DNA of 64,000 nucleotides, taken from contig CAVQNG010000003.1 in NCBI GenBank assembly GCA_963713825.1, forward strand, positions 1,472,001 through 1,536,000, in the 5' to 3' direction. Positions within the stretch are counted from its first letter, which is position 1; each line of letters opens with the position of its first letter. Below are positions 1-64,000 of the stretch, in pieces. Source of the stretch: an uncultured Acidobacteriota bacterium. Its GTDB lineage: Bacteria > Acidobacteriota > Thermoanaerobaculia > Multivoradales > JAHEKO01. A program made the position numbers and the translations under genes. Below the pieces are notes generated by a model. The model saw only the letters and a program-made list of their open reading frames with translations, was not told the origin of the DNA and did not search any database.

Positions 1-486
1 CCGCGGGATGAAGGGGGCAAGGGGCGCATCGGTGTAGCGCACGGCTACTATCAGCAACTGGGTCCAGGTGCGGCACTGGTCGAGAGCGTGCGGTACAACT
101 GGCAGATTACACGTCAGACGCTGTCGGTTCTCGGCAAGATCGTTACCGGCCAGTTGGCGGCCAAGAGCGCCCTTTCCGGTCCCATCGAGATTGCGGCTCT
201 GAGTGGAGCGGCCGCCCGGACGGGACTCAAGCACCTGGTGCAGCTGATGGGTCTGATCAGTATCAGCATCGCGATTCTGAATCTCCTACCGATCCCGGTC
301 CTGGACGGTGGTCAGATCACGATTCTCATGTTCGAAGGCCTGCGACGAAAAGACCTCTCGCTCCGCACCAAGGAGAGAATCAACCAGGTGGGCTTCGTCC
401 TCATCGTGATGTTGATGGTCGTGGTGCTATATTTCGACGTGGCCAAGAACATCCCACCGGGGCTCCTCCCGGGATCGGATAGCTGA
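1..486 (+). CDS. rseP: RIP metalloprotease RseP (site-2 protease), 5'-truncated by window edge
   Basis: Frame open from base 1; LSGPIEI and NLLPIPVLDGG motifs of M50 proteases; C-terminal TM helix. Confidence 0.93.
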   Translation, partial: PRDEGGKGRIGVAHGYYQQLGPGAALVESVRYNWQITRQTLSVLGKIVTGQLAAKSALSGPIEIAALSGAAARTGLKHLVQLMGLISISIAILNLLPIPVLDGGQITILMFEGLRRKDLSLRTKERINQVGFVLIVMLMVVVLYFDVAKNIPPGLLPGSDS

Positions 487-517
487 TCTCAAGGTTCTCG
501 AGGGAAAGGTAAGAACG

Positions 518-1060
518 ATGGCAGCTACGCTTGTCGTTGGTGAGGAAGCACCCAACTTCGATCTGACCTCGACAGAAGACGTGGTTCTCATGCTGTGCGA
601 CGAGGTGCCTCGCATGGCCGTGTTGCTGTACTTCTTCGACGGCGATGGTGAGGGAGTGCGGACAGACTTGAAGAGTCTCGCCGCTGAGCAGCACAAGCTC
701 AAGGAGCGAGGCGCTGTGATCTTGGGTGTTTCGCCGGCCAAGCTGGTCGCACTCAAGGACCTGCAACGGGAGCTACACTTGCAGTTTCCACTCCTGCGGG
801 ACGATAGGGACTTCTCGTCTCGGTATGGCGTGGCTGTCGCTTCCGAAGGCGAATCGGCAGCGCCGGCTCTGTTCTTGGTGGGTCGGGATCAGAAGGTTCT
901 GTGGCTGGCCAGTCCTGTGAGGTCGATCGCGAGCGTCCTGGGCGACATCGACAATGTTCTGCAGACCCTTCCCAGCTCAACAGTCAACTATCCCAAGACG
1001 GTCGTCAACCGCGTAGTGAACTGGTGGGTCAACAAGATCCGCTCTCCCCGCGCAGCCTGA
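518..1060 (+). CDS. AhpC/TSA (Bcp-like) redoxin-fold protein lacking the peroxidatic Cys motif
   Basis: GEEAPNFDL...VLLYFF...VILGVS...LQFPLLRD...YGV...PALFLVG pattern of Bcp/Prx; PxxxTxxC absent; purine-rich RBS upstream. Confidence 0.8.
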   Translation: MAATLVVGEEAPNFDLTSTEDVVLMLCDEVPRMAVLLYFFDGDGEGVRTDLKSLAAEQHKLKERGAVILGVSPAKLVALKDLQRELHLQFPLLRDDRDFSSRYGVAVASEGESAAPALFLVGRDQKVLWLASPVRSIASVLGDIDNVLQTLPSSTVNYPKTVVNRVVNWWVNKIRSPRAA

Positions 1061-1077
1061 ACACCACCCCCCACCCT

Positions 1078-1490
1078 GGGGTTGAAGCGCCCAGTGCATT
1101 GCGCCGGGCGGTCTTTGAGGGCCTGGGGTTGAAGCGTCCGTCGCTTGCTCCGGCCGATCCTTGAGGGTGTGGGGGCTTGAGCCCTGGATCGTTGGTGGTT
1201 CTGGGCCACGCCCGAGGCTTTCCCCCGTCGTCCTGGGCCTCCGGCTGGAGACCTTCGAACGCGGCCTCGCACCTCTGTTACTCCCTTACCCCCTCCTAAG
1301 CCCTTATTGCCTTCAGCGGTGCCGTAGGTTCGTTCGGGTGGTTCGACAGGGGGGCTCTCGACAAGCGCAGCGCAAGAGCCATCGAAGAGCACATCAGATC
1401 CGGCGCGCCGGAGAGCGCAGGTGGTGGCCCACCCGTCGCAGTCTGAGTAGCCACCGCCGTCCCCCTGCGGACCACACGGACGGGCCTCCA
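1078..1490 (+). repeat. Composite intergenic repeat, copy 1 (module A 1113-1164; 180-nt structured core 1311-1490)
   Basis: Core aligns ungapped to 12901-13080 (143/180 identical by hand count) and 56710-56889; imperfect inverted repeat 1325-1353 / 1461-1488. Confidence 0.92.
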
Positions 1491-1513
1491 ATCGATAAAG
1501 GTAGTGGCGAGGA

Positions 1514-2365
1514 TCAGTCCAGGAAGGAGCGCAGCAGCTCGAGGTCGCGGCGATGGCCTTCGCTGTCATCACCCATTGGGGTCTCCAGGATCATGGGTCT
1601 ACCCTGCCAACGGGGATCGTTGACCAGGTGCTCGAAGATCTCGAGGCCGAGGTGACCCTCACCCAGGTTGGCGTGGCGGTCCCGCTTCGAGCCCAGCGGA
1701 TGCTGTGAGTCGTTGAGGTGGAAGCAGCTCGGCTCGTCGGGTCCGAAGAGATCTACGACTTGCTGGAAGAAGGCCTCATACCCCTCTTCGACGTCGAGCG
1801 GGTGGCCGGCGGCAAAGGCGTGGCAGGTATCCACGCAGAGACCGAGATTGCCTTCGCAATCGGCCCTTTCGACGATGGCTGCCAGCTGCTCCAACTGGTG
1901 GCCAATGAGGGTGCCCTGACCGGCGGTGTTCTCGAGCAGGACCCTGGTTCGGCATTCGGGTCGAGCGGCGTACACTTCGCCGAGGGACTCGGCGATGCGA
2001 TCGATCCCTTTCTCTTCGCCAGCGCCGAGGTGGGCCCCGGGATGCACCACGAGCCCGGGGATCCCCAGTCGGTGGCAGCGATCCAACTCGTCACCCAGGG
2101 TCGAACGTGAGCGCCGGAGGTTGTCCGGATTGGTCGCTGCGAGGTTCACCAGATAGGTGGAATGGGCCACGAGAGTCGAGATCTCGCTGTCGCGGAGCTC
2201 TTGCGCGAAGCGCTCCACGTCGGTCTCCGTGAGCGGCTTTCCCTCCCACTGACTGGCGTTCTTGACGAAGATCTGAATGGCATCACAGGCCAGATCGGAG
2301 CCTCTCGGGACAGCCCGGAAGACACCGCCTGCGATGGAAACATGGGCACCGAGTAGGGGCTGCAT
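1514..2365 (-). CDS. nfo: Endonuclease IV (AP endonuclease)
   Basis: GAHVSIAGG, HSTYLVNLA, HPG, LENTAGQG, DTCHAFAAG, HLNDS, DRH, ILETP motifs. Confidence 0.96.
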   Translation of the reverse strand: MQPLLGAHVSIAGGVFRAVPRGSDLACDAIQIFVKNASQWEGKPLTETDVERFAQELRDSEISTLVAHSTYLVNLAATNPDNLRRSRSTLGDELDRCHRLGIPGLVVHPGAHLGAGEEKGIDRIAESLGEVYAARPECRTRVLLENTAGQGTLIGHQLEQLAAIVERADCEGNLGLCVDTCHAFAAGHPLDVEEGYEAFFQQVVDLFGPDEPSCFHLNDSQHPLGSKRDRHANLGEGHLGLEIFEHLVNDPRWQGRPMILETPMGDDSEGHRRDLELLRSFLD

Positions 2366-2395
2366 GAGAAGGCGTATCTTGACATATCTACGACA

Positions 2396-3202
2396 GTGGA
2401 GAGAACGGACAGCGGCCCCTTGGGTCTGTCGCTGCCGGCTGCTAGACTCCCGCCGATGCTGAGGGGGGTTACTCGAGCCTTAGGTTGGCTGACCTACGTT
2501 GTCCTGCTGCTGGTGATCTTCACCTTCGCTGGCTACTTCTCGTTCAACCTGTTCGTGCGCAGCGGTGTGACGCAGGTGCCGGAGTTGGTGGGCATCCCGG
2601 AAGCTGAGATTGAAGGCCGCTTGATCGATCATGGACTGATCCTGCGCCGTCTTTGGGCTTCGGATCGATTCGATGATGAAGTGCCTGCGGGTCACGTCTT
2701 ACAGCAATCCCCTCGCTCGGCCAGCCTTGTCAAGCGCGGTGCTGCGGTCGAGGTCGTGGTATCGCTGGGCCCGGAGCGCCTGTCCGTTCCGCTGATCGAG
2801 GGCCAGGCCCTGCAGGAGGCGCAGGTCACGCTGACCGCATCCGGGCTGAGCGTTGGGCGGGTCTTCAACGTCGTCAGCCGGGGCACGACCCCGGGAACCG
2901 TCGTTCTGCAAGCGCCCTCAGCCGAGGCCCAGGCGGGCCGGGGCAGTCCTGTGGACCTCTTCCTGTCTTCGGCCAGCCGTCATGGTACTTTCGTGATGCC
3001 CGATCTCACGTACCGTAACTTCGAAAGAGTGCGCCACTTCTTCGAGCGCCGGGGGTTTCGTCTGGGAAGCGTCAAATTCGAGCCCTACGAGGGCGTTTCA
3101 CCAGGAATCGTTCTGCGCCAGTATCCTCTACCAGGGCACCAACTGCGGAGGCAGGATGTCATCTCGCTGGTGGTGACCACATTCGAGCGTGAAGGAGTCT
3201 GA
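2396..3202 (+). CDS. PASTA-domain membrane protein (3 PASTA repeats)
   Basis: TM helix followed by VPELVG/VPLIEG/MPDLTY repeats with G.V..Q.P motifs; directly upstream of rpe. Confidence 0.88.
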   Translation: MERTDSGPLGLSLPAARLPPMLRGVTRALGWLTYVVLLLVIFTFAGYFSFNLFVRSGVTQVPELVGIPEAEIEGRLIDHGLILRRLWASDRFDDEVPAGHVLQQSPRSASLVKRGAAVEVVVSLGPERLSVPLIEGQALQEAQVTLTASGLSVGRVFNVVSRGTTPGTVVLQAPSAEAQAGRGSPVDLFLSSASRHGTFVMPDLTYRNFERVRHFFERRGFRLGSVKFEPYEGVSPGIVLRQYPLPGHQLRRQDVISLVVTTFEREGV

Positions 3203-3206
3203 ATCG

Positions 3207-3869
3207 ATGTTGCTTGCACCCTCCATCCTGGCGGCAGATCTGGCGGATCTCAAGACCGCTGCCGAGCAATGCAGCCGAGGTGGTGCCGACTTCATTCACG
3301 TCGATGTCATGGATGGACATTTCGTCCCGAACCTGACAATCGGCGTCCCCGTGGTCGAGGCTCTGGCAGCCTCTAGCGAGATACCTCTCGAAGTACACCT
3401 GATGGTCAGCAATCCCGAGCGCTTGCTAGAAGAGTACCTGGATGCTGGTGCGCGGTGGCTTTCGGTGCATTGGGAGGCCGCGACTCATTTGGATCGACTG
3501 ATCGGCCAGATTCAGGAGCGTGGTGCTGCCGCTGGTGTGGTCTTGAATCCTGCCACTCCGATCGAGGTTCTCGAGGCTGTGTTGCCGAGGCTGGATTTCG
3601 TCCTCCTGATGTCGGTGAATCCCGGCTTCGCCGGGCAAGCTTTCCTGCCTTACGTCCTGGAAAAGGCACGGAGATTGCGTCACCTCATCGAGCGGCGACA
3701 GGTGGGCGTGACAATCGCCATGGACGGTGGGATCGGTATCGACAACATCGGGCAAGTCGTGGCTTCTGGAGTGGATTATTGTGTCGCAGGATCGGCTGTT
3801 TTCGCGAGTGAGGATCCTGTAGCGAGCATGCAAGAGCTCAGGCGGCAGGCAGAATCGGAGCGGGCATGA
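3207..3869 (+). CDS. rpe: Ribulose-phosphate 3-epimerase
   Basis: APSILAAD, HVDVMDGHFVPN, HLM, MSVNPGFAGQ, DGG motifs; ATG at 3207 after GAAGGAG. Confidence 0.96.
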   Translation: MLLAPSILAADLADLKTAAEQCSRGGADFIHVDVMDGHFVPNLTIGVPVVEALAASSEIPLEVHLMVSNPERLLEEYLDAGARWLSVHWEAATHLDRLIGQIQERGAAAGVVLNPATPIEVLEAVLPRLDFVLLMSVNPGFAGQAFLPYVLEKARRLRHLIERRQVGVTIAMDGGIGIDNIGQVVASGVDYCVAGSAVFASEDPVASMQELRRQAESERA

Positions 3870-4681
3870 AGATATCGAGCGCTCATCGGCACTTTCGGCA
3901 CTCCCTGTCGCTGACAGTCGCGTTGCTGCTGGTCCTGACTTTGTCGGTCGCGGGCTGCAAGAGCTCCGGCAAATCCGGCATCGACAACGACCCGATACTC
4001 CAGTTGGCTGCTGATGAATCGTTGCAGCGGGGCCGAGAGTTGATGGAGGCGGGCAAATACGGGCCGGCATCTGAATATCTGGCGCATGCCTTCGAAGTAG
4101 CCCCCAACTCGGCGAGTGGTCGTGAGGCGCTGCTGCTGGCAGCCGACGCGATGTACCTCGACGGCGGTGTAGCCAACTACATCAAGGCCCACGCCAAGTA
4201 CACGGATTTCCAGAATCGATTTCCGACCAGCGATCGCAGCCACTACGTTCAGTTCCAGATTGCCAACTGCCTGGAGAAGCAGACACGCAAGCCCGATCGT
4301 GATCAGACTCCGACCAGGGATGCCCTGTATGCCTACGAAGAGCTCGTGCGTCTCTATCCAACGAGCGAACATGTCGATGAAGGCCAGCTGAAGATCGTCG
4401 AACTTCGGCAAGACATGGCGGAGCACGAGTTCATCGTGGGGCGCTACAACATGACTCGAAAGCTCTGGCCCGCTGCTGTGCACCGGTTCGACGGCCTGCT
4501 GGAGCAGTATCCGGACTACCTGGAGACCGACAAGATCCTGTTCTACAAGGGTTCGGCCCAGCGGCGCTGGAAGAAGTGTGATGAAGCCGATCAGACTTTC
4601 GCCGAGCTGCGGTCCGAGTACCCGGAGAGCAAGTACATTAAACAGGTGCCGGACAAGAGGATCAAGGGATGCGACGAATGA
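3866..4681 (+). CDS. bamD: Outer membrane protein assembly lipoprotein BamD
   Basis: Lipobox SVAGC, TPR repeats, DRDQTPTRDA motif, YP.S repeats. Confidence 0.88.
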   Translation: MKISSAHRHFRHSLSLTVALLLVLTLSVAGCKSSGKSGIDNDPILQLAADESLQRGRELMEAGKYGPASEYLAHAFEVAPNSASGREALLLAADAMYLDGGVANYIKAHAKYTDFQNRFPTSDRSHYVQFQIANCLEKQTRKPDRDQTPTRDALYAYEELVRLYPTSEHVDEGQLKIVELRQDMAEHEFIVGRYNMTRKLWPAAVHRFDGLLEQYPDYLETDKILFYKGSAQRRWKKCDEADQTFAELRSEYPESKYIKQVPDKRIKGCDE

Positions 4682-5499
4682 GCCGTGGAACCAGCTGGTG
4701 GGTGATGTCGAGTGTCGTTTTCTTGGGCGCCTGTTCGTCATTCAGTGGTACCCAACCCGACCCCGCTGTGCAAAGCGACCTGGAGCAGATGAAGCAGCGG
4801 ATTCTCGATCTCCAGGAGAAGGCCGCCATGGCCGAGGTAGAAATGGAGCGCTTGCGGCAGCAGGTAGCCAGATTGGAAGCTCGACCGCAAGTCGTGCAGC
4901 CCGTCGTGGAGGTGGTCGAGCCCGAGCTGGTCTTCGAACGGCCAGCACCTGAGCCCGGATGGCAGGGCGGAAATACCCAGCAGGCGGGTGTGTTGGAGGA
5001 ATCGGATCTGCCGCTCGTTCAGGAGTCGCCAGCCTTACAAGAGCCCACGTCGGGGTCCACTGCAGCGACCCCCGAGAATGCTGCCGGGGCGAGCTCGAGT
5101 TCTACAGCCACCGAGCCGGTCGTTCCTGCGGCTCAGGCACTCTACGACCGGGGGTACACGCTCTATCACCAGGGCCGATATCTAGACGCTGAAGCGAGCT
5201 TTCAGCGTTTCCTGCAGGCTTATCCGACGACCGATCTGTCGGACAATGCGCAGTTCTGGATCGGCGAGAGTCGCTACGCACGAGGCGATATATCAGGCGC
5301 CTTGTCGGCCTTTCGCGAAACACTCCAGCTGTATCCTGGAGGCAACAAGGTTCCTGACGCCCTGGTGAAGGAAGGCGACTGTCTAGCTGGTATGGGCGAT
5401 CGGGACGGTGCCCGGCAGAGCTACGAGGAGGTCGTGCGGCGATTTCCTGGATCAGCGGCTGCTGTCATGGCCAGCGAGCGCGTCGCTGATCTCCAGTAG
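4678..5499 (+). CDS. cpoB: Tol-Pal system protein CpoB/YbgF
   Basis: Lipobox FLGAC, coiled coil, C-terminal TPR with LSDNAQFWIGES and NKVPDALVK. Confidence 0.88.
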   Translation: MSRGTSWWVMSSVVFLGACSSFSGTQPDPAVQSDLEQMKQRILDLQEKAAMAEVEMERLRQQVARLEARPQVVQPVVEVVEPELVFERPAPEPGWQGGNTQQAGVLEESDLPLVQESPALQEPTSGSTAATPENAAGASSSSTATEPVVPAAQALYDRGYTLYHQGRYLDAEASFQRFLQAYPTTDLSDNAQFWIGESRYARGDISGALSAFRETLQLYPGGNKVPDALVKEGDCLAGMGDRDGARQSYEEVVRRFPGSAAAVMASERVADLQ

Positions 5500-5609
5500 G
5501 TAGGGTTGAGGGTCTTCCCTGGGTTTGGCTTTGCAGAACGTTGTTCCAGTGGAGGATCTGGAGTCGAGGAGCCTCCAAGCAAGAGCAGGGGTGCTTGTGG
5601 ATGGGTTCC

Positions 5610-5638
5610 TTGACAGGCCCCAAAATAGTGTGTACGTT
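5610..5638 (+). promoter_or_regulatory. Sigma-70-type promoter for LysM gene
   Basis: TTGACA (5610-5615), 17-nt spacer, TACGTT (5633-5638). Confidence 0.6.
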
Positions 5639-5711
5639 TCGTTTTGGATCGTAACGGACTCATTCTAGTTGCTTTACGCGTTTGCAAGAGGAATTCTAAG
5701 GAGGTCCAGGT

Positions 5712-6866
5712 ATGTCGCCAAGCCGCCTTATTTGCCTGGCTCTGTCGGTGCTGTTGATGACCACGGCCGCCGGCCTTGTCGCGGATGAGACACCACCCAA
5801 GCCTCTTCATATGGTCGGGGATCATTGGACGGCTTGGAACCCGCCAACCTCGATACCAGAGGGCACAGAGGTCTACATTGTGCAGCGTGGAGACACGCTC
5901 TGGGATTTGGCCACACAGTTCTATGGGGATCCCTATCTCTGGCCACAGCTTTGGGAACGTAACAGCTACATTCTGGACGCCCATTGGATCTACCCAGGTG
6001 ACCCATTGGTCGTCGGTGTCGAAGTCACACCCGTCGGAGACGTTCTTTCGCCGGACGACGCCGATACCGAAGACATGGCGTCGCAAGATGACGCTAGTGG
6101 CCTAGACACCCTGGCCGCGCCTCCGATGCAGCTCGGCAGTGAATCCGACATCTACTGCAGCGGATTTATCGGCCCCATCGGCCAGGAGTTCGATTTCTCG
6201 ATAATCGGGTCGGAGTACTCGGGATCGTCCTACGATGACCCCCTGAAGGCGGGGTACGGCTCTCGGGAAGGCTACATCATGGACCTGAGTCTCGGTGACA
6301 TCGTCTACATCAGTGGTGGCCGGGAGGCTGGTCTGATGCCGGGTTCGCTTTTCACGGTTGTCGAGTCGAAGGGCGTCGTCAAGCACCCCGTTGGCAAAGC
6401 GACGCTTGGCGAGCACTACCGCTACAATGGCCGGGTTCGGATCCTGTCGACGCAAGACACTACTGCCATCGCGGAGATAGCGCACTCTTGTCATCCGATT
6501 TCCGTCGGCGCTGTCCTGATGCCCTTCACGCCCGAGCCAGTTCCACTCGCTCGGTACTCGGGGATGGTCGGTCTCAATGATCCGGTCACCGAGGAGGCTC
6601 TAGTAGACGCTCCGATCATCGTCTTGTCCGATGCCGGCATTCTCTCACTGGGCCAGGGACACGTTGTCTATATCGACCGTGGTTCCGATGAGGTTGCACC
6701 AGGGGACCTGTTCACGATCTACCGTCCGACGCCGTCGGAGATTCCGCCATTGATGATTGGCGAATTGGCTGTTCTGTCGGTCGGCGAGACTACCTCGGTA
6801 GCCAAGATCCTGGACTCGCGTCAGGTGGTCCACGTCGGTGATCGGCTCTCTCCGAGGGTCGACTGA
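5712..6866 (+). CDS. Secreted LysM peptidoglycan-binding protein, TsaP-like
   Basis: Signal peptide; YIVQRGDTLWDLA...PYLWPQLW...HWIYPGD LysM domain; beta-rich C-terminus; RBS AGGAGG. Confidence 0.8.
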   Translation: MSPSRLICLALSVLLMTTAAGLVADETPPKPLHMVGDHWTAWNPPTSIPEGTEVYIVQRGDTLWDLATQFYGDPYLWPQLWERNSYILDAHWIYPGDPLVVGVEVTPVGDVLSPDDADTEDMASQDDASGLDTLAAPPMQLGSESDIYCSGFIGPIGQEFDFSIIGSEYSGSSYDDPLKAGYGSREGYIMDLSLGDIVYISGGREAGLMPGSLFTVVESKGVVKHPVGKATLGEHYRYNGRVRILSTQDTTAIAEIAHSCHPISVGAVLMPFTPEPVPLARYSGMVGLNDPVTEEALVDAPIIVLSDAGILSLGQGHVVYIDRGSDEVAPGDLFTIYRPTPSEIPPLMIGELAVLSVGETTSVAKILDSRQVVHVGDRLSPRVD

Positions 6867-6906
6867 GTCGCGCCGGAATCCGGCGATCATCGAGCGAAAA
6901 CACGTC

Positions 6907-6934
6907 TTGATCTGACCCCGTGCTGTGGTATTCT
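6907..6934 (+). promoter_or_regulatory. Possible sigma-70 promoter (extended -10)
   Basis: TTGATC, 16 nt, TG-G-TATTCT upstream of Fis-like gene. Confidence 0.45.
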
Positions 6935-6963
6935 GAGCGCTCCTCAGAAGACACGGGGTTGGT

Positions 6964-7236
6964 GTGGTGACGAAGCAGAATCTAAACGGACGACTCTTTC
7001 AGCTTGTCGATGAACTGGTGCGTCGAGGTGTAACCCTCGACCAGGCCAAGCGTGAATTCGAGAAGCAGTACATCGTCGCCATGCTGCGCACGAACGAGGG
7101 CAACCTGACTCGAACGGCAAAAACCATGGGTGTCCACCGGAATACCTTGCGCAACAAGGTCTGCGATCTGGGTATCGTCGCCGGCGATTACGTAGCCCCC
7201 GCGTCGAGCCGTCGGCGTCGCTCGCAGCGACACTGA
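6964..7236 (+). CDS. Stand-alone Fis-family HTH protein
   Basis: FEKQYI..ML....GN.T.TAK.MGVHRNTLRNK, a Fis/HTH_8 signature. Confidence 0.85.
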   Translation: MVTKQNLNGRLFQLVDELVRRGVTLDQAKREFEKQYIVAMLRTNEGNLTRTAKTMGVHRNTLRNKVCDLGIVAGDYVAPASSRRRRSQRH

Positions 7237-7424
7237 AATTCAAGTCCACACGTGCATCAACCCTCGAGCCGAAGGATTCGGTTCGGGTTTCTGTCTGCCA
7301 ACATGGCGGTTCGGAGACGCCAAACTGCCACCCTCCGAGGCGATGTCGAGGCGAGCTGAGACCGAATCCAAGACCCTCGAAAAGCCTGTAAATCATTGCG
7401 CATTGTAGGTGTGACTCGATCCCA

Positions 7425-7440
7425 TGGCACACAGTTTGCT
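7425..7440 (+). promoter_or_regulatory. Sigma-54 (-24/-12) promoter for lytic transglycosylase
   Basis: TGGCAC-ACAGT-TTGCT, exact consensus, in a ~350-bp intergenic gap. Confidence 0.78.
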
Positions 7441-7592
7441 AAACTGGGTGTCGAGGGCACACATAGACGCCCGGGCGGCGGCATCGAGGGGAGGAACCCG
7501 ATCGACCGCCGGACTCTCCAAGAACTAACTAGGCCAGATTCTCGTAGAACCCGAATCACTCTGGTTTCAGAGTCATTGCATTGCAGACGCCC

Positions 7593-8351
7593 ATGTCCAT
7601 CGAAGCAATAGAGCCCGCAGCGAAGAAGCTGTTCAAGCGCAGTCGCACCATGCGGGTGGTGATCGCCACGGCTCTGTTTCTGGTCGTCTCCTTTAATTCG
7701 CCGCCGACGCTGCCATCCGTGCCTGACTCCAGACCGGAGCCCCCGAGCCCTGAAGAGATCTACCTGCTGGAAGAGGTGGCCGAGTGGGTGATGGGCAAAC
7801 CGTTGACGGAAGAGTTCAACGCCTTCAGCGAGGCGGATGTCGTCGCGGCGGTCCGTTCGCGGCCGCGAAGCTTCGAGCTGTTCAGAAAGTACGGTGAGGA
7901 AGCCTCACGATGGGATCTGGTGCAGAGCCTGCCCTACGGCGACCTCATCCGATCTACAGCGCAGCGCTATCAAGTTGACAGCCTCCTACTCGCCTCGATG
8001 GTCGAGGCCGAGTCGGGCTTCAATCCGTACGCCATGTCCCCTCAGGGAGCGCTGGGGCTGATGCAGATCATGCCCGAGACCGCCAACCCCTATTCGGTCG
8101 ACGACCTGCTCGAGCCAGCCGTCAACATCGATCTCGGTGCCCGCTATCTCGCCAGGTTGCTCAGGGAGTTCGATGGAGATGTGACTCTCGCCCTGGCCGG
8201 CTACAACTCCGGTCCCGGCAACGTCCGACGGTTCGGTGGTATGCCGCCCTTTCGGGAGACGCGAGACTACGTGGATCGTGTGCTGAGCCGCTACGTCGAT
8301 CACCACCGAGACATCTGGCAGTCATCCGGCGACCAGGACTTCCTGTTCTAA
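7593..8351 (+). CDS. Membrane-anchored lytic transglycosylase (SLT domain)
   Basis: AESGFNP.A.S..GALGLMQIMP, NI..GARYL, ALAGYNSG, ETRDYV motifs. Confidence 0.92.
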   Translation: MSIEAIEPAAKKLFKRSRTMRVVIATALFLVVSFNSPPTLPSVPDSRPEPPSPEEIYLLEEVAEWVMGKPLTEEFNAFSEADVVAAVRSRPRSFELFRKYGEEASRWDLVQSLPYGDLIRSTAQRYQVDSLLLASMVEAESGFNPYAMSPQGALGLMQIMPETANPYSVDDLLEPAVNIDLGARYLARLLREFDGDVTLALAGYNSGPGNVRRFGGMPPFRETRDYVDRVLSRYVDHHRDIWQSSGDQDFLF

Positions 8352-8401
8352 CTGGCAGTAGCTAGAAGGACTCTGTTGGAGGGACCCCCAAGGGGATCGT
8401 T

Positions 8402-8593
8402 CTACGGGGTTTTGGTTTCCGAGTTGTCGGTTGCGGCGTCTTCCTGATCCGCCGAGTCGCTATTGCTTTTCAGGCCACTCTTGAAGTTGCGTATCCCCTC
8501 ACCGAGGCCTTTGCCGAGCTGCGGCAGCTTCGAGGCTCCGAAGATGATGATGACGATCAGCAAGATGACGAGCAGCTCTTGGAATCCTGGCAT
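8402..8593 (-). CDS. tatA: Twin-arginine translocase subunit TatA/E
   Basis: [22 protein letters not shown]; RBS AGGAG. Confidence 0.95.
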
Positions 8594-8726
8594 CAGGCTC
8601 TTTCTCCTCTGAGAATGCGGCCCGTAACCTGTTCGGGCGCTCGAAGTCTAGCAGATTCTATTTCCCGGACCCCTGGGCGTTTTTGGTCGGTTCGGCCCAA
8701 TCGGGGCCTGTGCCAGCAATGTCCTG

Positions 8727-9704
8727 TCAGGCGCCCAGAATGGGTCGCCAGAGCTCTTCAAGGGTTTCGGCAATGCCTTGTCCCTCGGGGACCCTCTGCA
8801 AGTGGTACAGCGCCCTTCCCAGAGTCGGAGGAATGAGGGGAAGCCGGGCTGGATTGCCCCGTCGGGCAAAGGCCTCGAAGGTCCCGACGACCTTGATCGT
8901 CCTCTGGACGGCCGCACGGTGGTAGGAGAGTCTCTCCGATTCATCGGAGAGGCAGGAGGCCAGCAGGGCGTTCTCCGTCTCGGGCGGTGGGAACAGGCTA
9001 TCGTTGAGAAGGGAGGCGAGATCGTAGAAAGACGGTCCGGCTCGTAGGTCCTGGTGGTCGAGAACACCCACCTTGCATGACGGGCCCATTGGGACCAGGT
9101 TGCGGGCCATGAAATCCCGATGACAGACAACCTGCGGCTCATTGGACAATTGCTCGCAGACTTCTGTCAGGGCCTGCCAAAGCAGCCGCGATTCGTCGGG
9201 GCTGCCAGTCAACTGCCGGGGTGTCAGGTAGATCTCCCAGGTCTGCCGAAGCTCAGCGATCAGAAGATCTCGATCGAGAGCTGGATTCAGGTCGAGGGCC
9301 GTCTGCAGCGGCAGACTCCGGATGCGGCGCCAAAGAGAGATCGACTGTTCGAAGTAGGGAACGAGAGAGTACCAATCCTCTCCTCGTCGATCGTACAGCG
9401 TCGAAGCTCCGAGATCTTCGAGCAGCATGAAGCCTACGGCGCAGTTCGCCCCCAGAATGGCCGGCACTGGGACGGCCAGGTCTTCGAGGAGCTTGGTGGT
9501 GATCTCGAAGCGAGTGCAGGTTTCTTCGAGATCGGATGGGTAGTAGGCCAGGATGGCCGTCTTTCCACCGCCAAGATCGAGGCGAAAGTACCGACGAGGC
9601 GACACATCGCCGACTAGATGCTCGGCTCCGATCACCTCGTATCCGAGCGAGGTGAGCCAGGTATTCAAGAGCGTCGATTTGGGAAGCTCTGTTGACGGAT
9701 CCAT
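8727..9704 (-). CDS. Aminoglycoside-phosphotransferase-fold kinase (AmgK-like)
   Basis: GDVSPRRYFR, LLEDLG, HRDFMARNL, LDHQD, YDLASLL motifs; start uncertain (9704 or 9764). Confidence 0.8.
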   Translation of the reverse strand: MDPSTELPKSTLLNTWLTSLGYEVIGAEHLVGDVSPRRYFRLDLGGGKTAILAYYPSDLEETCTRFEITTKLLEDLAVPVPAILGANCAVGFMLLEDLGASTLYDRRGEDWYSLVPYFEQSISLWRRIRSLPLQTALDLNPALDRDLLIAELRQTWEIYLTPRQLTGSPDESRLLWQALTEVCEQLSNEPQVVCHRDFMARNLVPMGPSCKVGVLDHQDLRAGPSFYDLASLLNDSLFPPPETENALLASCLSDESERLSYHRAAVQRTIKVVGTFEAFARRGNPARLPLIPPTLGRALYHLQRVPEGQGIAETLEELWRPILGA

Positions 9705-9910
9705 TGCTAGTTGCTGTTTCCGGCAGTGAGGAGTCGGAGTGCGGGTGTCAGACTGCGGATTCACGGCTGGTTGCCACGGCCCCGAATGCGACTCGCGCCA
9801 GACGGTAGCATACTCGGTGGTGACCTGATTGACAGGGGTAGGGGGGCAGTGGATAATCCAGCCAGGTTTCGCAGGCGAATCATCGATGTTGATGGACTGG
9901 AGTTAGCAGA

Positions 9911-10204
9911 GTGGACGCCAAGCTTCGAAGACTGCTGCAGGAACTCAAGGGCGCCATTTCCAAGACGCTCACCGAGTCTCCCGATGTCGAGCGTTCTATG
10001 CAGCGCATTCGAAAAGAGGGTTGGTCGGTCTACCTGGTCGTCGATCGCAAGAGGGAAGACGAGACTCCCGAGGGGATCGAGTTGACCGCTGAAAGCGGAT
10101 CGACGCCAGATGTCATCTTTCGCATCGACAGACAGGACCTGGCGTTTCTGAGATCGATCGGCATCGACCCCACCCGAAGGCTGCGCCGCCGCCGACAGTC
10201 ATGA
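9911..10204 (+). CDS. Small hypothetical protein
   Basis: Only compact ORF in the gap; helical N-terminus, C-terminal D..FL.S.GI pattern; GGAG upstream of GTG. Confidence 0.65.
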   Translation: MDAKLRRLLQELKGAISKTLTESPDVERSMQRIRKEGWSVYLVVDRKREDETPEGIELTAESGSTPDVIFRIDRQDLAFLRSIGIDPTRRLRRRRQS

Positions 10205-10205
10205 G

Positions 10206-10907
10206 CTAGGACCCTGTGGAAGGGTTTCTCCAAACGAGGGTCCAGTTCCGCCCGGCGCGCGGGCCCTCCCGCCGATAGCTCCACAGCCGTTCGACCTCGC
10301 AAGAGGTACACAGCGGCAGGCTCGTAACCTTTCGAATGCCGGCGGCTGTCAGCTGGTACCTGGCGGCCTGCAGCAGATCCAGATGAAGGGCTCCGGAGGG
10401 GCGACGGACCACGACCTCGGTCGAGCTCGAAGCGGCGACTTTATCAGCTACATCTTGACCAACCTCGTAGCAACAGACGCCAATTCCAGGGCCGATCCAA
10501 GCCGCCATTGTCTCAGGCGAATCGGTCATGTGATGCAAGGTGTGGCGCAGAATGCCACCTTCCAGGCCCCGCCATCCGGCGTGAACAGCTGCGCTCTGAC
10601 GTCGCCCGCTGAGAATAACGGGCAGACAGTCGGCTGTTGCCACTCCCATGGCAAGGTCGGCCTGGTCTGTGAAGAGGGCATCAGCCTCGCCACAAAGCCC
10701 TTCAGAGGCCTGAACTGCGGTAGACGAGTGGACCTGGCGTAGCCGGGCAACACGGTCTGGAGATCCTGCCAGGAGGGATAAGACACTCTTCAACTGCGTC
10801 TCGGGGCCGCGGCCAACGAACCGAACCTGGGTGTGAGCGTCCTGGTCTCGCCATACCCAGTGACCACCCGTGGTTCTGTTTGCTTGCAAGTCTTTCTGAG
10901 TTCTCAT
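10206..10907 (-). CDS. pgeF: Peptidoglycan editing factor PgeF / YfiH family
   Basis: QVHS, EADAL, TADCLPV, HAGWRG, GPGIG.CCYEVG, CT...SYRR motifs. Confidence 0.9.
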   Translation of the reverse strand: MRTQKDLQANRTTGGHWVWRDQDAHTQVRFVGRGPETQLKSVLSLLAGSPDRVARLRQVHSSTAVQASEGLCGEADALFTDQADLAMGVATADCLPVILSGRRQSAAVHAGWRGLEGGILRHTLHHMTDSPETMAAWIGPGIGVCCYEVGQDVADKVAASSSTEVVVRRPSGALHLDLLQAARYQLTAAGIRKVTSLPLCTSCEVERLWSYRREGPRAGRNWTLVWRNPSTGS

Positions 10908-11091
10908 CACAGGAATGCCTCGGGAGCCGTTCAGCTCGAAGGGCATCAGCCGATTCGGATGACGACTATAGAAGATTTCATCGAAGTGCTGGGATACCTT
11001 GAGTAAACTTGGCACGACCAGGTCGACGTTGATCGGGACCTGGAGCAGACTACAAGGAGCCAGGACGGCAGGCCTACAACGGTCGTCCAGG

Positions 11092-11844
11092 ATGAGAGTG
11101 ATTCAGTTTCTCCATGTGGGTAAGTCTTTCTCGGCTGGCCGGATTGCGCTGGACGACGTGAGCTTCCATCTCGAGAGGGGGGAGTTCGCCTTTCTGAGCG
11201 GCGCCAGTGGGGCAGGCAAGACCACCTTGCTGAAACTGATCTATCGCGAGATCGAGCCCAGCGCGGGCCAGATTCTGGTCAACGGCCGGAACGTCGCCTC
11301 CATCCCGCGCTCCAAGATTCCGTTTCTCCGTCGGACGATTGGTGTGGTCTTCCAGAATTTCCGGCTCATTTCTCGCAAAACAGTGCTCGAGAACGTCAGC
11401 TATCTGCCCAGGATCCTCGGCATGGGTCAGCAGGAAAGGAAGCGCCTGGCCTACAACACCCTGCGTCGCGTTGGGCTGGCTCACCGCATGAGTGCCTTTC
11501 CGAACGAGCTGTCGGGCGGAGAACAACAGCGCGTGACCATCGCGCGAGCTTTGATCAATCGTCCAGAGATCCTCATTGCAGACGAGCCGACCGGCAATCT
11601 CGACCCGGAGCTGTCTTGGGAGATTCTCAGGCTCTTTCTGGAGATCAACGGTAAGGGAACCACGGTTCTACTGGCCACTCATGAGCATAGCTACGTGGAT
11701 GCTCTGGGTGGTCGCTCTCTAGCGCTGGATCGCGGTCGCCTCGTTGCCGACGACCATGTGGAAGGGCATGTAGGGGACCTCGAGTCGGACTCCATCGAGG
11801 AAGCGGAAGCTCTGTCACAGCCTCCAAGAGAGAGGACGGTCTGA
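11092..11844 (+). CDS. ftsE: Cell division ATP-binding protein FtsE
   Basis: GASGAGKTT, LRRTIGVVFQ, LSGGEQQRV, ADEPTGNLD; coupled to ftsX. Confidence 0.93.
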   Translation: MRVIQFLHVGKSFSAGRIALDDVSFHLERGEFAFLSGASGAGKTTLLKLIYREIEPSAGQILVNGRNVASIPRSKIPFLRRTIGVVFQNFRLISRKTVLENVSYLPRILGMGQQERKRLAYNTLRRVGLAHRMSAFPNELSGGEQQRVTIARALINRPEILIADEPTGNLDPELSWEILRLFLEINGKGTTVLLATHEHSYVDALGGRSLALDRGRLVADDHVEGHVGDLESDSIEEAEALSQPPRERTV

Positions 11845-12740
11845 TGCTGTTCAGGATCTTTGGCTATTTCCTCGCCGAGGCCGCAGTGAGCCTGCGGCGC
11901 GGTTGGAAAGTCAGCCTGGTGGCCATCGTGATCATCGCCATGAGCCTCTTCATCGGGGGTACTTTCCTGCTGCTTACCTCCAACCTGTCGAGAGTGGTCG
12001 AAAGCTGGCGCGGAGAGGCTCGGATCGTCATCTATCTGAGCGGCGATGAAGTGGCGAGACGAGACTCCGAAGTTCTCCAGATCGCGTCCGCCCCTTCCTG
12101 GGTTTCGGGAGTCGAAGAGATCTCCGCGGCAGAGGCACGCTCGAGATTCGAAACGACGTTTCCCAGCGTCAGAGAGCTGTTCAAAGACTGGGAGGAGGAG
12201 CCGTTGCCACCGTCGTTGGAGGTTGCGATCGAGATCGAAGGCGTTGGGGAAGACGAGCTCGACGATTGGCTGATATCACTACGGTCGGATCCGGCTGTAG
12301 TGATGGTCGACGACGATCGCGATTGGCTCCGACAGTTGGAGGCGCTGATCGCCATCCTGACCGGTCTGGGCGCCGTCATTGGCCTGGTCCTGCTGACCGC
12401 GGCGATTTTCACGATTGCTAGCGTCATACGCCTCACCGCTTATCTGTACCGTGAAGAGATCGAGGTCATGCGCCTGGTTGGGGCGACCGAGCTCTACATT
12501 CGGGGGCCCTTTTATGTCGAAGGGGTGATTCAGGGTTTGCTCGGCGGCCTGCTTGCCATGGCGGGATTGTACGGCGGTTACCTGATCCTGAATCCCCAAG
12601 CCAGTACGACATTTCTCGGCAACGTCCTGGTGGACAGGTTCCTCTCCCCGGAAGCACTCCTGTCGCTTCTTCTTCTCGGCAGTCTGGCGGGCCTCTTTGG
12701 CGCGGTGCTGTCTCTCCGACGCGAAGAGCTGGGCCAATGA
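11844..12740 (+). CDS. ftsX: Cell division permease FtsX
   Basis: TM pattern, PLPPSLEV, EIEVMRLVGAT..YIRGPF..EG. Confidence 0.93.
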   Translation: MLFRIFGYFLAEAAVSLRRGWKVSLVAIVIIAMSLFIGGTFLLLTSNLSRVVESWRGEARIVIYLSGDEVARRDSEVLQIASAPSWVSGVEEISAAEARSRFETTFPSVRELFKDWEEEPLPPSLEVAIEIEGVGEDELDDWLISLRSDPAVVMVDDDRDWLRQLEALIAILTGLGAVIGLVLLTAAIFTIASVIRLTAYLYREEIEVMRLVGATELYIRGPFYVEGVIQGLLGGLLAMAGLYGGYLILNPQASTTFLGNVLVDRFLSPEALLSLLLLGSLAGLFGAVLSLRREELGQ

Positions 12741-13080
12741 GGGTTGAGGCAACTGGGCGTTCCTTCCAGCTGGCCTTTGAGGGCTTGAGGGTTGAATCGT
12801 CCGTCGCTTGCTCCGGCCGACCTTTGACGTAGTGGGAGCCACCTCCCATTCCTCTGGAGCCCTAGGCCCTTACGCCCCCACTGCCCTAAGCCCCTATTGC
12901 CTTCAATGGTGCCAGAGGTCCGTTCGGGTGGTCCGACAGGGGGCGCCTCGTCGAGCGCAGCGCAAGGACCATCGAAGGGCACAGTCGATGAGGCGCGATG
13001 ACGAGACGAGGTGGCGGCCCGTCCGTTGGAGTCTGAGTAGCCGCCGCCGTCCCCCTGCGGGCCACCCGGATGGACCTCCT
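12741..13080 (+). repeat. Composite intergenic repeat, copy 2 (module A 12775-12827; core 12901-13080)
   Basis: Ungapped match to copies 1 and 4 (150/180 identical to copy 4 by hand count). Confidence 0.92.
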
Positions 13081-13155
13081 GTAGGGCCCGCTCAACAGGG
13101 GAAGATCTCATCGAAGCGAAGCTCTTGCCCGACCTCGGCATGCGTTTGGAGCAAC

Positions 13156-13181
13156 AAAAAAGGGGCCGAAGTGGCCCCTTT
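13156..13181 (-). terminator. Intrinsic terminator of TPR gene
   Basis: AAAAAA-GGGGCC-GAAGT-GGCCCC-TTT hairpin; U-tract on minus strand. Confidence 0.8.
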
Positions 13182-13204
13182 CGAGTACTGCGGATCGAGA
13201 AGCG

Positions 13205-14374
13205 TCAGCCCTGAGGCGGTGGACCACCCGGGAGCTGCTTGAGCTCTTCTTTGAGCCGCTCTTCCTCTTCGGCGAGGGCGCGAATCGTTTCGTTCTCTTG
13301 CTCGATTTGTTGGTTGTACTCGTCGGTCTTCCGATTCTCTTCCACCCGAGCCATCGAGGCGCTGTCGCCAGCATTCTTGTAGGCAGTGACGGCCGCATCG
13401 TAGCTCTTCTGCTTCTCGTACACGAAGCCGAGCTGCTTCCAGACCGTTACCTTGTCGGCGCTCGAAGCGGCTTTGCCCAGAGCTTGTTTGAGCGTGCTCT
13501 CCGCGGTCTGGAACTGCCCGAGCTGGGTGAGAGCCTGGCCCTGGTAGTAGAGTGGCAGCCAGTCGTTGGGATTCTTGCCGGCCGCCTGTTTCAAAGTGGA
13601 CATAGCCCCGTCGTAGTCCTTACCACCGAGTTGGGCTCCAGCCAACAGCATCAAATTGTCGTAGCTGCCGTCGGCCGAGACGACTTTCTGTGCAGCGGTG
13701 GCAGCCTTATTGTAGGCACTGGTCTTGGCATCGCCACGGCTCGTGCGGCCCTGTCGCAGGAGAGCCTGTGCATAGGTCTTCTGCTTGTTGACGTCGTTTG
13801 GATCCAGCTGAACGGCTTTGGCCAGCGCCGTCGAAGCAGTGGCGCCATCTCCAGCCCTCAAGGCGGCAGCACCGTATTGGAACTGGATATTCGCATCATT
13901 GGGCTTCGTCCTGGCGGCTCGCGCCAGCTGGTCGAGTGCACTGTCGGAGTCGCCGGACTTTTCCAGGGCGAGGGCCATCATCTGATGCACGGCAGTCTGC
14001 TGAGCTGCGGGTAGCGACGAAGAGTCGATCCTGCCGAGCAGGCCCGCCGCGTCGTTATACTTGCCAGCGCTCAAATAGACCTTGCCGAGAGCTAGCTGCA
14101 CCCCGACGTTGCCAGGCTCGAGTTCCAGAGCCTTCTGCAGGTGGGACATCGCCTCCTGGTTGCGATTCAACTTGGCCAGGGTCTGGCCCAGCATGTAGTG
14201 TCCCTGAAAGACGTCGGGTCGCTCGTCGACGAATGTCTGGAATTGTTTGGCGGCCTCGGTAAAGTCTCCCGCTTTGAAGGCTGCGACCCCTTCATCCCAC
14301 CCTGCCTCGACCACCGCGACGGTTCCCAGTAAGAGAACAGCAAGCAAGTAACTGATGATCTGTCTTTTCTTCAT
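13205..14374 (-). CDS. Secreted tetratricopeptide-repeat protein
   Basis: RBS GGAGGAG then MKKRQ signal peptide; many TPR repeats; C-terminal coiled coil. Confidence 0.88.
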   Translation of the reverse strand: MKKRQIISYLLAVLLLGTVAVVEAGWDEGVAAFKAGDFTEAAKQFQTFVDERPDVFQGHYMLGQTLAKLNRNQEAMSHLQKALELEPGNVGVQLALGKVYLSAGKYNDAAGLLGRIDSSSLPAAQQTAVHQMMALALEKSGDSDSALDQLARAARTKPNDANIQFQYGAAALRAGDGATASTALAKAVQLDPNDVNKQKTYAQALLRQGRTSRGDAKTSAYNKAATAAQKVVSADGSYDNLMLLAGAQLGGKDYDGAMSTLKQAAGKNPNDWLPLYYQGQALTQLGQFQTAESTLKQALGKAASSADKVTVWKQLGFVYEKQKSYDAAVTAYKNAGDSASMARVEENRKTDEYNQQIEQENETIRALAEEEERLKEELKQLPGGPPPQG

Positions 14375-14654
14375 TGTAAGTACTCCTCCGTCGTTGTAGC
14401 CGCCAACGATCGCACTGTGGCCGAATACAGCATGAACACACCGACCAGGGCACGCTGTCCTCAACCCTCTCGAGCCGGATCTATAGGGCCTTGCATAGAC
14501 TTCGAAAGAACCCGGATGCGACAGCAAGAGGGCGGAAAGCACCGAGGATCGAATCGACCGTCGGCGCTTTCTCCATCCTACTCGATTGTAGACGGTCAAG
14601 CGTGCCGTACTGCTGGTTAGACAGCAGTGAACCGCAAGGCTGAACGTCGTCCTG

Positions 14655-14712
14655 AAAAAGAACCCGCAGCTCCGATGTCGGAGCCCTCGGAGATCCGCGT
14701 CGGACCTCCGAG
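14655..14712 (-). terminator. Tandem hairpins downstream of tonB, possible terminator
   Basis: Hairpins 14686-14712 and 14669-14684 followed on the minus strand by a U-rich tract; spacing non-canonical. Confidence 0.4.
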
Positions 14713-14723
14713 TTTGTTGCCGC

Positions 14724-15449
14724 CTATTGGAGGCGGAAATTGACGGTCAAATTGTAGATGACCGCCACCGGCTTGCCGTTCAGGGTGGCCGGCTCGAACT
14801 TCCATTTCTTGACAGCGTCCGCCGCAGCCGAGTCCAGACCCATCGGCAAGCCCTTGAGCACCTTGACGTTCGTCACGTTGCCCTGCTTGTCGATGATGGC
14901 CTCGACGATCACGACTCCCTGAACGCGCGCTTTGCGGGCGATCTCCGTGTACTGCGGCGGAGGAGAAGTGATCTTGACTGGTGGTGCGACATCACCACCG
15001 ACGCGAATCGGACCTTCGGGCTCCTCAGGCGGCGGACCCTCGGGAATCCCGAAGATGATGTCGGTGTCAGGCATGTCGATCTCGGGTTGGTCGATCTCTT
15101 CCGGCAGACGAATGGGCTCGGGCTCATCCGGCGTCGGATCCGGGATCGGCACCTTCTTGGAACGCTGCTTCGGAATATCTTGCTGCTGCTTCGGTGGTGG
15201 GGGCTTGAACCTCACCTGCTGCACGACATAGACCTTGGTCTTCTTGACCTCGCCAGCTTCCGCAATGATCTCGGGAACCTGGATGAGGAAGAGAATGACA
15301 TGGAGAATCACGGCGCCGATGACGGCGATACGCATGATCTTCCGGTCTTCGTCGTATTCGAGTGCGAAAGTTTCCTCGGCCGATGTGGCTACTGCCGGGG
15401 CACCTTTCTTGCCTGTCTTCTGGGGTACGTCTTTCTTCTCTTGGGCCAT
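14724..15449 (-). CDS. tonB: Energy transducer TonB
   Basis: TM with His, Pro-rich linker, [14 protein letters not shown]...GL...[12 protein letters not shown] TonB C-terminal domain. Confidence 0.92.
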
Positions 15450-15454
15450 AGCGA

Positions 15455-15889
15455 TCAGTACCAGAACATGTTGATTTCACGTTGGGTCGGGATGGAGACG
15501 TTCTTGACCTCCATCCCGATCTTTTCTGGAGCTTGTCGCAGCTCATCGAACACGCTGACCATGTAACCGTACTCGGTCATCTCATTGGCGCGGATAATCA
15601 CCGGCTTCATGGGGTTGCGCTCGAGCTTGGGCTTCAAATACTCGAGAATGTTCTCCAGGGGAAGGGGCTTGTTGTCAACCAGCAGGACGCCCCCGGGCTG
15701 GATCTCGATGAGAACGGACTCTTCCTTGTCGACCAACGGGCTGTCGTCCTCTTGCGGTAGCGAGAAGTCGATGCCACGGGTTGCTGCAAAGGTGGTGGTC
15801 ACCATGAAGTAGATGATCAGCAAGAAGGCGATGTCCGCCATCGAGGCGGTGGGGATCTCATCGTTGACCGATCCGCGTTTGAACTTCAT
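15455..15889 (-). CDS. exbD: ExbD/TolR family protein
   Basis: [22 protein letters not shown] with conserved Asp. Confidence 0.9.
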
Positions 15890-15892
15890 TCG

Positions 15893-16327
15893 TCAGCCCT
15901 CCGCACCGGAGTCAATGGTCTCCTGCTCGGAAAGCAGGTAGATCACTCGTGCCTTGGCTTGCTTGAGAGAATCGATGACACCATCGACGTAGCGATAGGG
16001 CACCGACTGATCTGCCTTGAGCACGAATTCCTTCTGCGGGTCCCGGGCGACAACATCCGCAGCGAAGGAGAGGACGTCCTCGGGATGAACCGGAACGCTG
16101 ATCTCCTCGCCACCGCTCACCCGGATCTGCCCGCTTTCGGTAATCGAGATATAGGCAGCTTTCTTGGGAATCTCCAGCCGGATCGTTGTCTTCGGCAGAA
16201 ACACCTGGGTCTTATCGACCTCGAAGTTGATGGTCACCATGAAGAAGATGATCAACAGGAAGGCGATATCCGCCATTGAAGCGGTTGGGATTCCCTGATT
16301 CTGAACCGATCGGACTCTCAGACGCAT
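15893..16327 (-). CDS. exbD: ExbD/TolR family protein
   Basis: [20 protein letters not shown]; LKAD..VPY. Confidence 0.9.
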   Translation of the reverse strand: MRLRVRSVQNQGIPTASMADIAFLLIIFFMVTINFEVDKTQVFLPKTTIRLEIPKKAAYISITESGQIRVSGGEEISVPVHPEDVLSFAADVVARDPQKEFVLKADQSVPYRYVDGVIDSLKQAKARVIYLLSEQETIDSGAEG

Positions 16328-16363
16328 GGTTTCGCTTTCCTGACGACGCCTCTATGGCGTCGC

Positions 16364-17059
16364 CTAGCTCCCCGCCGGCTTGGTGGGGGCAACAGGACGC
16401 GCACCGGCCACCGGTTCGGGGCTGATGCCGCTACGTTGCATTTCGCCGAAGGTCTCGATCAACATGTTGGTCGAGATCTCGATATCCCGCACGAACTTGT
16501 TGATCTTGCTCATAAAGAAGTTGTAGGCCAACTGCGCTGGAATCGCGACAGCCAGACCTGCGGCCGTGGTGATCAGAGCCTCTGAGATACCGGCAGCTAC
16601 GAGGCCTGGATTCGACAGGCCGGCCTCGGCCAGTGCGTCGAAGGACTTGATCATTCCCGCCACCGTTCCGAAGAAGCCGAGTAGCGGAGAGACGTTGGCG
16701 ATGGTGGCCAACCAGACCAGGTTGCGCTCGAGCCGACCCATCTCGAAGAGGGCCGCGTTTTCGATCGTCTTTTCGACGTCTTCCTTGGGCTCACCATACT
16801 TCAGCAGGCCAGCCTTCATGATCGAGGGAACTGGACCCCGATAGTCCTCGCAAACCTTGGTGGCATCTTTGATCGACCGGTTGGCGATCAGCGCCTTGCG
16901 GATCTTGGCAAGGAATTCGTTGACGTTGATCTTGGCCTGGCGCAGCGCGATAAAGCGCTCGATGATGAAGACCAAGCCGAGGATCGAGAAAATCAGAAGG
17001 GGCCACATGACTGGTCCGCCTTCTCTGAACAGCTTCATGAAAGTTCCGCCGAATTCCAC
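16364..17059 (-). CDS. exbB: MotA/TolQ/ExbB proton channel protein
   Basis: GG.VMWPL, PLLGFFGTVAGMI, GISEALITTAAGL; GTG start after AGGAGG. Confidence 0.92.
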   Translation of the reverse strand: MEFGGTFMKLFREGGPVMWPLLIFSILGLVFIIERFIALRQAKINVNEFLAKIRKALIANRSIKDATKVCEDYRGPVPSIMKAGLLKYGEPKEDVEKTIENAALFEMGRLERNLVWLATIANVSPLLGFFGTVAGMIKSFDALAEAGLSNPGLVAAGISEALITTAAGLAVAIPAQLAYNFFMSKINKFVRDIEISTNMLIETFGEMQRSGISPEPVAGARPVAPTKPAGS

Positions 17060-17297
17060 GTCATTCCTCCTCTGCCTTGAATTTAGACTCAAACGTACTA
17101 GATTGAGTTCCCGAAAAAAATTCCCCGCGCCGGCGCGACTGGACCCAGAGACGCTGAAGATTGGCTCCGGAACCTCTGGTTGTCAACAGCGAGAGTCTAT
17201 TCCTCGCCGGCCGTGGAGACAAGGACGGGATGCTAGCACAGGGTTTGCTGACCATACAAATTGGGCGGCGGGCCGCCAAGACGGACAATCGCATTGT

Positions 17298-17795
17298 CTA
17301 TTGGTCGCCGCCTGCGAGGCGTTCGAAGCGATTGCGATGGGCGTAGCAAATGGCGATCGCCAGGGCATCCGTTGCATCGGGAGAAAGCTTCCGGGTGTCG
17401 AGCGCCAACAGCACCGAGACCATTCGCGCTACCTGTGTCTTGTCAGCCCGACCGCTACCGGCCACGGCACTCTTGATTTCGGCCGGACTGTACTCGGCGA
17501 TCTCGATGTCACGACTCGCCAGGGTCGCCAGCAAGGCGCCCCGAGCCTCTGCCAAGACCACGAGTGAGCGGCTGTTGAGGCCGTGAAACGGAGTCTCCAA
17601 GACCGCCACAGGCGGGCGGAAGCGATCTAGCAACTCGGTCAACTGGTCGACCAGTGAAGCCAATCGGCGCGGGACCGGATGTTTGGCAGGGCAGGATAGC
17701 CGCCCGAAGTCGACAGGTTCGAGACGGTCTCCGCGCGCCTCGAGAAGGGCGAATCCCGTATGCCGGCTTCCAGGGTCCAGGCCGAGTATCAGCAC
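17298..17795 (-). CDS. ruvC: Holliday junction resolvase RuvC
   Basis: ILGLDPG, AEARG, EYSPAEIK.AVAG.GRADK, DATDALAIAIC; follows yebC. Confidence 0.95.
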   Translation of the reverse strand: MLILGLDPGSRHTGFALLEARGDRLEPVDFGRLSCPAKHPVPRRLASLVDQLTELLDRFRPPVAVLETPFHGLNSRSLVVLAEARGALLATLASRDIEIAEYSPAEIKSAVAGSGRADKTQVARMVSVLLALDTRKLSPDATDALAIAICYAHRNRFERLAGGDQ

Positions 17796-17811
17796 AACAA
17801 CTCTTACCGGC

Positions 17812-18561
17812 TCAGCTAGCCTGTTCCGCCAACAACGAGGCGTCGATGTCGAAGTTGGCCCAAACATGCTGCACGTCGTCGTTGTCTTCCAGGGCTTCGA
17901 GAAGTTCCAGGAGTCTGGGAGCCTGGTCGGCTCCGAGATCGACGAAGCTCTGTGGCAACATCGCGAGCTCCTTGGCTTCGAGCTCGATGCCGCGTTGCTC
18001 GAGCGCATCGAGCACCGGACTGTAATCCTCCGGTGTTGTGAAGATCTCGTAAGTCTCTTCCTCAATCGAGATGTCGTCGGCTTCCAACTCGAGGGCCAGG
18101 TCCATGAAGCCCTCCTCGCTCATCGTTTGCTTATCGATGGCAAAGTAGCCTCTTTTCTGGAACATCCAAGCAACACAGCCGTTCTCGCCCAGATTGCCAC
18201 CGCTCTTGGAAAAGAGATGGCGCACTTCGGCGACGGTCCTGTTCTTGTTGTCAGTCAATGCCTCGACGAGGATCGCGACGCCGCCAGGGCCGTACCCCTC
18301 ATAGGTGATCTCTTCATAAGTGAAGCCTTCCAATTGACCGCTGCCGCGTTTGATGGCGCGGTCGATATTGTCGTTAGGTACATTGGCAGACTTGGCTTCT
18401 TGGATGGCCGTGCGAAGCCGCGCATTGCCAGTCGGATCACCACCGCCGAGCCGCGCTGCAACGGTGATCTCTTTGAGCAGCTTGGTCCAGAGCTGGCCGC
18501 GCCTGGCATCCGTGACCGCTTTCTTGCGCTTGATCTGAGCCCACTTACTGTGACCGGCCAT
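17812..18561 (-). CDS. yebC: YebC/PmpR family protein
   Basis: MAGHSKWAQIKRKK, YEGYGPGG, TDNKNRT, DDVQHVWANF. Confidence 0.96.
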   Translation of the reverse strand: MAGHSKWAQIKRKKAVTDARRGQLWTKLLKEITVAARLGGGDPTGNARLRTAIQEAKSANVPNDNIDRAIKRGSGQLEGFTYEEITYEGYGPGGVAILVEALTDNKNRTVAEVRHLFSKSGGNLGENGCVAWMFQKRGYFAIDKQTMSEEGFMDLALELEADDISIEEETYEIFTTPEDYSPVLDALEQRGIELEAKELAMLPQSFVDLGADQAPRLLELLEALEDNDDVQHVWANFDIDASLLAEQAS

Positions 18562-18865
18562 GAGTCTCCACTGCCCCCATGAGAGTTGTCGCCTGTGATC
18601 GAGGAGCCAGGCGGTGGGTGGATAGCTCTCGTAAGTTCCGCTGGTCGCGGAATTGCCACCCATTCTAGCTCGAATGACGAGCGCGCCCGGCCGAAAATCG
18701 TCCTCGGGCGGAGATTCTGCGGAGTTCGTGCTCGAGGGCTCCTACGTTGACTGCCAGCGAGCATCGGTGTTAGAAACGAAGCGATTCGCAGTAGGTGATT
18801 GGGAGGCGACCCGGCGGCGCAGGCCTTTCGGGAGGGGGCGAGTCGCGAGGTCACGGAACAGCACC

Positions 18866-19713
18866 ATGCCCTGGTTCAGAAGATCGAAGAAGGCCAAGCC
18901 GACGGCAGAGGCTCGTCCAAGGAGTCAGGTGCCCGAAGGGCTCTGGGTCAAGTGTGACGGCTGTCGCGAAATCATCTACTCGAAGGAATTGGAGCGCAAC
19001 CAACAGATTTGCCCGAAATGCGACTTCCACTTTCGCATCTCTGCGTGGGAGCGGATCGATCTTCTCCTCGACGAGGAGAGCCCCAAGGAGCTCTTCGGCC
19101 GAGTGAGTCCGGTGGACCCTCTCAAGTTCAAGGACACCCAGGCCTACAAAGACCGTGTGAAGCAGTACCAGCGCCGAACAGGTAGCCGTGATGCGGTCGT
19201 GGTGGTGGAGGGGCCCTGGATGGATTGCCGGTGATTGTCGCGGCTCTCGAGTACGCCTTCATGGGCGGTTCGATGGGCTCCGTCGTCGGAGAGAAGATCA
19301 CTCGTGCGGCAGAAGAGGCCGTGAGGCGAGACCGGCCGTTGATCGTGGTCTCGGCGTCCGGTGGTGCGCGGATGCAGGAGGGTGCTCTCTCCTTGATGCA
19401 ATTGGCCAAGATCAGCGCAGCATTGGCGCGCCTGAGTGACGCTCGATTGCCCTATATCTCAATCCTCACAGATCCGACGACGGGGGGAGTGACGGCTTCG
19501 TTCGCCATGCTGGGGGACCTGAATATTGCCGAGCCAGGCGCCTTGATCGGCTTCGCAGGTCCCCGCGTGATCGAACAAACCATCGGTGAGAGCCTGCCCG
19601 ATGGATTCCAACGCAGCGAATTCCTACTACAGCACGGGTTCCTCGACCTCGTGGTCGAGCGCTCGGAAATGAAGTCCACTGTGTCCCGATGTCTGCGGCA
19701 CTTTCAGCACTAG
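18866..19713 (+). pseudogene. accD: Acetyl-CoA carboxylase carboxyltransferase beta, split by a 1-nt frameshift near 19210-19213 (probably a sequencing error)
   Basis: EGLWVKCDGC...CPKC zinc finger in one frame; [41 protein letters not shown] in another; adding one G to the G4 run restores ...EGALDGLPV... Confidence 0.9.
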
Positions 19714-19714
19714 C

Positions 19715-21058
19715 GTGAACCTCGATCCCTCGAGCGGCGCATTGTTGAAGCGCCTGGAGCAAGACGGGATTCGGCTCGGTCTGGAGACCACTCGCGAGGT
19801 ACTGTCCAGTCTTGGCAATCCGGAGTCTGGCATTCCTGTAGTGCTGGTGGCTGGAACCAATGGCAAAGGTTCCACTGCAGTACAGCTCGCTTCGATCATC
19901 GCGGCAGCAGGCTACCGAACGGGCCTGTACACGTCGCCTCACCTAGAGAATGTCGAGGAGCGGATTCGAGTCGATGGGGTAGCCGTGTCGGCAGAGATCT
20001 TCGGCGGCGGTCTGGCCCGAGTCGTGGAACGGGCTGAGACGGCTCTGGGACATCTGCCTACATACTTCGAAGCCGTAACGGCAACCGCGTTCCTCATTTT
20101 CGCTGAGCAGAAGGTCGACCTGGCTGTCATCGAGGTCGGGCTGGGAGGCCGGCTGGATGCGACGAATGCCTGTGAGCCACGCCTGTCACTGATCACGGAG
20201 ATTGGCCTGGAGCATCGCCAGTACCTGGGTGAGACCCTCTCGAGTATCGCGCGCGAGAAGGCAGGAATTCTGCGGCAGGGGCGCCCGGCCTGGGCCTGGG
20301 TCGAAAGAGACGAAGCCTGGGAAGCGATTCGCACCGTTGGCAACGAGCTCGGGGCGGACCTACGTAGCGGACCGGAGGCTGTGAAGCTCAGCGAAACTAC
20401 ACAGCTCGGATGGGATGGGCGCGAGATCCAGATGGAGACACCTCTGGACAGCTATCGGGTGCGCTCGCCACTCCTCGGGGCGCATCAGGCCAAGAACTTG
20501 GCGTTGGCGATCCTCGGCGCTGAGAGCCTTCGAGAAATGGGATGGAATCGAATCGATCGCCAGGCTATCGAGCGCGGGGCGGCCCGCACCCGGTGGCCGG
20601 GTCGCTTGGAGAGAGTCGAGTTACCGGGCGGTCGAACGGTGATCCTGGACGTCGCTCACAACGCAGATGGGGCTGCGACTTTGACCGGCTTCCTGAGAGA
20701 GCTCGTCGGGCGATTCGATCTGATGTTCGGTGTGCTGGACGACAAGGAGGTGTCGACCTTTCTACCGGGCCTCGTCCGTGATGCAGGCAGAGTGATCCTG
20801 ACGGCTCCGACTAGTCATCGAGCGCTGCCGGTCGATCGGCTGGCTGGTCTTCTACCGAATCGAGCAGTGGTGAGCGAGCCCGATCCTGTGGCGGCTCTTG
20901 TACACGCACTGGAGGAGGGCGACGACCCCCTGGTCATTTGTGGATCCGTGTACTTGGTTGGCGAGGTGCGGTCGGAGCTCAGGCGACGATTCGGTGTCCC
21001 GCCGCCGGCATCGACCGAGCCCTGTTGGCACCTTCAGGCCGCCGAGTCGAGTTCCTAG
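19715..21058 (+). CDS. folC: Folylpolyglutamate synthase/dihydrofolate synthase
   Basis: VAGTNGKGS, YTSPHL, TYFE, EVGLGGRLDATN, WPGRLE, LDVAHN; accD-folC order. Confidence 0.95.
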   Translation: MNLDPSSGALLKRLEQDGIRLGLETTREVLSSLGNPESGIPVVLVAGTNGKGSTAVQLASIIAAAGYRTGLYTSPHLENVEERIRVDGVAVSAEIFGGGLARVVERAETALGHLPTYFEAVTATAFLIFAEQKVDLAVIEVGLGGRLDATNACEPRLSLITEIGLEHRQYLGETLSSIAREKAGILRQGRPAWAWVERDEAWEAIRTVGNELGADLRSGPEAVKLSETTQLGWDGREIQMETPLDSYRVRSPLLGAHQAKNLALAILGAESLREMGWNRIDRQAIERGAARTRWPGRLERVELPGGRTVILDVAHNADGAATLTGFLRELVGRFDLMFGVLDDKEVSTFLPGLVRDAGRVILTAPTSHRALPVDRLAGLLPNRAVVSEPDPVAALVHALEEGDDPLVICGSVYLVGEVRSELRRRFGVPPPASTEPCWHLQAAESSS

Positions 21059-21074
21059 CTCCGCAAGTCGGAGA

Positions 21075-22328
21075 TCATTCTACGGGCCCGTAGAGTGGGA
21101 ACCTCGTGCAGAGATCCTGCACTTCGGCCTGCACCTCGCGCTGGACCGACTCTTCCTCTGGCTGTCGGAGCACCCTGGCGATCAGATCGGCAATGGCGCT
21201 CATCTCGACCTCCTTCATTTCGCGAGAGGTCACCGCTGCGGTGCCAATTCTGATGCCTGACGCCACGAGAGGAGGGTTGGGGTCGTAGGGGATGGCGTTC
21301 TTGTTGACCGTGATGGCGGCGGCCTCCAGCGCGACTTGTGCCTGCTTACCTGTCAATCCTGAGACCGAGACATCCAGCAGGAAGAGATGGTTGTCGGTAC
21401 CGCCGGAGACAATTCGGAACTCGTGCTGTGCCAGCCTGTCGGCCATCGCCGAGGCGTTGCAGACCAACTGCCCCTGGTAGAGTTTGAAGCTCTCGCCGAG
21501 AGCCTCTCGCAGGGCAACCGCCTTGGCGGCGATGATGTGCATCAAGGGCCCCCCCTGAATACCAGGAAACACGGCCCTGTCCAACTGCTTGGCGAACTTC
21601 TCCTTGCACAGCACCAGTCCACCTCTGGGACCTCGCAGGGTCTTGTGGGTCGTGGTGGTCACGAAATCGCAGTGCGGCAGTGGTGAGGAATGTAGTCCAG
21701 CCGCCACAAGACCAGCGATATGGGCGATGTCGGCCATGAGCAGAGCGCCAACTCCATCGGCAATGCTCCGAAAGCGTTCGAAATCGATTTCGCGACTATA
21801 GGCGCTGGCGCCACAAATAATCAGCTTTGGCCGGTGTTCCTCGGCCAGTCTTCGCACTTCTTCATAGTCGATCACCTCAGTTTCTCTGTCCACACCATAC
21901 GCCACGACTTCGAAATCCCTGCCGGAATAGGAGAGAGGATGGCCATGCGTCAGATGGCCGCCGCTAGACAAGTCCATCCCCATCAGGGTGTCGCCTGGTT
22001 CCAGGCAGGAGAAGTAGACCGCCATGTTGGCCTGGGTCCCACTGTGGGGCTGTACGTTGACGTGCTCGGCGCCGAAGAGCTTCTTGGCGCGGTCAATTGC
22101 CAGGCGCTCGGCAACGTCGACGTACTCGCAGCCACCGTAGTAGCGACGCCCGGGATAGCCCTCGGCGTATTTGTTCGTCATGACGCTACCAGCAGCTTCG
22201 AGCACCGCTCGGCTGACGAAGTTCTCCGAGGCGATTAACTCGATCGACTGGTTCTGGCGCCGTCGTTCGCCCGCGATAGCTTCGAAGATCTCGGGATCGG
22301 CAGCTTCTAAAGAGCGATAGTCGGACAT
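21075..22328 (-). CDS. glyA: Serine hydroxymethyltransferase
   Basis: [46 protein letters not shown]. Confidence 0.98.
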
Positions 22329-22421
22329 GGGGATTCTCCTCCCAGACAAGATTGCCGGGCGGCGACGAGTTCTTCAGCTGGGGGCTGGGAGTGCGCGGAA
22401 GCCCTAGTCTCCGCTGTTCGC

Positions 22422-22850
22422 CTATTCGGCTGCCGTTTTCTTGGCGGTTGATTTCGTGGCCGCGGTCTTTTTGGCGGTCGTCTTCTTGGCGGCGGTCTTC
22501 TTTACCGCAGTCTTTTTGGCGGTCGTTTTCTTGGCGGCGGTCTTCTTTACCGCGGTCTTCTTGGCGGTCGTTTTCTTGGCGGCGGTCTTCTTTACCGCGG
22601 CCTTCTTGGCGGTCGTTTTCTTGGCGGCGGTCTTCTTTGCCGCGGCCTTCTTGGCTGGAGCCTTCTTAGCCGCTGTCTTGGTCGCCGTTTGGCTGCCCTC
22701 TACCTCGGCTACAGCCTCTTTCGTAGCGCTCTTCTTGGCAGGCTTTCGCTGCGAGGGCTTGACCTGAGCCAGTCGCTCGCGACGCCGTTGCCTCAGGCGC
22801 TTCTGCCGGCGTTGTCGTCGTCGTTTCAGCTCACGATCTTTTTCCCGCAT
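22422..22850 (-). CDS. Very basic histone-H1-like protein with KKT(A/T)(A/V) repeats
   Basis: RBS AGGAG; Arg-rich N-terminus; about 15 Lys/Ala/Thr pentapeptide repeats. Confidence 0.78.
   Translation of the reverse strand: MREKDRELKRRRQRRQKRLRQRRRERLAQVKPSQRKPAKKSATKEAVAEVEGSQTATKTAAKKAPAKKAAAKKTAAKKTTAKKAAVKKTAAKKTTAKKTAVKKTAAKKTTAKKTAVKKTAAKKTTAKKTAATKSTAKKTAAE
22431..22690. repeat. Coding tandem repeat, 15-bp unit with 45-bp higher-order period
   Basis: (ttcttggcggtcgttttcttggcggcggtcttctttaccgcggtc)-like unit repeated about 4 times. Confidence 0.9.
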
Positions 22851-22930
22851 TGGATCTCCTCATTTGGCGATTCCGGCTCTCACAGAGCCGTCAGCTTGTC
22901 CGACCTTGAGTTTGCTGTCAAGGTCACTGG

Positions 22931-24502
22931 TCAGATAGGTAGGTTGCCATGCTTCTTGGGCGGTACGCCTTGGCGCTTGCAGCCAAGCTGTCGCAGAGAG
23001 CGGATGATCTCCGCCCTCGTATGTCGAGGCTCGATGACGGCATCGATGAAGCCCCGTTCGGCCGCGACATAAGGGTTGGAGAACTTCTCTCGGTATTCGG
23101 ACACCAACTCGGAACGCAGTCCAGTGGCATTGTCACCGGCCTTTTCGAGATCTCGGCGATACAGGATGTTGACAGCGCCCTCTGGGCCCATGACGGCGAT
23201 CTCCGCGCTGGGGTAGGCGAGGTTGACGTCCGTTCGCAGATGCTTGCTGGACATGACGCAATATGCCCCCCCGTAAGCCTTGCGGGTGATCACGGTAATC
23301 TTGGGAACCGTCGCCTCGGCGAAGGCGTAGAGCAGCTTGGCGCCGTGCTTGATGATGCCACCGAACTCCTGCTGCGTTCCGGGCAGAAATCCGGGAACAT
23401 CCTCGAATGTCACCAGAGGGATGTTGAAAGCATCACAGAAGCGGACGAATCGAGCCCCTTTGAGAGAAGCGTCGATATCCAAAACCCCCGCCAGGTAGGC
23501 CGGTTGATTGGCTACGATCCCGACGCTCTGGTTGGCCAATCTGCCGAAACCGACAACCAGGTTCTTGGCATAGTCGGCTTGCACTTCGAGGAATCTCGCG
23601 TCGTCGACGACGGACGAGATGAGCCGCTTGATGTCGTACGGCCGGTTCGGATCATCGGGGATGAGAGTGTCGAGGGACTCGTCCACCCGGTCCGGGCTGT
23701 CGTTGCTCCTGCCGGGTGGTGGATCCTCCAGATTGTTGCTCGGTAGAAACGAGAGGAGCTCGCGGATGGCCAGCAGGCAAGCCGCGTCATTGGGAACCGT
23801 GAAATGGCAGACGCCGCTCTTCGTGGCGTGAGTCGTGGCGCCACCGAGCTCCTCCTTCGTTACCTCCTCATGCGTTACCGAGCGAATGACATCCGGCCCT
23901 GTAATGAACATGTAGGAGGTGCCCTGAACCATGAAGATGTAATCCGTGATTGCAGGGGAGTAGACGGCTCCACCAGCACACGGACCCATGATGGCGCTGA
24001 TCTGGGGGATGACTCCTGAGGCCAGGGTATTGCGCAGAAAAATGTCGGCGTAGCCACCCAGGGAGGCAACACCTTCCTGGATTCGAGCTCCTCCGGAGTC
24101 GTTGAGGCCGATGACCGGCGCGCCGTTCTCCATGGCGAGGTCCATGATCTTGCAGATCTTCTGGGCATTGGTTTCGGAGAGGGAGCCTCCGAACACCGTG
24201 AAGTCCTGGGCGAAGACATAAACCAGGCGGTTGTCGATGGTCCCATAGCCGCAAACCACTCCATCGCCTGGAACCCTCTGATCCTGCATCTGGAAGTCCT
24301 GGCACCGATGCATGACCAGGGCGTCGACCTCGACGAACGAGCCGGTGTCCAGTAACAACTCCAGCCGTTCGCGGGCTGTGAGTTTGCCGGCCGCATGCTG
24401 TCGCTCGATGCGCTGCTCTCCGCCTCCCAATCGGGCCTTGGCCAATCTCTCTTCGAGCTCCTGGAGCCTCGGACCGTGGGCACTCTGTTTCGTTTCAGCC
24501 AT
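22931..24502 (-). CDS. pccB: Acyl-CoA (propionyl/methylmalonyl-CoA) carboxyltransferase beta subunit
   Basis: [63 protein letters not shown]. Confidence 0.92.
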
Positions 24503-24630
24503 CTCTCTGTCCGTCCTCGATTGGTCTCGAATCCTGCTATAGAGGGTTATCTTATCTACAGCCAAGCTACATTTTCGACGATGACCCCGACCAGCGGTTC
24601 TGCCGTGCGGAGCTATGCGACAATTCGGAG

Positions 24631-25944
24631 GTGCCTCTGTCCGGTCTCGATGCCACCGCAGTTGCTCGTTGTCTGTCGCAGATAGCGGATCATGGTGATG
24701 ATCTGGCGGAAGCCTACTTCGAGCGCCTGGAGGAGGTCGAGTACCCAGCGGCCGACGAGGAGCCGGGGATTCGGGTGCGGCGCGAAGAGGGTTTCGCGAT
24801 CCGATTGGTTCGAGATGGACGTTCCTGGTTGGCGGCTCGAGACCAGATCACGACAGGGGCGTTCGGCGAAGCGATGCGGCAGGTCGCCCGTGCCCTGCCT
24901 GCGGCGCCCTATCCCGAGCCAACCTTGGATCCGGCCCCGTTCCCAACGCTCGAAGACACCAGCCGGCTGGCACGATTCCCGACGGCCGTGACGCGCTCGA
25001 TCCGGCGCCAGCTAGCGGCCTTTCCGATGCGGCTCAGAGTCAAGCGGCATCGGCGGTGGCTGCGCGTGATCGGCACTCAGTTGGCGCCCGAGCCGCAGTC
25101 GGAGAGCTTCTACAGCTGTGACGTCGATCTACCCTGGGGGCGGTTCGGAGCGCTGACACCCGATCTGTCGGGGGGCACAGTGGAGCGTTTAGCCACGAGC
25201 CTGACGACGCTCTTCAGGGCACAGGACGCACCCCGAGTCGAGCCCGCGGAGCGCAGTGTGGTGCTCGCCCCCCCGGCCGCCGCCGTCCTTCTGCACGAGG
25301 TGGTAGCACATGCCTTGGAAACCGATACCCTGATGATGGGAGGTCGGGTCGAGTCGGCCCTGGGGCTCCAGCTCGGCGGTCCACTCTTGAATGTCCTGGA
25401 CGATCCTACGAACGCCCCTGAATCAGTTCGCAGGAGCTCCGACGACGAAGGCATGATCGCGGTACGTCGGTGGCTGCTGAGAGACGGGGTCGTCGAACAG
25501 CCACTGGCCGACCTGTTCGCTGCGCACCACTCGAGGGCACTCATGCCGGGCGCCGCACGACGCGGCAATCGACACCGTTCACCGGCGCCTCGTTCGACCC
25601 ATCTCGAGCTTTTGCCGGGAGACTCGTCACTGCATGAGCTGCTGGCCGCGGCTGACCGAGGCCTGTACTTCCCAGAGGTCTCCAGCGGTCGCCTCGATCC
25701 ACTCTCAGGGCGGTTCAGCATCTTCTTGCCCTACGGTAGGCGGATCGAGGGTGGGGCGCTGGGAGAGCTGGTGGGACCGTGTCGATTGAGGGGCACGGTC
25801 TCCGGCCTGTTGGGCGGTATCAACGGCGTAGGCCAAGACGTGGAGTCCGCGGGTGCCGGTTGGTGTGCCAAGAACGGGCTGAAGCTGCCGGTGTGGGCTA
25901 CCACCCCGGCCATAGGGATCGGGTCCGCGGAGGTGAGAGGGTGA
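24631..25944 (+). CDS. tldD: TldD-family metalloprotease
   Basis: [11 protein letters not shown] (HExxxH), DDEG, C-terminal GWCAK Cys ligand. Confidence 0.85.
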
Positions 25945-27254
25945 CTGGCGATTCGCTCGCCAGCGGAGTTGTCGAGGCGCTTGCCGGGCGCGGCCTCAAG
26001 GACGTCGAGGTTTTTCTGAAGTCGGGTCGATCGCGCCGCTTCGAGATCGGTCCACAGGGCCGAATCGCGAGCTCGAGTCAGGAGGAGGGCTGGGCGGTAC
26101 GGGCGGGCAGCGACCGCTCGTCGTTATTTGTTTCTGGCACGGGCCGACCGGCGACTGTGGGCCCCTGGCCGGATCCCGACGGGCAGCCGCTGCGACTGCC
26201 GCCAGCCGTGGCAGTCCCACTCTGGAACCCCCCTGCGGATTTGGAGGCGCCCCTCTCTGGTGAGATCGAGGCCATCAGACTCTTGGAAGCGATCGAGACA
26301 AGTGTCACCAGTGAGTTGTCGGGAGCCCGACTCCTGCGCGGCCTGCTGGATGAGGGGTCGAGTCAAACGAGCATCCTGAGCACCCGAGGAATCGACGCCT
26401 CCTATCGGGGTCGAGCCGCGTCGCTCTTCGTGGAGATGGCAGGGCCCTGGCCAGGGGCCGAAACGGTCGGAGTCGCGATGGCTCGCCGGGAGATGCGGAG
26501 TTTTCATGCACCGACAATCGCGCGTCGTCTCGTCGATCGTCTGTTGCTGCAACGCGAGGGCCAGTCACCCGATCGCGATCGGGGGGAGTTTCTCCTGGGA
26601 CCAGCTTTGGGAGTGCGCCTGCTGGTGGCTCTGCTACCCCTGGTTCTGGGTGGAGGCAGTGAAGCGATCGTTCGAGCCCTGCGTGACCGCCGGGGGCGCA
26701 TCGGAAGCGAGCTGCTGACGATCAAGGATGATGGCAGGTATCGAGGTGGAATTCTGGAGGCACCGGTCGATGGAGAAGGCCGCCCCACCCGCGAGACGGT
26801 CATCGTTGGCGAAGGCCGCTTCAACCAACCGCTGGTCGGCTGGAACGAGGCGCAGGGCACGGCTGTAGGAGCTTCAGGGTGCGTGCGGAGACCCAGTTGG
26901 CGAGACTTGCCGAGGGTTGCCCCTTCGCATCTCTACCTGGCGCCAAGCCCTGATGTCAAAGTGGCTTCACTGTTGACTGCGGTGACTCGCGGCTACTACC
27001 TGATCGACACTCAGGGAAGTGGGCGTTTCGACCTCGAAAGGGACAGTTTTCGATTGCCGGTTTGTGGATTTGCCTTGCGGCAGGGTCATGCAGCGGTGCC
27101 CCTCGCGGGAGCCTGGCTCACAGGCAGCATCAGCGCCTGGCTGCGCGGCATTCAAGGCGTAGCCCGGGACATCGAGTTCGAGCCCTGGTCTGGAATGATC
27201 GGTTCACCCACCACCCTGGTGACCGGGCTGGAGTTGCGGCGCAACCCCGATTGA
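25941..27254 (+). CDS. pmbA: PmbA/TldE-family partner protein
   Basis: GTGA overlap with tldD; I.SELLTI.DDG, PVDGEG.PT, F.LPV.GF; no HExxxH. Confidence 0.8.
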   Translation: MTGDSLASGVVEALAGRGLKDVEVFLKSGRSRRFEIGPQGRIASSSQEEGWAVRAGSDRSSLFVSGTGRPATVGPWPDPDGQPLRLPPAVAVPLWNPPADLEAPLSGEIEAIRLLEAIETSVTSELSGARLLRGLLDEGSSQTSILSTRGIDASYRGRAASLFVEMAGPWPGAETVGVAMARREMRSFHAPTIARRLVDRLLLQREGQSPDRDRGEFLLGPALGVRLLVALLPLVLGGGSEAIVRALRDRRGRIGSELLTIKDDGRYRGGILEAPVDGEGRPTRETVIVGEGRFNQPLVGWNEAQGTAVGASGCVRRPSWRDLPRVAPSHLYLAPSPDVKVASLLTAVTRGYYLIDTQGSGRFDLERDSFRLPVCGFALRQGHAAVPLAGAWLTGSISAWLRGIQGVARDIEFEPWSGMIGSPTTLVTGLELRRNPD

Positions 27255-27302
27255 GTGGGACCTGGTGTGCGGTACGAAAGGCGCGCCCCGGAGAGGAGAG
27301 CT

Positions 27303-27854
27303 CTACTCTGGCTTGGCTTTGAGTTTCACTTCACCGTCGTCAGAGGTGATTCGAAATCGAACCTGGTTGCAGCCAGTCTTGCTCCGGATCTTGGCCGTCT
27401 GCTTCACGAGATAGGCCTGAAAGCTATCGAAGTCGGTCTTCTTGCCCCGGCCCGAGCCTCCATAGAGGTCGTCATACAACGCCTGCACGGCGTCCCTGTC
27501 CGGTGACCTCTCGATCACGATACCTCGGCTGGTATCGATCTTCTTCTCCGCCGGGACGGGAGCTTCGCGGGTGGTCCCACCTTCCTCCTGTTCGCGAAGG
27601 CGACGATTGAACTGCACCCAAAGCGTGTTGAACCGGGCTTCCAGGGTGTTGAGCTGGAACCGCTGCGCGACGCTCCTGAGGCGCTCCATTCGGAGGTACT
27701 GGATCTGCTTCTGGATGTTCTGGCGCAGCTGGTCTGGGGGAGTGGCGAGATTGCCGCTGAAGAAGCGCTCGAAGTCGATCTTGAAGCGCTTCAGGTCGCG
27801 ATCGAGTCGCTGTAGGGCTTCGTCCTGCTCGGTGGGAGCTGCGGGTTCGACCAT
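27303..27854 (-). CDS. Hypothetical protein resembling the MXAN_5187 C-terminal domain
   Basis: L..FKIDFERFFSG..TPP...R...RFQLNTL.ARF..L...FNR..R..EEG; C-terminal V.FRI...DG.VKLKAKP; family recalled, not searched. Confidence 0.65.
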   Translation of the reverse strand: MVEPAAPTEQDEALQRLDRDLKRFKIDFERFFSGNLATPPDQLRQNIQKQIQYLRMERLRSVAQRFQLNTLEARFNTLWVQFNRRLREQEEGGTTREAPVPAEKKIDTSRGIVIERSPDRDAVQALYDDLYGGSGRGKKTDFDSFQAYLVKQTAKIRSKTGCNQVRFRITSDDGEVKLKAKPE

Positions 27855-27890
27855 GGAATTCCGGGCTAGAATCAGGGTGGACGTGAAATC

Positions 27891-29252
27891 GTGACGGAAT
27901 CTACAGATATACGCCGACAACTCCCAGCAGTGGACCGCCTGCTGGCAGACCCCAGAATCGAGTCTCTGGCTGCATTATACGGGAGAGAGTTGGTGCGCCA
28001 ACAGGTCAGGCACGAGCTCGACGCCCTCCGTCGTCAGCTGGCAGACGAGGCGTCGACCAGTGAACGAGAGCTGGAGGTTGTCGTCGATCAGCTGATTCAG
28101 AGTGTCGAGACCGTCCTGAACGATGGTGTCGGATCGAAGTTGAGCCGAGTGCTCAATGCGACAGGGATCCTACTGCACACGAATCTCGGGCGGGCTCCGC
28201 TGCCGCGCGCTGTCGCTGACCGGTTGCCGCCTCTTCTCAATGCCTACTGCGACCTCGAGTTCGACCTGGAGTCTGGACGCAGGAGTGAGAGAAACCGAGG
28301 TGCCGAGCTTCTCTTGACGACCCTGACAGGGGCGGAGTCGGCGCTGGTGGCGAACAACAACGCCGGCGCCCTGGTACTGGTTCTGGCCACCTTGGCGGCG
28401 GACCGAGACGTGGTGGTTTCACGCGGCGAGCTGGTCGAGATTGGTGGCTCTTTCCGGGTCCCCGATATCTTGCGGGCTGCCGGATCTCGGCTGGTGGAAG
28501 TGGGTACCACAAACCGTACCCGAATCGACGACTATGAGCAGGCCATTGGGCCCGAAACGGCCCTGCTCCTCAAGGTGCACCCCAGCAACTACCGAATCTC
28601 GGGTTTCGTAGCCAGCACTGGTGTCGGGGATCTGGTGGATCTGGCCCGTCGGCGTGGGCTTCCGCTGGCCGTCGATGAGGGGAGCGGACTGCTTCGACCA
28701 CACCCGGCACCCCAGTTTCAGGGCCATGAAAGTGTCCGCGAGCTCATCAGCATGGGCGCGGATGTCGTCTGCAGTAGCGGTGACAAGCTGCTCGGTGGAC
28801 CGCAAGCCGGTCTGCTGGTCGGTAGCAAGGAGATCATCCAGCGCTGTCATCGTTATCCCCTGTATCGGGCCCTGAGACCGGATCGAGCCGCCTACGCTTC
28901 ACTGGAAGCGGTGCTGCGCTGTCACCTTGCGGAGAGCCCCTTGCCCCTGGATCGACTATGGGTAGACAGGGCGGTGCATAGGAGCCGCCTGGAGGGTATG
29001 GCCCAGAGGCTGGGGTCGGAGATCGTTGGGGCCGAGGCCTTTGTGGGAGGTGGTGCCGCCCCCGAGAGGCCGATTGCAGGAGAAGCGCTCGCCCTGCCAG
29101 GAGACTCGGACCTTCTGTACCGATTGCGCCACGGAGATCCCCCGGTCGTCGGCTACATCCGAGAGGGCCGCCTGATCCTCGACCTCCGAACTGTCGATCC
29201 AGAGGATGACTCTCTATTGGAGAACGCAGTCAAGGCAGCACTCGCCGGCTGA
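27891..29252 (+). CDS. selA: L-seryl-tRNA(Sec) selenium transferase
   Basis: NATGILLHTNLGRAPL, SRGELVEIGGSFRVP, EVGTTNRT, KVHPSNY, SGDKLLGGPQAG. Confidence 0.95.
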   Translation: MTESTDIRRQLPAVDRLLADPRIESLAALYGRELVRQQVRHELDALRRQLADEASTSERELEVVVDQLIQSVETVLNDGVGSKLSRVLNATGILLHTNLGRAPLPRAVADRLPPLLNAYCDLEFDLESGRRSERNRGAELLLTTLTGAESALVANNNAGALVLVLATLAADRDVVVSRGELVEIGGSFRVPDILRAAGSRLVEVGTTNRTRIDDYEQAIGPETALLLKVHPSNYRISGFVASTGVGDLVDLARRRGLPLAVDEGSGLLRPHPAPQFQGHESVRELISMGADVVCSSGDKLLGGPQAGLLVGSKEIIQRCHRYPLYRALRPDRAAYASLEAVLRCHLAESPLPLDRLWVDRAVHRSRLEGMAQRLGSEIVGAEAFVGGGAAPERPIAGEALALPGDSDLLYRLRHGDPPVVGYIREGRLILDLRTVDPEDDSLLENAVKAALAG

Positions 29253-29308
29253 AGCAAGCGTCAAATACCTCATACATTCGGGTCTGGCTCGAAGGGTACA
29301 ATCGGAGT

Positions 29309-30622
29309 ATGCCTGCGGCCCACATTCTGGTGGTGGAAGATCGGGAATCACTCCGCCGCATGCTCGAGCGAGCCTTGCAGCAAGAAGGTTACGAGGTGAC
29401 CGTCTGTGCCGATGGTGAGCAGGCAACGAGCAAACTGGCGGCAGGGTCCTTCGACCTCGTCTTGACCGACCTCAAGCTTCCGGGGATGTCTGGGATCGAG
29501 GTGCTGAGAACTTCTCGAGAGGCGCATCCCCAACTCCCTGTCGTGGTTCTCACGGCCTTTGGTACCGTTGGCACCGCTGTCGAGGCGATGAAGCTCGGTG
29601 CGGCAGACTTCTTGGAGAAACCGGTCGAGATCGAGGATCTGTTCCAGCTGGTCGAGTCGATGCTCGGTGAGGATGAGGAGAGTGCGGTCTTCAAGCTGCC
29701 CGGTGGTCCAACCATCATCGGCCGGCATCCAACCGTGCGCGCGGCTTTGCGGCTCCTGGACCGGGTGGCCAAAACCAACAGCACAGTTCTGCTCACGGGC
29801 GAAAGCGGCACCGGGAAGGAGCTCTTCGCTCGCGCCCTCCATGGCCTCTCAGAGCGCAAGGAGGGCCCGTTTGTTGGCGTCAACTGCGCCGCCATTCCCG
29901 ACACACTCCTCGAGAACGAGCTGTTCGGCCATGAAAAGGGGGCCTTTACCGGTGCCCATCGGCGACAGGTTGGTCGTTTCGAGTCCGCTCATGGCGGTAC
30001 CTTGCTACTGGACGAGATCGGCGAGCTACCCCTGAGAACCCAGAGCAAGGTCTTGCGCGTGCTGGAAGAGAGGACTTTCGAACGAGTTGGAAGCTCGCGA
30101 TCGCTCAAAGCCGACGTTCGGCTCGTGGCAGCCACGAATCGAGATCTCCGTTCCATGGTCGAGGCAGGAGGCTTCAGAGACGATCTCTACTACCGTCTCG
30201 AGGTCTTTCCCATCGAGCTGCCTCCCTTGAGAGATCGCGCCAGCGATATTCCGTTGCTGGCGCAGCATCTGGTCGAGGCCATCGCGGTCAGGCAGGGTGT
30301 CGTGCCGCGGGCATTGACCGGTGAGGCTGCCGGCCTGCTGCAGCACCACGAGTGGCCGGGCAATGTTCGCCAGCTGGCCAACGTCCTCGAGAGAGCGATG
30401 ATCGTCGGCGAAGGGCCCCGCCTCGAAGCTGCGGAACTGAAGGCCCTGCTGGCGGCCGAGAGCGGTCGAAGCGAGCGCCAACGTATCTGTGACGCTCTCG
30501 ATCAGAGCGCCGGTGACAAACACCGGGCGGCCGAGTATCTGGGGATGAGCTATCGCACGCTCCTGCGGCGGATCAAGGAGCACGACCTGGCGGGCTATCC
30601 CGAGTATCGCAGCCGAGATTGA
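29309..30622 (+). CDS. Sigma-54-dependent response regulator (PilR/NtrC family)
   Basis: Receiver domain (DLKLPG), GESGTGKE, GAFTGA, LDEIGE, WPGNVRQL, Fis HTH. Confidence 0.93.
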   Translation: MPAAHILVVEDRESLRRMLERALQQEGYEVTVCADGEQATSKLAAGSFDLVLTDLKLPGMSGIEVLRTSREAHPQLPVVVLTAFGTVGTAVEAMKLGAADFLEKPVEIEDLFQLVESMLGEDEESAVFKLPGGPTIIGRHPTVRAALRLLDRVAKTNSTVLLTGESGTGKELFARALHGLSERKEGPFVGVNCAAIPDTLLENELFGHEKGAFTGAHRRQVGRFESAHGGTLLLDEIGELPLRTQSKVLRVLEERTFERVGSSRSLKADVRLVAATNRDLRSMVEAGGFRDDLYYRLEVFPIELPPLRDRASDIPLLAQHLVEAIAVRQGVVPRALTGEAAGLLQHHEWPGNVRQLANVLERAMIVGEGPRLEAAELKALLAAESGRSERQRICDALDQSAGDKHRAAEYLGMSYRTLLRRIKEHDLAGYPEYRSRD

Positions 30623-30679
30623 GGACCTCTGCTATATTGCTGAAACCCTGACACGCGGTCGAAGTGAGGCTGCTTTTCG

Positions 30680-31888
30680 GTGACCGAAGAAAAGAAACGA
30701 CCCAAGAGCTACGATTGGTACACGATCTCCGGGGAGGCCATCCGGGGATGGGGGTTCGCTGTCATTGTCGTCGTACTGGTAGTGGCAGGGTATCTGGGGT
30801 ACCGGTTCGTCGAAGGCATGGTCTTGGAGCGCGAAGTAGCGGCCGTGATCCAGGAAGCACAGGATCTCCTGCAAACGGTGAGAGAAGCGGGTGGCGTCGA
30901 CAGCTACCGTGAGGAGTACGACCAGGCCATCGAGCACCTCGAGGAGGCGAAGGCCAGTCGGGCGGGAGGCGAGCTCAAAGAGGCCTACCGAAACGGCGAG
31001 CGAAGTCGAACCCTGTTGTCCTCGATTCTCTCCGCCTTGCGCCTGCGTGGACCCGAGGGCGAGGCAATGTTCGTAGCTGTGGAGGGGGAAGTCGAGTTTC
31101 GACGCGGGGAGAGAGGTTCTTGGCAGAAGGCGCGAAGTCGTGTGTCGCTGAACGCCGGCGACTACGTCAAGACCTCCGCTGGTGGCTCGGCCGAGGTGAT
31201 GACGGTCGATGGGACCCTCTACACGGTGCGACCCGATACGGTGATCCTGGTTGGGCGAGCTCGGCCCGCCCCGGGCGTGGCGCGGCAACAAGCCATCAAC
31301 CTGGAGTTCGGGTGGGTCAATCTCGGCACCGGGCAGGCCGGCAGCCGTGTGTCGACGCCTGGCGCAGAGGCCCGGGTACGGGAAGAGACCTCGGCGCTAA
31401 TCAGCTACAACGAAGAAGAGGACGTCGGCCGTTTTGCGACCTACGAAGGCAGCATGGTCGTGGCGACAGCCGATGGAACCAGTCGCGAGGTGGCGGCTCT
31501 CGAGCAGGTCGTTCAGTCCGAGGGGACCCTGTCGAAGGCTGAGACTTTACCCATGTCCCCCGTCCTCATGGCTCCGGATGATGACTACGAGATCTTCTTG
31601 AACGCTGGCACAGAGCTGGTATTGACCTGGGCTCCCGTTGCGGGAGCCGAGAGCTACGCTCTTCAGGTCGCTCCAAGCCGCTTCTTTGTGCGCAATGTCA
31701 TCGACGTGAAGAACCGCCGAGAGACCGCCGCGAAGGTTGGTCTACAGGGCGAAGGCACCTTCGTCTGGCGAGTGGCAGCAGTCGATGCCAGCGGCATACA
31801 GAGCCCCTGGAGCGAGCTGCGTCGCTTCCGCGTCACGACTGCTGTCGGGGCTGTCGCGTCTGGATCCGATCCGGTCGGATCCAGGTGA
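30680..31888 (+). CDS. FecR-domain membrane protein with C-terminal FN3-like domain
   Basis: TM helix, helical region, V.GEVE.R...W.....L..GD.VKT...SAEV...DG FecR pattern, W.PV.GA.SY...WRV.A...SPWS. Confidence 0.7.
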   Translation: MTEEKKRPKSYDWYTISGEAIRGWGFAVIVVVLVVAGYLGYRFVEGMVLEREVAAVIQEAQDLLQTVREAGGVDSYREEYDQAIEHLEEAKASRAGGELKEAYRNGERSRTLLSSILSALRLRGPEGEAMFVAVEGEVEFRRGERGSWQKARSRVSLNAGDYVKTSAGGSAEVMTVDGTLYTVRPDTVILVGRARPAPGVARQQAINLEFGWVNLGTGQAGSRVSTPGAEARVREETSALISYNEEEDVGRFATYEGSMVVATADGTSREVAALEQVVQSEGTLSKAETLPMSPVLMAPDDDYEIFLNAGTELVLTWAPVAGAESYALQVAPSRFFVRNVIDVKNRRETAAKVGLQGEGTFVWRVAAVDASGIQSPWSELRRFRVTTAVGAVASGSDPVGSR

Positions 31889-31907
31889 GCCAGATCGCCT
31901 TGGCCAC

Positions 31908-32663
31908 CTATCTACCTTCCGGTTCTAGATCCTCGTCTCCAATTTCGGGCGTCACTACTCGGGTCTGAAACCCCCGACTCTGGATGTCGAACTGAGCGTC
32001 GGAGAAGGTCATGCCACTGGTGAACGAGGCGACGAAGCCAGTGCTCTCGCCGGGACTCAACGCAGCCTTCACCAGGCGAGCTTCCTTCTTGCCGAGCAGA
32101 GTTCCGGAGTCACTGTAGAGCAGAACACTGAGGTTGATGCTGGTCGCTGGGTTGCGCCCCGAGTTACGCAGGGAACCTCTGACTTCCACCGTGTTCTCCT
32201 CGACGTTGTAGTCCTCTTCCCATGCAGTCACCGCGAGACTGGAGCCCGTCTCGCCGGAGGTCGCCGGAACTGCTGCCGCTGATTCCTCCGCGGACTCCCC
32301 GCGAGGAGTCTCCACATCGACATGGCGCACGTCGGCATCTGTGAGAACCATGACTGCCTGGCGCTTGACCGGTTCCTCAGTCTCTGAGGCATTGGCTGCT
32401 GCGTTGACGATCTCCTGGGTATGAGCCTCGCTGGCCGAAAGGTTCACCTCGGACAGAGGAAGTGACGAGAAGACCCCACTCGGGCTGGTGAAGACCACCA
32501 TCTCTCCTCTGACTTCCCAGGCTCCCCGGGTCTCGACGGCTGCACCATCGTTGGTCACCAGCCAATCGGCGCTCGCTGCTGAGCCGAAGCTCAGCAGCGA
32601 GGCCGTCAGGAGAATCAGGCAGAGGACTCCTGCTGCAGGGTTTGAACTGGGTCCGTGCATCAA
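31908..32663 (-). CDS. Secreted protein with C-terminal Ig-like (FxLYD-type) domain, end of the pilY1 operon
   Basis: Signal peptide; V.GSLRNSG...V.LYSDSG.LLG...L.PGES; overlaps the pilY1 stop. Confidence 0.65.
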   Translation of the reverse strand: MMHGPSSNPAAGVLCLILLTASLLSFGSAASADWLVTNDGAAVETRGAWEVRGEMVVFTSPSGVFSSLPLSEVNLSASEAHTQEIVNAAANASETEEPVKRQAVMVLTDADVRHVDVETPRGESAEESAAAVPATSGETGSSLAVTAWEEDYNVEENTVEVRGSLRNSGRNPATSINLSVLLYSDSGTLLGKKEARLVKAALSPGESTGFVASFTSGMTFSDAQFDIQSRGFQTRVVTPEIGDEDLEPEGR

Positions 32664-35600
32664 AAGTCCCTCCAGTTGGTTTCTACGGTGCAGATCGGGA
32701 TCGCCGCCAGGAACTGGATTCCGGTGTCATCCCGCACCGCCTTGATGTTGATGGTGTAGTTGGCGAACCGGCAATCGTCGGGGAAGAGCTTGCGGATCTC
32801 ACCCATGACCGATACCAGATCGTCCGGGATGTCATCGGCCGTCGGGCCTTCGTCGCCACTGCCACCCGGGTTCTTGGTCTGCCCGGTCTCGACGAAAGGT
32901 GAGGACAGGAAGCCGCCCTCGATGACGAAGTACCGATCCAGGTTGTTCGGATCGTCCGAGGGGAGAAGTCCGCAGGCGCTCGTGGTATTCACCACGAAGG
33001 TGCGGCTGTCACCGCTACGGACGCAGACTCCGCCACCCTGGCCGATGCTCTGTTCCGGCTGATAGGTAGAGATGACGGTGACACCGGCCAATGAGAAGGC
33101 GCGATTGAGCGTCCGCTCTTCCTCCTCGAGCTCGATATACCAGCCCCACGGAGGCTGCCTCAGATAGTCGATATCGGCGCAAGGCGCGTCAGGATCGATC
33201 CTCTGGATGTCGAGTATCGTCAGAGGCAAGTCGCCGTTGAAGTAGTCCTCGCGGCTGAAGTCTCTATCCAGCAACATGTAGATGCGACCCGCCCGCTGCG
33301 TGACTTCCCAAAGGTCCTCACGATCGCCACCACCCCAACCGATCGAGTACTTGCCCAGGTCGGGTACGAAGATGACAGACGGTGGATAGTAGAACGGCAT
33401 GCCCGGATCCACGAAGACGGGGAAGGGATCCCACTCCTCGGCTATGATGCGGGGTCCAAGGCCGTCGTCCTCGAGTGCCTGCGGCATGGAGATGTCGACC
33501 TTGTACATGATTCCGACAGTCGTGCCGGCGTAGATGGTGTCGAAATAGCCGTTCTGGTCAGTGTCTACCGCGGCCACCTCCATGGGAATCGACCCTTCGA
33601 CGGGGCGCTTGTAGATCTTGCGTCCAGTCTCCATGTCGATCATGTAGAGGTGGTTGCCTTCCGCGTCGGCCATCCCCTTGCGCAGCGGGTCCATGCCTCC
33701 ACCGAAGATTGCAACGTGACGATCTTCGAGCGTAGCGCCACCGTCCACGGTGACGAGAATCCGCCCCATGACTGGCGCGCTCCAGGAGTCGCCAAGGTCG
33801 GCAATGCCATTGGCGTCGTCATCACACTGACCATCCAGTAGTGAGATGCCGCAGTCGGTGTTGTCCTCGAACTCCCAGAGTGTCGTCGCGAAAGGCAAGG
33901 TGCCACAGCCGACGCCACCATCCAGGCACGAGGGCACCCAGTTTCGAGAACCCGGCTCCGGCTCTGGAATCACCGGCGTGCCGTTGCAGGTATCCAGCGT
34001 GTCCGGTTGCGTGTAGTCGACGGCGAAGTAGCCCTTGCCTCCTTCTCGCATACCGCCCATGAAAACGGATCTCCACTCTCGATCGCTCTCGCTTGGAATT
34101 CCGTCGTGCAGCGGGTCGATGAAGATGTCGGCGTGGGACACCCTGCCATCGATGGTGAAATCGTGGTTCCCCAGGACCCGAAGGTCGTTCTGACTCGGCA
34201 GGGAGATGCGGGGCACATACGAAAAGAGCTCCGCCCCGGTACCACCGTCGAAGTCGCCCTGAAGGATCTGCTGTCCAGGAATCGTGCTGTTCTCACAACC
34301 GTTGCCGTTGAGTCCGCGCCAGATTCCGGCATCGAACGCATGCAACTGACCCGAGTTGGAGCCCAGCAGAACCATCTTGCGGCGCAGTTGCTGTTGGTTG
34401 AAGTAGCAGCGATAGCCGTTCGGTGATGTCCCGCAAGGGTCTTCCAAGGGCAGCGTGCCGCTGCCGCCCACGTCGGCCGTCCAGTACCGGAAATTATCCG
34501 GATTGCCCAGCACGACAGGGTCGGAGTGGAAGATGTCTCCCAACGCGAAGCGGATGTCGCTTCCGTCTGCCGGGTGTTGGGCGACCTTGACAGCGTGGAA
34601 GAAATCCAGCGTTGCGATCGCCTCATCTCGATTGACGGGATCCAACCCACATGCCGTGTCGAGTGCGTCGCAGATACCGTAGGCCGCCAGTAGATCGAGC
34701 CAGCCTGCGTCGTCGCTCGGGCGCTGGTAATAACTGCGGGTCCATGGAACCCCGACAGGGATTACTGGCACTGTGGGAGCCGGGCGCGCCGAGCGAGGAG
34801 CGATGTCATCGAACTGCGGGTAGTACACCCGTCGCTGATCTTCACTCAACCCCAGGTTGTAGTCACCCAAGAGGACCTGGGCGTCCGTTGGCGCCTGAGC
34901 AAGTAGCTCTTCTGCCGCGTTCCACAAGTGGCACTGGCTCTCCTCGTCCGGATCCTGGGAATCGGGACCGCAGCTCGCCGAAGGCCTGTTGTCCGGCACG
35001 AAGCGTGTTTCGGTCGTGCCATCCGGCATGTCGACGGTGATCTCGTAGGTCGGTACCGGTCGCAGGTAGGCGTCGAGACGCCCCGGCCATACCGGCTCCT
35101 CGAGAAGCGGAATGAAACTGGTCAGATAGGTCTTGTCCGGGGTGTTTGCCGAGGCCTGCGGCACGGCGGCTGCCGCGAAGGAGCGAGGCCGCGGTTGAAT
35201 CGCGACGATGATCTGCTTGAGAGCATCGACGAGCTCGTCCTCGTTGCCAGGGTAGATCGGCCCGGTCATGTCGATGACACCGTCCCCGTCGAAGTCGATG
35301 GCGTCGGTGCCGCCGTTCTTGGCAATGCAGTCCAGTGTGTTGCCTGCAACAGCCGCCAGCCCGAAGCCCACTACGAAGGTGCGCACATTGCGGCCGTCAT
35401 AGAGCTGGGTCGCGGCGGTGCAGGGTGCGCCACCGCAGGTTTCGTCACCGTCTGTGAGAATCAGGAGATTGACGGTTCGGCAGCCGAAGGTGGGATCACC
35501 ATCCGGAGTGTCGGCGACCAGCTTCCACTTGTCGTACCAGTCGATGAAGTCGTCCATGGAGGCACCGATTGGCGTTGAGCCAAAGGGGATCATGGGCGGT

Positions 35601-36871
35601 GTGTTTACGTACTCCGGCTTCAAGGAGAGCTTGTGGTTGGTGCCGGTCAGGTAGTCGGGGTGATCCTCGAAATACGGCGCCGAGCGCAGCTCGGGTATGT
35701 AGTTGGGATCGTCGGGATCCCAATCGGGGGCCAGGCGTCGCAAGATTGCGTCTTTGTTGGTGTTACCTGCGCCCCATATCACCGGATCCTGCCAGTCGAG
35801 CGGGATAATGTCACCACGACTGAAGACTGCACCTCGTCCATCCGGGTCCGCTACTGTGGGGATCTTGAGATTGATGCCAGCATCGACGTCGGTGCCCGAG
35901 TCCGTGTTGGGGTCCCACCCGTTGCACCAACCGCTGCTGTTATAGGTGTCGTTGACGTAGTTCCAGAAGCCGGCCGGATCGCCATTCTGGTTGGTTTGGC
36001 CCTCGATCTGCCAGATGAGGGCTTCGTTGGCTCCCTGCAGATCGCGCGGTGGGTTGCTGTAGTCCTGGTCGTAGTAGGGGCCGAACTCCACTACGGCTTC
36101 CTGTTCACCTCCCAGCCAGACCTGACAGTCATTTCTGGCCTCGCGGAACTTCAGCTTGGCCGTGAGATTCTGGTCGCCTATCAAGCCACTTTCCACCTGC
36201 TCCCAGGTGATCCGGAAGCGACGGCCTTCGTAGGACACCCACTCGTAGGTGGTCGTGGTGCCGGTATCCCCGAGTACTGGGAAAGTCAGCAACTCGCCGG
36301 CATCCTCGAGGCTTGTGTCCAGGCGCTGGGGAGAGCCGCAGGTGCCGAGCTGATCCCCATTGATCTCGCCGGCGGAGGCGTCCAGGTCGCAGGTAACGTC
36401 ACCGTCCCTGTCGTCCATGCAGTGGTCGCCAAAGAGCTTGGCCTGACCCGGTGCCGGGTAGGGAAGGGCACCGCCCCAGGGAGGCATTTCGGTGGCCTGA
36501 TACAGCCAGTGCTTGCGGTAGACCCGCACCCGGTCCTGGTTGTAGGTGCTGAAACCCCAATTCACGGCCCCTTCCAGCTCGGCGTCGGTAAGCACTCGAT
36601 AGAGAGCTGATTTGGCCTGGTAGAACTTGGAGGTGGGGTCGTCACCATAGGCTGGGGCGAACGAGTCCCTCGCCAATCCCAAGTCTTCGATTGGCGGCGT
36701 CCAGTTCATGGAGCCAGAGACGTCGAAGATGATGTGGAGGTAGGGTTCGCGTCCGGCCTCGCGGACCAGGTCGCGATCGTCAGCATCGAGGGATGCCGTG
36801 GCGGCAAACGACAGGATTGCCAGGAGACCCAGCGCCAGCCAGCGATTCGTATTGAGAGGTGTGGTTGTCAT
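32660..36871 (-). CDS. pilY1: PilY1/PilC-type pilus tip adhesin (vWA + beta-propeller)
   Basis: Signal peptide; IFDVSGSM and LTDG vWA motifs; LGDIFHSDP, GQLHAFD, G.ELFSYVP, GMREGGKGYFAVD, DTDQNGYFD, GWYIEL. Confidence 0.9.
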   Translation of the reverse strand: MTTTPLNTNRWLALGLLAILSFAATASLDADDRDLVREAGREPYLHIIFDVSGSMNWTPPIEDLGLARDSFAPAYGDDPTSKFYQAKSALYRVLTDAELEGAVNWGFSTYNQDRVRVYRKHWLYQATEMPPWGGALPYPAPGQAKLFGDHCMDDRDGDVTCDLDASAGEINGDQLGTCGSPQRLDTSLEDAGELLTFPVLGDTGTTTTYEWVSYEGRRFRITWEQVESGLIGDQNLTAKLKFREARNDCQVWLGGEQEAVVEFGPYYDQDYSNPPRDLQGANEALIWQIEGQTNQNGDPAGFWNYVNDTYNSSGWCNGWDPNTDSGTDVDAGINLKIPTVADPDGRGAVFSRGDIIPLDWQDPVIWGAGNTNKDAILRRLAPDWDPDDPNYIPELRSAPYFEDHPDYLTGTNHKLSLKPEYVNTPPMIPFGSTPIGASMDDFIDWYDKWKLVADTPDGDPTFGCRTVNLLILTDGDETCGGAPCTAATQLYDGRNVRTFVVGFGLAAVAGNTLDCIAKNGGTDAIDFDGDGVIDMTGPIYPGNEDELVDALKQIIVAIQPRPRSFAAAAVPQASANTPDKTYLTSFIPLLEEPVWPGRLDAYLRPVPTYEITVDMPDGTTETRFVPDNRPSASCGPDSQDPDEESQCHLWNAAEELLAQAPTDAQVLLGDYNLGLSEDQRRVYYPQFDDIAPRSARPAPTVPVIPVGVPWTRSYYQRPSDDAGWLDLLAAYGICDALDTACGLDPVNRDEAIATLDFFHAVKVAQHPADGSDIRFALGDIFHSDPVVLGNPDNFRYWTADVGGSGTLPLEDPCGTSPNGYRCYFNQQQLRRKMVLLGSNSGQLHAFDAGIWRGLNGNGCENSTIPGQQILQGDFDGGTGAELFSYVPRISLPSQNDLRVLGNHDFTIDGRVSHADIFIDPLHDGIPSESDREWRSVFMGGMREGGKGYFAVDYTQPDTLDTCNGTPVIPEPEPGSRNWVPSCLDGGVGCGTLPFATTLWEFEDNTDCGISLLDGQCDDDANGIADLGDSWSAPVMGRILVTVDGGATLEDRHVAIFGGGMDPLRKGMADAEGNHLYMIDMETGRKIYKRPVEGSIPMEVAAVDTDQNGYFDTIYAGTTVGIMYKVDISMPQALEDDGLGPRIIAEEWDPFPVFVDPGMPFYYPPSVIFVPDLGKYSIGWGGGDREDLWEVTQRAGRIYMLLDRDFSREDYFNGDLPLTILDIQRIDPDAPCADIDYLRQPPWGWYIELEEEERTLNRAFSLAGVTVISTYQPEQSIGQGGGVCVRSGDSRTFVVNTTSACGLLPSDDPNNLDRYFVIEGGFLSSPFVETGQTKNPGGSGDEGPTADDIPDDLVSVMGEIRKLFPDDCRFANYTINIKAVRDDTGIQFLAAIPICTVETNWRDF

Positions 36872-36908
36872 GAGTAGCTACCTTTCTTGAAGGCTGTAGC
36901 CGAGTCGC

Positions 36909-37475
36909 TCAGAAAGCGAAATCGAGCCCCCCGCGATTGGGGTCGGTAAGTGCGTCTACCTTGGCAGTGATCGAGGAGGTCCAGGGTTGGAAGGACACCA
37001 GAACACTGAGGCGTTTCTGAGCCAGGGGGGTCGGGTTGGCTGGTGGAGCCGTTCCGGCTGGCCCCATCCAGGCGATGCGGGTGGCGGTCGAGGCCACCGC
37101 ATGGTTGATCTTGAAGAACGGCACGTCTTCATTGATCTGACAGAGATTGCACGGCGAATCGAGAATCGGCAGGAACGGTGAGACCTCTAGCCGATGGCCC
37201 AGGTGGACGCCAGCGCGGCTGTCAGGCTCTGCTACATCGATCTGAAATGAGCGGTGGTCTGGCAGTACGAGTGCCTTTGCCGTCGCCATGTCGATGCCTG
37301 AATTGGTGGCATAGAAAGCCGCCTGAGTCATCCTCTCGTTGGCTCCGATCTGGAGCTCGGTCTGAGTGACCAGAGACAGGGCGAGACCGACGATCGTCAG
37401 AATCAACAGCACCAGGAGTGCGAGAACATAGACGCTTCCCGTTTCGCGTCGCAGGGTTCTTTGGCTTGATCGCAT
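36909..37475 (-). CDS. pilX: PilX-family minor pilin
   Basis: ETG-SVYVLALLVLLILTIVG prepilin-like leader without Glu5; AFYA..SGI; position before pilY1. Confidence 0.85.
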   Translation of the reverse strand: MRSSQRTLRRETGSVYVLALLVLLILTIVGLALSLVTQTELQIGANERMTQAAFYATNSGIDMATAKALVLPDHRSFQIDVAEPDSRAGVHLGHRLEVSPFLPILDSPCNLCQINEDVPFFKINHAVASTATRIAWMGPAGTAPPANPTPLAQKRLSVLVSFQPWTSSITAKVDALTDPNRGGLDFAF

Positions 37476-38794
37476 TACAGATTCCTCAAGTCGATGGTGG
37501 TCTGGAGCAAATGTCGACGGAACCGGCGCTCGTCGTCGTCGTTGATGGTGGCGAGCGGCGAGTTCTCGAGTCTCTGAACCTGGGGCGCCGCGTAGTGCCG
37601 GTCGATCGTCTGGATCTGGGCGACAGTGTTGATCCGCACGTAGTAGAGGCGGGGAGCCCGCGGAGCGCCGGGAATCGTGTCGTCCCAGGGCGGCACCCAG
37701 GGAGAATCGTTCGGGTCATCACCTGGGGCGTTGAACAGCCAGTCGTCGTCTTCGCCGTTCTCTGTTTCGGTGATGACGATGTCGATCTCGCCGTCGCCGT
37801 TGATATCGGTCTGCGGCGGACCGACGTCACTATCGAAGCCCAGAGCTACCTGGAGCTCCGAGATCCCATCGGCGATGTCCACCGCAGCGGCGTTGGGGTC
37901 GAGAGCGTTATTGACCGCGTCTGTGTTGGGATAGACGCGGGCGACGGCGAGGGATGGAACGGGGTCGGGATCGGGGTCCCGCACATAAATGCGGTACTCC
38001 TCGAGCATGCCGACCGTTGCGACAGAAGAGAGTGCGCTCGGCAGTACCGGGGAGCCAAGATTCCCGGAAAGGTAGAGCTCCCCGTACTCGGCCGTGTGGG
38101 CGCCGCTGTTGATCGTGAAGTCGATGGTGACCTGGGTCCCCGGTATGTCCACGTTGCTGCTGGCCATTAACTCGACGACTGCGTAAATGCTCTCGTCAAC
38201 GGGGCTGACTAGAACAAGGGCCTCTAGACTGCTATTGCCGATGGCGTCCTCGAGAGGTTGGAGGTTTTGAGGGATTCCCGTAGGACTGGGATTGCGCACC
38301 ACGATCTTGCCACGCGTCGCCGACTGCGGATCGGTGGTGAGGCCCCCGGCCGAGTCGTAAAGCTGGAACGAGATCGGATCGGCGTTGTTGACTTGATAGA
38401 TGGGCGTGGTGAAGACCCCTCGGATGCTCAGAACGTCGGTTCCCTCGACGACCTTGGACTCCGGTTGACCGGGTACCGCATAGGTGTCGGCCGGGACGTT
38501 GTCCTGGATCGACAAAGCCGGCAGCAAGCGGACCCCCGCATTGTTCAGAACGTCCTGCAGACCGCCGCGGCCGGACATCCGAATGAAACGGACCATCTCG
38601 TTCTGAGCGACGCGCAAAGACTGCTGCATGTCTGAAACCTGCGTCTGGATCCGCGCCACTTCGGTGTTCTTCTCGAAGATCTGGTAGAGGCCCAGCAGCA
38701 CGATGATCGTGATGCCGAGACTGACGATCAGCTCGATCAGGCTGTAGCCGCTGGCGCGACTCGATGACGTTGGGCGATGTGGTGAGTGCCTCAT
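37475..38794 (-). CDS. pilW: PilW-family minor pilin
   Basis: G-YSLIELIV type IV leader; ADGISELQVALG.D; C-terminal LRN. Confidence 0.85.
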   Translation of the reverse strand: MRHSPHRPTSSSRASGYSLIELIVSLGITIIVLLGLYQIFEKNTEVARIQTQVSDMQQSLRVAQNEMVRFIRMSGRGGLQDVLNNAGVRLLPALSIQDNVPADTYAVPGQPESKVVEGTDVLSIRGVFTTPIYQVNNADPISFQLYDSAGGLTTDPQSATRGKIVVRNPSPTGIPQNLQPLEDAIGNSSLEALVLVSPVDESIYAVVELMASSNVDIPGTQVTIDFTINSGAHTAEYGELYLSGNLGSPVLPSALSSVATVGMLEEYRIYVRDPDPDPVPSLAVARVYPNTDAVNNALDPNAAAVDIADGISELQVALGFDSDVGPPQTDINGDGEIDIVITETENGEDDDWLFNAPGDDPNDSPWVPPWDDTIPGAPRAPRLYYVRINTVAQIQTIDRHYAAPQVQRLENSPLATINDDDERRFRRHLLQTTIDLRNL

Positions 38795-38809
38795 ATTCGA
38801 TCGCTCCCT

Positions 38810-39442
38810 CTAGAAGGCCTTCAGGCCGCGCAGACGGATATCAACCGGCTCGCCGGCGATGGCGCGCTCAGCCTGGCTCTCGATCTGGACGTCGACTTCC
38901 TTGAGATGGATGGCCCCAGGCAGACTGCCGCCGGCCAGGGGATTGTCGAGATAGCCGTCGTAATCGGCATCCTCGAGACCGATGATCTGGTCGATGATGC
39001 CGTCCAGGTCGTTGTCGATGACTCCGTTGATTCCGAACTGACGGATCGTCGTGGTTCGGTCCCAAAGTCCGAGCTCACCGACGGGAACCGTGTCCAACCA
39101 TTTCTCGTCGCCGACATAGTCGGGGTCGGGCCGGGTCCAATACTGTTGAACGACTGTCTCGGTTCCGGCAGTGATATCGAGCTCCGGGTTGTTGAATCGC
39201 ACCTGCTTGAAGATCTCGAGCTCGGAACGCCCATGGTTGCTCACCTGGGTCGACTCCCGTCCCTCGACGTTCTCCATGATGGAGCGCATGAACAACGGCA
39301 GGAGTCCGACCAGCACGACCAGAAGCAGGCCGGCGGCCACCAGAAGCTCGAGCAGCGTGAAGCCCTTGCCGGCGGAGCGCGACGGGCCGCGCCGCCTTCC
39401 TGGCGCCGCAATTGGGTGGTTAGTGCATCTCGACATCAACAT
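38810..39442 (-). CDS. pilV: PilV-like minor pilin
   Basis: G-FTLLELLVA leader; ATG 39442 after GGAGG; operon position. Confidence 0.78.
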   Translation of the reverse strand: MLMSRCTNHPIAAPGRRRGPSRSAGKGFTLLELLVAAGLLLVVLVGLLPLFMRSIMENVEGRESTQVSNHGRSELEIFKQVRFNNPELDITAGTETVVQQYWTRPDPDYVGDEKWLDTVPVGELGLWDRTTTIRQFGINGVIDNDLDGIIDQIIGLEDADYDGYLDNPLAGGSLPGAIHLKEVDVQIESQAERAIAGEPVDIRLRGLKAF

Positions 39443-39461
39443 TCGAATCCTCCAATTCCTG

Positions 39462-40094
39462 CTAGAGCCATACCCAAGGCTTGTCATTCTGGTTTCGAGT
39501 CTGCCAGTCGCCCAGGTCCGGGTCCCACTTCCGCATCTGGACCCGGGCCGTAGCTGCCGGCTGGACGCGGATCTCGAGAAAATTCCCTCGTCGGTCGCTA
39601 TAGCGAACGGCGCCGATATCTCGGATCGAGCCGTTGGGGTCGAAGATGGCGATGGGCTCCGTTCCGTTGTCCGTGAAGAGCCTGATCGGACCATCGGGGT
39701 CAGCGGGAGGGGCCTGGAATAGGACGTTCTCCGGCAACCCGTACCGACCGAGCTCGTAGTCCGTGGCTCGATGGGGCTCTCCCGCCACCGGGTTGTAGAA
39801 CATGTCGGGTGGAGTGGCGACAGCCACGCCGTCCACGTCGGCGAACGCGACGACTTCGTTCCTGGCCAGATCGAAGCGCACCACGGTGGGGACGTTCTGT
39901 CGGACCGCTTCGGACCTCGCCCGCTGCATCAAAACGGAGGTTTCGCGTGCGATACCTTCCAACTTGGCACGGTGAATGACGCGAATCAGATTGGGAATGC
40001 CGATCGTCGCCATGATGCCGATGACGGCGACGATGACGATCATCTCGATCAGGGTGAATCCAGACCGCGGACGTTGTCTGCTGCTCCGATGCAT
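39462..40094 (-). CDS. fimT: FimT/FimU (GspH-like) minor pilin
   Basis: G-FTLIEMIV leader; ARSEAV..N..V; ATG 40094 after AAGGAG. Confidence 0.82.
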   Translation of the reverse strand: MHRSSRQRPRSGFTLIEMIVIVAVIGIMATIGIPNLIRVIHRAKLEGIARETSVLMQRARSEAVRQNVPTVVRFDLARNEVVAFADVDGVAVATPPDMFYNPVAGEPHRATDYELGRYGLPENVLFQAPPADPDGPIRLFTDNGTEPIAIFDPNGSIRDIGAVRYSDRRGNFLEIRVQPAATARVQMRKWDPDLGDWQTRNQNDKPWVWL

Positions 40095-40127
40095 ATGCAA
40101 GCTCCTTTTCCGGACGGGTACGTTCAA

Positions 40128-40143
40128 AGCAAGGGCAGTGCCA
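40128..40143 (-). promoter_or_regulatory. Sigma-54 promoter of the minor-pilin/pilY1 operon
   Basis: Minus strand TGGCAC-TGCCC-TTGCT, exact consensus, 34 nt upstream of the fimT ATG. Confidence 0.82.
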
Positions 40144-40253
40144 GATGTCCAGAGCTCTGGCGTGAGAGGGATAAGCACTTTTATGGCAACAGTTTGAGTC
40201 GTTTTCCGTGGGTTCTGGGCGGTGTCGCGCCTTCTCTTGATTCTGTTACCTAT

Positions 40254-41969
40254 CTACCCAAAAACGTCAACAGGGAAGGAGAGAGTGACTTTGGTGCCGC
40301 CACCCGAACGGGCCTCGAGCTCGACGGTTCCGCCGTGCAGGGTCACGATACGGTGGGTCAAAGAGAGCCCTAAACCGACGCCGTCCGGACGGCCCGTAAC
40401 GAAGGGCTGAAACAATCGCTCACGGACGTTGCTGGGAAGCCCAGGGCCCCGGTCTTCGATGACGAGGTCGACCTGTCGCTGGCCGCTCTGCAATCGCGCT
40501 TGAATGGGCTCTACGACACCGATCCCCGACTGAGCCTGGGTGGCGTTGTGCAAGAGGTTTCTGACGGCTCGCTCCAGAAGCTGAGAATCTCCCTGGAGAA
40601 TCAGGGGAGTCGATCTGGCGATCTCGATCTCGACGGCTGACCCTTCGAGGGCAGGGTCGGCGGCTGCTCGGCGGACGACCTCGACCAGATTCACCGCTTC
40701 GATGCGCGTTGTTTCCGGTCGGGCGAAGGCCAGAAAGTCCTCCAGGACTCGCTGCAGGTGGTCGCTCTCTCTGCGAATCTCGCTCAGGAAGTCCGTGATC
40801 GACTCCTTCTCGGGTCTCCGCTCGATCAGCGTCAGGTAGCCGCGCAATGTCGCCAGGCTGTTGCGAAGCTCGTGCGCGAATCCGGCCGCCAGCTCGCCGA
40901 GTTGCGCCAGACTCGTCGCCAGCTGTTCCTGATCAGCCAGCCGCTGTGTTTCTGTCAGGTCGACGAACAGAACCAGATGGCCGCGTACCGCCCCGTCGTC
41001 CCGACGCAAGGCGTGGACGGTCAGGCCGAGCAGTCGGCTGCCTTGCGAGGTCTCGATGACGACCTCCTGTCGCGGCAATCCGGTCGCCTGGTCGACCGCC
41101 TTGGCCAAGGCATCGCAGAATGAGGCGTGGTGGGCCAGATAGTCCGTCGCGGCAACTGGCTCGGGAGGTGGGTCGATCTCCAGCAGCTCTGACCCTACTG
41201 GATTGAGTGCCAGCACGAGGCCGCCCTTGTCGAGCAGCAGAAAGCCGCTTTCCAAACTGGGTGCAAGAGTCCGCTGGAGTACCGCTATGTCGTCCTCGGT
41301 AGCCTCGTGATCGGGCTCGCGAAGCGACGCCATGGCCTTCTCGACGGTGGTGATGAGGAAGGTCACCTCGTCCTCGTCACCCGGTTCTCCTCCCAGGGTA
41401 CGGGCCTGCCGCAGAAGGGTGTCGAAGGGTCGAATCAAATTCGGTAGAAAGAGCAGCACCAATCCCATCAACGCCACGTCTACTGGTAGCACGACCCAGA
41501 GCAATCGTTGTGCGGTCCGCCGTTGACGGTCCAACTGATTGGCGGGCAGATCGATCCGTAGGACTCGGGCGCTCTCGGTTCCTTCCAGAGGAGTGAAGGC
41601 GACGACTACAGGTCCCACCTGGGCGTTGGGTCCGATGGCCGATGTCTGGGATAGCTGGGGTCCGGTTCCGAAGTCACCATAGGACACCAATGGGTTTCCC
41701 TGGTGGTCGATGATGGCGATGCTCTGAGCCCTTGGAGCGCGGCGATGGAGAGTGGCTTGAGTAGGCAGTGGGCCCGTAGCAAGAGTCGAAGCCAGCTGGC
41801 GCGCCAGAGTCGATGCTTCGATCTGCCGTTCCTCGATCAGAAGCTGGACTCCACTCCGATAGCTCAGAACGGCAAAACCGGAGAGCAATACGAGAAGGAA
41901 GAGTATCGCCGGCAGCAGAACGGCGACCTCCCGCCTGAGGCCCAACTGAAACCAGCGTGATGGCATCAT
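40254..41969 (-). CDS. Sensor histidine kinase (PilS-like)
   Basis: Two TM helices, PAS-like region, AHELRNSL H-box, NLLHNA, DRGPG, GVGLGL. Confidence 0.9.
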   Translation of the reverse strand: MMPSRWFQLGLRREVAVLLPAILFLLVLLSGFAVLSYRSGVQLLIEERQIEASTLARQLASTLATGPLPTQATLHRRAPRAQSIAIIDHQGNPLVSYGDFGTGPQLSQTSAIGPNAQVGPVVVAFTPLEGTESARVLRIDLPANQLDRQRRTAQRLLWVVLPVDVALMGLVLLFLPNLIRPFDTLLRQARTLGGEPGDEDEVTFLITTVEKAMASLREPDHEATEDDIAVLQRTLAPSLESGFLLLDKGGLVLALNPVGSELLEIDPPPEPVAATDYLAHHASFCDALAKAVDQATGLPRQEVVIETSQGSRLLGLTVHALRRDDGAVRGHLVLFVDLTETQRLADQEQLATSLAQLGELAAGFAHELRNSLATLRGYLTLIERRPEKESITDFLSEIRRESDHLQRVLEDFLAFARPETTRIEAVNLVEVVRRAAADPALEGSAVEIEIARSTPLILQGDSQLLERAVRNLLHNATQAQSGIGVVEPIQARLQSGQRQVDLVIEDRGPGLPSNVRERLFQPFVTGRPDGVGLGLSLTHRIVTLHGGTVELEARSGGGTKVTLSFPVDVFG

Positions 41970-42742
41970 GGGAGACCGTTGAAGTAGAGAGCCAGGAAGT
42001 CGCGGCAGAAGAGCGAGACGAGGCCGCCCAGGGCCAGAAAGACACCGAACGGTAGCCTCGAACGGAGTCCAACCCGACCGGTCAGCAGCAGAGCGATGCC
42101 TGTCAAGGCGCCGGTCAAAGAGGCAACGAACAACGTTGTCAGGACTCCCTGCCAGCCGAGGAAGGCTCCGATCAGGGCCAGCATGTTGACGTCGCCCAGG
42201 CCCATGCCCTCTTCGTTGCGCAGCCAGAACCAGAAATTGATCAGCAGGATGAGCAGACCAGCGCCGATCACGGCACCGACGAGTGCATCCATGAACGAGG
42301 TGTAGGGATGCCAGGCCCGCAGAGCCAGACCGAGCATGAGGCCTGGCAGCGTGACGCGGTCAGGGAGGAGGAAATGCTCCAGGTCGATCGCCGCCAGCAA
42401 CACCATCAGTGCGGTGAAGACAATGGCGATCAACGCCTCGGCTGTGAGCCCGAACCGAAGAACGCAAGCCACAAAGGCGGCCGCCATGAGGCCTTCGATG
42501 AAAGGGTAACGCCAGGATATGGGAGCTCGACAATGGCGACAGCGGCCCTTCAGCAGGAGAAAGCTCAAGACGGGAATGTTGTCCCTGGCCTTGATGGCGC
42601 CATCGCAGAATGGACAGCGCGACCGAGGCCAGACCGTGGATTTGCCGGACGGCAGGCGGTGAACCAGAACGTTCAGATAGCTGCCGACAATCAACCCCAA
42701 GAGGGCGGCATAGAGCAACAAGAGAGGGGATTGGGCCACCAT
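41966..42742 (-). CDS. pilD: Prepilin peptidase
   Basis: GSYLNV..RLP, CPFC/CRHC, ID..H.LLPD, GMGLGDV, PFGVFL. Confidence 0.95.
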   Translation of the reverse strand: MVAQSPLLLLYAALLGLIVGSYLNVLVHRLPSGKSTVWPRSRCPFCDGAIKARDNIPVLSFLLLKGRCRHCRAPISWRYPFIEGLMAAAFVACVLRFGLTAEALIAIVFTALMVLLAAIDLEHFLLPDRVTLPGLMLGLALRAWHPYTSFMDALVGAVIGAGLLILLINFWFWLRNEEGMGLGDVNMLALIGAFLGWQGVLTTLFVASLTGALTGIALLLTGRVGLRSRLPFGVFLALGGLVSLFCRDFLALYFNGLP

Positions 42743-42745
42743 GCC

Positions 42746-44104
42746 TCACTCCATCACGCAGCCGGTGATGACCCGATCGAGCACGCTCACACCAGCCTGA
42801 AAGGCCTCGACGGAGATCTGCTCGTCCGGGCCGTGGATTCCTCGCAGGCTGCCACTGTCGAGCATGAAGGGCGAGAATCCGTAGGCCGGGATCTCCCGCT
42901 GTCGAAAGTAACGCGCATCGGTGATCCCTGGGATGAAAGCTGGGGCCACCGGTGCTCGCTGCTCGAGAATCTCCTGCAGGCAATGAAAGAACGGAGTATC
43001 CGTCGGCGACGGGGCGCTGGGAGGCGCCGACAACAGGACCTCGAGCTCGACATCGCTGCCAACGAGTTGACGGATTTCGGTCAGGAAGGCCTTCTCGTCG
43101 ATGTCGGGAAGTAGGCGAATATCGATCAGGGCACTGGCTTGGTCCGGCGCCGCATTGAGACGCTCTCCCGCCTCCAGACCATTGATCTGGATGCTGTCCA
43201 GAAAGTAGTTCGGCATACCCGGCATCAGCCGGGTCGACGGCTCCGGATGGCTGAAGATCTCATTCATGTTCGCCACGACCTCCTGGAATCCCCGTGGCTC
43301 CATGGGTGCCACAGCTTCGAGATAGCGTCTGGCCTCGGGCGTGACGCGGAAGTCGAGCGGCCGGTCCAGGAGGCGATTCAATCCCCGAATGAGTCGATGG
43401 GGTGCGGTGTGTAGATTGAGGGTCGAGCCATGGCCGGGCCTGCCGGCTGCCGTGGCTCGCAGCCAGAGCGGCCTCTTTTGGGCCACTTCGATGCCCCACC
43501 AGACGACCCGGCCTTGTCGGACGCGGTTCATGCCGCCTTCTCCCAAGACGGCGACGACATCTCGAAAGAGCTCTGGATGACTTTCGACTAGCCACCCGGA
43601 GCCTTGCTCTCCCCCGGTTTCCTCGTCGGTGACGGCGAGAAAGGCAAGCCCTCTTGTCAGCCGCGAAATCTGCTTGCTCGCTTCGATGAAGGACCAGAGG
43701 TGGGCGATGCCCAGGCTCTTGTCGTCGACGGCTCCCCTGCCAAAGAGCGTGCCACCCATGATCTCTCCACCATAGGGACGCTGGGTCCACCCCGAGCCGG
43801 CCGGCACGACATCCGCGTGGTGGAGCAGAACGACGGTTTCCTTGGCCCCTGCAGCGGGCTCGAGATGCGCATAAAGGCTAGGTCTGCCCTCGGGCGACAC
43901 GAGCCATCGAGTCGCGATTCCGTGGTGATGCAGTACGTCGCGGAGGTAGGCAGCCGCTTCTTCCGCTCCGGCCGGTGTCGAAGAGTCGATTCGCAAGTAG
44001 TTCTGGAGCCATTCGAGCGCCAAGTCGGAATCGCTTCCTGCGCCTCGGACGAGAGCAGGAGTGAGAATCAGAAGGAAGAGGAGGGCCGGTACCGAAGCTC
44101 GCAC
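42746..44104 (-). CDS. Secreted M20/M25/M40 metallopeptidase
   Basis: HADVV, GRGAVDDK, DEETG, EGG, GHGS, TDAR, IHGPDE; start inferred at a GTG downstream of the pilin terminator. Confidence 0.85.
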   Translation of the reverse strand: MRASVPALLFLLILTPALVRGAGSDSDLALEWLQNYLRIDSSTPAGAEEAAAYLRDVLHHHGIATRWLVSPEGRPSLYAHLEPAAGAKETVVLLHHADVVPAGSGWTQRPYGGEIMGGTLFGRGAVDDKSLGIAHLWSFIEASKQISRLTRGLAFLAVTDEETGGEQGSGWLVESHPELFRDVVAVLGEGGMNRVRQGRVVWWGIEVAQKRPLWLRATAAGRPGHGSTLNLHTAPHRLIRGLNRLLDRPLDFRVTPEARRYLEAVAPMEPRGFQEVVANMNEIFSHPEPSTRLMPGMPNYFLDSIQINGLEAGERLNAAPDQASALIDIRLLPDIDEKAFLTEIRQLVGSDVELEVLLSAPPSAPSPTDTPFFHCLQEILEQRAPVAPAFIPGITDARYFRQREIPAYGFSPFMLDSGSLRGIHGPDEQISVEAFQAGVSVLDRVITGCVME

Positions 44105-44162
44105 GGTTGGTGCCGAGTGTAGCAGGCGATGCTGCCAGTAATGTGCAAACAAATCCACAAAG

Positions 44163-44198
44163 AAAAGGGGGCGCCGCGACTCGCGGTGCCCCCTTTTT
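44163..44198 (-). terminator. Intrinsic terminator after major pilin
   Basis: AAAAGGGGGCGCCGCGA-C-TCGCGGTGCCCCCTTTTT hairpin with A/T tracts on both sides. Confidence 0.85.
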
Positions 44199-44222
44199 GG
44201 ACCTATGGTTGATTCAGGTCGA

Positions 44223-44765
44223 TTAGTCGATTCTCGCGCCGGCAGGATAGCGCACGAAGAAGCCGTCGGACCACACGATGTCCTGGTCATAGTCGGTAGC
44301 CAGGAACGGGCCCATATTGTAGGTGCCCTGGAGGTTGCCGTCTGTGCGGCCTGGGCTGAAGATGCCCATGACCTGCGCGGTCAGCGGGTTGCCGGAGTAG
44401 TAGTATTCGTAGTTGTTACCCCAGCCATCCCTGTTCGGGACTTCCTGGATATAGAACATGGTAGAGCTGACGTAGAGCATGCTTAGCAGCGCGTCACCCC
44501 CGCCCGTCATCTCCGTTAGGTCGCCTTGACTCCACTCACCAGTCGTACCAGCCGCAGCGGCACCGATCTGGTCGGTCAGCCATGAGAACCAGGAAGCACC
44601 GACATCACGCATGTCGCCGACGGTGCGCTTCTGCTTCGCCTTCTGCAAGGCGTCGAGCAAGTTGGGAATCAAGATCGCCGCGATGATGCCGATGATCGCT
44701 ACGACGATCAGGAGCTCGATCAGGGTAAAACCCTTTTGGCCCCGGCGTCTGTTGAGTCGCATCAT
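44223..44765 (-). CDS. pilA: Major type IV pilin / GspG-like pilin
   Basis: QKG-FTLIELLIVVAIIGI leader; DGWG motif; own sigma-54 promoter, RBS GAGGAG and terminator. Confidence 0.82.
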   Translation of the reverse strand: MMRLNRRRGQKGFTLIELLIVVAIIGIIAAILIPNLLDALQKAKQKRTVGDMRDVGASWFSWLTDQIGAAAAGTTGEWSQGDLTEMTGGGDALLSMLYVSSTMFYIQEVPNRDGWGNNYEYYYSGNPLTAQVMGIFSPGRTDGNLQGTYNMGPFLATDYDQDIVWSDGFFVRYPAGARID

Positions 44766-44820
44766 ACCTGTTCACTCCTCTTCTTTAGTTAACGATTCCG
44801 CTGAGTACACCCTGACTTAC

Positions 44821-44836
44821 AGCAGAAAGCGTGCCA
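44821..44836 (-). promoter_or_regulatory. Sigma-54 promoter of major pilin
   Basis: Minus strand TGGCAC-GCTTT-CTGCT; GG/GC correctly spaced; AT-rich tract upstream. Confidence 0.8.
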
Positions 44837-44923
44837 GCTACGAAAAATCAATAGAAGAAAGGGCTTTTCAGCCCAGGGGATGGGGCGAGCGACAAAATTT
44901 GACAGACCCGTTGCCGGGCATTG

Positions 44924-46357
44924 TCAACCAGCGAGCCGTTGGACTGCCTCCTTGTAGAGCTCCACTCCGCCGACGAATCCCGTCAGCCCTAGCCGTTCGT
45001 TCAGCGTGTCCTTGCGCAGGGTATCGGTGGTGAAGATCAGGAAGGGAGAGAATCCGTACGAGGGGATCCCTGCTTGTCGGAAGAAGCGGGCATCCGTCGC
45101 CGACCAGACCAGGAAATAGGGTCCCACTCCGGTGTCGGGATAGCTCTCCTGGAACAACTCTGCCAGCGTTTCGAAGGCTGGATGATCCACCGGGCTTCCC
45201 GAGTCGGTGCCGAGCGGCGGCCGCTGAGTGATCGTGACACCGTGGGTGATCCAGTCCGGCAATAGTCGAGCTCTAACCTGGCCGAAGTCGGAGCCCGGCA
45301 AGAGGTGAACGATCAGTCTCAAGCGGTACCCACCCTCTGGATCTTCTTCGACCCATTGGGTCGCGACATCCTCCCGGAAGAGGGCTTGCAGATAGGCCGG
45401 TAGGCTGAAGAACTCCGCCGGATGATCGAGGCTCTGGCGGGTATCCGCCAGAATTCGCTCGAAGTCGGCATTGTCGCGCGAGGCGGCATAGGAGGACAGG
45501 AACTTCAAGACTTCATCTGTCAGCCTGAGCTCGAAGTTGGCGTCGGTGTGGGCATCGATGTCTGCCATCAGTTGTTCGAGGCGCTGGCGATCCGAGGAGC
45601 ACGCCCAGGCTTCGGCGAACTGCTTTTGGCCAAACTCGATGCCCCAGTACTTGACCTCCTCGTGGCTCACTGCTTCGACGACACCGCCTTCTGTGAGAAC
45701 GACCCCGAATCTCTCGACAAGCTCTGGGTGCTGAGCGAGGACCCACTGTGCCCCCAACTCGCTGCCGATCTCCTCGCTTCCGGTGGCGAGAAAGATGATC
45801 GACTTGGCTGGGCGACGGCCCGACTTCTTGATCTCGATGAGAGCCTCGAGCTGAGCGATGGTGACGCTCTTCATGTCGAAGACACCGCGGCCATAGATCC
45901 AGGCTCGGTCGATCACCGCTGCGTAGGGCGGATGCACCCATGCTTCGGGATCCTCTACATCGAAGACGTCGATGTGACTGTGCAGCACCAGAGCCTCGGG
46001 ATTCTCACCTTCCAGAATCGCCCACAGATTGGCCTTCTTCTCACCCAGACGCTCGATGTGAGGCTCGATTCCGGCCGCGCGGAGCTTGTCGGCAAGGAAG
46101 AGAGCGCCGGCGATCTCGCTGCCAGTACTGGCGCTGGTGTCGATTCGGACGTAGTCCTGCAACAGCTGAACTTCTGGCAGGGAGGCATAGTCGACGTCCT
46201 CCCAGGAGTCATCCATGGTTTTCGGTGCAGCTTTCTTCAGCACTGTGATCGCGACGACCAGGCCGACGATCAGGACCACCATGGAACCGTGAAGCAGAAC
46301 CCTGCGACGGAGTTTCTGGCGAGGCGAAAGGGCCTCGAATTTCTTCGACAGGTACAT
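44924..46357 (-). CDS. Membrane-anchored M20-family peptidase homologue
   Basis: N-terminal TM; HIDV, GRGVFDMK, EEIG, EGG, TDAR; C-terminal His ligand appears absent. Confidence 0.82.
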   Translation of the reverse strand: MYLSKKFEALSPRQKLRRRVLLHGSMVVLIVGLVVAITVLKKAAPKTMDDSWEDVDYASLPEVQLLQDYVRIDTSASTGSEIAGALFLADKLRAAGIEPHIERLGEKKANLWAILEGENPEALVLHSHIDVFDVEDPEAWVHPPYAAVIDRAWIYGRGVFDMKSVTIAQLEALIEIKKSGRRPAKSIIFLATGSEEIGSELGAQWVLAQHPELVERFGVVLTEGGVVEAVSHEEVKYWGIEFGQKQFAEAWACSSDRQRLEQLMADIDAHTDANFELRLTDEVLKFLSSYAASRDNADFERILADTRQSLDHPAEFFSLPAYLQALFREDVATQWVEEDPEGGYRLRLIVHLLPGSDFGQVRARLLPDWITHGVTITQRPPLGTDSGSPVDHPAFETLAELFQESYPDTGVGPYFLVWSATDARFFRQAGIPSYGFSPFLIFTTDTLRKDTLNERLGLTGFVGGVELYKEAVQRLAG

Positions 46358-46446
46358 GGCAGGCGAGATCTTAGCACTCGGCACGGCCCGATCTCCTGTA
46401 TCCTACGGCCTGATCTCGATGAGCCCGGGACAGGTTTGATCCAGCC

Positions 46447-48033
46447 ATGAAATCAACTCAGTCGCAGAGCCCGGTAGGTGCTGTCAGCACCCGTGGCAGG
46501 GATGCCTGGATCCTGATTCTCATTGGATTGTCGGCCTGCGTCGGCTACACGGCGGTCGAGGTCTACCTGTTGAGTGGACAGATGGCCTTTCCTCTCGACG
46601 ACAGTTGGATCCACCTCCAGTTCGCTCGGAATCTGGCCGCTGGCGATGGCCTGTCGTTCAACCCGGGGCAGCTGGTGGCCGGGTCGACGGCGCCGCTGTG
46701 GACCGCCATCGTCTCTCTGGTGTACTTCCTGCCCGGGAATCCGGTCTTCTGGGTCAAGCTGATGGGAGTGCTGCTTTTTCTGGCCGGTGGTTGGCTGACT
46801 TTCCGCTTGGGGCTCGCTTTGGCATTGCCCAGGGCGTTTGCCATGCTGGCGTCTATGCTGACGGTCGCGACGAGCTGGCTGGTTTGGTCGGCTTTGTCTG
46901 GTCTGGAGATCCCTCTCTTCGTCGTGCTCAGCCTGTTCGCGATCGAGCTTCATCTCGAGGAGCGGCAGGACGATCAGAGGCCGCCTTTGTCACTTCTCGT
47001 GATGGCGATCGGGGCCCTGGCGCGGCCGGAAGCTCTTCTATTGATGGTGCTCGCGCTGGCGGATCGTCTACTTCGATTCGAGAGAGATGCTGACGGTGAC
47101 CTGGTGTGGCAACGATCCGGGGCGAGGTCATGGCTCCTGGTTCTCCTCGGCGTTCTGGTGGTCCTGGTGCCGATGGCACTGTTCAACTGGAGCGTATCGG
47201 GGTCCTTTCTGCCAACGACGTTCAGTGCCAAGACTCCGGGGATGGCTCGTTGGCTGCCCGAGATGCGGTTTCTGCATACGGTGATGGGTGTCTTCTTCAA
47301 GGTCCAGCCTTTCATGCTGCTGTTCGCCGGAGCTGGGGTGTTGACTATGGCGGGTCGCTTGGGCTCGGAGAAGGACCGGGGGCTGCTGCCCTCCCTCTGG
47401 CTGATCTGCCTGCCGTTGGCCTACTCGATCATGAATCCTGCCGGTGGTTTGACGCTGGTGGGCAACCTGGGTCGCTATCTATTCCCACTTTTCCCCATCC
47501 TCAATCTGCTCGGAGTGCTGGGCCTGCAGCAGATTCTCGGCCGATTCAGTGGCAGGGTGAGAGTCGGGAGCGGAGTATTGTCCGCTCGCGTCGTGCTCCT
47601 GTCGATTCTGATCCTGCCGACCCTGGCTAGTCTCGTCCAGGGTGCAGGGCGCTATGCACAGGGTGTGATGAATGTGCAGGACAGCGATGTCAGAGCAGCC
47701 CATTGGCTGGATGGGCGTGTGAGCCCGGAGGCGATTCTGGCGGTCAACGATATCGGCGCGATCAAGTACATCTTGCCGAACCGGGTCGTAGACCTGGCGG
47801 GCATCATCAGCCCGGAGGTGCGAGAACTGAATTTCAACGGCTTTCTCGAACTGCACGAACCGGACTACCTGGTCGTCTTTCCGAGGTGGTTTCCGACCAT
47901 GACCTCCGAGGACTCGCCGTTCCATCTGGAGCAGATGTTCCAGGTACCCGACAACATCACCATGGGGGGCGATGAGCTGGGGGTCTACTCGACTCCCTGG
48001 ACGCGCTACCCATTGAGGGAGGATCTCCCGTGA
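46447..48033 (+). CDS. GT-C fold membrane glycosyltransferase (AftB/TfpW-like)
   Basis: First-loop DDSWIHLQFARNLAAGDGLSFNPG, SGLE.PL, RPE, RY..P, D.GL-type motif; many TM helices. Confidence 0.72.
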   Translation: MKSTQSQSPVGAVSTRGRDAWILILIGLSACVGYTAVEVYLLSGQMAFPLDDSWIHLQFARNLAAGDGLSFNPGQLVAGSTAPLWTAIVSLVYFLPGNPVFWVKLMGVLLFLAGGWLTFRLGLALALPRAFAMLASMLTVATSWLVWSALSGLEIPLFVVLSLFAIELHLEERQDDQRPPLSLLVMAIGALARPEALLLMVLALADRLLRFERDADGDLVWQRSGARSWLLVLLGVLVVLVPMALFNWSVSGSFLPTTFSAKTPGMARWLPEMRFLHTVMGVFFKVQPFMLLFAGAGVLTMAGRLGSEKDRGLLPSLWLICLPLAYSIMNPAGGLTLVGNLGRYLFPLFPILNLLGVLGLQQILGRFSGRVRVGSGVLSARVVLLSILILPTLASLVQGAGRYAQGVMNVQDSDVRAAHWLDGRVSPEAILAVNDIGAIKYILPNRVVDLAGIISPEVRELNFNGFLELHEPDYLVVFPRWFPTMTSEDSPFHLEQMFQVPDNITMGGDELGVYSTPWTRYPLREDLP

Positions 48034-49136
48034 GCGAGATTCCGGTATTCAATCTTCAGATAGCGGTGGCCGAGGTGGCCACCGAAGTACACGAGCGATG
48101 GAGGTCGTTGACCGAGCGTACCGCCTTCGTTGGCGGCGCTGAGGTCGAGGCCTTCGAGCAGGCCTTTGCGGACTACCTGTCGGTAGCTGGCTGTGTCGGA
48201 GTTGCCAATGGGACGGATGCTCTGGAGCTGGCGTGCCGTGCCCTCGATCTCCAGCCTGGAGACGAGGTCATTGTTCCTTCCTACACATTCATTGCGACAG
48301 CGGCTGCGGTACGCCTAGCAGGAGGGACTCCGGTCTTTGCCGACGTCGAGACCACGACTCTGAATCTCGACCCCGAGGGCTTGCGCCGGCGCATCACCGA
48401 TCGGACCGTAGGGGTGATCGGGGTACATCTCTACGGTCGACCGTTTCAAGTGGAGGCGATCATCGGGCTCTGCCGGGACCACGGGTTGTGGCTGATCGAG
48501 GACGCGGCCCAGGCCCATGGTGCCCGATGGCAAGGTCGATCGGCGGGCAGCTTGGGACAGATATCGACCTGGAGCTTCTATCCTGCAAAGAACCTTGGCT
48601 GCTTCGGAGACGGCGGCGCTGTGACCGGCAACGACACAGAGCTTCTGGACAGGGTGCGCCTGCTTTCCAACCATGGCAGAACAGCTCACTACGTGCATGC
48701 GGAGCTCGGCCGAAACAGCAGGCTGGACGCTCTGCAGGCGGCTGCCCTCAACTGTCGCCTGCCTCGCCTGGATGCCGATAACGAAAGGCGTCGCACGATT
48801 GCGGCGACCTACCGACGGGCCCTTTCGCAGGTCGGCGACCTGAGGCTCCTGGAAGATCAGCCAGACACGGTGCCGGTCTATCACCAGATGACGGTGTTGA
48901 GCTCGAAGCGGAACGAGCTGAAGAGTTTCTTGGCGGAGCGGGGCATAGGCACTGCCATTCACTATCCTATGGCTCTACACCTTCAGCCTGCCTTCTCTGT
49001 TGGTGGCGGCCCGCCCGCGGCCCTGCCGGTGGCTGAGGCGGCAGGAGAACAGGTCCTCTGCCTGCCGATGTTTCCGCAACTTACCGACGCAGAGGTCGAG
49101 ACCGTCTGCGCAGCGGTGGTGGACTTCTTCGACTGA
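48030..49136 (+). CDS. DegT/DnrJ/EryC1/StrS sugar aminotransferase
   Basis: NGTDAL, VHLYG, EDAAQAHG, SFYPAKNLG, NSRLD.LQAA. Confidence 0.95.
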   Translation: MSEIPVFNLQIAVAEVATEVHERWRSLTERTAFVGGAEVEAFEQAFADYLSVAGCVGVANGTDALELACRALDLQPGDEVIVPSYTFIATAAAVRLAGGTPVFADVETTTLNLDPEGLRRRITDRTVGVIGVHLYGRPFQVEAIIGLCRDHGLWLIEDAAQAHGARWQGRSAGSLGQISTWSFYPAKNLGCFGDGGAVTGNDTELLDRVRLLSNHGRTAHYVHAELGRNSRLDALQAAALNCRLPRLDADNERRRTIAATYRRALSQVGDLRLLEDQPDTVPVYHQMTVLSSKRNELKSFLAERGIGTAIHYPMALHLQPAFSVGGGPPAALPVAEAAGEQVLCLPMFPQLTDAEVETVCAAVVDFFD

Positions 49137-49160
49137 TCTCGCGAGCACACCTGCGTTGGA

Positions 49161-49490
49161 CTTGAGACGGCCGATCGGATTAGGGATCTCCCTCGTCTGC
49201 GGCCTCACGCGACCATGCCCCTCCGACGAGGGAGACCCGTGGCCCGATCTACCACCCTCAAGACACATCGAGATTCCGACTACTGACTCACCCCCTACGC
49301 CCCTATAGCCTTGACCGGTGCCAGAGGTTCGTCTGGGTGGTCCGACCTGTGGGAGACTGAAGAAGTGTTACCCATGTGGTGATACACAACCGTTACCTAT
49401 GTCCTGACACAGAACACGCAAGGGGCTCCCCTACAATGCCGACGCCGCCCCCCTGCGGGCCACCCGGACGAACCTCTACTAGTAGAGGTT
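49161..49490 (+). repeat. Composite intergenic repeat, copy 3 (module B 49162-49302; core arms 49324-49346 and 49438-49476, interior replaced)
   Basis: Module B aligns ungapped to 56554-56694 (123/141 identical by hand count); core arms match copies 1, 2 and 4. Confidence 0.9.
49361..49416 (+). mobile_element. Isolated IS481-family-like terminal remnant nested in repeat copy 3
   Basis: Two 25-bp direct repeats GTTACC(C/T)ATGT... (19/25 identical) ending in ACA; lower GC than surroundings; no transposase. Confidence 0.55.
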
Positions 49491-49543
49491 AATATGCTCA
49501 AGACCCAGGAAGAGAGGGCAGAGTCGGCCGCATTCAACCCCGA

Positions 49544-51055
49544 TCAGTCAGGAGTCGCGGCAAGCTCCAGGGACTTCGAGCCGACGGCAATGAGGTGATT
49601 GGCCGGCGCGAATCGGTCGGTCAGAAGCACCGCTGCTTCCGGGTCGAGGGCGATCTCCAGACGGCTGGCGGCAATGTGCTGCAGGGATGGGTCGAGATCG
49701 AATCGCTGTTGCAGCTCGGCGCCCAGTTGAATCATCTCCTTCTTCGGCAACGTGACTCGCGAGTCGATCGCCAGGATGAAGAGGTTCGAGGATCCGCGCA
49801 CAGCGAACGCGAAAACGGTTTCGAACCGATCGGTCAGCGTGTACAAGATGGCTTGTGGAAAGGGCTCGTTCAACCCGGCAGCGAGGTTCAGACCGAATAC
49901 TCCGCCGGGGCTGAGGTGACGCTTCACCTCGTCCAGGAACTCGACGGTGGTCAGGTGGAAGGGGATCGACATTCCAATGTAGGCGTCCGTGTAGATGTAG
50001 TCCCATTGCCGGTCGGACCGACGCAAGAACTGTCGCGCATCCTCGATATGCACTCTCGTCTTGGGATCGTCTTCGAAGAAGAAGAACCGTCTTGCGATGC
50101 GGGCCACCGCCGGGTCGATCTCGACGAAATCGATCTCGAGGTCAGGCCGTGCCGTGCGGAGGTAGCTGCCGATTCCGCCACTGCCCATGCCGATGGAGAG
50201 GAGGCTGTCGATCTCGGGATCTAGTAGCAGGGCGCCAGCGGAATAGCGCTGATAGGGCAGCGAAGTCTGACTGTCCTCCAGCGACACCGCACTGTAGAGC
50301 GTCCGGTCACCGTACAGGAATCTCTGGTCGCTCAGTTCGGTCACACGAAGAGTCTGGTAGGGGCTGACTTCGAAGTGCACCACGCCCGAAGGCAGGTCCC
50401 GGGTGGAGGTCATCGACCAGACCGCGAAGATGGCCAGGAGACCTGCGGAGACGACGTAGAACCGTTGTCCGGCGGCGGCCCCTGCCAGGCCGAGGATCGC
50501 TACCAGGGCCGTTGCCAGCAGAAGAAGGCTCAGAATCTGATGAACCTCCAAACGGGGGATCAGCACGAAGGTACAAAGCAGGGTTCCGACCAGGCTGCCC
50601 GCGGTGGAGACCGCGTAGAGGCGACCGGCGGTATTGCCGACCTCGCTGAGATCGCGGGCGGCGAGTCGCACGACAAACGGAGAGACAGTTGCCAGCAGGA
50701 CGCTGGGTGGCCCGAAGAGGATCGTTGTCGCCAAGAGGGTACCACTCGGTGATCCATGGGTCATCGAGCCGATGGCACGGACGATCGGTTCACCGCTGAG
50801 GATCAGGCCGGCCTGGAACAGCGCCGCTAACGAGATCAGGCGCGCCAGGGTCGAGATCTCCGGATTTCGATCCGCCAGGCGGCCTCCCAGGTAGTAGCCG
50901 ATGGACAGAGCGGCCAGAAAGACGCTGATAATGGAGCCCCAGACAAAGACGCTGTTGCCGAATTCCGGGGCCAGAATGCGACTGGAGAGGATCTCCAGCG
51001 CCATGATCACTGCGCCCGTTACGGACACGACGATGTAGAAACGAAGTGCTCTCAT
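49544..51055 (-). CDS. Fused membrane (MFS-like)/spermidine synthase-like SAM-fold protein
   Basis: MALEIL.SRIL.P.FG.S..VW, G.LYA.ST.GS..G; IGMGSG, VEIDP, EDAR.FL, DAY..IPFHL.T.EF. Confidence 0.85.
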   Translation of the reverse strand: MRALRFYIVVSVTGAVIMALEILSSRILAPEFGNSVFVWGSIISVFLAALSIGYYLGGRLADRNPEISTLARLISLAALFQAGLILSGEPIVRAIGSMTHGSPSGTLLATTILFGPPSVLLATVSPFVVRLAARDLSEVGNTAGRLYAVSTAGSLVGTLLCTFVLIPRLEVHQILSLLLLATALVAILGLAGAAAGQRFYVVSAGLLAIFAVWSMTSTRDLPSGVVHFEVSPYQTLRVTELSDQRFLYGDRTLYSAVSLEDSQTSLPYQRYSAGALLLDPEIDSLLSIGMGSGGIGSYLRTARPDLEIDFVEIDPAVARIARRFFFFEDDPKTRVHIEDARQFLRRSDRQWDYIYTDAYIGMSIPFHLTTVEFLDEVKRHLSPGGVFGLNLAAGLNEPFPQAILYTLTDRFETVFAFAVRGSSNLFILAIDSRVTLPKKEMIQLGAELQQRFDLDPSLQHIAASRLEIALDPEAAVLLTDRFAPANHLIAVGSKSLELAATPD

Positions 51056-51098
51056 GGTGGATCTCTCTGGCTGTCGACTCGAAAAAGCGCCGTCTGCA

Positions 51099-51971
51099 TC
51101 AGCCACGATAGACGATCCAGACGACCGCCAGCGCCCAGATCACAATATTGATCAGAAAAGGAACGTCACGGAGGATGGCCTCGGTCGGATTGCGGCCTGT
51201 CTGCTTCTGATAGATCAGATAGAGATAGCGAAAGATCCCGAACAGCACCATGGGGATGGTGTAGATCAACCGCTGTGTGTGGAATTTCTCGACTGTTTCG
51301 GGCGAGATGGAGTACATGGCGTAGGAGACCACGGTCGAGGCGGTCACCACGTTGATCATCTGATCGAGAAAGGCCGCGCTGTAGTGCGACAGAACGGGGC
51401 GCTGTCCTGAAGCGTCGCTGGCCAGCAGCATGAGCTCGTGTCGCCGCTTGGAGAAAGCCAGAAACAGTGCCACGAAGAACGTGCAGAGCAGCAGCCAGGC
51501 AGAGACCTGGACATCGATCGCCAGACCCCCTGCTATGACCCGGAGGACGAATCCGAGGCTGACCATCATGACGTCCAGGATCACCACATGCTTGAGGCCC
51601 AACGAGTAGAGTTGATTCAGAACGAGATAGGCCGTCAAGACGATCAGGAAACCGGTACCCAGGCTGACCGCGATCGCCAAAGCGCCAGCTGCGAGCGCTA
51701 TGGCCAGGACCGCGGCAAGCTGGACAGAAACCGTGCCGGCAGCGAGAGGTCGATTGCGTTTCAGTGGGTGGAGGCGATCTTCGGCCCGATCTCGGATGTC
51801 GTTGAAGACATAGACCGCACTCGAGGCGAGGCAAAAGGCCACAAAAGCCAACAGCGCGAGTTGAACGGCTTCGGAGTCCGTGAGCTTCTGGGCGAAGACC
51901 AACGGAGCCAGAACGAAGACGTTCTTTACCCAGTGAGCAGGGCGAAGCAGTAAGATCAGGGCTTTGATCAT
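51099..51971 (-). CDS. UbiA-family decaprenyl-phosphate phosphoribosyltransferase
   Basis: RP.HWVKN, Y.FND..D...DR.HP.KR.RPLA, YS..LKH..ILDV, KRRHE, FRYLY. Confidence 0.88.
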   Translation of the reverse strand: MIKALILLLRPAHWVKNVFVLAPLVFAQKLTDSEAVQLALLAFVAFCLASSAVYVFNDIRDRAEDRLHPLKRNRPLAAGTVSVQLAAVLAIALAAGALAIAVSLGTGFLIVLTAYLVLNQLYSLGLKHVVILDVMMVSLGFVLRVIAGGLAIDVQVSAWLLLCTFFVALFLAFSKRRHELMLLASDASGQRPVLSHYSAAFLDQMINVVTASTVVSYAMYSISPETVEKFHTQRLIYTIPMVLFGIFRYLYLIYQKQTGRNPTEAILRDVPFLINIVIWALAVVWIVYRG

Positions 51972-52010
51972 GCTGGATATTCTAGGGCCAAAGGGCGGGA
52001 AGATCATCGC

Positions 52011-54341
52011 ATGAAGGGCAGACAGTTTCTCCTGGCCTACGTGGCTCCGACTCTGTTGATCTTACTGTGGGCGGCCCTGCCGCTGATTCGTGGCACCCAT
52101 ACCCTCTACCTGCGCGACGTCTTGAACGCGCACCTGGAAAAGAAGCTGGTGCAGGTTACCGCGATGGAGGAGGGGTACCTACCTCTGATCGATCCGCTCC
52201 GCGATGGGGGGCAGCCCCTGCTCGGCAACCCCAACTCGGTGGCTCTCTATCCCGACAACGTCCTCTTCCTGGTGGCCTCCACATTTTGGGCGCTCAACGC
52301 TCATTTCTGGCTGCATTTGTTGCTGGCGCCTTTCACCGGCTACTGGATGGCGAGAAGTTGGGGATTTCGAAAGGAAGCAGCGTGGGCCGCGGGGGTCTGC
52401 TTTGCAGGTAGTGGCTATTTCCTGTCGACCCTGAACCTCTACAACCTGGTCGCTGGAGTGGCCCTGACGCCGGCCTTGGTAGCAGCCATGCTAGAGCTCT
52501 CCGAGCGGTCTCTGCGGGCCTCGCGACTGGTAGCGGTGGCAGGGATCTGGACACTCCTGTTGCTGAGTGGAGACCCCATGACGGCGGCGGCGGCTCTGTT
52601 TCTGGCGCTTTCGGCGGCTGTCTTTCGCTGGGGTCTTGGCGCGGTTCGCTGGTCCCTTTCCTTGGCTGCCTTGGGCTTGGGGACACTCATCGCCCTGCCG
52701 CAACTCGTGGAGTTCGTGAGGATCTTGCCCTTGAGCTTTCGAGGTCACTGGGGCTTCACCTTCCAGCAGGCCACCGTGGCCAGTTGGGACCCGGTGACCT
52801 CTGTCGAGCTGCTGGTGCCATTCTTCTTTGGCCAACCGGATCTCACCTTCTGGGGCAAGAGGTTCTACTCGAATCATCTTCCTCTTTTCATGACACTGAG
52901 CCCGGGTGTGGTGGCGCTGGCATTGATCGGTGTCAGCGGAAAGCCGCGGCAGAGGTCGGCATGGTGGGCCTGGACCATGGTGGCAACGGGTCTGTTTCTG
53001 GTCCTTGGAAAGTTCAACCCCCTCATGGGTCTGCTGTGGCAGCTGCCTGGGGCATCACTCCTCCGGTTGCCGGTGAAATTCTGGCTGCTCGTAGCAGTCG
53101 GTAGCGCAGTCCTGTGTGCCCTTGGATTCGAGCGGTTGCTGGATCGCGACCGGCGTGGGCCCCTGGATCGCTGGGTCTTGACGGGCCTGGCGCTCTTCTA
53201 CCTTGCGACCTGGCTGGTACTGACGCTGTTCTCGGGTCCGGTCAACGAGCGAATTCGAACGCTAGTGCCCGAGACCTTCTCGGATGAATTGGTCAACCAC
53301 GAGAGGGTGCGCTGGGCTGGTATCTGCCTGTTGTCTTTCCTGGCGCTGCTACTTATGGGTTTCCTCTGGCGACTAGCCGGAAAGTGGCCCGCCATGGCAG
53401 GGGCGGCGCTGCTGGTTCTGTTCTTGGTCTTCCAGTTCGTGATCCTGGGACCTGCGGTCGCGAGGGACGAAGTGACTGCTCTTGAGAAGCCTTCTCCCTT
53501 GCTGGAAGTCGTACCGGAGGGAGCCGTGGTCATGCACGGCAAGGCCGGGGGGGCGTTTGGAGAGAGCGTTGTTCCGCTCGGGGAGTATCCGGATCAGAGG
53601 ATCCTCAACCTGCAGCGGCAGACCTTCCATGAGCTCTACCCGGTGGCGGGAATCTTGAGGGGGCGGCGCTATGAATTCAGCATCTCTCCAGAGGGGCTCG
53701 ATTCCTTTCTGACGCGAGTCACGGAGTTCACCCTGCATCATCAGTCGGACCTCAACCGGGTGCGCATCCTGGCCGCATCCGGGGTGGAGTTTCTGCTGGT
53801 CGATCGCGAGTTGGATGCGGCGGCATCCCAGGAGGTGGAACTGGTGGCGAAGGAGCCGAGCACTGGTGGTGACATCTACGTCTACCGACTGATCCGCAAG
53901 GCCTCTGCCGTGCAGCTGGTTGGTAGGGTGCTACGGGCCCCACACCTGAATGCCGCACTCTCCTGGATGGTTTCGGATGACTTCGACCCCACCCGCATGA
54001 CGGTCCTGCCCGAAGGTGGTGTCGAGCTCGATGGACCGACCGGATCGGTAACGATCGTCAAGTCGGAGCCGGAAAAGCTCGAGGTGTTGACCGAGTCGGT
54101 AGCACCCGGCGCCCTGGTCGTGCAGCGCGCGTTTCTGCCTCTGTATCGGGCCACGATCGACGGGCAAGAGGCGTCCATCGTCGCCGCCAATATTCATCGG
54201 CTCGGTATCGAGGTGCCGGCGGGCTCCCACCGCGTCAGGGTGTGGATCGATCGGCGACCCTTGTGGGTCTCGAGTCTGGTGGCTCTGGCTGCGCTATTGG
54301 TCCTGATCGGACTGGCATGGAGGCTACGAAGGGCCTGTTAA
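52011..54341 (+). CDS. YfhO-family (GT-C) membrane protein
   Basis: G.LPL.DP...G.PLLGNP...YP N-terminus; many TM helices; C-terminal ATIDG......AN....IEVPAG.H.V. Confidence 0.75.
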   Translation: MKGRQFLLAYVAPTLLILLWAALPLIRGTHTLYLRDVLNAHLEKKLVQVTAMEEGYLPLIDPLRDGGQPLLGNPNSVALYPDNVLFLVASTFWALNAHFWLHLLLAPFTGYWMARSWGFRKEAAWAAGVCFAGSGYFLSTLNLYNLVAGVALTPALVAAMLELSERSLRASRLVAVAGIWTLLLLSGDPMTAAAALFLALSAAVFRWGLGAVRWSLSLAALGLGTLIALPQLVEFVRILPLSFRGHWGFTFQQATVASWDPVTSVELLVPFFFGQPDLTFWGKRFYSNHLPLFMTLSPGVVALALIGVSGKPRQRSAWWAWTMVATGLFLVLGKFNPLMGLLWQLPGASLLRLPVKFWLLVAVGSAVLCALGFERLLDRDRRGPLDRWVLTGLALFYLATWLVLTLFSGPVNERIRTLVPETFSDELVNHERVRWAGICLLSFLALLLMGFLWRLAGKWPAMAGAALLVLFLVFQFVILGPAVARDEVTALEKPSPLLEVVPEGAVVMHGKAGGAFGESVVPLGEYPDQRILNLQRQTFHELYPVAGILRGRRYEFSISPEGLDSFLTRVTEFTLHHQSDLNRVRILAASGVEFLLVDRELDAAASQEVELVAKEPSTGGDIYVYRLIRKASAVQLVGRVLRAPHLNAALSWMVSDDFDPTRMTVLPEGGVELDGPTGSVTIVKSEPEKLEVLTESVAPGALVVQRAFLPLYRATIDGQEASIVAANIHRLGIEVPAGSHRVRVWIDRRPLWVSSLVALAALLVLIGLAWRLRRAC

Positions 54342-54434
54342 GATGCCTTCGTTGGTCAAGCGGGCGGCCCGAGCCGATCGACCATTGAACTGCCGCGGTC
54401 GGTTTCCCACAGCATCCAGCGTTGAATTCCAAGC

Positions 54435-55979
54435 ATGACGCACTCGACACCACTCCGGGAGTTCAAGAAGGTCCTCGTGGCGAATCGCGGTGAGATCGCT
54501 GTGCGAGTCATTCGCGCGCTGCGCGAGGAGGGGATTGAAAGCGCTGCGATCTATTCGGATCCCGATCGGCAGGGGCTGCCGGTGCTGTTGGCCGACGAGG
54601 CTTATCGAATTGGTCCTGCGGCTTCGCGTGACAGCTACTTGCAGGGCCCTGCGATTGTCGAGTTGGCGCAGAAGATCGGCGCAGACGCCATCCATCCAGG
54701 CTACGGCTTTCTGGCTGAGAATGCCGAGTTCGCCGCTCTCTGTCAGGCAGCGGGTGTCTGCTTTATTGGACCTCCTTCAACCGCCATCGCGGCCATGGGT
54801 TCGAAGATCGAGAGCCGGCGCTTGATTACGGAGGCCGGGGTGCCAATCGTCCCTGGCGGCACGGAGGTGCTCGGGACGGTTGACGAGGCGGTGGCCTTTG
54901 CCGAAGAGATTGGCTATCCAGTCATGCTGAAGGCCTCCGCGGGAGGCGGTGGCAAGGGCATGCGATTGGTGCTCAACCCCGAGGCGCTCGAGGCCGCTTA
55001 TCGTGCTGCCCGTTCGGAGGCCGGTGCCAGCTTTGGCAACGACGCCGTCTACATGGAGAAGTACATCGAGCAGCCGCGACATGTGGAAGTGCAGATTCTC
55101 GGCGACGAGCACGGCAGAGTCGTCGCTCTCGGCGAACGAGAGTGCTCCCTCCAGCGAAGACACCAGAAGGTAGTGGAGGAATCGCCTTCGCCCGTCGTCT
55201 CGCCCGAACTGCGGCGCGAGATGTGTTCAGCGGCGGTCAAGGCAGCGCAAGCGGTTGGCTACACGAACGCCGGTACCGTCGAGTTTCTGCTGGCCCAGAC
55301 CGGTGAGTTCTACTTTCTGGAAATGAACACCCGCTTGCAGGTGGAGCATCCGATCACCGAGATGGTGACCGGCCTCGACCTGGTCCGCGCTCAGCTGGCC
55401 GTTGCACAGGGTCATCCTTTGGGAGAGGAGTTCGAGGGTCTGCAGCCGAATGGCCATGCGATCGAGGTGCGACTCTACGCGGAGGACCCCTACCATGGCT
55501 TCGTTCCTTCACCCGGCAGGATCGAGCGGCTACGTTGGCCCGAGGGGCCCGGTGTACGCAACGATGCAGGGGTCTACGAGGGCGCCGAGGTGACGATTCA
55601 CTACGACCCCTTGCTGGCCAAGCTCATCGTTTGGGGTTGCGATCGACAACAAGCGATGGACCGCCTATCCCGTGCTCTCACCGAGCTGCGAATCGAAGGG
55701 ATTCGCACCACCGCACCGCTCTTCGTGGCGCTGCTCAAAGACGCCGATTTCATCACTGGCAATCTCGACATCGGCATGCTCGATCGCAAGCTGGCAGCCG
55801 GAGAGCTGGCTCCAGAGCGGCACTCCGAGTTCGAAGACCTGGCTGTGATCGCTGCTTCCCTCGAGCATGTTGCCAGCCAGGCCCGGGCCTCTGGCTCGCC
55901 CGCCAAGCAAGGTGGCCTGAGAGGTCAGTGGCGCCAGGCTGGCCGCCGGGAGTCTCTGCGGGGTGACCCATGGAGTTGA
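54435..55979 (+). CDS. accC: Biotin carboxylase
   Basis: ANRGEIA, HPGYGFLAEN, GGGGKGM, RECSLQRRHQK, EMNTRLQVEH, YDPLLAK. Confidence 0.95.
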   Translation: MTHSTPLREFKKVLVANRGEIAVRVIRALREEGIESAAIYSDPDRQGLPVLLADEAYRIGPAASRDSYLQGPAIVELAQKIGADAIHPGYGFLAENAEFAALCQAAGVCFIGPPSTAIAAMGSKIESRRLITEAGVPIVPGGTEVLGTVDEAVAFAEEIGYPVMLKASAGGGGKGMRLVLNPEALEAAYRAARSEAGASFGNDAVYMEKYIEQPRHVEVQILGDEHGRVVALGERECSLQRRHQKVVEESPSPVVSPELRREMCSAAVKAAQAVGYTNAGTVEFLLAQTGEFYFLEMNTRLQVEHPITEMVTGLDLVRAQLAVAQGHPLGEEFEGLQPNGHAIEVRLYAEDPYHGFVPSPGRIERLRWPEGPGVRNDAGVYEGAEVTIHYDPLLAKLIVWGCDRQQAMDRLSRALTELRIEGIRTTAPLFVALLKDADFITGNLDIGMLDRKLAAGELAPERHSEFEDLAVIAASLEHVASQARASGSPAKQGGLRGQWRQAGRRESLRGDPWS

Positions 55980-56473
55980 TTGTTCTCAGCAACGGCCATG
56001 AGGTGAGGGTCGAGGTGGAGAATCACGGGTTTGGAATCGAAGTCAGGATCGGGGACCGGAAGTACCTCGTCGATTCCGTCGCCACCAACGGCGCAGTCCG
56101 CAGCCTGATCATCGAGGGTCAGCAATTCGAAGTCGCCGTTCGGAGCCACGAGGAAGGTCGCTATCAGGTCAGCCACCGTGGTTCGATCGAAGAGGTCGAA
56201 GTCCTGGATCCTCTCACCCATTTGGCCAGACAGGGCTCCGAGAGCCGCGGCCAAGAGGGCCTGGAACTGGTGACCGCCTACATGCCCGGGAGAGTCGTAG
56301 ACGTTCTCGTCAAGGAAGGCGACGTGGTCGCGATTGGTCAGGGCCTGGTGGTTCTCGAGGCCATGAAGATGGAGAACGAGATCCAGGCTGAAAGGGCCGG
56401 CGAGGTCAAGAAAGTCTTCGTCTCCGCCGGCCAGCCCGTCGAGGGCGGCGACCCGCTTTTCGAACTAGCCTGA
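55970..56473 (+). CDS. Biotin carboxyl carrier subunit
   Basis: MPG.V, EAMKMENE biotinylation motif. Confidence 0.92.
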   Translation: MELIVLSNGHEVRVEVENHGFGIEVRIGDRKYLVDSVATNGAVRSLIIEGQQFEVAVRSHEEGRYQVSHRGSIEEVEVLDPLTHLARQGSESRGQEGLELVTAYMPGRVVDVLVKEGDVVAIGQGLVVLEAMKMENEIQAERAGEVKKVFVSAGQPVEGGDPLFELA

Positions 56474-56492
56474 TCCACCCATAATCCTGGGA

Positions 56493-56970
56493 CTTGAGTC
56501 CTGGTTCCGCAGCGGCCGACGTTCCTGCGGCCGAACCTTGGGGGCTTGGGGGGTCGAGACGGCGGATCGAGCCAGGGATCTCCCCCGTCTGCGGCCTCAC
56601 CCGACCATGCCCCTCCGACGAGGGAGACCCATGGCCCGATCTACCACCTTCGAGACACCTCAATAGTCGGATTGCTGACTCACCCCCTACGCCCTCAAGC
56701 CCCTACTACCCTCACCGGTGCTAGAGGTTCGTTCGGGTGGTTCGACAGAGGGCGCCGAGTCGAGCGCGGCGCAAGGACTTTGATAGAGCACAGGAGACGG
56801 GGCGCGATGACGAGACGAGGTGTCGGCCTGCCCGTCAAAGTCTGAGTAGCCGACGCCGTCCCCCGGCGGGCCACCCGGACGGACCTCCACGCTGTGATAG
56901 TCACCTGTTCAGGACCCGGGGTCCAAGCCCCAAGGTTCGGCCGGGAGGCACGACCGGGCGCCTCAACCCT
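56493..56970 (+). repeat. Composite intergenic repeat, copy 4 (module B 56554-56694; core 56710-56889; flanking inverted module-A-like arms)
   Basis: Matches copies 1-3; inverted repeat 56528-56549 / 56923-56943. Confidence 0.92.
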
Positions 56971-57994
56971 CTTCTGATTCTTCGAGTGAGGCGAGAAGGC
57001 GCTTGGAGCTGTCGACGACTTGTTCGACACTCAAGTCACGCATGCAGCGGTGGTGGAGCAGCGGGCACCTGCGGCGGAAGCAGGGCGAGCACCAGCGGTC
57101 GGTGTAGAGCACCTGATTCCCGCGGCCTAGAGGTCGCGTTCGAGAAGGGTCCGTCGGCCCGAAGAGGGCCAAGCAAGGGACTCCAAGACTGGCCGCCAAG
57201 TGCATCGGGCCCGAGTCGTTCGTAATCAGCAAGTCGAGTTGTCCGAGGACCAAGGCGAGGTCGGCTAAGTCGAGGTCAGGTCCTACGACCGGGTGGATCT
57301 TGCCGGTCTCTTCATGGATCCGAACCGCTAACCAGAGTTCCTTGGGGCCCGCGACGATGACAATCCGCACGTCGGGTTGGACGCGTCGGAGCGCGCGCGC
57401 CGCGTTTACGAACCGTCTCCACGGCCATCGTTTGCTGGGCCCGAATTCGGCACCCGGGAAGAGACCTACGAGAGGCGCCGAGCCTGATTCCACTTGCGCC
57501 CGGGCCAGCAGGCTTCGCCCCTTGGTCCGCTGTTCGTCGGAAAGCGTCACGCGGGGCAGCCATACGCTCGGCACCGGGGCGTCCATCGCCTCGAGTAGCT
57601 CCAAATAGTCGGTTGACTGATGCCGACCCGTGAGTCGGGGTCGCTTCACCGCAGGACTCAGCAACGGCGTGCGGAAGGACCAGGAGGGGAACCGCCCGCC
57701 GTAGCCCCACCGTCGGGGGACCTTGGCTCGGTAGGCCAACCAAGCCGAGCGAAAGGAATTGGGAAGGATCACGGCCTCGTCGAACTTCCGGATACGGATC
57801 GCCTCGACCGTCTGCTCGTCTGAAGTGCTACGAGGCAAGGAGTCGCTGACGCTGGGCATCAGACTCAGAAGTGAATGCAGATGGGGACGTGCCAGGACCG
57901 AAACGCTTCTGCCGCTCGCCGCGAGTGCCTCGAAAACAGGCTGGGCAAGGACGGTGTCGCCTACCCAGTTGGGAGCGATGACCAGGGTTTTCAT
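56963..57994 (-). CDS. waaF: LPS heptosyltransferase II (GT9)
   Basis: PNWVGD, LPNSFRSA, PGAEFGPSKRWP, NDSGPMHLA, LFGPT. Confidence 0.9.
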   Translation of the reverse strand: MKTLVIAPNWVGDTVLAQPVFEALAASGRSVSVLARPHLHSLLSLMPSVSDSLPRSTSDEQTVEAIRIRKFDEAVILPNSFRSAWLAYRAKVPRRWGYGGRFPSWSFRTPLLSPAVKRPRLTGRHQSTDYLELLEAMDAPVPSVWLPRVTLSDEQRTKGRSLLARAQVESGSAPLVGLFPGAEFGPSKRWPWRRFVNAARALRRVQPDVRIVIVAGPKELWLAVRIHEETGKIHPVVGPDLDLADLALVLGQLDLLITNDSGPMHLAASLGVPCLALFGPTDPSRTRPLGRGNQVLYTDRWCSPCFRRRCPLLHHRCMRDLSVEQVVDSSKRLLASLEESEEG

Positions 57995-58044
57995 GGCGCG
58001 AGAGTCTTCTCCGGGTGCCGCAGAATAGTACAGGAGGCCGAGCG

Positions 58045-59079
58045 TCAGGGGATGGCCGCCATCTGCTGATCGAGGCGCCTGTCGAGCCAGACCCACAGTT
58101 CCTCCTGCGGCTCGGCCGAAACCGGGAGGCTGGCGAGAGGTATGTCCAGACGTCCCAGCAGCTTGACCTCATCTTTGGTCGTCGTCAGTACGGCGTCGGC
58201 ATGACTCTCTTGGTAGGCCTCTTCGATGGCAGTCAGGCTGGATGACGGGTAATCGTGGTGATCTGCGAAGGTCAGAGTGTCGGCGATGTCGAGATCGAAC
58301 TGGCGGACTGCTTCGAAGAAGCGTTGTGGTCGGGCGATTGCAGCGACCAGGAGGACTCGCGCGCCCTCCGGTAGCGATCCGCCGGCAGCCAATCGGGGTT
58401 TTCCGACGCGAAACGGTGCGCTGAATCCGGGGCCGTCGAAACCGAACCCTCGCAAGGCCGACGCAATCTCCGCGCCAGCCAGTTCTGTCTCGCCGGTCAG
58501 GATCACCGCGTCTGCTCGGCGGACCGCTGACAACGGCTCGCGCAGCCGCCCTCCAGGAAGCAGTCGGCCACCGGCGAAAGGATCGTCGGAAGGAAAAGCC
58601 AGGAGATCGATGTCTCTGAAGAGTCGAAGATGTGAGAAGCCGTCGTCGAGCACGAAGACCTGAGGGGCGGGATCCAACCTCTCCATGGCGTGTCTGCCGG
58701 CCTCGTATCGATCTGGGCCAACCACTACCGACACGCCAGGGAGCATGCCGGCCAGCAGCACAGGCTCATCGCCGGCGACTGTGGGTCCGAGTAGTGGCCC
58801 TTCGCCAGTGCTGACCAGCCGCACTCCTCTGCCGCGGCTCCGATATCCTCGGGAAAGAATGGTCGTGTTGAGGCCCCGATCCCGCAGATGAGCCGCGATC
58901 GCAGCGACCAGCGGTGTCTTGCCGGTTCCCCCCCAGTGTAGGTTGCCAACACTGACTACGGGTCTCGGGAGTCGGTTCGAACGCCTCGCATACCACCGCC
59001 AACGGAGGGAGTGAGCCGCTCCATAGAGTATCTGCCAGGGCGATCGAGAGGGGGTGGGTCGGGGCAGGACGGTGCTCAT
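58045..59079 (-). CDS. lpxK: Tetraacyldisaccharide 4'-kinase
   Basis: VSVGN..GGTGKTP, LSRGY, GDEP, LDDGF.H, LP.GRLREP, F.DHH, TT.KD. Confidence 0.95.
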   Translation of the reverse strand: MSTVLPRPTPSRSPWQILYGAAHSLRWRWYARRSNRLPRPVVSVGNLHWGGTGKTPLVAAIAAHLRDRGLNTTILSRGYRSRGRGVRLVSTGEGPLLGPTVAGDEPVLLAGMLPGVSVVVGPDRYEAGRHAMERLDPAPQVFVLDDGFSHLRLFRDIDLLAFPSDDPFAGGRLLPGGRLREPLSAVRRADAVILTGETELAGAEIASALRGFGFDGPGFSAPFRVGKPRLAAGGSLPEGARVLLVAAIARPQRFFEAVRQFDLDIADTLTFADHHDYPSSSLTAIEEAYQESHADAVLTTTKDEVKLLGRLDIPLASLPVSAEPQEELWVWLDRRLDQQMAAIP

Positions 59080-59098
59080 GGTCGGGGGTCTACGGTGG

Positions 59099-60358
59099 TC
59101 AATGCGCTGCAGGGTTGTCGATCGCCAGGAAGGGTCGCAGGAAATCAAGAGTGTTCTTCAGAGCTCCTTTATTGTCCGATACGACTTCGGCACCGCGTTG
59201 GCCGATCTGACGAGCGACCTCTGGATCCTCGAGCCAACGCTCCCAGACTGCGGCCAGCTGAGTGGCGTCTGCGGCCCTCTCCCACGCCTCTGCTTGGTCG
59301 AAGATCTCCGCGATCTCCCGGAAGTTCTCCATGGATGGGCCGACGACGGTAGGTACGCCGAAGCGAGCCGACTCGAGCGGGTTGTGACCTCCGGTCGGGA
59401 CGAGTGTTCCACCGATGAAGGCTGCATCGGCTACCCGATAGAGAGCCGCCAGCTCACCGAGGCTGTCGAGCAGCAAGACATCGGGACGCTCCCCGGCACT
59501 CCACTGCGAGCGACGCAGGACCTCCAACCCGGTCTTTCGGAGGAGCTCTTCGACTTCGTTCCAGCGCTCGGGATGGCGAGGCGCCAGGACGAGGAGGGCA
59601 CGGTCCGCGCCCCCGATTCGGTCGAACCCTTCCAGGACCTGGCTCTCTTCGCCTTGCATCGTAGAGCCTGCAATGAGAATCGGCCTGCCGTCGGCCAGTG
59701 CGGTCAGTTTGGACTCCAACGACGGCTGCGGCTCGACCTCTGCCGTTTCGAACTTCAGGTTGCCGGTGCGTCGTACCCGGTCGGCAGGCACACCGAGCGC
59801 GATGAGCCGACGCCGATCTTCATCGGTCTGGACCGCGAAGCCATCAACTCGCCCCAAGAGAGGGCCAAGCAGAGGTCGAAGGCGTCTCATCCGCCGAAAG
59901 CTGTGATCGCTGATCCTGCCATTCACGACGGCAATCGGCAGGCTTCTTTTCTTGACGCGTGCGAGGAGGAGGGGCCAGAGATCTCCCTCGACGAGAATCA
60001 GAGAACGGGGACCGAAACGCCGCAGGAAGGGTTGAACCGCGAAATCGGTCTCGTACGGCAGGTAGGCGACGGCGGCTCTGTCTCCTAGTAGTGCCTTTGC
60101 TCGCTCTTGGCCGGTTGGTGTGATGGTTGTCACGAGCAGGGGCTGGTCGACAGGCAATGCTCCGATCAGGGTGGCTGCTACTCCGACCTCCCCAACCGAC
60201 ACGGCGTGCATCCAGAGGGGGCTTCGAGGCACGGCACCGTCATAAAAGGCCATGCGCCCAGGAATGGTCTTCAGGTAATGCCCGCCGCGGCGAAGCAGCA
60301 GGAAGGGTGCGGCCAGGATCATGGCCAACATGGCGATCACCTGATAGACAATCCACAT
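59099..60358 (-). CDS. waaA: Kdo transferase
   Basis: W.HAVSVGE, NGRIS..S, GNLKF, AGST, PRHPER, GGHNPLE. Confidence 0.95.
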   Translation of the reverse strand: MWIVYQVIAMLAMILAAPFLLLRRGGHYLKTIPGRMAFYDGAVPRSPLWMHAVSVGEVGVAATLIGALPVDQPLLVTTITPTGQERAKALLGDRAAVAYLPYETDFAVQPFLRRFGPRSLILVEGDLWPLLLARVKKRSLPIAVVNGRISDHSFRRMRRLRPLLGPLLGRVDGFAVQTDEDRRRLIALGVPADRVRRTGNLKFETAEVEPQPSLESKLTALADGRPILIAGSTMQGEESQVLEGFDRIGGADRALLVLAPRHPERWNEVEELLRKTGLEVLRRSQWSAGERPDVLLLDSLGELAALYRVADAAFIGGTLVPTGGHNPLESARFGVPTVVGPSMENFREIAEIFDQAEAWERAADATQLAAVWERWLEDPEVARQIGQRGAEVVSDNKGALKNTLDFLRPFLAIDNPAAH

Positions 60359-60648
60359 GGTTCTCTTCGGCCGCGGCTCGAACCGGGGTATCCGGCCCTA
60401 TAATTCAGGACAACCGGCGGCGGTAGCCAACATGCTTCCAAACTCCGACACTCACGAAAGAAGAGGCCGTCGCGGCACCGGCATTCTAGCCCCATTCCCG
60501 CTGCCACATTCAGGCACCGACGTGGGATTGGAGAGGCAGCGCAGCGGGAACGGCGACCCACAGCGGCATCAGCCCCTGGAGTGGGCCCGATTTGGGCCGA
60601 GGCTAGACGCTGAAGTGCCGGCGCTCGTATGAGTATAGGGACCTGACT

Positions 60649-61299
60649 ATGCCCTTTCTTGTTCGATCTTCATCCAACGATCGAGCCTCCTGGGAGGAGA
60701 GCTCGGATCGGGATCTCATGAAAGCCCTTCGTCGCGACGATGAAGGCGCCCTCGACGAGTTGATCGGGCGCAAATCCGCCGGTCTGATGGGTGTGGCAAC
60801 CCGGATGCTCGGCGACCCGGAGGAGGCGCGCGACATCGTACAAATCACTTTCGTTCGGGTCTGGGAGCACCGCCTGGAATTTCGAGATCGATGGAGCCCG
60901 AATACCTGGATCTACCGCATCGCCACCAATCTGACGATCGATCACCTGCGGGCCCGCCAACGACGAGATCGGGCCATGGTCGTAGCCGGCTCGACGTTGC
61001 GGGCCGTCGACAGCGAGAGGAAGAGCCTGGCAGAGGTCCAGCAGCGAGAGGTCGGGGAGGTACTCCTCAAGATCGTTGACTGCCTCAGCGATCGCCAGCG
61101 AGCCGTATTCGTCTTGCGAGTAGTCGAGGGCTTCGATACCAAGGAGGTAGCGAAGATCCTCGGCTGCAGAGTCTCGACGGTTCGAAACCACCTGTTCGTC
61201 GCCCGACGCAAGCTGAAGCGAGAGCTCGAGGTCTGCTTCCCCGAATACGCTCCCGGTTCGGCGGCTGGCTCGACGAGGGAGGGCGGCAGCGATGGGTAG
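60649..61299 (+). CDS. ECF sigma-70 factor
   Basis: EARDIVQ.TF, WIYRIA.N..ID.LR, L...QR.VF.L.......EVA.ILG..V.TV. Confidence 0.9.
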   Translation: MPFLVRSSSNDRASWEESSDRDLMKALRRDDEGALDELIGRKSAGLMGVATRMLGDPEEARDIVQITFVRVWEHRLEFRDRWSPNTWIYRIATNLTIDHLRARQRRDRAMVVAGSTLRAVDSERKSLAEVQQREVGEVLLKIVDCLSDRQRAVFVLRVVEGFDTKEVAKILGCRVSTVRNHLFVARRKLKRELEVCFPEYAPGSAAGSTREGGSDG

Positions 61300-61846
61300 C
61301 TGTCAGTACCTTGCCGAACATGGAGTCCAGCAACTGCTGGCCGATAGGCTATCGGATCCTGGGCGCGAGCGGCGGCAGGAGCTGGTAGAGCACCTGCGAG
61401 CTTGTTTTGCTTGTCGGCAGGCCGCAGTCGAAGAAGATCCGACGCTCGTCTTCTCACTACTCGAGCCCGATCCCATGGGCGCAGAGCAGTTGGCGGATAT
61501 TCAGTCCTCCGTCAGGACACTACGGCGGTCCAGAGCCATTGACTTTTCGGACCGGCCCAGGTCGAGGGTCGGTGGAACGGCCGCCTTGGTGGCGGCGAGT
61601 CTGTTATTCGTCATCGCGCTGCTGCCTCTAACGGGCGGGCGACGCCTGGAGGAACAAAGCGAACCGGTCGGAGACTTGTTTACCGAGCAGCACTCTCTAG
61701 CCGAACCCGAATGGCAGCGGTGGATTGACGACCGGACAGCACCGCCGATGATCGAAGACCTGAACCGCCCCGATGCGAGGGTGTATCAGCTGACCGAAGA
61801 AGACCTGGCCGTGGTCATGATCGTCGATGAAACCCTGGATCTCTAG
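61292..61846 (+). CDS. Zinc-finger (HxxxCxxC) transmembrane anti-sigma factor
   Basis: HLRACFAC motif, single TM; overlaps the ECF gene. Confidence 0.75.
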   Translation: MGSCQYLAEHGVQQLLADRLSDPGRERRQELVEHLRACFACRQAAVEEDPTLVFSLLEPDPMGAEQLADIQSSVRTLRRSRAIDFSDRPRSRVGGTAALVAASLLFVIALLPLTGGRRLEEQSEPVGDLFTEQHSLAEPEWQRWIDDRTAPPMIEDLNRPDARVYQLTEEDLAVVMIVDETLDL

Positions 61847-61943
61847 AGGTTGCCGAGTGTCCGATTCAGGCAGCCTTGCCGGCGGAAGGAAGAGGCAGTG
61901 AGCGGCGGGCCTGACAGCCCAAAGCCCTCCCACGGATCCTCCA

Positions 61944-62687
61944 GTGACACGGAAGTCTTCATACAGGACTCTGGCGCTGGGGGTGATCGCGGTACTGGCC
62001 CTTTCGACGTTGGCGGCAAGCGCCTCCGAACTGGATCCTATCGTCACCAGGACCTTCACCCTGCAACATCGTGCCGCTGCGGAGGCCATCAATCTGATCC
62101 ATCCGCTGCTGACAGCTCGCGGGGCCGTGGAGCTGCGCCCGGTAGGCAACACCCTGGTGATCCGGGACGGTTCGAAAACCGTGGAAGATGCCCTGGCGCT
62201 GTTGACGGAGTTCGATGTCCCAGCCCCACCCCTGCGCTTCGAGGTCAGAATCGTTCGAGCCGGCCTGGATGGTGCCGAGCCGGAACCTCGGAGTGCCGAA
62301 GCCCTGTCGCCAGCTCTCGTCGAACGACTGAAGGAGTTGCTGCGCTTCGACAGCTTCGAGCTGCTCTCGGGTGCCGATCTGGCGGCGGCAGAGAATCAGT
62401 ACCTCGAGTCCTGGATCGGCTCCGAGTTCCAGATCCGATTTCGAGTCGGAGCCGTTCAAGTCGACCGTCGCGTCAAGCTGCACGACTTCCAGGTGGCTCG
62501 GCGCCAGCAGGAGGGCGAGCCCGAGGTCATGATCCATACCAACTTGAGTCTCTGGTTGGACAAGCCGATGATCCTGGGACTGGCTCGCACCGAGTCGAGC
62601 GAACAGGCGCTTATGGTCGTGATTTATTGCACGTTGGAAGTGGCTGGGGAAGGGGGAAGCCCTCCAGTGCTTCCCGACCGGGACTAG
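61944..62687 (+). CDS. Secreted protein with secretin N-terminal (NolW-like) domain
   Basis: Signal peptide; F.LQH..A.EA...I.PLL...G.V......NTLVIRD.......L..FDVP pattern. Confidence 0.68.
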   Translation: MTRKSSYRTLALGVIAVLALSTLAASASELDPIVTRTFTLQHRAAAEAINLIHPLLTARGAVELRPVGNTLVIRDGSKTVEDALALLTEFDVPAPPLRFEVRIVRAGLDGAEPEPRSAEALSPALVERLKELLRFDSFELLSGADLAAAENQYLESWIGSEFQIRFRVGAVQVDRRVKLHDFQVARRQQEGEPEVMIHTNLSLWLDKPMILGLARTESSEQALMVVIYCTLEVAGEGGSPPVLPDRD

Positions 62688-62705
62688 AAGGCGGAGAGAA
62701 CGAGA

Positions 62706-63923
62706 ATGCAGTTCGTCTGTAGAGTCGGCACATCCGGTGGGCGGGTCCTGGAGGATGTGTTCGAAGCCAACGACGAGGCGGCGCTGAGGCAGCAGCTCAC
62801 CCAGCAGGGCTATCATGTCTTCGATGTGCGTCGCCGTGGGCCGATCGGCAGGCTGAAGCTCCCGGGCCGGTCCCGAGAGTCGAAGAGTATCGGTCTCCGA
62901 GATCTGACGGTCTTCAACCAGGAGTTCGCCGCCCTGCTGCGCTCGGGCCTCCCGATGCTGCAAGCTCTGGATCTGATGCTGGCGCGGCAAAAGGATCCGC
63001 TCTTCCACTCGACCCTGAGCGACATTCGGGACCGGGTGAAGAGTGGAGAGGACCTTTCATCGGCCATTGCTGCATACGGCGATATGTTTCCGCCGCTCTA
63101 CGCCGCAACCCTGAAGGCAGGTGAACGCAGCGGTGAGATGGAGCAGGTCATTCGACGGTTCATTCGCTACCTGCAGTTGGTGACCGAAACCCGCAAGAGG
63201 ATCGTCTCTGCCCTGGTCTATCCGGCCGCTCTTGTCGGCCTGTCGGTGGTCCTCATCGGTGTGATGACGATCTGGGTGATGCCTAGATTCACCGAGTTCT
63301 TTTCCAGCTTGAGAGTCGATCTGCCTCTCCTGACCCGTATCACCATGGGCATCTCGGTGTTCGTGAAGAACAACTTTCTGATCCTTCTCGTGGTCTTGGT
63401 CGGACTGGTCCTGGTGGTCATGAACATGACCCGGACCACAGCCGGACGCAACGCGCTGTCGCGGTTGCAGCTGAGGATCCCGCTGCTCGGCCCCTTATTT
63501 CACCGCTTGGCGCTGTCCGAATTTTGCCGCTCCCTGGCCACCCTCCTGGCTGGTGGAATACCGATCGTCGCCGGTCTCGAGGTGGCTGTCGGTGCGGTGA
63601 GCAACTCGTATTTCAAGCAGCGTCTGGAGCCGATGATCGATGGGGTCCGGGAGGGCCAATCGCTGGCTGCGAGTCTAGAGGAAACAGGCGCCGGATCGGA
63701 TATCGTCATCGACATGATCGAGGTGGGCGAAGCCACCGGCTCCCTGGACACCATGCTGTCCGATGTGTCGGATTTCCTGGATGAGGAGGTGGAGACGAAT
63801 CTGCAGCGCCTCTTGAGCCTTCTCGAGCCAGTCATGCTGGTCTTGATGGGCATCATCGTGGCGACGCTGCTGATCTCGGTCTATCTGCCACTATTCAGCC
63901 TGCTCGGACAGGTGGAGTCATGA
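62706..63923 (+). CDS. pilC: Type IV pilus/T2SS inner-membrane platform protein PilC/GspF
   Basis: LL.SGLP, V.SG..LS, GERSG, AL.YP, GE.TG.LD.ML, LEP, YLPLF. Confidence 0.93.
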   Translation: MQFVCRVGTSGGRVLEDVFEANDEAALRQQLTQQGYHVFDVRRRGPIGRLKLPGRSRESKSIGLRDLTVFNQEFAALLRSGLPMLQALDLMLARQKDPLFHSTLSDIRDRVKSGEDLSSAIAAYGDMFPPLYAATLKAGERSGEMEQVIRRFIRYLQLVTETRKRIVSALVYPAALVGLSVVLIGVMTIWVMPRFTEFFSSLRVDLPLLTRITMGISVFVKNNFLILLVVLVGLVLVVMNMTRTTAGRNALSRLQLRIPLLGPLFHRLALSEFCRSLATLLAGGIPIVAGLEVAVGAVSNSYFKQRLEPMIDGVREGQSLAASLEETGAGSDIVIDMIEVGEATGSLDTMLSDVSDFLDEEVETNLQRLLSLLEPVMLVLMGIIVATLLISVYLPLFSLLGQVES

Positions 63924-64000
63924 AGCCGGTTCGTTTGGCGATCGTCTGCAACCGAGGAAAGGGAACTTTCGAGTCGTGAGCTCAGAGCAACTGGAAGAAG
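63920..64000 (+). CDS. Start of next gene, truncated (possibly PilB/GspE by context only)
   Basis: ATGA overlap with the pilC stop; open to window end; too short to identify. Confidence 0.35.

Follow-up and report, generated by a model that had tools for sequence, protein, structure and literature searches.

The window analysed here, a stretch of 64,000 nt at positions 1472001-1536000 of contig C3 in its source assembly (G000; 5.42 Mb in 38 contigs, 61% G+C, 96% complete, containing duplicated small contigs), holds three full copies and one degenerate remnant of a repeat, all four on the forward strand. Copy 1 has its structured core at 1324-1489 (166 nt; 145.5 bits with covariance model R2, introduced below) and lies between a peroxiredoxin-like ORF (518-1060, forward strand) and nfo (1514-2365, reverse strand). 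Copy 2 (core at 12914-13079, 166 nt; 168.9 bits, with an E-value of 3.5e-30 that, like all covariance-model E-values given here, is rough) is found between ftsX and a gene for a TPR protein, and copy 3 (core at 56723-56888, 166 nt; 150.3 bits) between a biotin-carboxyl-carrier-like ORF (55970-56473, forward strand) and the gene for heptosyltransferase II (56963-58096, reverse strand). A terminator-like hairpin with an A-run and a T-run (13155-13183, strand not assigned) separates copy 2 from the 3′ end of the TPR gene, so that copy 2 has the ftsX stop codon (12740) on one side and this hairpin on the other. The ORFs that overlap the elements have no family match. A conserved small ORF within the element was considered and rejected, since the sole ATG-led frame (17 aa) is lost in the GATCCGG subfamilies, as judged by eye.

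Each of the three cores is preceded on the same strand by a C-rich octamer array with a left extension, at 1281-1323 for copy 1, at 12859-12913 for copy 2 (a CCCCTAMG-like array that ends in TTGCCTTCAATGGTGCC and constitutes the left extension) and at 56683-56722 for copy 3. Other repeats share these intergenic regions. Specifically, module A, a separate repeat family with about 40 genomic matches, often lies upstream of the octamer array (56600-56682, forward strand, at copy 3) and is also present at 49201-49290, upstream of copy 4, while a REP-like GC hairpin ending in GCCTCAACC (56938-56969, forward strand) lies downstream of copy 3. Module C, which is found upstream of other copies in the genome, is this same REP-like GC hairpin family in reverse (97 BLAST pieces).

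The earlier note on this DNA had described an element of 180 nt from hand counts of 143/180 and 150/180 identities, and both counts are reproduced exactly by ungapped alignment (1311 vs 12901 and 12901 vs 56710, respectively), with 135/180 for the remaining pair (1311 vs 56710); 180-mers paired at random within the window (20,000 pairs) have a mean of 47 and a maximum of 75 identities of 180. The alignment also bears out the absence of indels among the three full copies, and the arms of the imperfect inverted repeat pair as described. The repeat itself stands, but its structured core is 166 nt long and not 180. The fourth copy (49323-49477; 35.4 bits with R2), which had been taken to keep only the arms, is instead a once-full copy whose interior has been replaced by nested insertions: next to the left arm stand about 100 nt from the end of an IS481-like IS and half of a GTAG-type double hairpin, after which the 3′ 46 nt of the element close the remnant. 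Over 147 nt it is 95% identical to the right junction of an IS-interrupted copy at G000:C3:766453-767982, in which the IS ORF matches rve, rve_3 and LZ_Tnp_IS481.

The core folds into a closing helix, P1, of 21 bp, a 3x3 internal loop and a helix P1b of 6 bp, followed by a three-way junction whose linkers measure 0, 2 and 0 nt; the other two helices of the junction are P2 (8+4 bp with a 34-nt loop) and P3 (9 bp with a 21-nt loop containing AGUCUGAGUAGCC). When the columns of a 40-sequence alignment are mapped onto copy 2, P1 corresponds to 12915-12935 with 13058-13078, P1b to 12939-12944 with 13049-13055, P2 to 12945-12958 with 12993-13007 and P3 to 13010-13018 with 13040-13048, all on the forward strand, and the AGTCTGAGTAG motif of the P3 loop to 13030-13040 on that strand. 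That alignment (A3) comprises 28 loci of the source assembly, 10 sequences from five sister genomes and two window copies; 94.3% of its cells are paired, as opposed to 36-56% when the partners are slid, and double changes occur in seven pairs, a number that 0 of 500 shuffles reach. One P2 pair appears as U-A (8 sequences), as A-U (7) or, together with its neighbour, as tandem G.A/A.G (25), and in the subfamily of copy 1 six P2 pairs have been rewritten, with GCTCTC/GAGAGC in place of CxxGTC/GACxxG.

A wider alignment (A5), in which 6 sequences from this genus and 16 from other genera were fitted to the model, has 93.4% of cells paired, as opposed to 65.7% after shuffling and about 40% after sliding. 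Double changes occur here in 45 of the 48 pairs, with a covariation score of 0.687 vs 0.184; 0 of 500 shuffles reach these values. Independently of the model, MAFFT and RNAalifold applied to 21 sequences recover P1b, P2, P3 and part of P1, and 29 of the 32 predicted pairs are compensated. In other genera the sequences of the arms are wholly different yet still pair, and what is kept lies at the junction and in the loops, namely GAGCGC...GGCGCGA, AGG, AGUCYGA and CGCCGUCCCC. Frequent indels and a lack of covariation in a larger alignment had been named as the outcome that would remove the structural constraint; the opposite was found, with strong covariation in the alignments. Judged on these alignments, the 28-bp inverted repeat is the closing helix of the fold (P1 with P1b), free in sequence between genera, and does not act like the terminal repeat of a transposase. 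Since the arms covary with no kept sequence while the internal motifs are kept, a classical MITE becomes the weaker half of the alternative that had been put forward.

The fold also distinguishes the two strands. For 62 genomic copies, RNAalifold reports -56.8 kcal/mol on the forward strand vs -14.2 on the reverse, and the fold of the single copy 2 gives -105.9 kcal/mol (z = -7.5, from 200 shuffles) vs -92.5 (z = -4.8). The model scores one copy at 189 bits on the forward strand and at 46 bits on the reverse strand. Imperfect pairs point the same way, with 55 G.U cells vs 1 A.C cell within the genus and 25 vs 8 outside it.

In the source assembly, nhmmer with a profile made from BLAST hits finds 109 matches, 75 of them full length; the sister genomes have 27-40 model matches each, among at most 64 candidates scored. 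With the left extension included, 62 of the 75 full copies measure 203-207 nt, 9 measure 222-254 nt and 2 measure 173 nt, and relatives in other genera span 156-173 nt, so that the proposed length constraint holds. All full copies are intergenic according to ORF calls from GC3, which are crude (4,246 ORFs, 86% coding). The copies are on average 83% identical to one another (a mean difference of 17%), 43 of 62 copies have a best paralogue at 85-93% identity, and the few pairs at 97.6% or more include duplicated contigs. Singleton variants number only 99 in 62 copies x 165 columns, or about 1% (as a sum of per-column counts); therefore most variation is common to several copies, and there is no evident sign of a very recent burst. 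Judging from this pattern, recent activity in this genome is likewise not evident. In nine copies the conserved P3 loop has been replaced by an inserted GTAG-type double hairpin.

BLAST detects the element in 6/6 genomes of the genus and in 0/35 others. With covariance model R1, which was built from A3, full-length but weaker matches appear in 25/45 genomes and 11/20 genera of the family, and matches appear in 16/151 genomes of the order, while R2, built from A5, finds matches in 65/151 genomes and 36/64 genera of the order, always full length and 156-173 nt long (one unpublished genome, G006, is counted in the BLAST, R1 and R2 tallies and in that of the Y1-like protein below, and enters no other result). 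By family, the R2 matches fall in 21/22 genomes of f1, 6/8 of f3, 3/8 of f4, 1/21 of f7, 15/21 of f8, 3/21 of f9, 6/10 of f10 and 9/10 of f11, with none in f2 (0/6), f5 (0/1), f6 (0/21) or f12 (0/1). Other orders of the class have none (0/114 genomes), and outside the class a match occurs in 1/139 genomes. The number of R2 matches per genome ranges from 1 to at least 19, with several genomes at 19 or more, and presence is patchy within families. A family of non-coding elements, 156-173 nt long and defined by its fold rather than by terminal sequence, occurs across the order, and the 180-nt repeat represents its expansion in this genus. Plasmid and phage collections contain no match. The metagenome runs that hold at least half of the window's words carry sediment or salt-marsh labels and belong to about ten studies, of which one may be its source. 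As to taxonomy, the atlas look-alikes of one neighbouring protein are most frequent in Acidobacteriota, and a secondary NCBIfam match has the prefix 'acido-'.

Whether orthologous sites are occupied was compared for six loci in five sister genomes. Half of the 30 comparisons (15/30) fall at contig breaks; among the others, five sites are filled, six are empty, one holds a different, 95-nt hairpin and three are short and probably empty gaps with no match (193-326 nt, at E<=1e-70, by coordinates only). G001, G003 and G005 have no element at the ftsX locus of copy 2 and retain an octamer array and the terminator-like hairpin at 13155-13183; at the copy-3 locus, the element is missing from G001 and G003. 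At the latter locus G005 carries the 95-nt hairpin ('module B'), between like flanks (GGTGCCA on one side, CACGA on the other) and with termini similar to those of the element (AGRGGTTCG...). The copy-1 locus has a different subfamily in G003 and an inverted, disrupted copy in G004; by coordinates, one more site is empty (a 46-nt gap) and three more are filled. Occupancy of orthologous loci thus differs between sister species, which agrees with the mobility proposed earlier, and 'empty' sites could also be losses. Where G000 and G001 share a locus, their two copies are identical at 144/166 positions and rank only 18 and 9 of 39 as each other's relatives; since they are not closest relatives, shared occupancy may reflect reinsertion at a hot spot or gene conversion, and for the same reason same-locus copies are unusable for gauging purifying selection in situ. 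Further afield, the neighbours in other genera are unrelated housekeeping genes that differ in 10/10 loci, and in one cultured-type genus they differ in the five loci examined (five species; seven loci fetched), with no mobile-element gene as a neighbour in either set.

The flanks are asymmetric. The 75 copies keep GGTGCC, directly 5′ of the core, at >=80-90%, and the 5′ flank (...YGGTGCC) continues into the octamer array, which together with the left extension precedes nearly all of them; the 3′ flank is only loosely conserved. Beyond the inverted repeat, conservation is, as had been noticed, confined to about 25 nt on the left. The left extension also occurs with no element at two sites, and solo right arms lie beside it at two others, while a search for empty composite sites, in which the left extension would be fused to a right-flank module, returned six chance matches only. 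In other genera no common 5′ motif was found; there the flanks lengthen the closing helix in G016, G020 and L090, and C-rich short tandem repeats flank the element in G016 (CCCCAA) and G143 (CAACAAC). As to genes, 33 of the 73 classified copies in the source genome lie between convergent genes, 15 are tandem-sense, 14 tandem-antisense and 11 divergent, and in three other genomes 13 are convergent, 5 tandem-sense, 4 tandem-antisense and 5 divergent among the 27 classifiable of 40 loci. Gene 3′ ends are preferred on both sides of the element, and there is no bias to sense or antisense with respect to neighbouring genes (15 vs 14).

The reading that we favour, with a probability of roughly 55%, is that of a structure-defined, non-autonomous mobile non-coding element that spreads via a folded single strand. 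A putative trans-acting factor would recognise its shape and junction motifs rather than the sequence of terminal inverted repeats. In this genus, C-rich octamer arrays would receive the insertion at their 3′ end (5'-...GGTGCC^), in a single orientation and for the most part close to gene 3′ ends. The single strand might be RNA from read-through of neighbouring genes, with single-stranded DNA as the alternative; if it is read-through RNA, each copy may also add a long hairpin domain of a size suited to RNase III to the transcript. Several points count against this picture, among them a search for a mobilising enzyme that found none, the lack of evident recent activity and the distant kinship of copies at one locus. 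The balance of sense and antisense copies speaks against a strictly RNA-level role, which would predict a bias, and the conservation of loop motifs across the order exceeds the needs of a purely selfish element. The earlier note had left the choice between a length-constrained non-autonomous mobile element and a multicopy ncRNA family; that description is supported, as the points on length, mobility, structure, Rfam and enzyme all held.

The second half of that pair, a functional ncRNA gene family kept by the host (trans-acting, or as a cis domain of transcripts) whose copies arise by duplication or recruitment, is a possible reading, if on balance an unlikely one. It accounts for nucleotides of the junction and loops that are kept across the order while the stems covary, for a length held at 156-173 nt, for about 1% of singleton variants set against a mean pairwise difference of 17%, and for the position of copy 2 within a 3′ UTR, between the ftsX stop codon and the terminator. 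However, a gene family of this kind sits poorly with copies that have no consistent gene neighbour and no orientation bias to genes, number from 1 to at least 19 per genome, are patchy within families, leave orthologous sites empty in sister species and, in nine cases, have the P3 loop replaced by a double hairpin. Its own promoter or terminator is not evident in the flanks on reading them. As for transcripts, which bear on the favoured reading too, four metatranscriptome runs were searched as contigs only, three of which do not cover the element itself; in RNA library X16, four short contig pieces match the element at 90-95% and have unlike flanks, i.e. they are other copies, a weak sign of RNA, with DNA carry-over being possible.

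Known RNA families offer no match either. Rfam 15 yields 0 matches in the whole window at the gathering threshold, only chance-level matches for copy 2 with its flanks at E<=10 and none for ten loci from other genera at E<=0.01, which agrees with the earlier failure to recognise a known family. Candidates such as a hammerhead core, sarcin-ricin (AGUA), a T-loop, retron msr/msd, 6S RNA and Y RNA were rejected, with no Rfam signal or motif match, and a literature search (supplementary files being outside it) found no description of the element. The boldest reading, and a doubtful one, would make the fold a new structured RNA class that is the active agent of its own spread or processing, ribozyme-like or guide-like with an unlinked enzyme of the host or of a mobile element. 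The family would in that case be an RNA-defined mobile element shared by an entire bacterial order, and not a decayed transposon.

If the element were a classical MITE, a DDE transposase acting in trans would bind the arms, as terminal inverted repeats, in double-stranded form, and the interior would be a passenger. Arms of 21-28 bp, multiple copies, intergenic position and site polymorphism all suit this explanation, and so does module B, a second hairpin family of 95 nt with similar termini (AGRGGTTCG...) in the same kind of site. Yet there is no target-site duplication: for the 63 of 75 copies with placeable ends, the longest flanking direct repeats are of 0, 2 and 3 nt in 23, 33 and 7 cases, as compared with 20.7, 36.6 and 5.5 for shuffled flanks, which confirms what had been noted by eye. 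There is no partner IS with these arms either; pairing up arm-only nhmmer matches reveals no longer element around a gene in G000, and the only long arm-bounded 'element' there is the copy interrupted by the IS481-like IS. No transposase adjoins the element at any copy examined, in keeping with the earlier statement that the window contains no mobilising enzyme. The 293 ORFs with at least two copies in G000 reflect duplicated contigs, and the nine that were translated are, by eye, ordinary genes and not transposases. Moreover, the arms are not conserved between genera while the internal motifs are, and arm mismatches take the G.U form on just one strand. The element had been called atypical for a classical MITE, and sequence-free arms, kept internal motifs and the missing duplication all agree with this; we consider the explanation improbable.

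It is similarly hard to credit that the element is the end of a single-stranded-DNA transposon, or REPIN-like, and is moved by an HUH/Y1 enzyme (IS200/IS605 TnpA or RAYT). This idea draws on the strand-specific fold, on the lack of a target-site duplication with conserved sequence on the 5′ side only, on GTAG-type double hairpins that insert into the element, and on four Y1_Tnp-like genes in the genome (weak PF01797 matches, of about 313-364 aa). The enzyme, however, does not track the element. The gene for the Y1-like protein of 313 aa, the one among the four whose flanks were profiled, has single-copy flanks with no repeats; the protein is present in 35/45 genomes of the family and absent from G023 and G058, both of which have many element copies, whereas G015 has 23 copies of the gene and only 2 element matches. 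The Y1_Tnp-like protein was therefore rejected as the mobiliser, its distribution not following that of the element. Nor do the copies show a bias of replication strand (36 vs 35 of 71, by local GC skew), the TnpB-type domain PF07282 has 0 matches in G000, and the arms are not hairpins with a 5′ GTAG. A link to IS110 was also discarded as incidental: PF01548 identifies three IS110-type genes in G000, to be compared with about 75 element copies, and the link amounts to one truncated element fragment upstream of one gene, via a GTAG hairpin.

A DNA-level site, i.e. a cruciform or protein-binding module for nucleoid or replication organisation with G4-prone octamer arrays, is very improbable: the constant company of short tandem C-rich repeats in three lineages and the neutral orientation to genes and replication speak for it, but mismatches that are G.U only and the energy gap between strands point to one folded strand, and compensatory changes in three helices would be needless for a double-stranded site.

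If the favoured reading, an element that spreads via its folded strand, is true, this would be a large family (hundreds of instances sampled, in 36/64 genera) with no match in Rfam 15 or the literature, whose identity lies in a covarying three-way junction and which has no linked protein gene. It would also put the usual split between MITE and ncRNA to the test: the arms evolve like RNA helices, the loops are kept like those of a functional RNA and the sites change like mobile DNA. The question thereby posed is by which factor, and in RNA or DNA form, the fold is recognised, and it is testable in relatives with finished genomes. There are also practical consequences, as the covariance model is ready for use in annotation and the element accounts for many contig breaks in the metagenome assemblies of this group. 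Indeed, many matches start at or near contig ends in G002 (590 contigs), in G005 (640 contigs) and, less often, in G001.

Among known systems, classical MITEs resemble the element in that arms (here of 21+6 bp) are present in all full copies and that sites are found both filled and empty; the element differs in having no target-site duplication and, in G000, no autonomous IS with the same arms. In contrast to integron attC sites, which alternate with cassettes in arrays beside an integrase gene, its copies are single and scattered between housekeeping genes. HEARO/omega-RNA, the IS605-orfB RNAs and the IS110 bridge RNA are likewise 150-200 nt long, with a conserved fold and many copies. These RNAs are located beside a nuclease or recombinase gene, whereas no element copy examined adjoins such a gene.

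REP sequences are short GTAG-headed hairpins, and a REPIN consists of two REPs in inverted orientation. With both, the element shares long-lived, genus-wide populations of small hairpins at non-orthologous intergenic sites with no adjacent transposase. It departs from them in its branched fold of 166 nt and in arms that are not self-complementary and have no 5′ GTAG, and unlike the REPIN-RAYT pairing, Y1-like genes do not track it; true GTAG double hairpins form a separate family in G000 and insert into the element. Correia/NEMIS and ERIC elements, at 100-160 bp, are similar in their long inverted arms, intergenic position, high copy number and the long hairpins that they form when co-transcribed. 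Their hallmarks are conserved terminal repeats and a TA duplication, whereas in our element the arm sequence varies, the internal motifs are kept and there is no duplication.

The nearest precedent, the bcr1 element of the Bacillus cereus group, is according to the review PMC3184786 (which also covers the NEMIS/Correia, REP/SMAG and Nezha repeats) an intergenic repeat of about 155 bp with 5-bp direct repeats that is reported to be transcribed and shows compensatory changes; it has a multi-helix structure at the RNA level, its positions are not conserved between related strains, and it belongs to one species group. The present element is alike in being intergenic, similar in size, maintained in an RNA-type fold by compensatory changes and non-conserved in genomic position. 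It is unlike bcr1 in lacking direct repeats, in a transcript signal that consists of the X16 RNA-library contigs only, in being a three-way junction on a 27-bp closing helix, and in its presence in 36/64 sampled genera of an order. By analogy, the closest known kind would be structured repeats of the bcr1-like or Correia-like sort. The element would fit a description that goes beyond this kind, with no duplication and no linked enzyme, a branched and length-locked core, and variable arms combined with junction and loop motifs that are shared across a whole order.

The intergenic regions of the source assembly (G000) are, genome-wide, mosaics in which several further repeat families accompany the 166-nt element in a fixed order, namely repeat modules, then a C-rich octamer array, then the element itself; examples in the window lie at 12740-12913, 56480-56722 and 49201-49322. 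These families are a tandem unit of about 47 nt that contains a REP-like GC hairpin (GGTTGAGGCG-hairpin-GATCTTTGAGGGCTTGGGGG; 97 BLAST pieces in G000), module A (about 40 copies), module B (about 31 copies) and module D.

Arrays of CCCCTAMG-like octamers, such as the one at 12859-12913 on the 5′ side of copy 2 in the window, occupy the equivalent position 5′ of nearly all copies of the 166-nt element, and are retained at orthologous sites that lack it. Where the element occurs in two other genera, C-rich short tandem repeats adjoin it there too. The complement of the octamer, repeated GGGGCKTA, is G-quadruplex-prone.

Module B is a 95-nt hairpin element found in the left flanks of many G000 copies, and also at about 950-1250 of locus L066, on contig C168 of the sister genome G005. 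Its termini (AGGGTTCGGCG...CGTCGGACCCCCT) resemble those of the 166-nt element, and at the copy-3 locus of G005 it lies between flanks of the same kind as those of the element. Module B may be a sister family of the 166-nt element.

A Y1_Tnp-like gene (HUH/Y1 transposase-type domain) is located at C3:1031156-1032097 of G000, which also carries three paralogues. Many genomes of the family encode several of these proteins, which are about 313 aa long, with a maximum of 23 matches in one genome (G015); flanking repeats were not found in the single G000 paralogue profiled. This protein family may correspond to an IS that has escaped recognition or to a transposase that became domesticated.

At the level of the assembly, contig C1 (414 kb) contains no copies of the 166-nt element, against about six expected from the genome-wide density, and has a slightly lower G+C (60.4%); possibly it is a replicon in its own right, or else DNA that was binned wrongly. 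The small contigs C13, C14, C16, C26 and C27 duplicate parts of large ones at an identity of at least 88% (the stretch compared being C3:974-996 kb), and therefore the assembly is partly redundant, the source being strain variants or segmental duplications; 293 ORFs are present in at least two copies. GC skew on C3 flips at about 800 kb, from about -0.04 to +0.04, which is likely a replication origin or terminus.

Eight longer G000 copies (C3:1136091, C3:194458, C4:254357, C25:105117, C4:305236, C25:37626, C3:1615467 and C3:568121) have the loop of helix P3 (AGTCTGAGTA) swapped for a double hairpin of about 60 nt; the copy at C5:260960, 222 nt long, lacks this insert. One copy of the double-hairpin type (locus L125, C3:766453-767982) harbours an IS481-like IS, whose 343-aa ORF matches rve, rve_3 and LZ_Tnp_IS481; of this IS, copy 4 in the window (49323-49477) keeps the right end only. 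The double hairpin also occurs at the copy-1 locus of the sister genome G004, and on C26 it connects a fragment of the 166-nt element to an IS110-type gene. With GTAG heads on both sides, the insert is REPIN-like.

Follow-up and report, generated by a model that had tools for sequence, protein, structure and literature searches.

A structured, insertion-polymorphic repeat with a covarying three-way junction in Acidobacteriota

The Y element in the window

The window, i.e., the whole stretch of 64,000 nt that was analyzed (GCA_963713825.1, contig CAVQNG010000003.1, positions 1,472,001-1,536,000, forward strand), contains copies of an interspersed unit of 166-172 nt, which lie 7-44 kb apart amid ordinary housekeeping genes. 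We call this unit the Y element and label the genome to which the window belongs G000. The Y element folds into a three-way junction, formed by a closing stem P1 (21+5 bp) and two hairpins, P2 and P3. The closing stem joins both ends of the unit and consists of 21 bp (P1a), a small internal loop and then 5 bp (P1b). A 9-bp stem at 13010-13048, pointed out in a preliminary description of this DNA, is the P3 hairpin of the second copy. The features are as follows:

1324-1489, + strand: copy 1, core; P1a 1325-1345/1468-1488, P3 1420-1428/1450-1458
12884-12913, + strand: copy 2, 5' leader; C-rich octamers (CCCCTAnG type), then a conserved run of about 18 nt abutting the stem
12914-13079, + strand: copy 2, whole Y core; covariance model R1 match 12911-13082, 191.6 bits
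12915-12935, + strand: copy 2, 5' arm of P1a; pairs with 13058-13078 in a 21-bp helix
12939-12943, + strand: copy 2, 5' strand of P1b (GGGGG); pairs with 13050-13054; between P1b and P1a lies an internal loop (3x3) that contains an invariant A
12944-13008, + strand: copy 2, hairpin P2; P2a 12944-12953/12999-13008, P2b 12955-12958/12993-12996, variable apical region 12959-12992
13010-13048, + strand: copy 2, hairpin P3; 9-bp stem 13010-13018/13040-13048, 21-nt loop 13019-13039
13050-13054, + strand: copy 2, 3' strand of P1b; partner of 12939-12943
13058-13078, + strand: copy 2, 3' arm of P1a; partner of 12915-12935
49293-49479, + strand: copy 3, remnant; outer arms left (49293-49346 and 49438-49479), core swapped for the right end of an IS481-family element (49340-49445)
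56723-56888, + strand: copy 4, core; P1a 56724-56744/56867-56887, P3 56819-56827/56849-56857

The + strand of copy 2 folds with -111.7 kcal/mol (z = -5.6), and RNA-library contigs of other Y copies lose their match to it at 12914 and 13079, the borders of the core. The 5' leader is moderately conserved among 60 copies. Copy 1 belongs to a subfamily of five members with a re-written P2a. The replacement core of copy 3 has 99% identity to the end of an IS that resides inside another Y copy (G000:C3:766595-767936).

The P3 stem had been read as GGTGGTGGC/GCCACCGCC in copy 1 (1420-1428/1450-1458), GGTGGCGGC/GCCGCCGCC in copy 2 (13010-13018/13040-13048) and GGTGTCGGC/GCCGACGCC in copy 4 (56819-56827/56849-56857), and all three readings are exact. 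The two double substitutions said to preserve pairing are real and affect stem position 5 (G-C in copies 1 and 2, T-A in copy 4) and stem position 6 (T-A in copy 1, C-G in copies 2 and 4). Of 60 standard-length copies, 58 have C-G at position 6, one has A-U and one U-A. At position 5, 37 copies carry a G.A mismatch, 15 G-C, 5 G-U, 2 A-U and 1 U-A; the three copies read previously thus represent the paired minority at this position, since most copies hold G.A there. The outermost, loop-closing pair of P3 is C-G in 57/60 and U-A in 3/60 copies. A fixed loop of 21 nt ending in AGTCTGAGTA holds for the three copies read, but not genome-wide, where both the length (20, 21 and 22 nt in 25, 34 and 1 of the 60 copies, respectively) and the end (exact AGTCTGAGTA in 39/60) vary. 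The bulged A described as conserved has a companion: two unpaired A residues, one between P1a and P1b and the other at the P2/P3 junction, are invariant in 60/60 copies. The pseudoknot proposed for copy 4, in which the apical region of P2 would pair with the loop of P3, finds no support, as the loops lack canonical covariation and their duplex reaches -11.06 kcal/mol versus -11.26 kcal/mol after shuffling. A search for consistent internal pairing within the variable P2 apical region was also negative.

In the genome as a whole, nhmmer finds 111 Y matches, among them 75 near-full copies, which are intergenic and scattered over all large contigs. Several contigs of the assembly break or end at Y copies.

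Covariation of the fold and the strand under selection

Covariation was assessed by counting pairs at 49 scored positions and comparing the counts with those for shuffles and slid partners. In the 60 copies of the genome, paired cells make up 90.5%, both partners have changed in 12/49 pairs, and the covariation score of 0.125, versus 0.100 for shuffles, was reached by 0/500 of these. Across genera (44 sequences), 46/49 pairs have changed on both sides with 90.8% of cells paired (shuffles 64.2%, slid partners at most 46.7%), and the score rises to 0.628 (shuffled 0.154, slid partners at most 0.102), although the cross-genus alignments were fitted to the structure of the model and the counts therefore lean towards it. 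A set dominated by a second family (16 of 21 sequences) has both-side changes in 39/49 pairs, 88.0% of cells paired and a score of 0.608 versus 0.139 shuffled. Folding that does not rely on any alignment recovers a closing helix of at least 15 bp in 59/60, 44/44 and 21/21 sequences of the three sets, respectively. Covariation, for which a look at more copies had been proposed beforehand, is thus above shuffles at both levels, modest within the genome and very strong across genera.

P1a has 96.8% of its cells paired in the 60 copies, and across genera all 21 of its pairs show changes in both partners. The pair with the strongest covariation in the family lies in P2 (C-G 35, U-A 19, G-C 5, non-pair 1), where a tandem G.A/A.G also alternates with U-A/C-G and A-U/C-G. 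At the three-way junction, the helices are separated by only 0, 1 and 1 unpaired residues. The sequences of the arms are wholly unlike between genera, yet they still match each other. It is therefore well supported that a folded single strand is under selection, and that the fold is not kept by descent alone.

G-U pairs on one strand are A-C mismatches on the other, and their counts speak for the + strand. In the window's own genome, there are 365 G-U versus 84 A-C cells, with a single fixed C.A accounting for 55 of the latter; across genera, the counts are 114 versus 32, and at rarely varying sites 44 versus 21 (p = 0.006). The RNA free energy points in the same direction, since the + strand is more stable in 52/60 own-genome and 36/44 cross-genus sequences. 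As its stems are almost all Watson-Crick, the second family gives a weak strand signal (G-U 15 versus A-C 10, no significant bias), and there the minimum free energy favors the - strand, the + strand being more stable in only 2/21 sequences. This is probably caused by C/A-rich loops on the + strand. As loop composition dominates the free energy in this family, we judged the strand on the G-U and A-C counts. With G-U outnumbering A-C, the + strand is favored as the selected strand in the window's own family. The earlier proposal that selection acts on a folded single-stranded + molecule, either RNA or ssDNA, is supported by covariation and by these counts, with the proviso that the strand bias is weak in the second family.

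The same data bear on a simpler explanation, namely that the Y element is a MITE without any single-strand function. The arms of the closing stem would then co-change because a transposase binds both ends, and template-switch correction, acting on quasi-palindromes as the DNA replicates, would preserve the complementarity of the internal inverted repeats. The closing stem indeed doubles as terminal inverted repeats, 21-bp arms at the borders of the unit, as is typical of MITEs. Arms that differ between genera and stay matched would also result from co-evolution with a transposase, and the almost purely Watson-Crick stems of the second family, without strand bias, fit as well. However, both mechanisms are strand-symmetric, whereas G-U exceeds A-C in 7/7 lineage groups, and the tree-based origins of single-step variants lead to G-U in 79 and to A-C in 21 cases. 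As the preliminary description had noticed for most variant positions, the five polymorphic pairs of the closing stem alternate among U-A, U-G and C-G only; among the 60 copies, they pass through U.G and never through C.A, and template switching should erase such persistent majority U.G pairs. Moreover, the internal hairpins covary too (both-side change across genera in 8/9 pairs of P3 and 9/10 pairs of P2a), and hairpin loops of 20-34 nt do not resemble a dimeric DNA-binding site. We regard this explanation as highly unlikely.

A single strand under selection could also be ssDNA. The Y element would then be the substrate of a strand-specific enzyme (of the HUH/Y1, RAYT or IS200/IS605 type, or an attC-like recombinase), and the strand bias would reflect the processed strand. 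G-T wobble pairs form in DNA too, DNA parameters make the + strand more stable in 58/60 and 38/44 sequences, and the borders of the unit coincide with the base of a hairpin, as in REP-type elements. Against this speaks that up to 5/21 pairs of the closing stem are G.T, which weakens a DNA hairpin more than an RNA hairpin.

Distribution, mobility and candidate partners

Covariance models detect the Y element in 26/45 genomes of its own family and in 18/23 sampled genomes of the second family. It thus occurs in at least two families of a single order, which probably belongs to the Acidobacteriota, class Thermoanaerobaculia. Copy numbers range from 1-7, the matches per genome in the second family, to about 80 per genome, with intermediate values in G058 (26-30 matches) and G023 (11-15). 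No Y match was found in plasmids and phages.

Copies of the Y element are gained, lost and replaced between sister species. At the site of copy 1, G000 and G003 carry a Y element in the same orientation and G004 has a long variant that is inverted, and the sites of copies 2 and 4 are filled in G000 only (0/3 other genomes each). The site of copy 4 is without a Y element in G001, G003 and G005. The octamer array described for the leader of copy 2 is present without a Y element at the empty site in G005, and such C-rich arrays may be the target motif. Insertion polymorphism would also be expected of a MITE. Two comparisons of filled and empty sites show no clear target-site duplication, though other repeat modules blur the junctions, which are ambiguous because the neighboring modules differ between species. 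Among the 111 matches in the genome, there is no longer, autonomous IS that combines Y ends with a transposase. The only gene inside any of these matches belongs to an unrelated IS481-family insertion, and split Y copies are explained by this insertion, by deletions or by solo halves. No transposase was found beside Y copies.

Y copies prefer certain sites. They sit mostly in intergenic regions at gene ends that already hold other repeat modules, and many are flanked by a REP-like hairpin module that is separate from the Y element. Between convergent genes lie 35/71 classified copies, compared to 635/4021 intergenic regions genome-wide (p = 5e-11). In tandem gene contexts, 14 copies are co-oriented and 15 anti-oriented, and because of this lack of bias a role in cis in read-through transcripts cannot alone explain selection of the + strand. 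Apart from TPR-linked paralogues, there is no recurrent gene neighbor in the genome. A cluster of 16 flanking proteins was rejected as a partner, since it is held together by TPR repeats (sulfatases, kinase, tricorn-type protease), and a cluster of four, which includes an ECF sigma factor (one member scanned), was not taken as a partner either.

Searches for known families were negative. Over the 64-kb window, no Rfam 15 model reaches its gathering score, with HEARO, Y RNA, Acido-1, Acido-Lenti-1 and self-cleaving ribozymes included. With E up to 10, the interval 12700-13250 yields five chance-level matches, all far below gathering, one of which overlaps the Y core (12.8 bits, - strand). The genome, which is 96% complete, has 0 matches to TnpB (PF07282), to reverse transcriptase (PF00078) and to Ro60/TROVE (PF05731). 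Several classes were discarded on such grounds: a repeat derived from a retroelement (retron, group II intron, SINE-like), as the genome is without reverse transcriptase; a bacterial Y RNA, as there is no Ro60/TROVE, no Rfam match and no similarity of the stem sequence between genera; a hammerhead-type ribozyme, as the junction has so few unpaired residues and no ribozyme model matches; and an integron attC site, as the copies are dispersed among housekeeping genes and do not form a cassette array beside an integrase.

In favor of the ssDNA explanation, G000 carries four HUH Y1-domain genes (313-363 aa, HxH-type motif), members of a family that is multi-copy in relatives. The absence of a link to the direction of transcription and of a promoter would also fit a life cycle at the DNA level. 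However, the Y1 genes are flanked neither by Y copies (none within 8 kb) nor by other repeat modules (no signature of the REP-like module within 3 kb). The genome distributions differ as well: the Y1 query has no match in G058 and G023 (the latter 99% complete), which are rich in Y copies, whereas G015 has 23 Y1 matches and no Y match. A RAYT link was discarded for these reasons. The lack of TnpB also argues against an enzyme of the IS200/IS605 type. Moreover, ssDNA transposition of this type gives a strong bias relative to the direction of replication, and the orientation of Y copies is even with respect to GC skew (25 + and 25 - at positive skew, 10 + and 11 - at negative skew), so that there is no such bias. 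Taken together, selection as ssDNA seems unlikely, and RNA is more likely to be the selected molecule.

If the selected molecule is RNA, the Y elements could be genes for small RNAs, transcribed from non-consensus promoters of their own. Some or all copies would give rise to a trans-acting RNA of about 170 nt, and their large number would reflect duplicated genes or pseudogenes, in a SINE-like manner. Selection acts on the + strand regardless of how the neighboring genes are oriented, some unpaired residues in the junction and the loops are shared by different genera, and the copy number in the second family is low. One orthologous copy is strongly conserved, too. The Y copy between ruvA and ruvB is identical in 166-168/168 positions in three species, far beyond synonymous sites (0.90-0.92 identity at third positions of ruvA). 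This copy is, however, antisense to the operon. Constraint on single copies is also indicated by copy 1 of G000, which differs from its counterpart in G003 in 39/174 positions, whereas the third positions of the flanking genes are only 0.58-0.63 identical. In the genus with 80 copies, however, the high similarity of orthologous copies could result from gene conversion or replacement and not from purifying selection, and two Y copies at a shared site in the second family are only 93/169 identical (flanking genes 83-88%).

Signs of an own transcription unit were sought and not found. Copy 2 has 0 sigma-70-like promoters, and a terminator-like hairpin of the neighboring gene stands between that gene and the copy. 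Upstream flanks from several genera, aligned at the base of the stem and inspected by eye, share no promoter-like block, and no terminator follows the stem on its 3' side. Contigs from RNA libraries (four runs) do cover the Y core; they are strandless and could reflect DNA carry-over, and those that cover the core of copy 2 have unlike flanks and represent other Y copies. As there is also no reverse transcriptase to turn the RNA back into DNA, we consider a family of small-RNA genes distinctly unlikely.

A proposed folded RNA module and its relation to known repeats

Starting from the observed fold, covariation, strand bias, insertion polymorphism, site preference and the conservation of one orthologous copy, we suggest a model in which the Y element is a selected, mobile element that acts as a folded RNA module. 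Once transcribed, it may form a stable structure in intergenic or 3' RNA that is probably sensitive to RNase III or binds a protein, and a trans-acting enzyme would be responsible for its spread. The RNA nature, the function and the movement of the element are what we infer. For this explanation as a whole, our confidence is a little better than even.

The Y element is a non-autonomous structured repeat of the bcr1/ERIC kind, and the family itself is a newly found example of known but poorly understood mobile structured elements. The bcr1 repeat of the Bacillus cereus group is described as an interspersed intergenic repeat of about 155 bp without a gene of its own, whose distribution is not conserved among close relatives and which is perhaps a special class of mobile sequence; it has a predicted cruciform-like fold with two stem-loops on a closing stem and RNA-level compensatory changes, is flanked by 5-bp direct repeats and is transcribed (PMC3184786). 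The Y element resembles bcr1 in its size, the absence of genes, the patchy occurrence among relatives and the closing stem with two stem-loops and compensatory changes. The likeness is one of description, a relation in sequence not being expected because the phylum differs. Direct repeats of 5 bp, as reported for bcr1, were not seen in the two site comparisons for the Y element. As a further difference, the structure of the Y element is shared by two bacterial families, and almost all of its pairs covary. ERIC/IRU (127 bp) and the related RU-2/YPAL are imperfect palindromes that are intergenic or transcribed and occur in both orientations (PMC3184786, PMC2759123). The Y element shares with ERIC internal insertion and deletion variants and conservation across a bacterial family. 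However, ERIC forms one long, simple hairpin, and its terminal repeats are flanked by TA. The Y element has a three-way junction instead, at which some residues are conserved, and a TA-type duplication was not observed. RNA-type compensatory change is found in ERIC as well.

Other repeat classes share fewer traits. Like REP/BIME/REPIN, the Y element forms GC-rich mosaics with other modules at gene ends, is bounded by a hairpin and occurs in a genome with Y1 genes; REPs, however, are single hairpins of 20-40 nt, and the Y1 genes are neither flanked by nor co-distributed with Y copies. Correia/NEMIS MITEs are also short, non-autonomous and insertion-polymorphic, have terminal inverted repeats and form a long hairpin if transcribed, and Correia RNA is cut by RNase III. 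The Y element differs from them in that no cognate IS or clear target duplication was found, that its internal hairpins covary, and that its pairs are strand-asymmetric. With IS200/IS605-derived palindromes and the omega RNAs of TnpB/IscB, it has in common that these are multi-copy, structured, non-coding sequences of 150-300 nt, tied to mobile DNA and with a strand-specific fold; in contrast to these, the Y element comes without TnpB, without a HEARO or other Rfam match, without a bias in replication strand and without a recurrent adjoining nuclease gene.

A bolder interpretation is that Y elements represent a hitherto undescribed class of structured molecules with a function, either RNA or, possibly, folded ssDNA. 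They would be mobile and at the same time under purifying selection at individual loci, such as that of the near-invariant copy between ruvA and ruvB in three species, and would spread through an acidobacterial order without a recognizable transposase, TnpB or reverse transcriptase. We think that this is unlikely. If true, it would mean either that a new route of mobilization recognizes three-way junctions, or that the RNA has been domesticated for a cellular role, for example as a processing or protein-docking module.

The repeats bcr1, ERIC and BOX have been known for decades, and we know of no clear explanation of their movement or of the purpose of their folds. The Y element offers clean material in this respect: a junction of about 170 nt with covariation over two families, a measurable strand bias, copy numbers from 1 to about 80 per genome, sites that are filled in one species and empty in its sister species, and at least one orthologous copy with much stronger conservation than synonymous sites. 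A model of the Y element in RNA family libraries would stop confused annotation and assembly of Acidobacteriota genomes from metagenomes, and such an entry is useful because contigs end at its copies. The Y element is also a testable case for the question whether structured repeats act as RNA or as ssDNA.

Fold of the Y element and its copies

The hairpin at 13010-13048 is one arm (P3) of a larger unit, the Y element, an interspersed repeat of 166-172 nt that folds as a three-way junction. Mutual information, helix scans and RNAalifold with covariance weighting all led to one architecture, as follows.

P1a: closing stem, 21 bp, uninterrupted
Internal loop between P1a and P1b: 3x3, containing an invariant A
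P1b: 5 pairs, then a nearly perfect three-way junction
P2: P2a of 10 positions, P2b of 4 bp and a variable apical region of 34 nt
P2/P3 boundary: one invariant A
P3: 9-bp stem with a loop of 20-21 nt; 13010-13048 in copy 2

A repeat scan of the window found three complete copies, each some 205 nt long (copies 1, 2 and 4, at 1285-1489, 12875-13079 and 56684-56888) and a fourth locus, copy 3 at 49293-49479, that has kept the outer arms alone. The three readings of the 9-bp stem and the 21-nt loops in the preliminary description match the sequence exactly, and the pairing it claimed holds in these three copies, but it is less tidy family-wide, since 37 of 60 copies have a G.A mismatch at position 5 of P3. 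Covariation in the family is strongest at the opening pair of P2a (C-G in 35, U-A in 19 and G-C in 5 of the 60 copies, with one non-pair); deeper in P2a, 42 copies have a tandem G.A/A.G where others have U-A/C-G (10) or A-U/C-G (5). The folding energy of copy 2 is -111.7 kcal/mol for the + strand (z = -5.6) and -101 kcal/mol for the complement (z = -3.0).

The genome to which the window belongs (5.42 Mb in 38 contigs, with a per-contig G+C of 56-63%, the window being C3:1472001-1536000) holds 111 matches by iterated nhmmer, 75 of them near-full, 73 distinct and 60 of standard length; they lie on either strand and diverge from each other by roughly 12-27%. Contigs C13 and C16 carry identical copies at or close to their ends, a third such copy is internal to C14, and the short contigs C26 and C27 are near-duplicates of the 976-981 kb region of contig C3, which carries a copy. 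It seems that these repeats cause breaks or duplications in the assembly.

In copy 3 the odd core consists of the right end of an IS481-family insertion sequence, at 99% identity, and this insertion sequence is the sole gene found inside any Y copy among the genome's matches. It lies, with rve, rve_3 and LZ_Tnp_IS481 domains, within the P3 region of a copy at C3:766595-767936 (L239), and the end at window 49340-49445 is all that remains of such an element inside copy 3. The match between the two means that the insertion sequence struck Y at one internal position at least twice, or that a single event was later copied.

Covariation and strand

Within the genome, a MAFFT alignment of 60 copies (A2) was tested against a structure that we had specified. 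Paired cells amounted to 90.5%, both sides had changed at 12 of 49 pairs (5.4 in shuffles), and the covariation score was 0.125 against 0.100 in shuffled alignments (reached by 0 of 500) and at most 0.063 with slid partners. RNAalifold alone recovered P1, P2b and P3 from this alignment and missed P2a. This signal, though real, is modest owing to the close relationship of the copies.

The cross-genus alignment (A4) consists of 44 matches, in 7 lineage groups, to the covariance model R1, which was built from A2. Here 90.8% of cells were paired, as against 64.2% when shuffled and at most 46.7% with slid partners, and both sides had changed at 46 of 49 pairs (score 0.628 vs 0.154). For 21 matches to a second model, R2, of which 16 come from another family of the same order (the second family), the figures were 88.0%, 39 of 49 pairs and 0.608 vs 0.139. 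Both alignments were fitted to the model structure, which can inflate covariation, a known effect according to passages of PMC11234323, and each sequence was therefore also folded alone. An end-to-end closing helix of at least 15 bp formed in 59/60, 44/44 and 21/21 sequences of the three sets, with mean fold z-scores of -3.9, -5.9 and -8.0. The preliminary description had proposed RNAalifold on all copies, and a lack of significant covariation with more copies would speak against it; covariation exceeds the shuffles in all three sets.

G-U cells in the stems outnumber A-C cells 365 to 84 in A2, where 55 of the 84 are one fixed C.A in P2a, and 114 to 32 in A4, where the excess recurs in all 7 lineage groups (39:6, 6:4, 17:6, 11:2, 15:2, 16:10, 10:2). 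By arithmetic from the pair counts, reading the - strand would leave 80.9% of cells paired in A2 (90.5% on the + strand) and 86.9% in A4 (90.8% on the + strand). When the 60 copies were placed on a tree, 79 single-step departures from the majority pair led to G-U and 21 to A-C, beside 26 double changes between Watson-Crick pairs, these origin counts being rough since the tree is poorly resolved. Rarely varying sites alone give 44 to 21 (p = 0.006). Five polymorphic pairs of the closing stem show only U-A, U-G and C-G, the very states that had been described for it. Mutational strand bias is excluded as the source of the G-U excess, because Y faces either way with respect to genes and replication. 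Orientation does not follow GC skew (25 + and 25 - at positive skew, 10 + and 11 - at negative skew), whose sign changes cleanly near 800 kb in contig C3. RNA parameters make the + strand the more stable one in 52/60 and 36/44 sequences, and DNA parameters in 58/60 and 38/44.

In the second family, the stems consist almost entirely of Watson-Crick pairs (G-U 15, A-C 10) and the - strand folds better, the + strand being more stable in 2/21 sequences with RNA and 6/21 with DNA parameters; this is attributed to + strand loops rich in C (39%) and A (27%). As the second family's signal is weak or contrary, the strand claim rests on the window's own family, in which the two strands lack the equal support that would have spoken against a folded + molecule. 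Next to this inequality, an explanation in terms of purely double-stranded DNA, with which the second family's Watson-Crick stems agree, is quite improbable. The folded + molecule is supported, strongly as regards the fold and moderately as regards the strand.

Surroundings, gain and loss of copies

Gene context was taken from a rough gene caller of our own (4059 calls, 86% coding). Y lies between convergent genes in 35 of 71 classifiable copies, compared with 635 of 4021 regions genome-wide (p = 5e-11); the others are tandem (29, of which 14 co-oriented and 15 anti-oriented) or divergent (7), and further copies overlap a gene call (2) or lie at contig ends (2). All four window loci are convergent, amid ordinary housekeeping genes. 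A REP-like module, in which a G-rich decamer precedes a GC-rich palindromic hairpin, recurs in the flanks (261 signatures in the genome, 76 within 400 nt of Y), as does a second hairpin module. REP-like or terminator-like modules stand at window 12789-12839, 1080-1176, 56556-56694 and 49164-49302, in either orientation and often in tandem, and similar hairpins adjoin Y copies in other genera. Just 5' of the core, at 12884-12905 and upstream of most copies, are C-rich octamer arrays of the CCCCTAnG type; 10 of the genome's 32 strict arrays (at least 2 units) are near Y. All three modules are also found without Y, and octamer arrays are present at Y-empty sites in two sister genomes of the genus, G005 and G001 (L090, L201); these arrays may be the insertion target.

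Elsewhere in the window, a tandem array of 15-nt period at 22383-22709 (about 15 overlapping registers, 62-88% identity) lies partly inside a small ORF call (22441-22767, +). A cluster at 38679-44765 and 15789-16291 encodes several proteins with prepilin-type N-terminal methylation motifs, one with a GspH domain; its genes share a repeated 5' segment, and two adjacent paralogs of 144 aa have segments that are 87% identical.

The sites of copies 1, 2 and 4 were compared with five sister genomes; in those not named below for a site, contigs break there. G001, G003 and G005 lack Y at sites 2 and 4; at site 2 they hold both flanking genes side by side, with the upstream modules and octamer array retained in G005. 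Site 1 is occupied by a like-oriented copy in G003 and by an inverted long variant of 217 nt in G004. Insertions of Y are thus polymorphic, and certain intergenic regions have been struck repeatedly. Between copy 1 and its counterpart in G003, 39 of 174 aligned positions differ, and over a third of these lie in P2a, both strands of which are re-written as a block; in the two flanking genes, third codon positions are just 0.58 and 0.63 identical. In the second family, a copy between ruvA and ruvB is 166-168/168 identical in three species, with ruvA third positions at 0.90-0.92 (Poisson p <= 1.5e-4). At another shared site the copies are 93/169 identical between genes of 83-88% identity, which points to replacement or rapid compensatory change. 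The ruvA-ruvB copy (L227, L228, L229) is antisense to both genes; one of the species has a second, inverted copy beyond ruvB, with ruvB inverted relative to the other two, in what looks like an inversion between two Y copies.

No TnpB domain, reverse transcriptase or Ro60 was found in the genome, which is 96% complete, and Y has no recurrent flanking gene family beyond TPR-linked paralogs. There are four paralogous Y1 HUH-domain (IS200-like) genes of 313-363 aa (two ORFs of 313 and 363 aa, two open frames of 314 and 340 aa), none of which is adjoined by Y or the REP-like module.

C3:1031156-1032094, Y1 gene
C3:1152157-1153095, Y1 gene
C3:1296426-1297331, Y1 gene
C5:483000-483905, Y1 gene

The Y1 protein family occurs in 35 of 45 genomes, is multi-copy in relatives and reaches 23 matches in one, G015, which has no Y; the query found no match in G058 and G023, though both hold many Y copies. 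That the fold acts as single-stranded DNA, the preliminary description's other option beside RNA, is unlikely, with the stability of the + strand under DNA parameters on its side and this disjunct occurrence of Y1 and Y on the other.

Distribution, transcription and kind

BLAST finds Y in 5/5 other genomes of the genus and 0/35 other genomes. R1 matches 26/45 genomes of the family and 12/20 genera, counts that include the window's own genome and one match-less unpublished genome, and many genomes have multiple matches. The architecture persists in distant copies, as do a few unpaired residues, with the helix sequences re-written. Among 151 sampled genomes of the class, R2 matches 24, namely the window's own, 5/5 of its family and 18/23 of the second family, with 0/122 in fifteen other families; plasmid and phage collections gave no match. 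For one protein encoded in the window, the closest named relatives, at 56-61% identity, come from metagenome genomes of Thermoanaerobaculia (Acidobacteriota), which gives a rough taxonomic placement.

Sediment metatranscriptome runs contain parts of the region (checked over 11000-15500), and contigs of one run cover the Y core. These RNA-library contigs, from other Y copies and readable neither for strand nor for true expression, have loose ends at 12914 and 13079, which mark the borders of the unit. No sigma-70-like promoter was found around copy 2, and a terminator-like hairpin (13182-13158, - strand) lies between the downstream gene and the element.

Curated RNA families show no detectable relation to Y, and in the open-access library searched, no paper was found to describe an acidobacterial element of this sort. 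The closest known kind is bcr1 of the Bacillus cereus group, according to passages of PMC3184786 a transcribed repeat of about 155 bp whose position is not conserved between strains, which is flanked by 5-bp direct repeats and in which compensatory changes keep a cruciform-like RNA structure of two stem-loops. As far as these passages go, Y is of the same kind, but in another phylum. Together, our data bear out the original observation as a whole, and the Y element joins the structured, non-autonomous interspersed repeats as a new one, which probably, if with no great certainty, acts as RNA, its variant as a small-RNA gene included.
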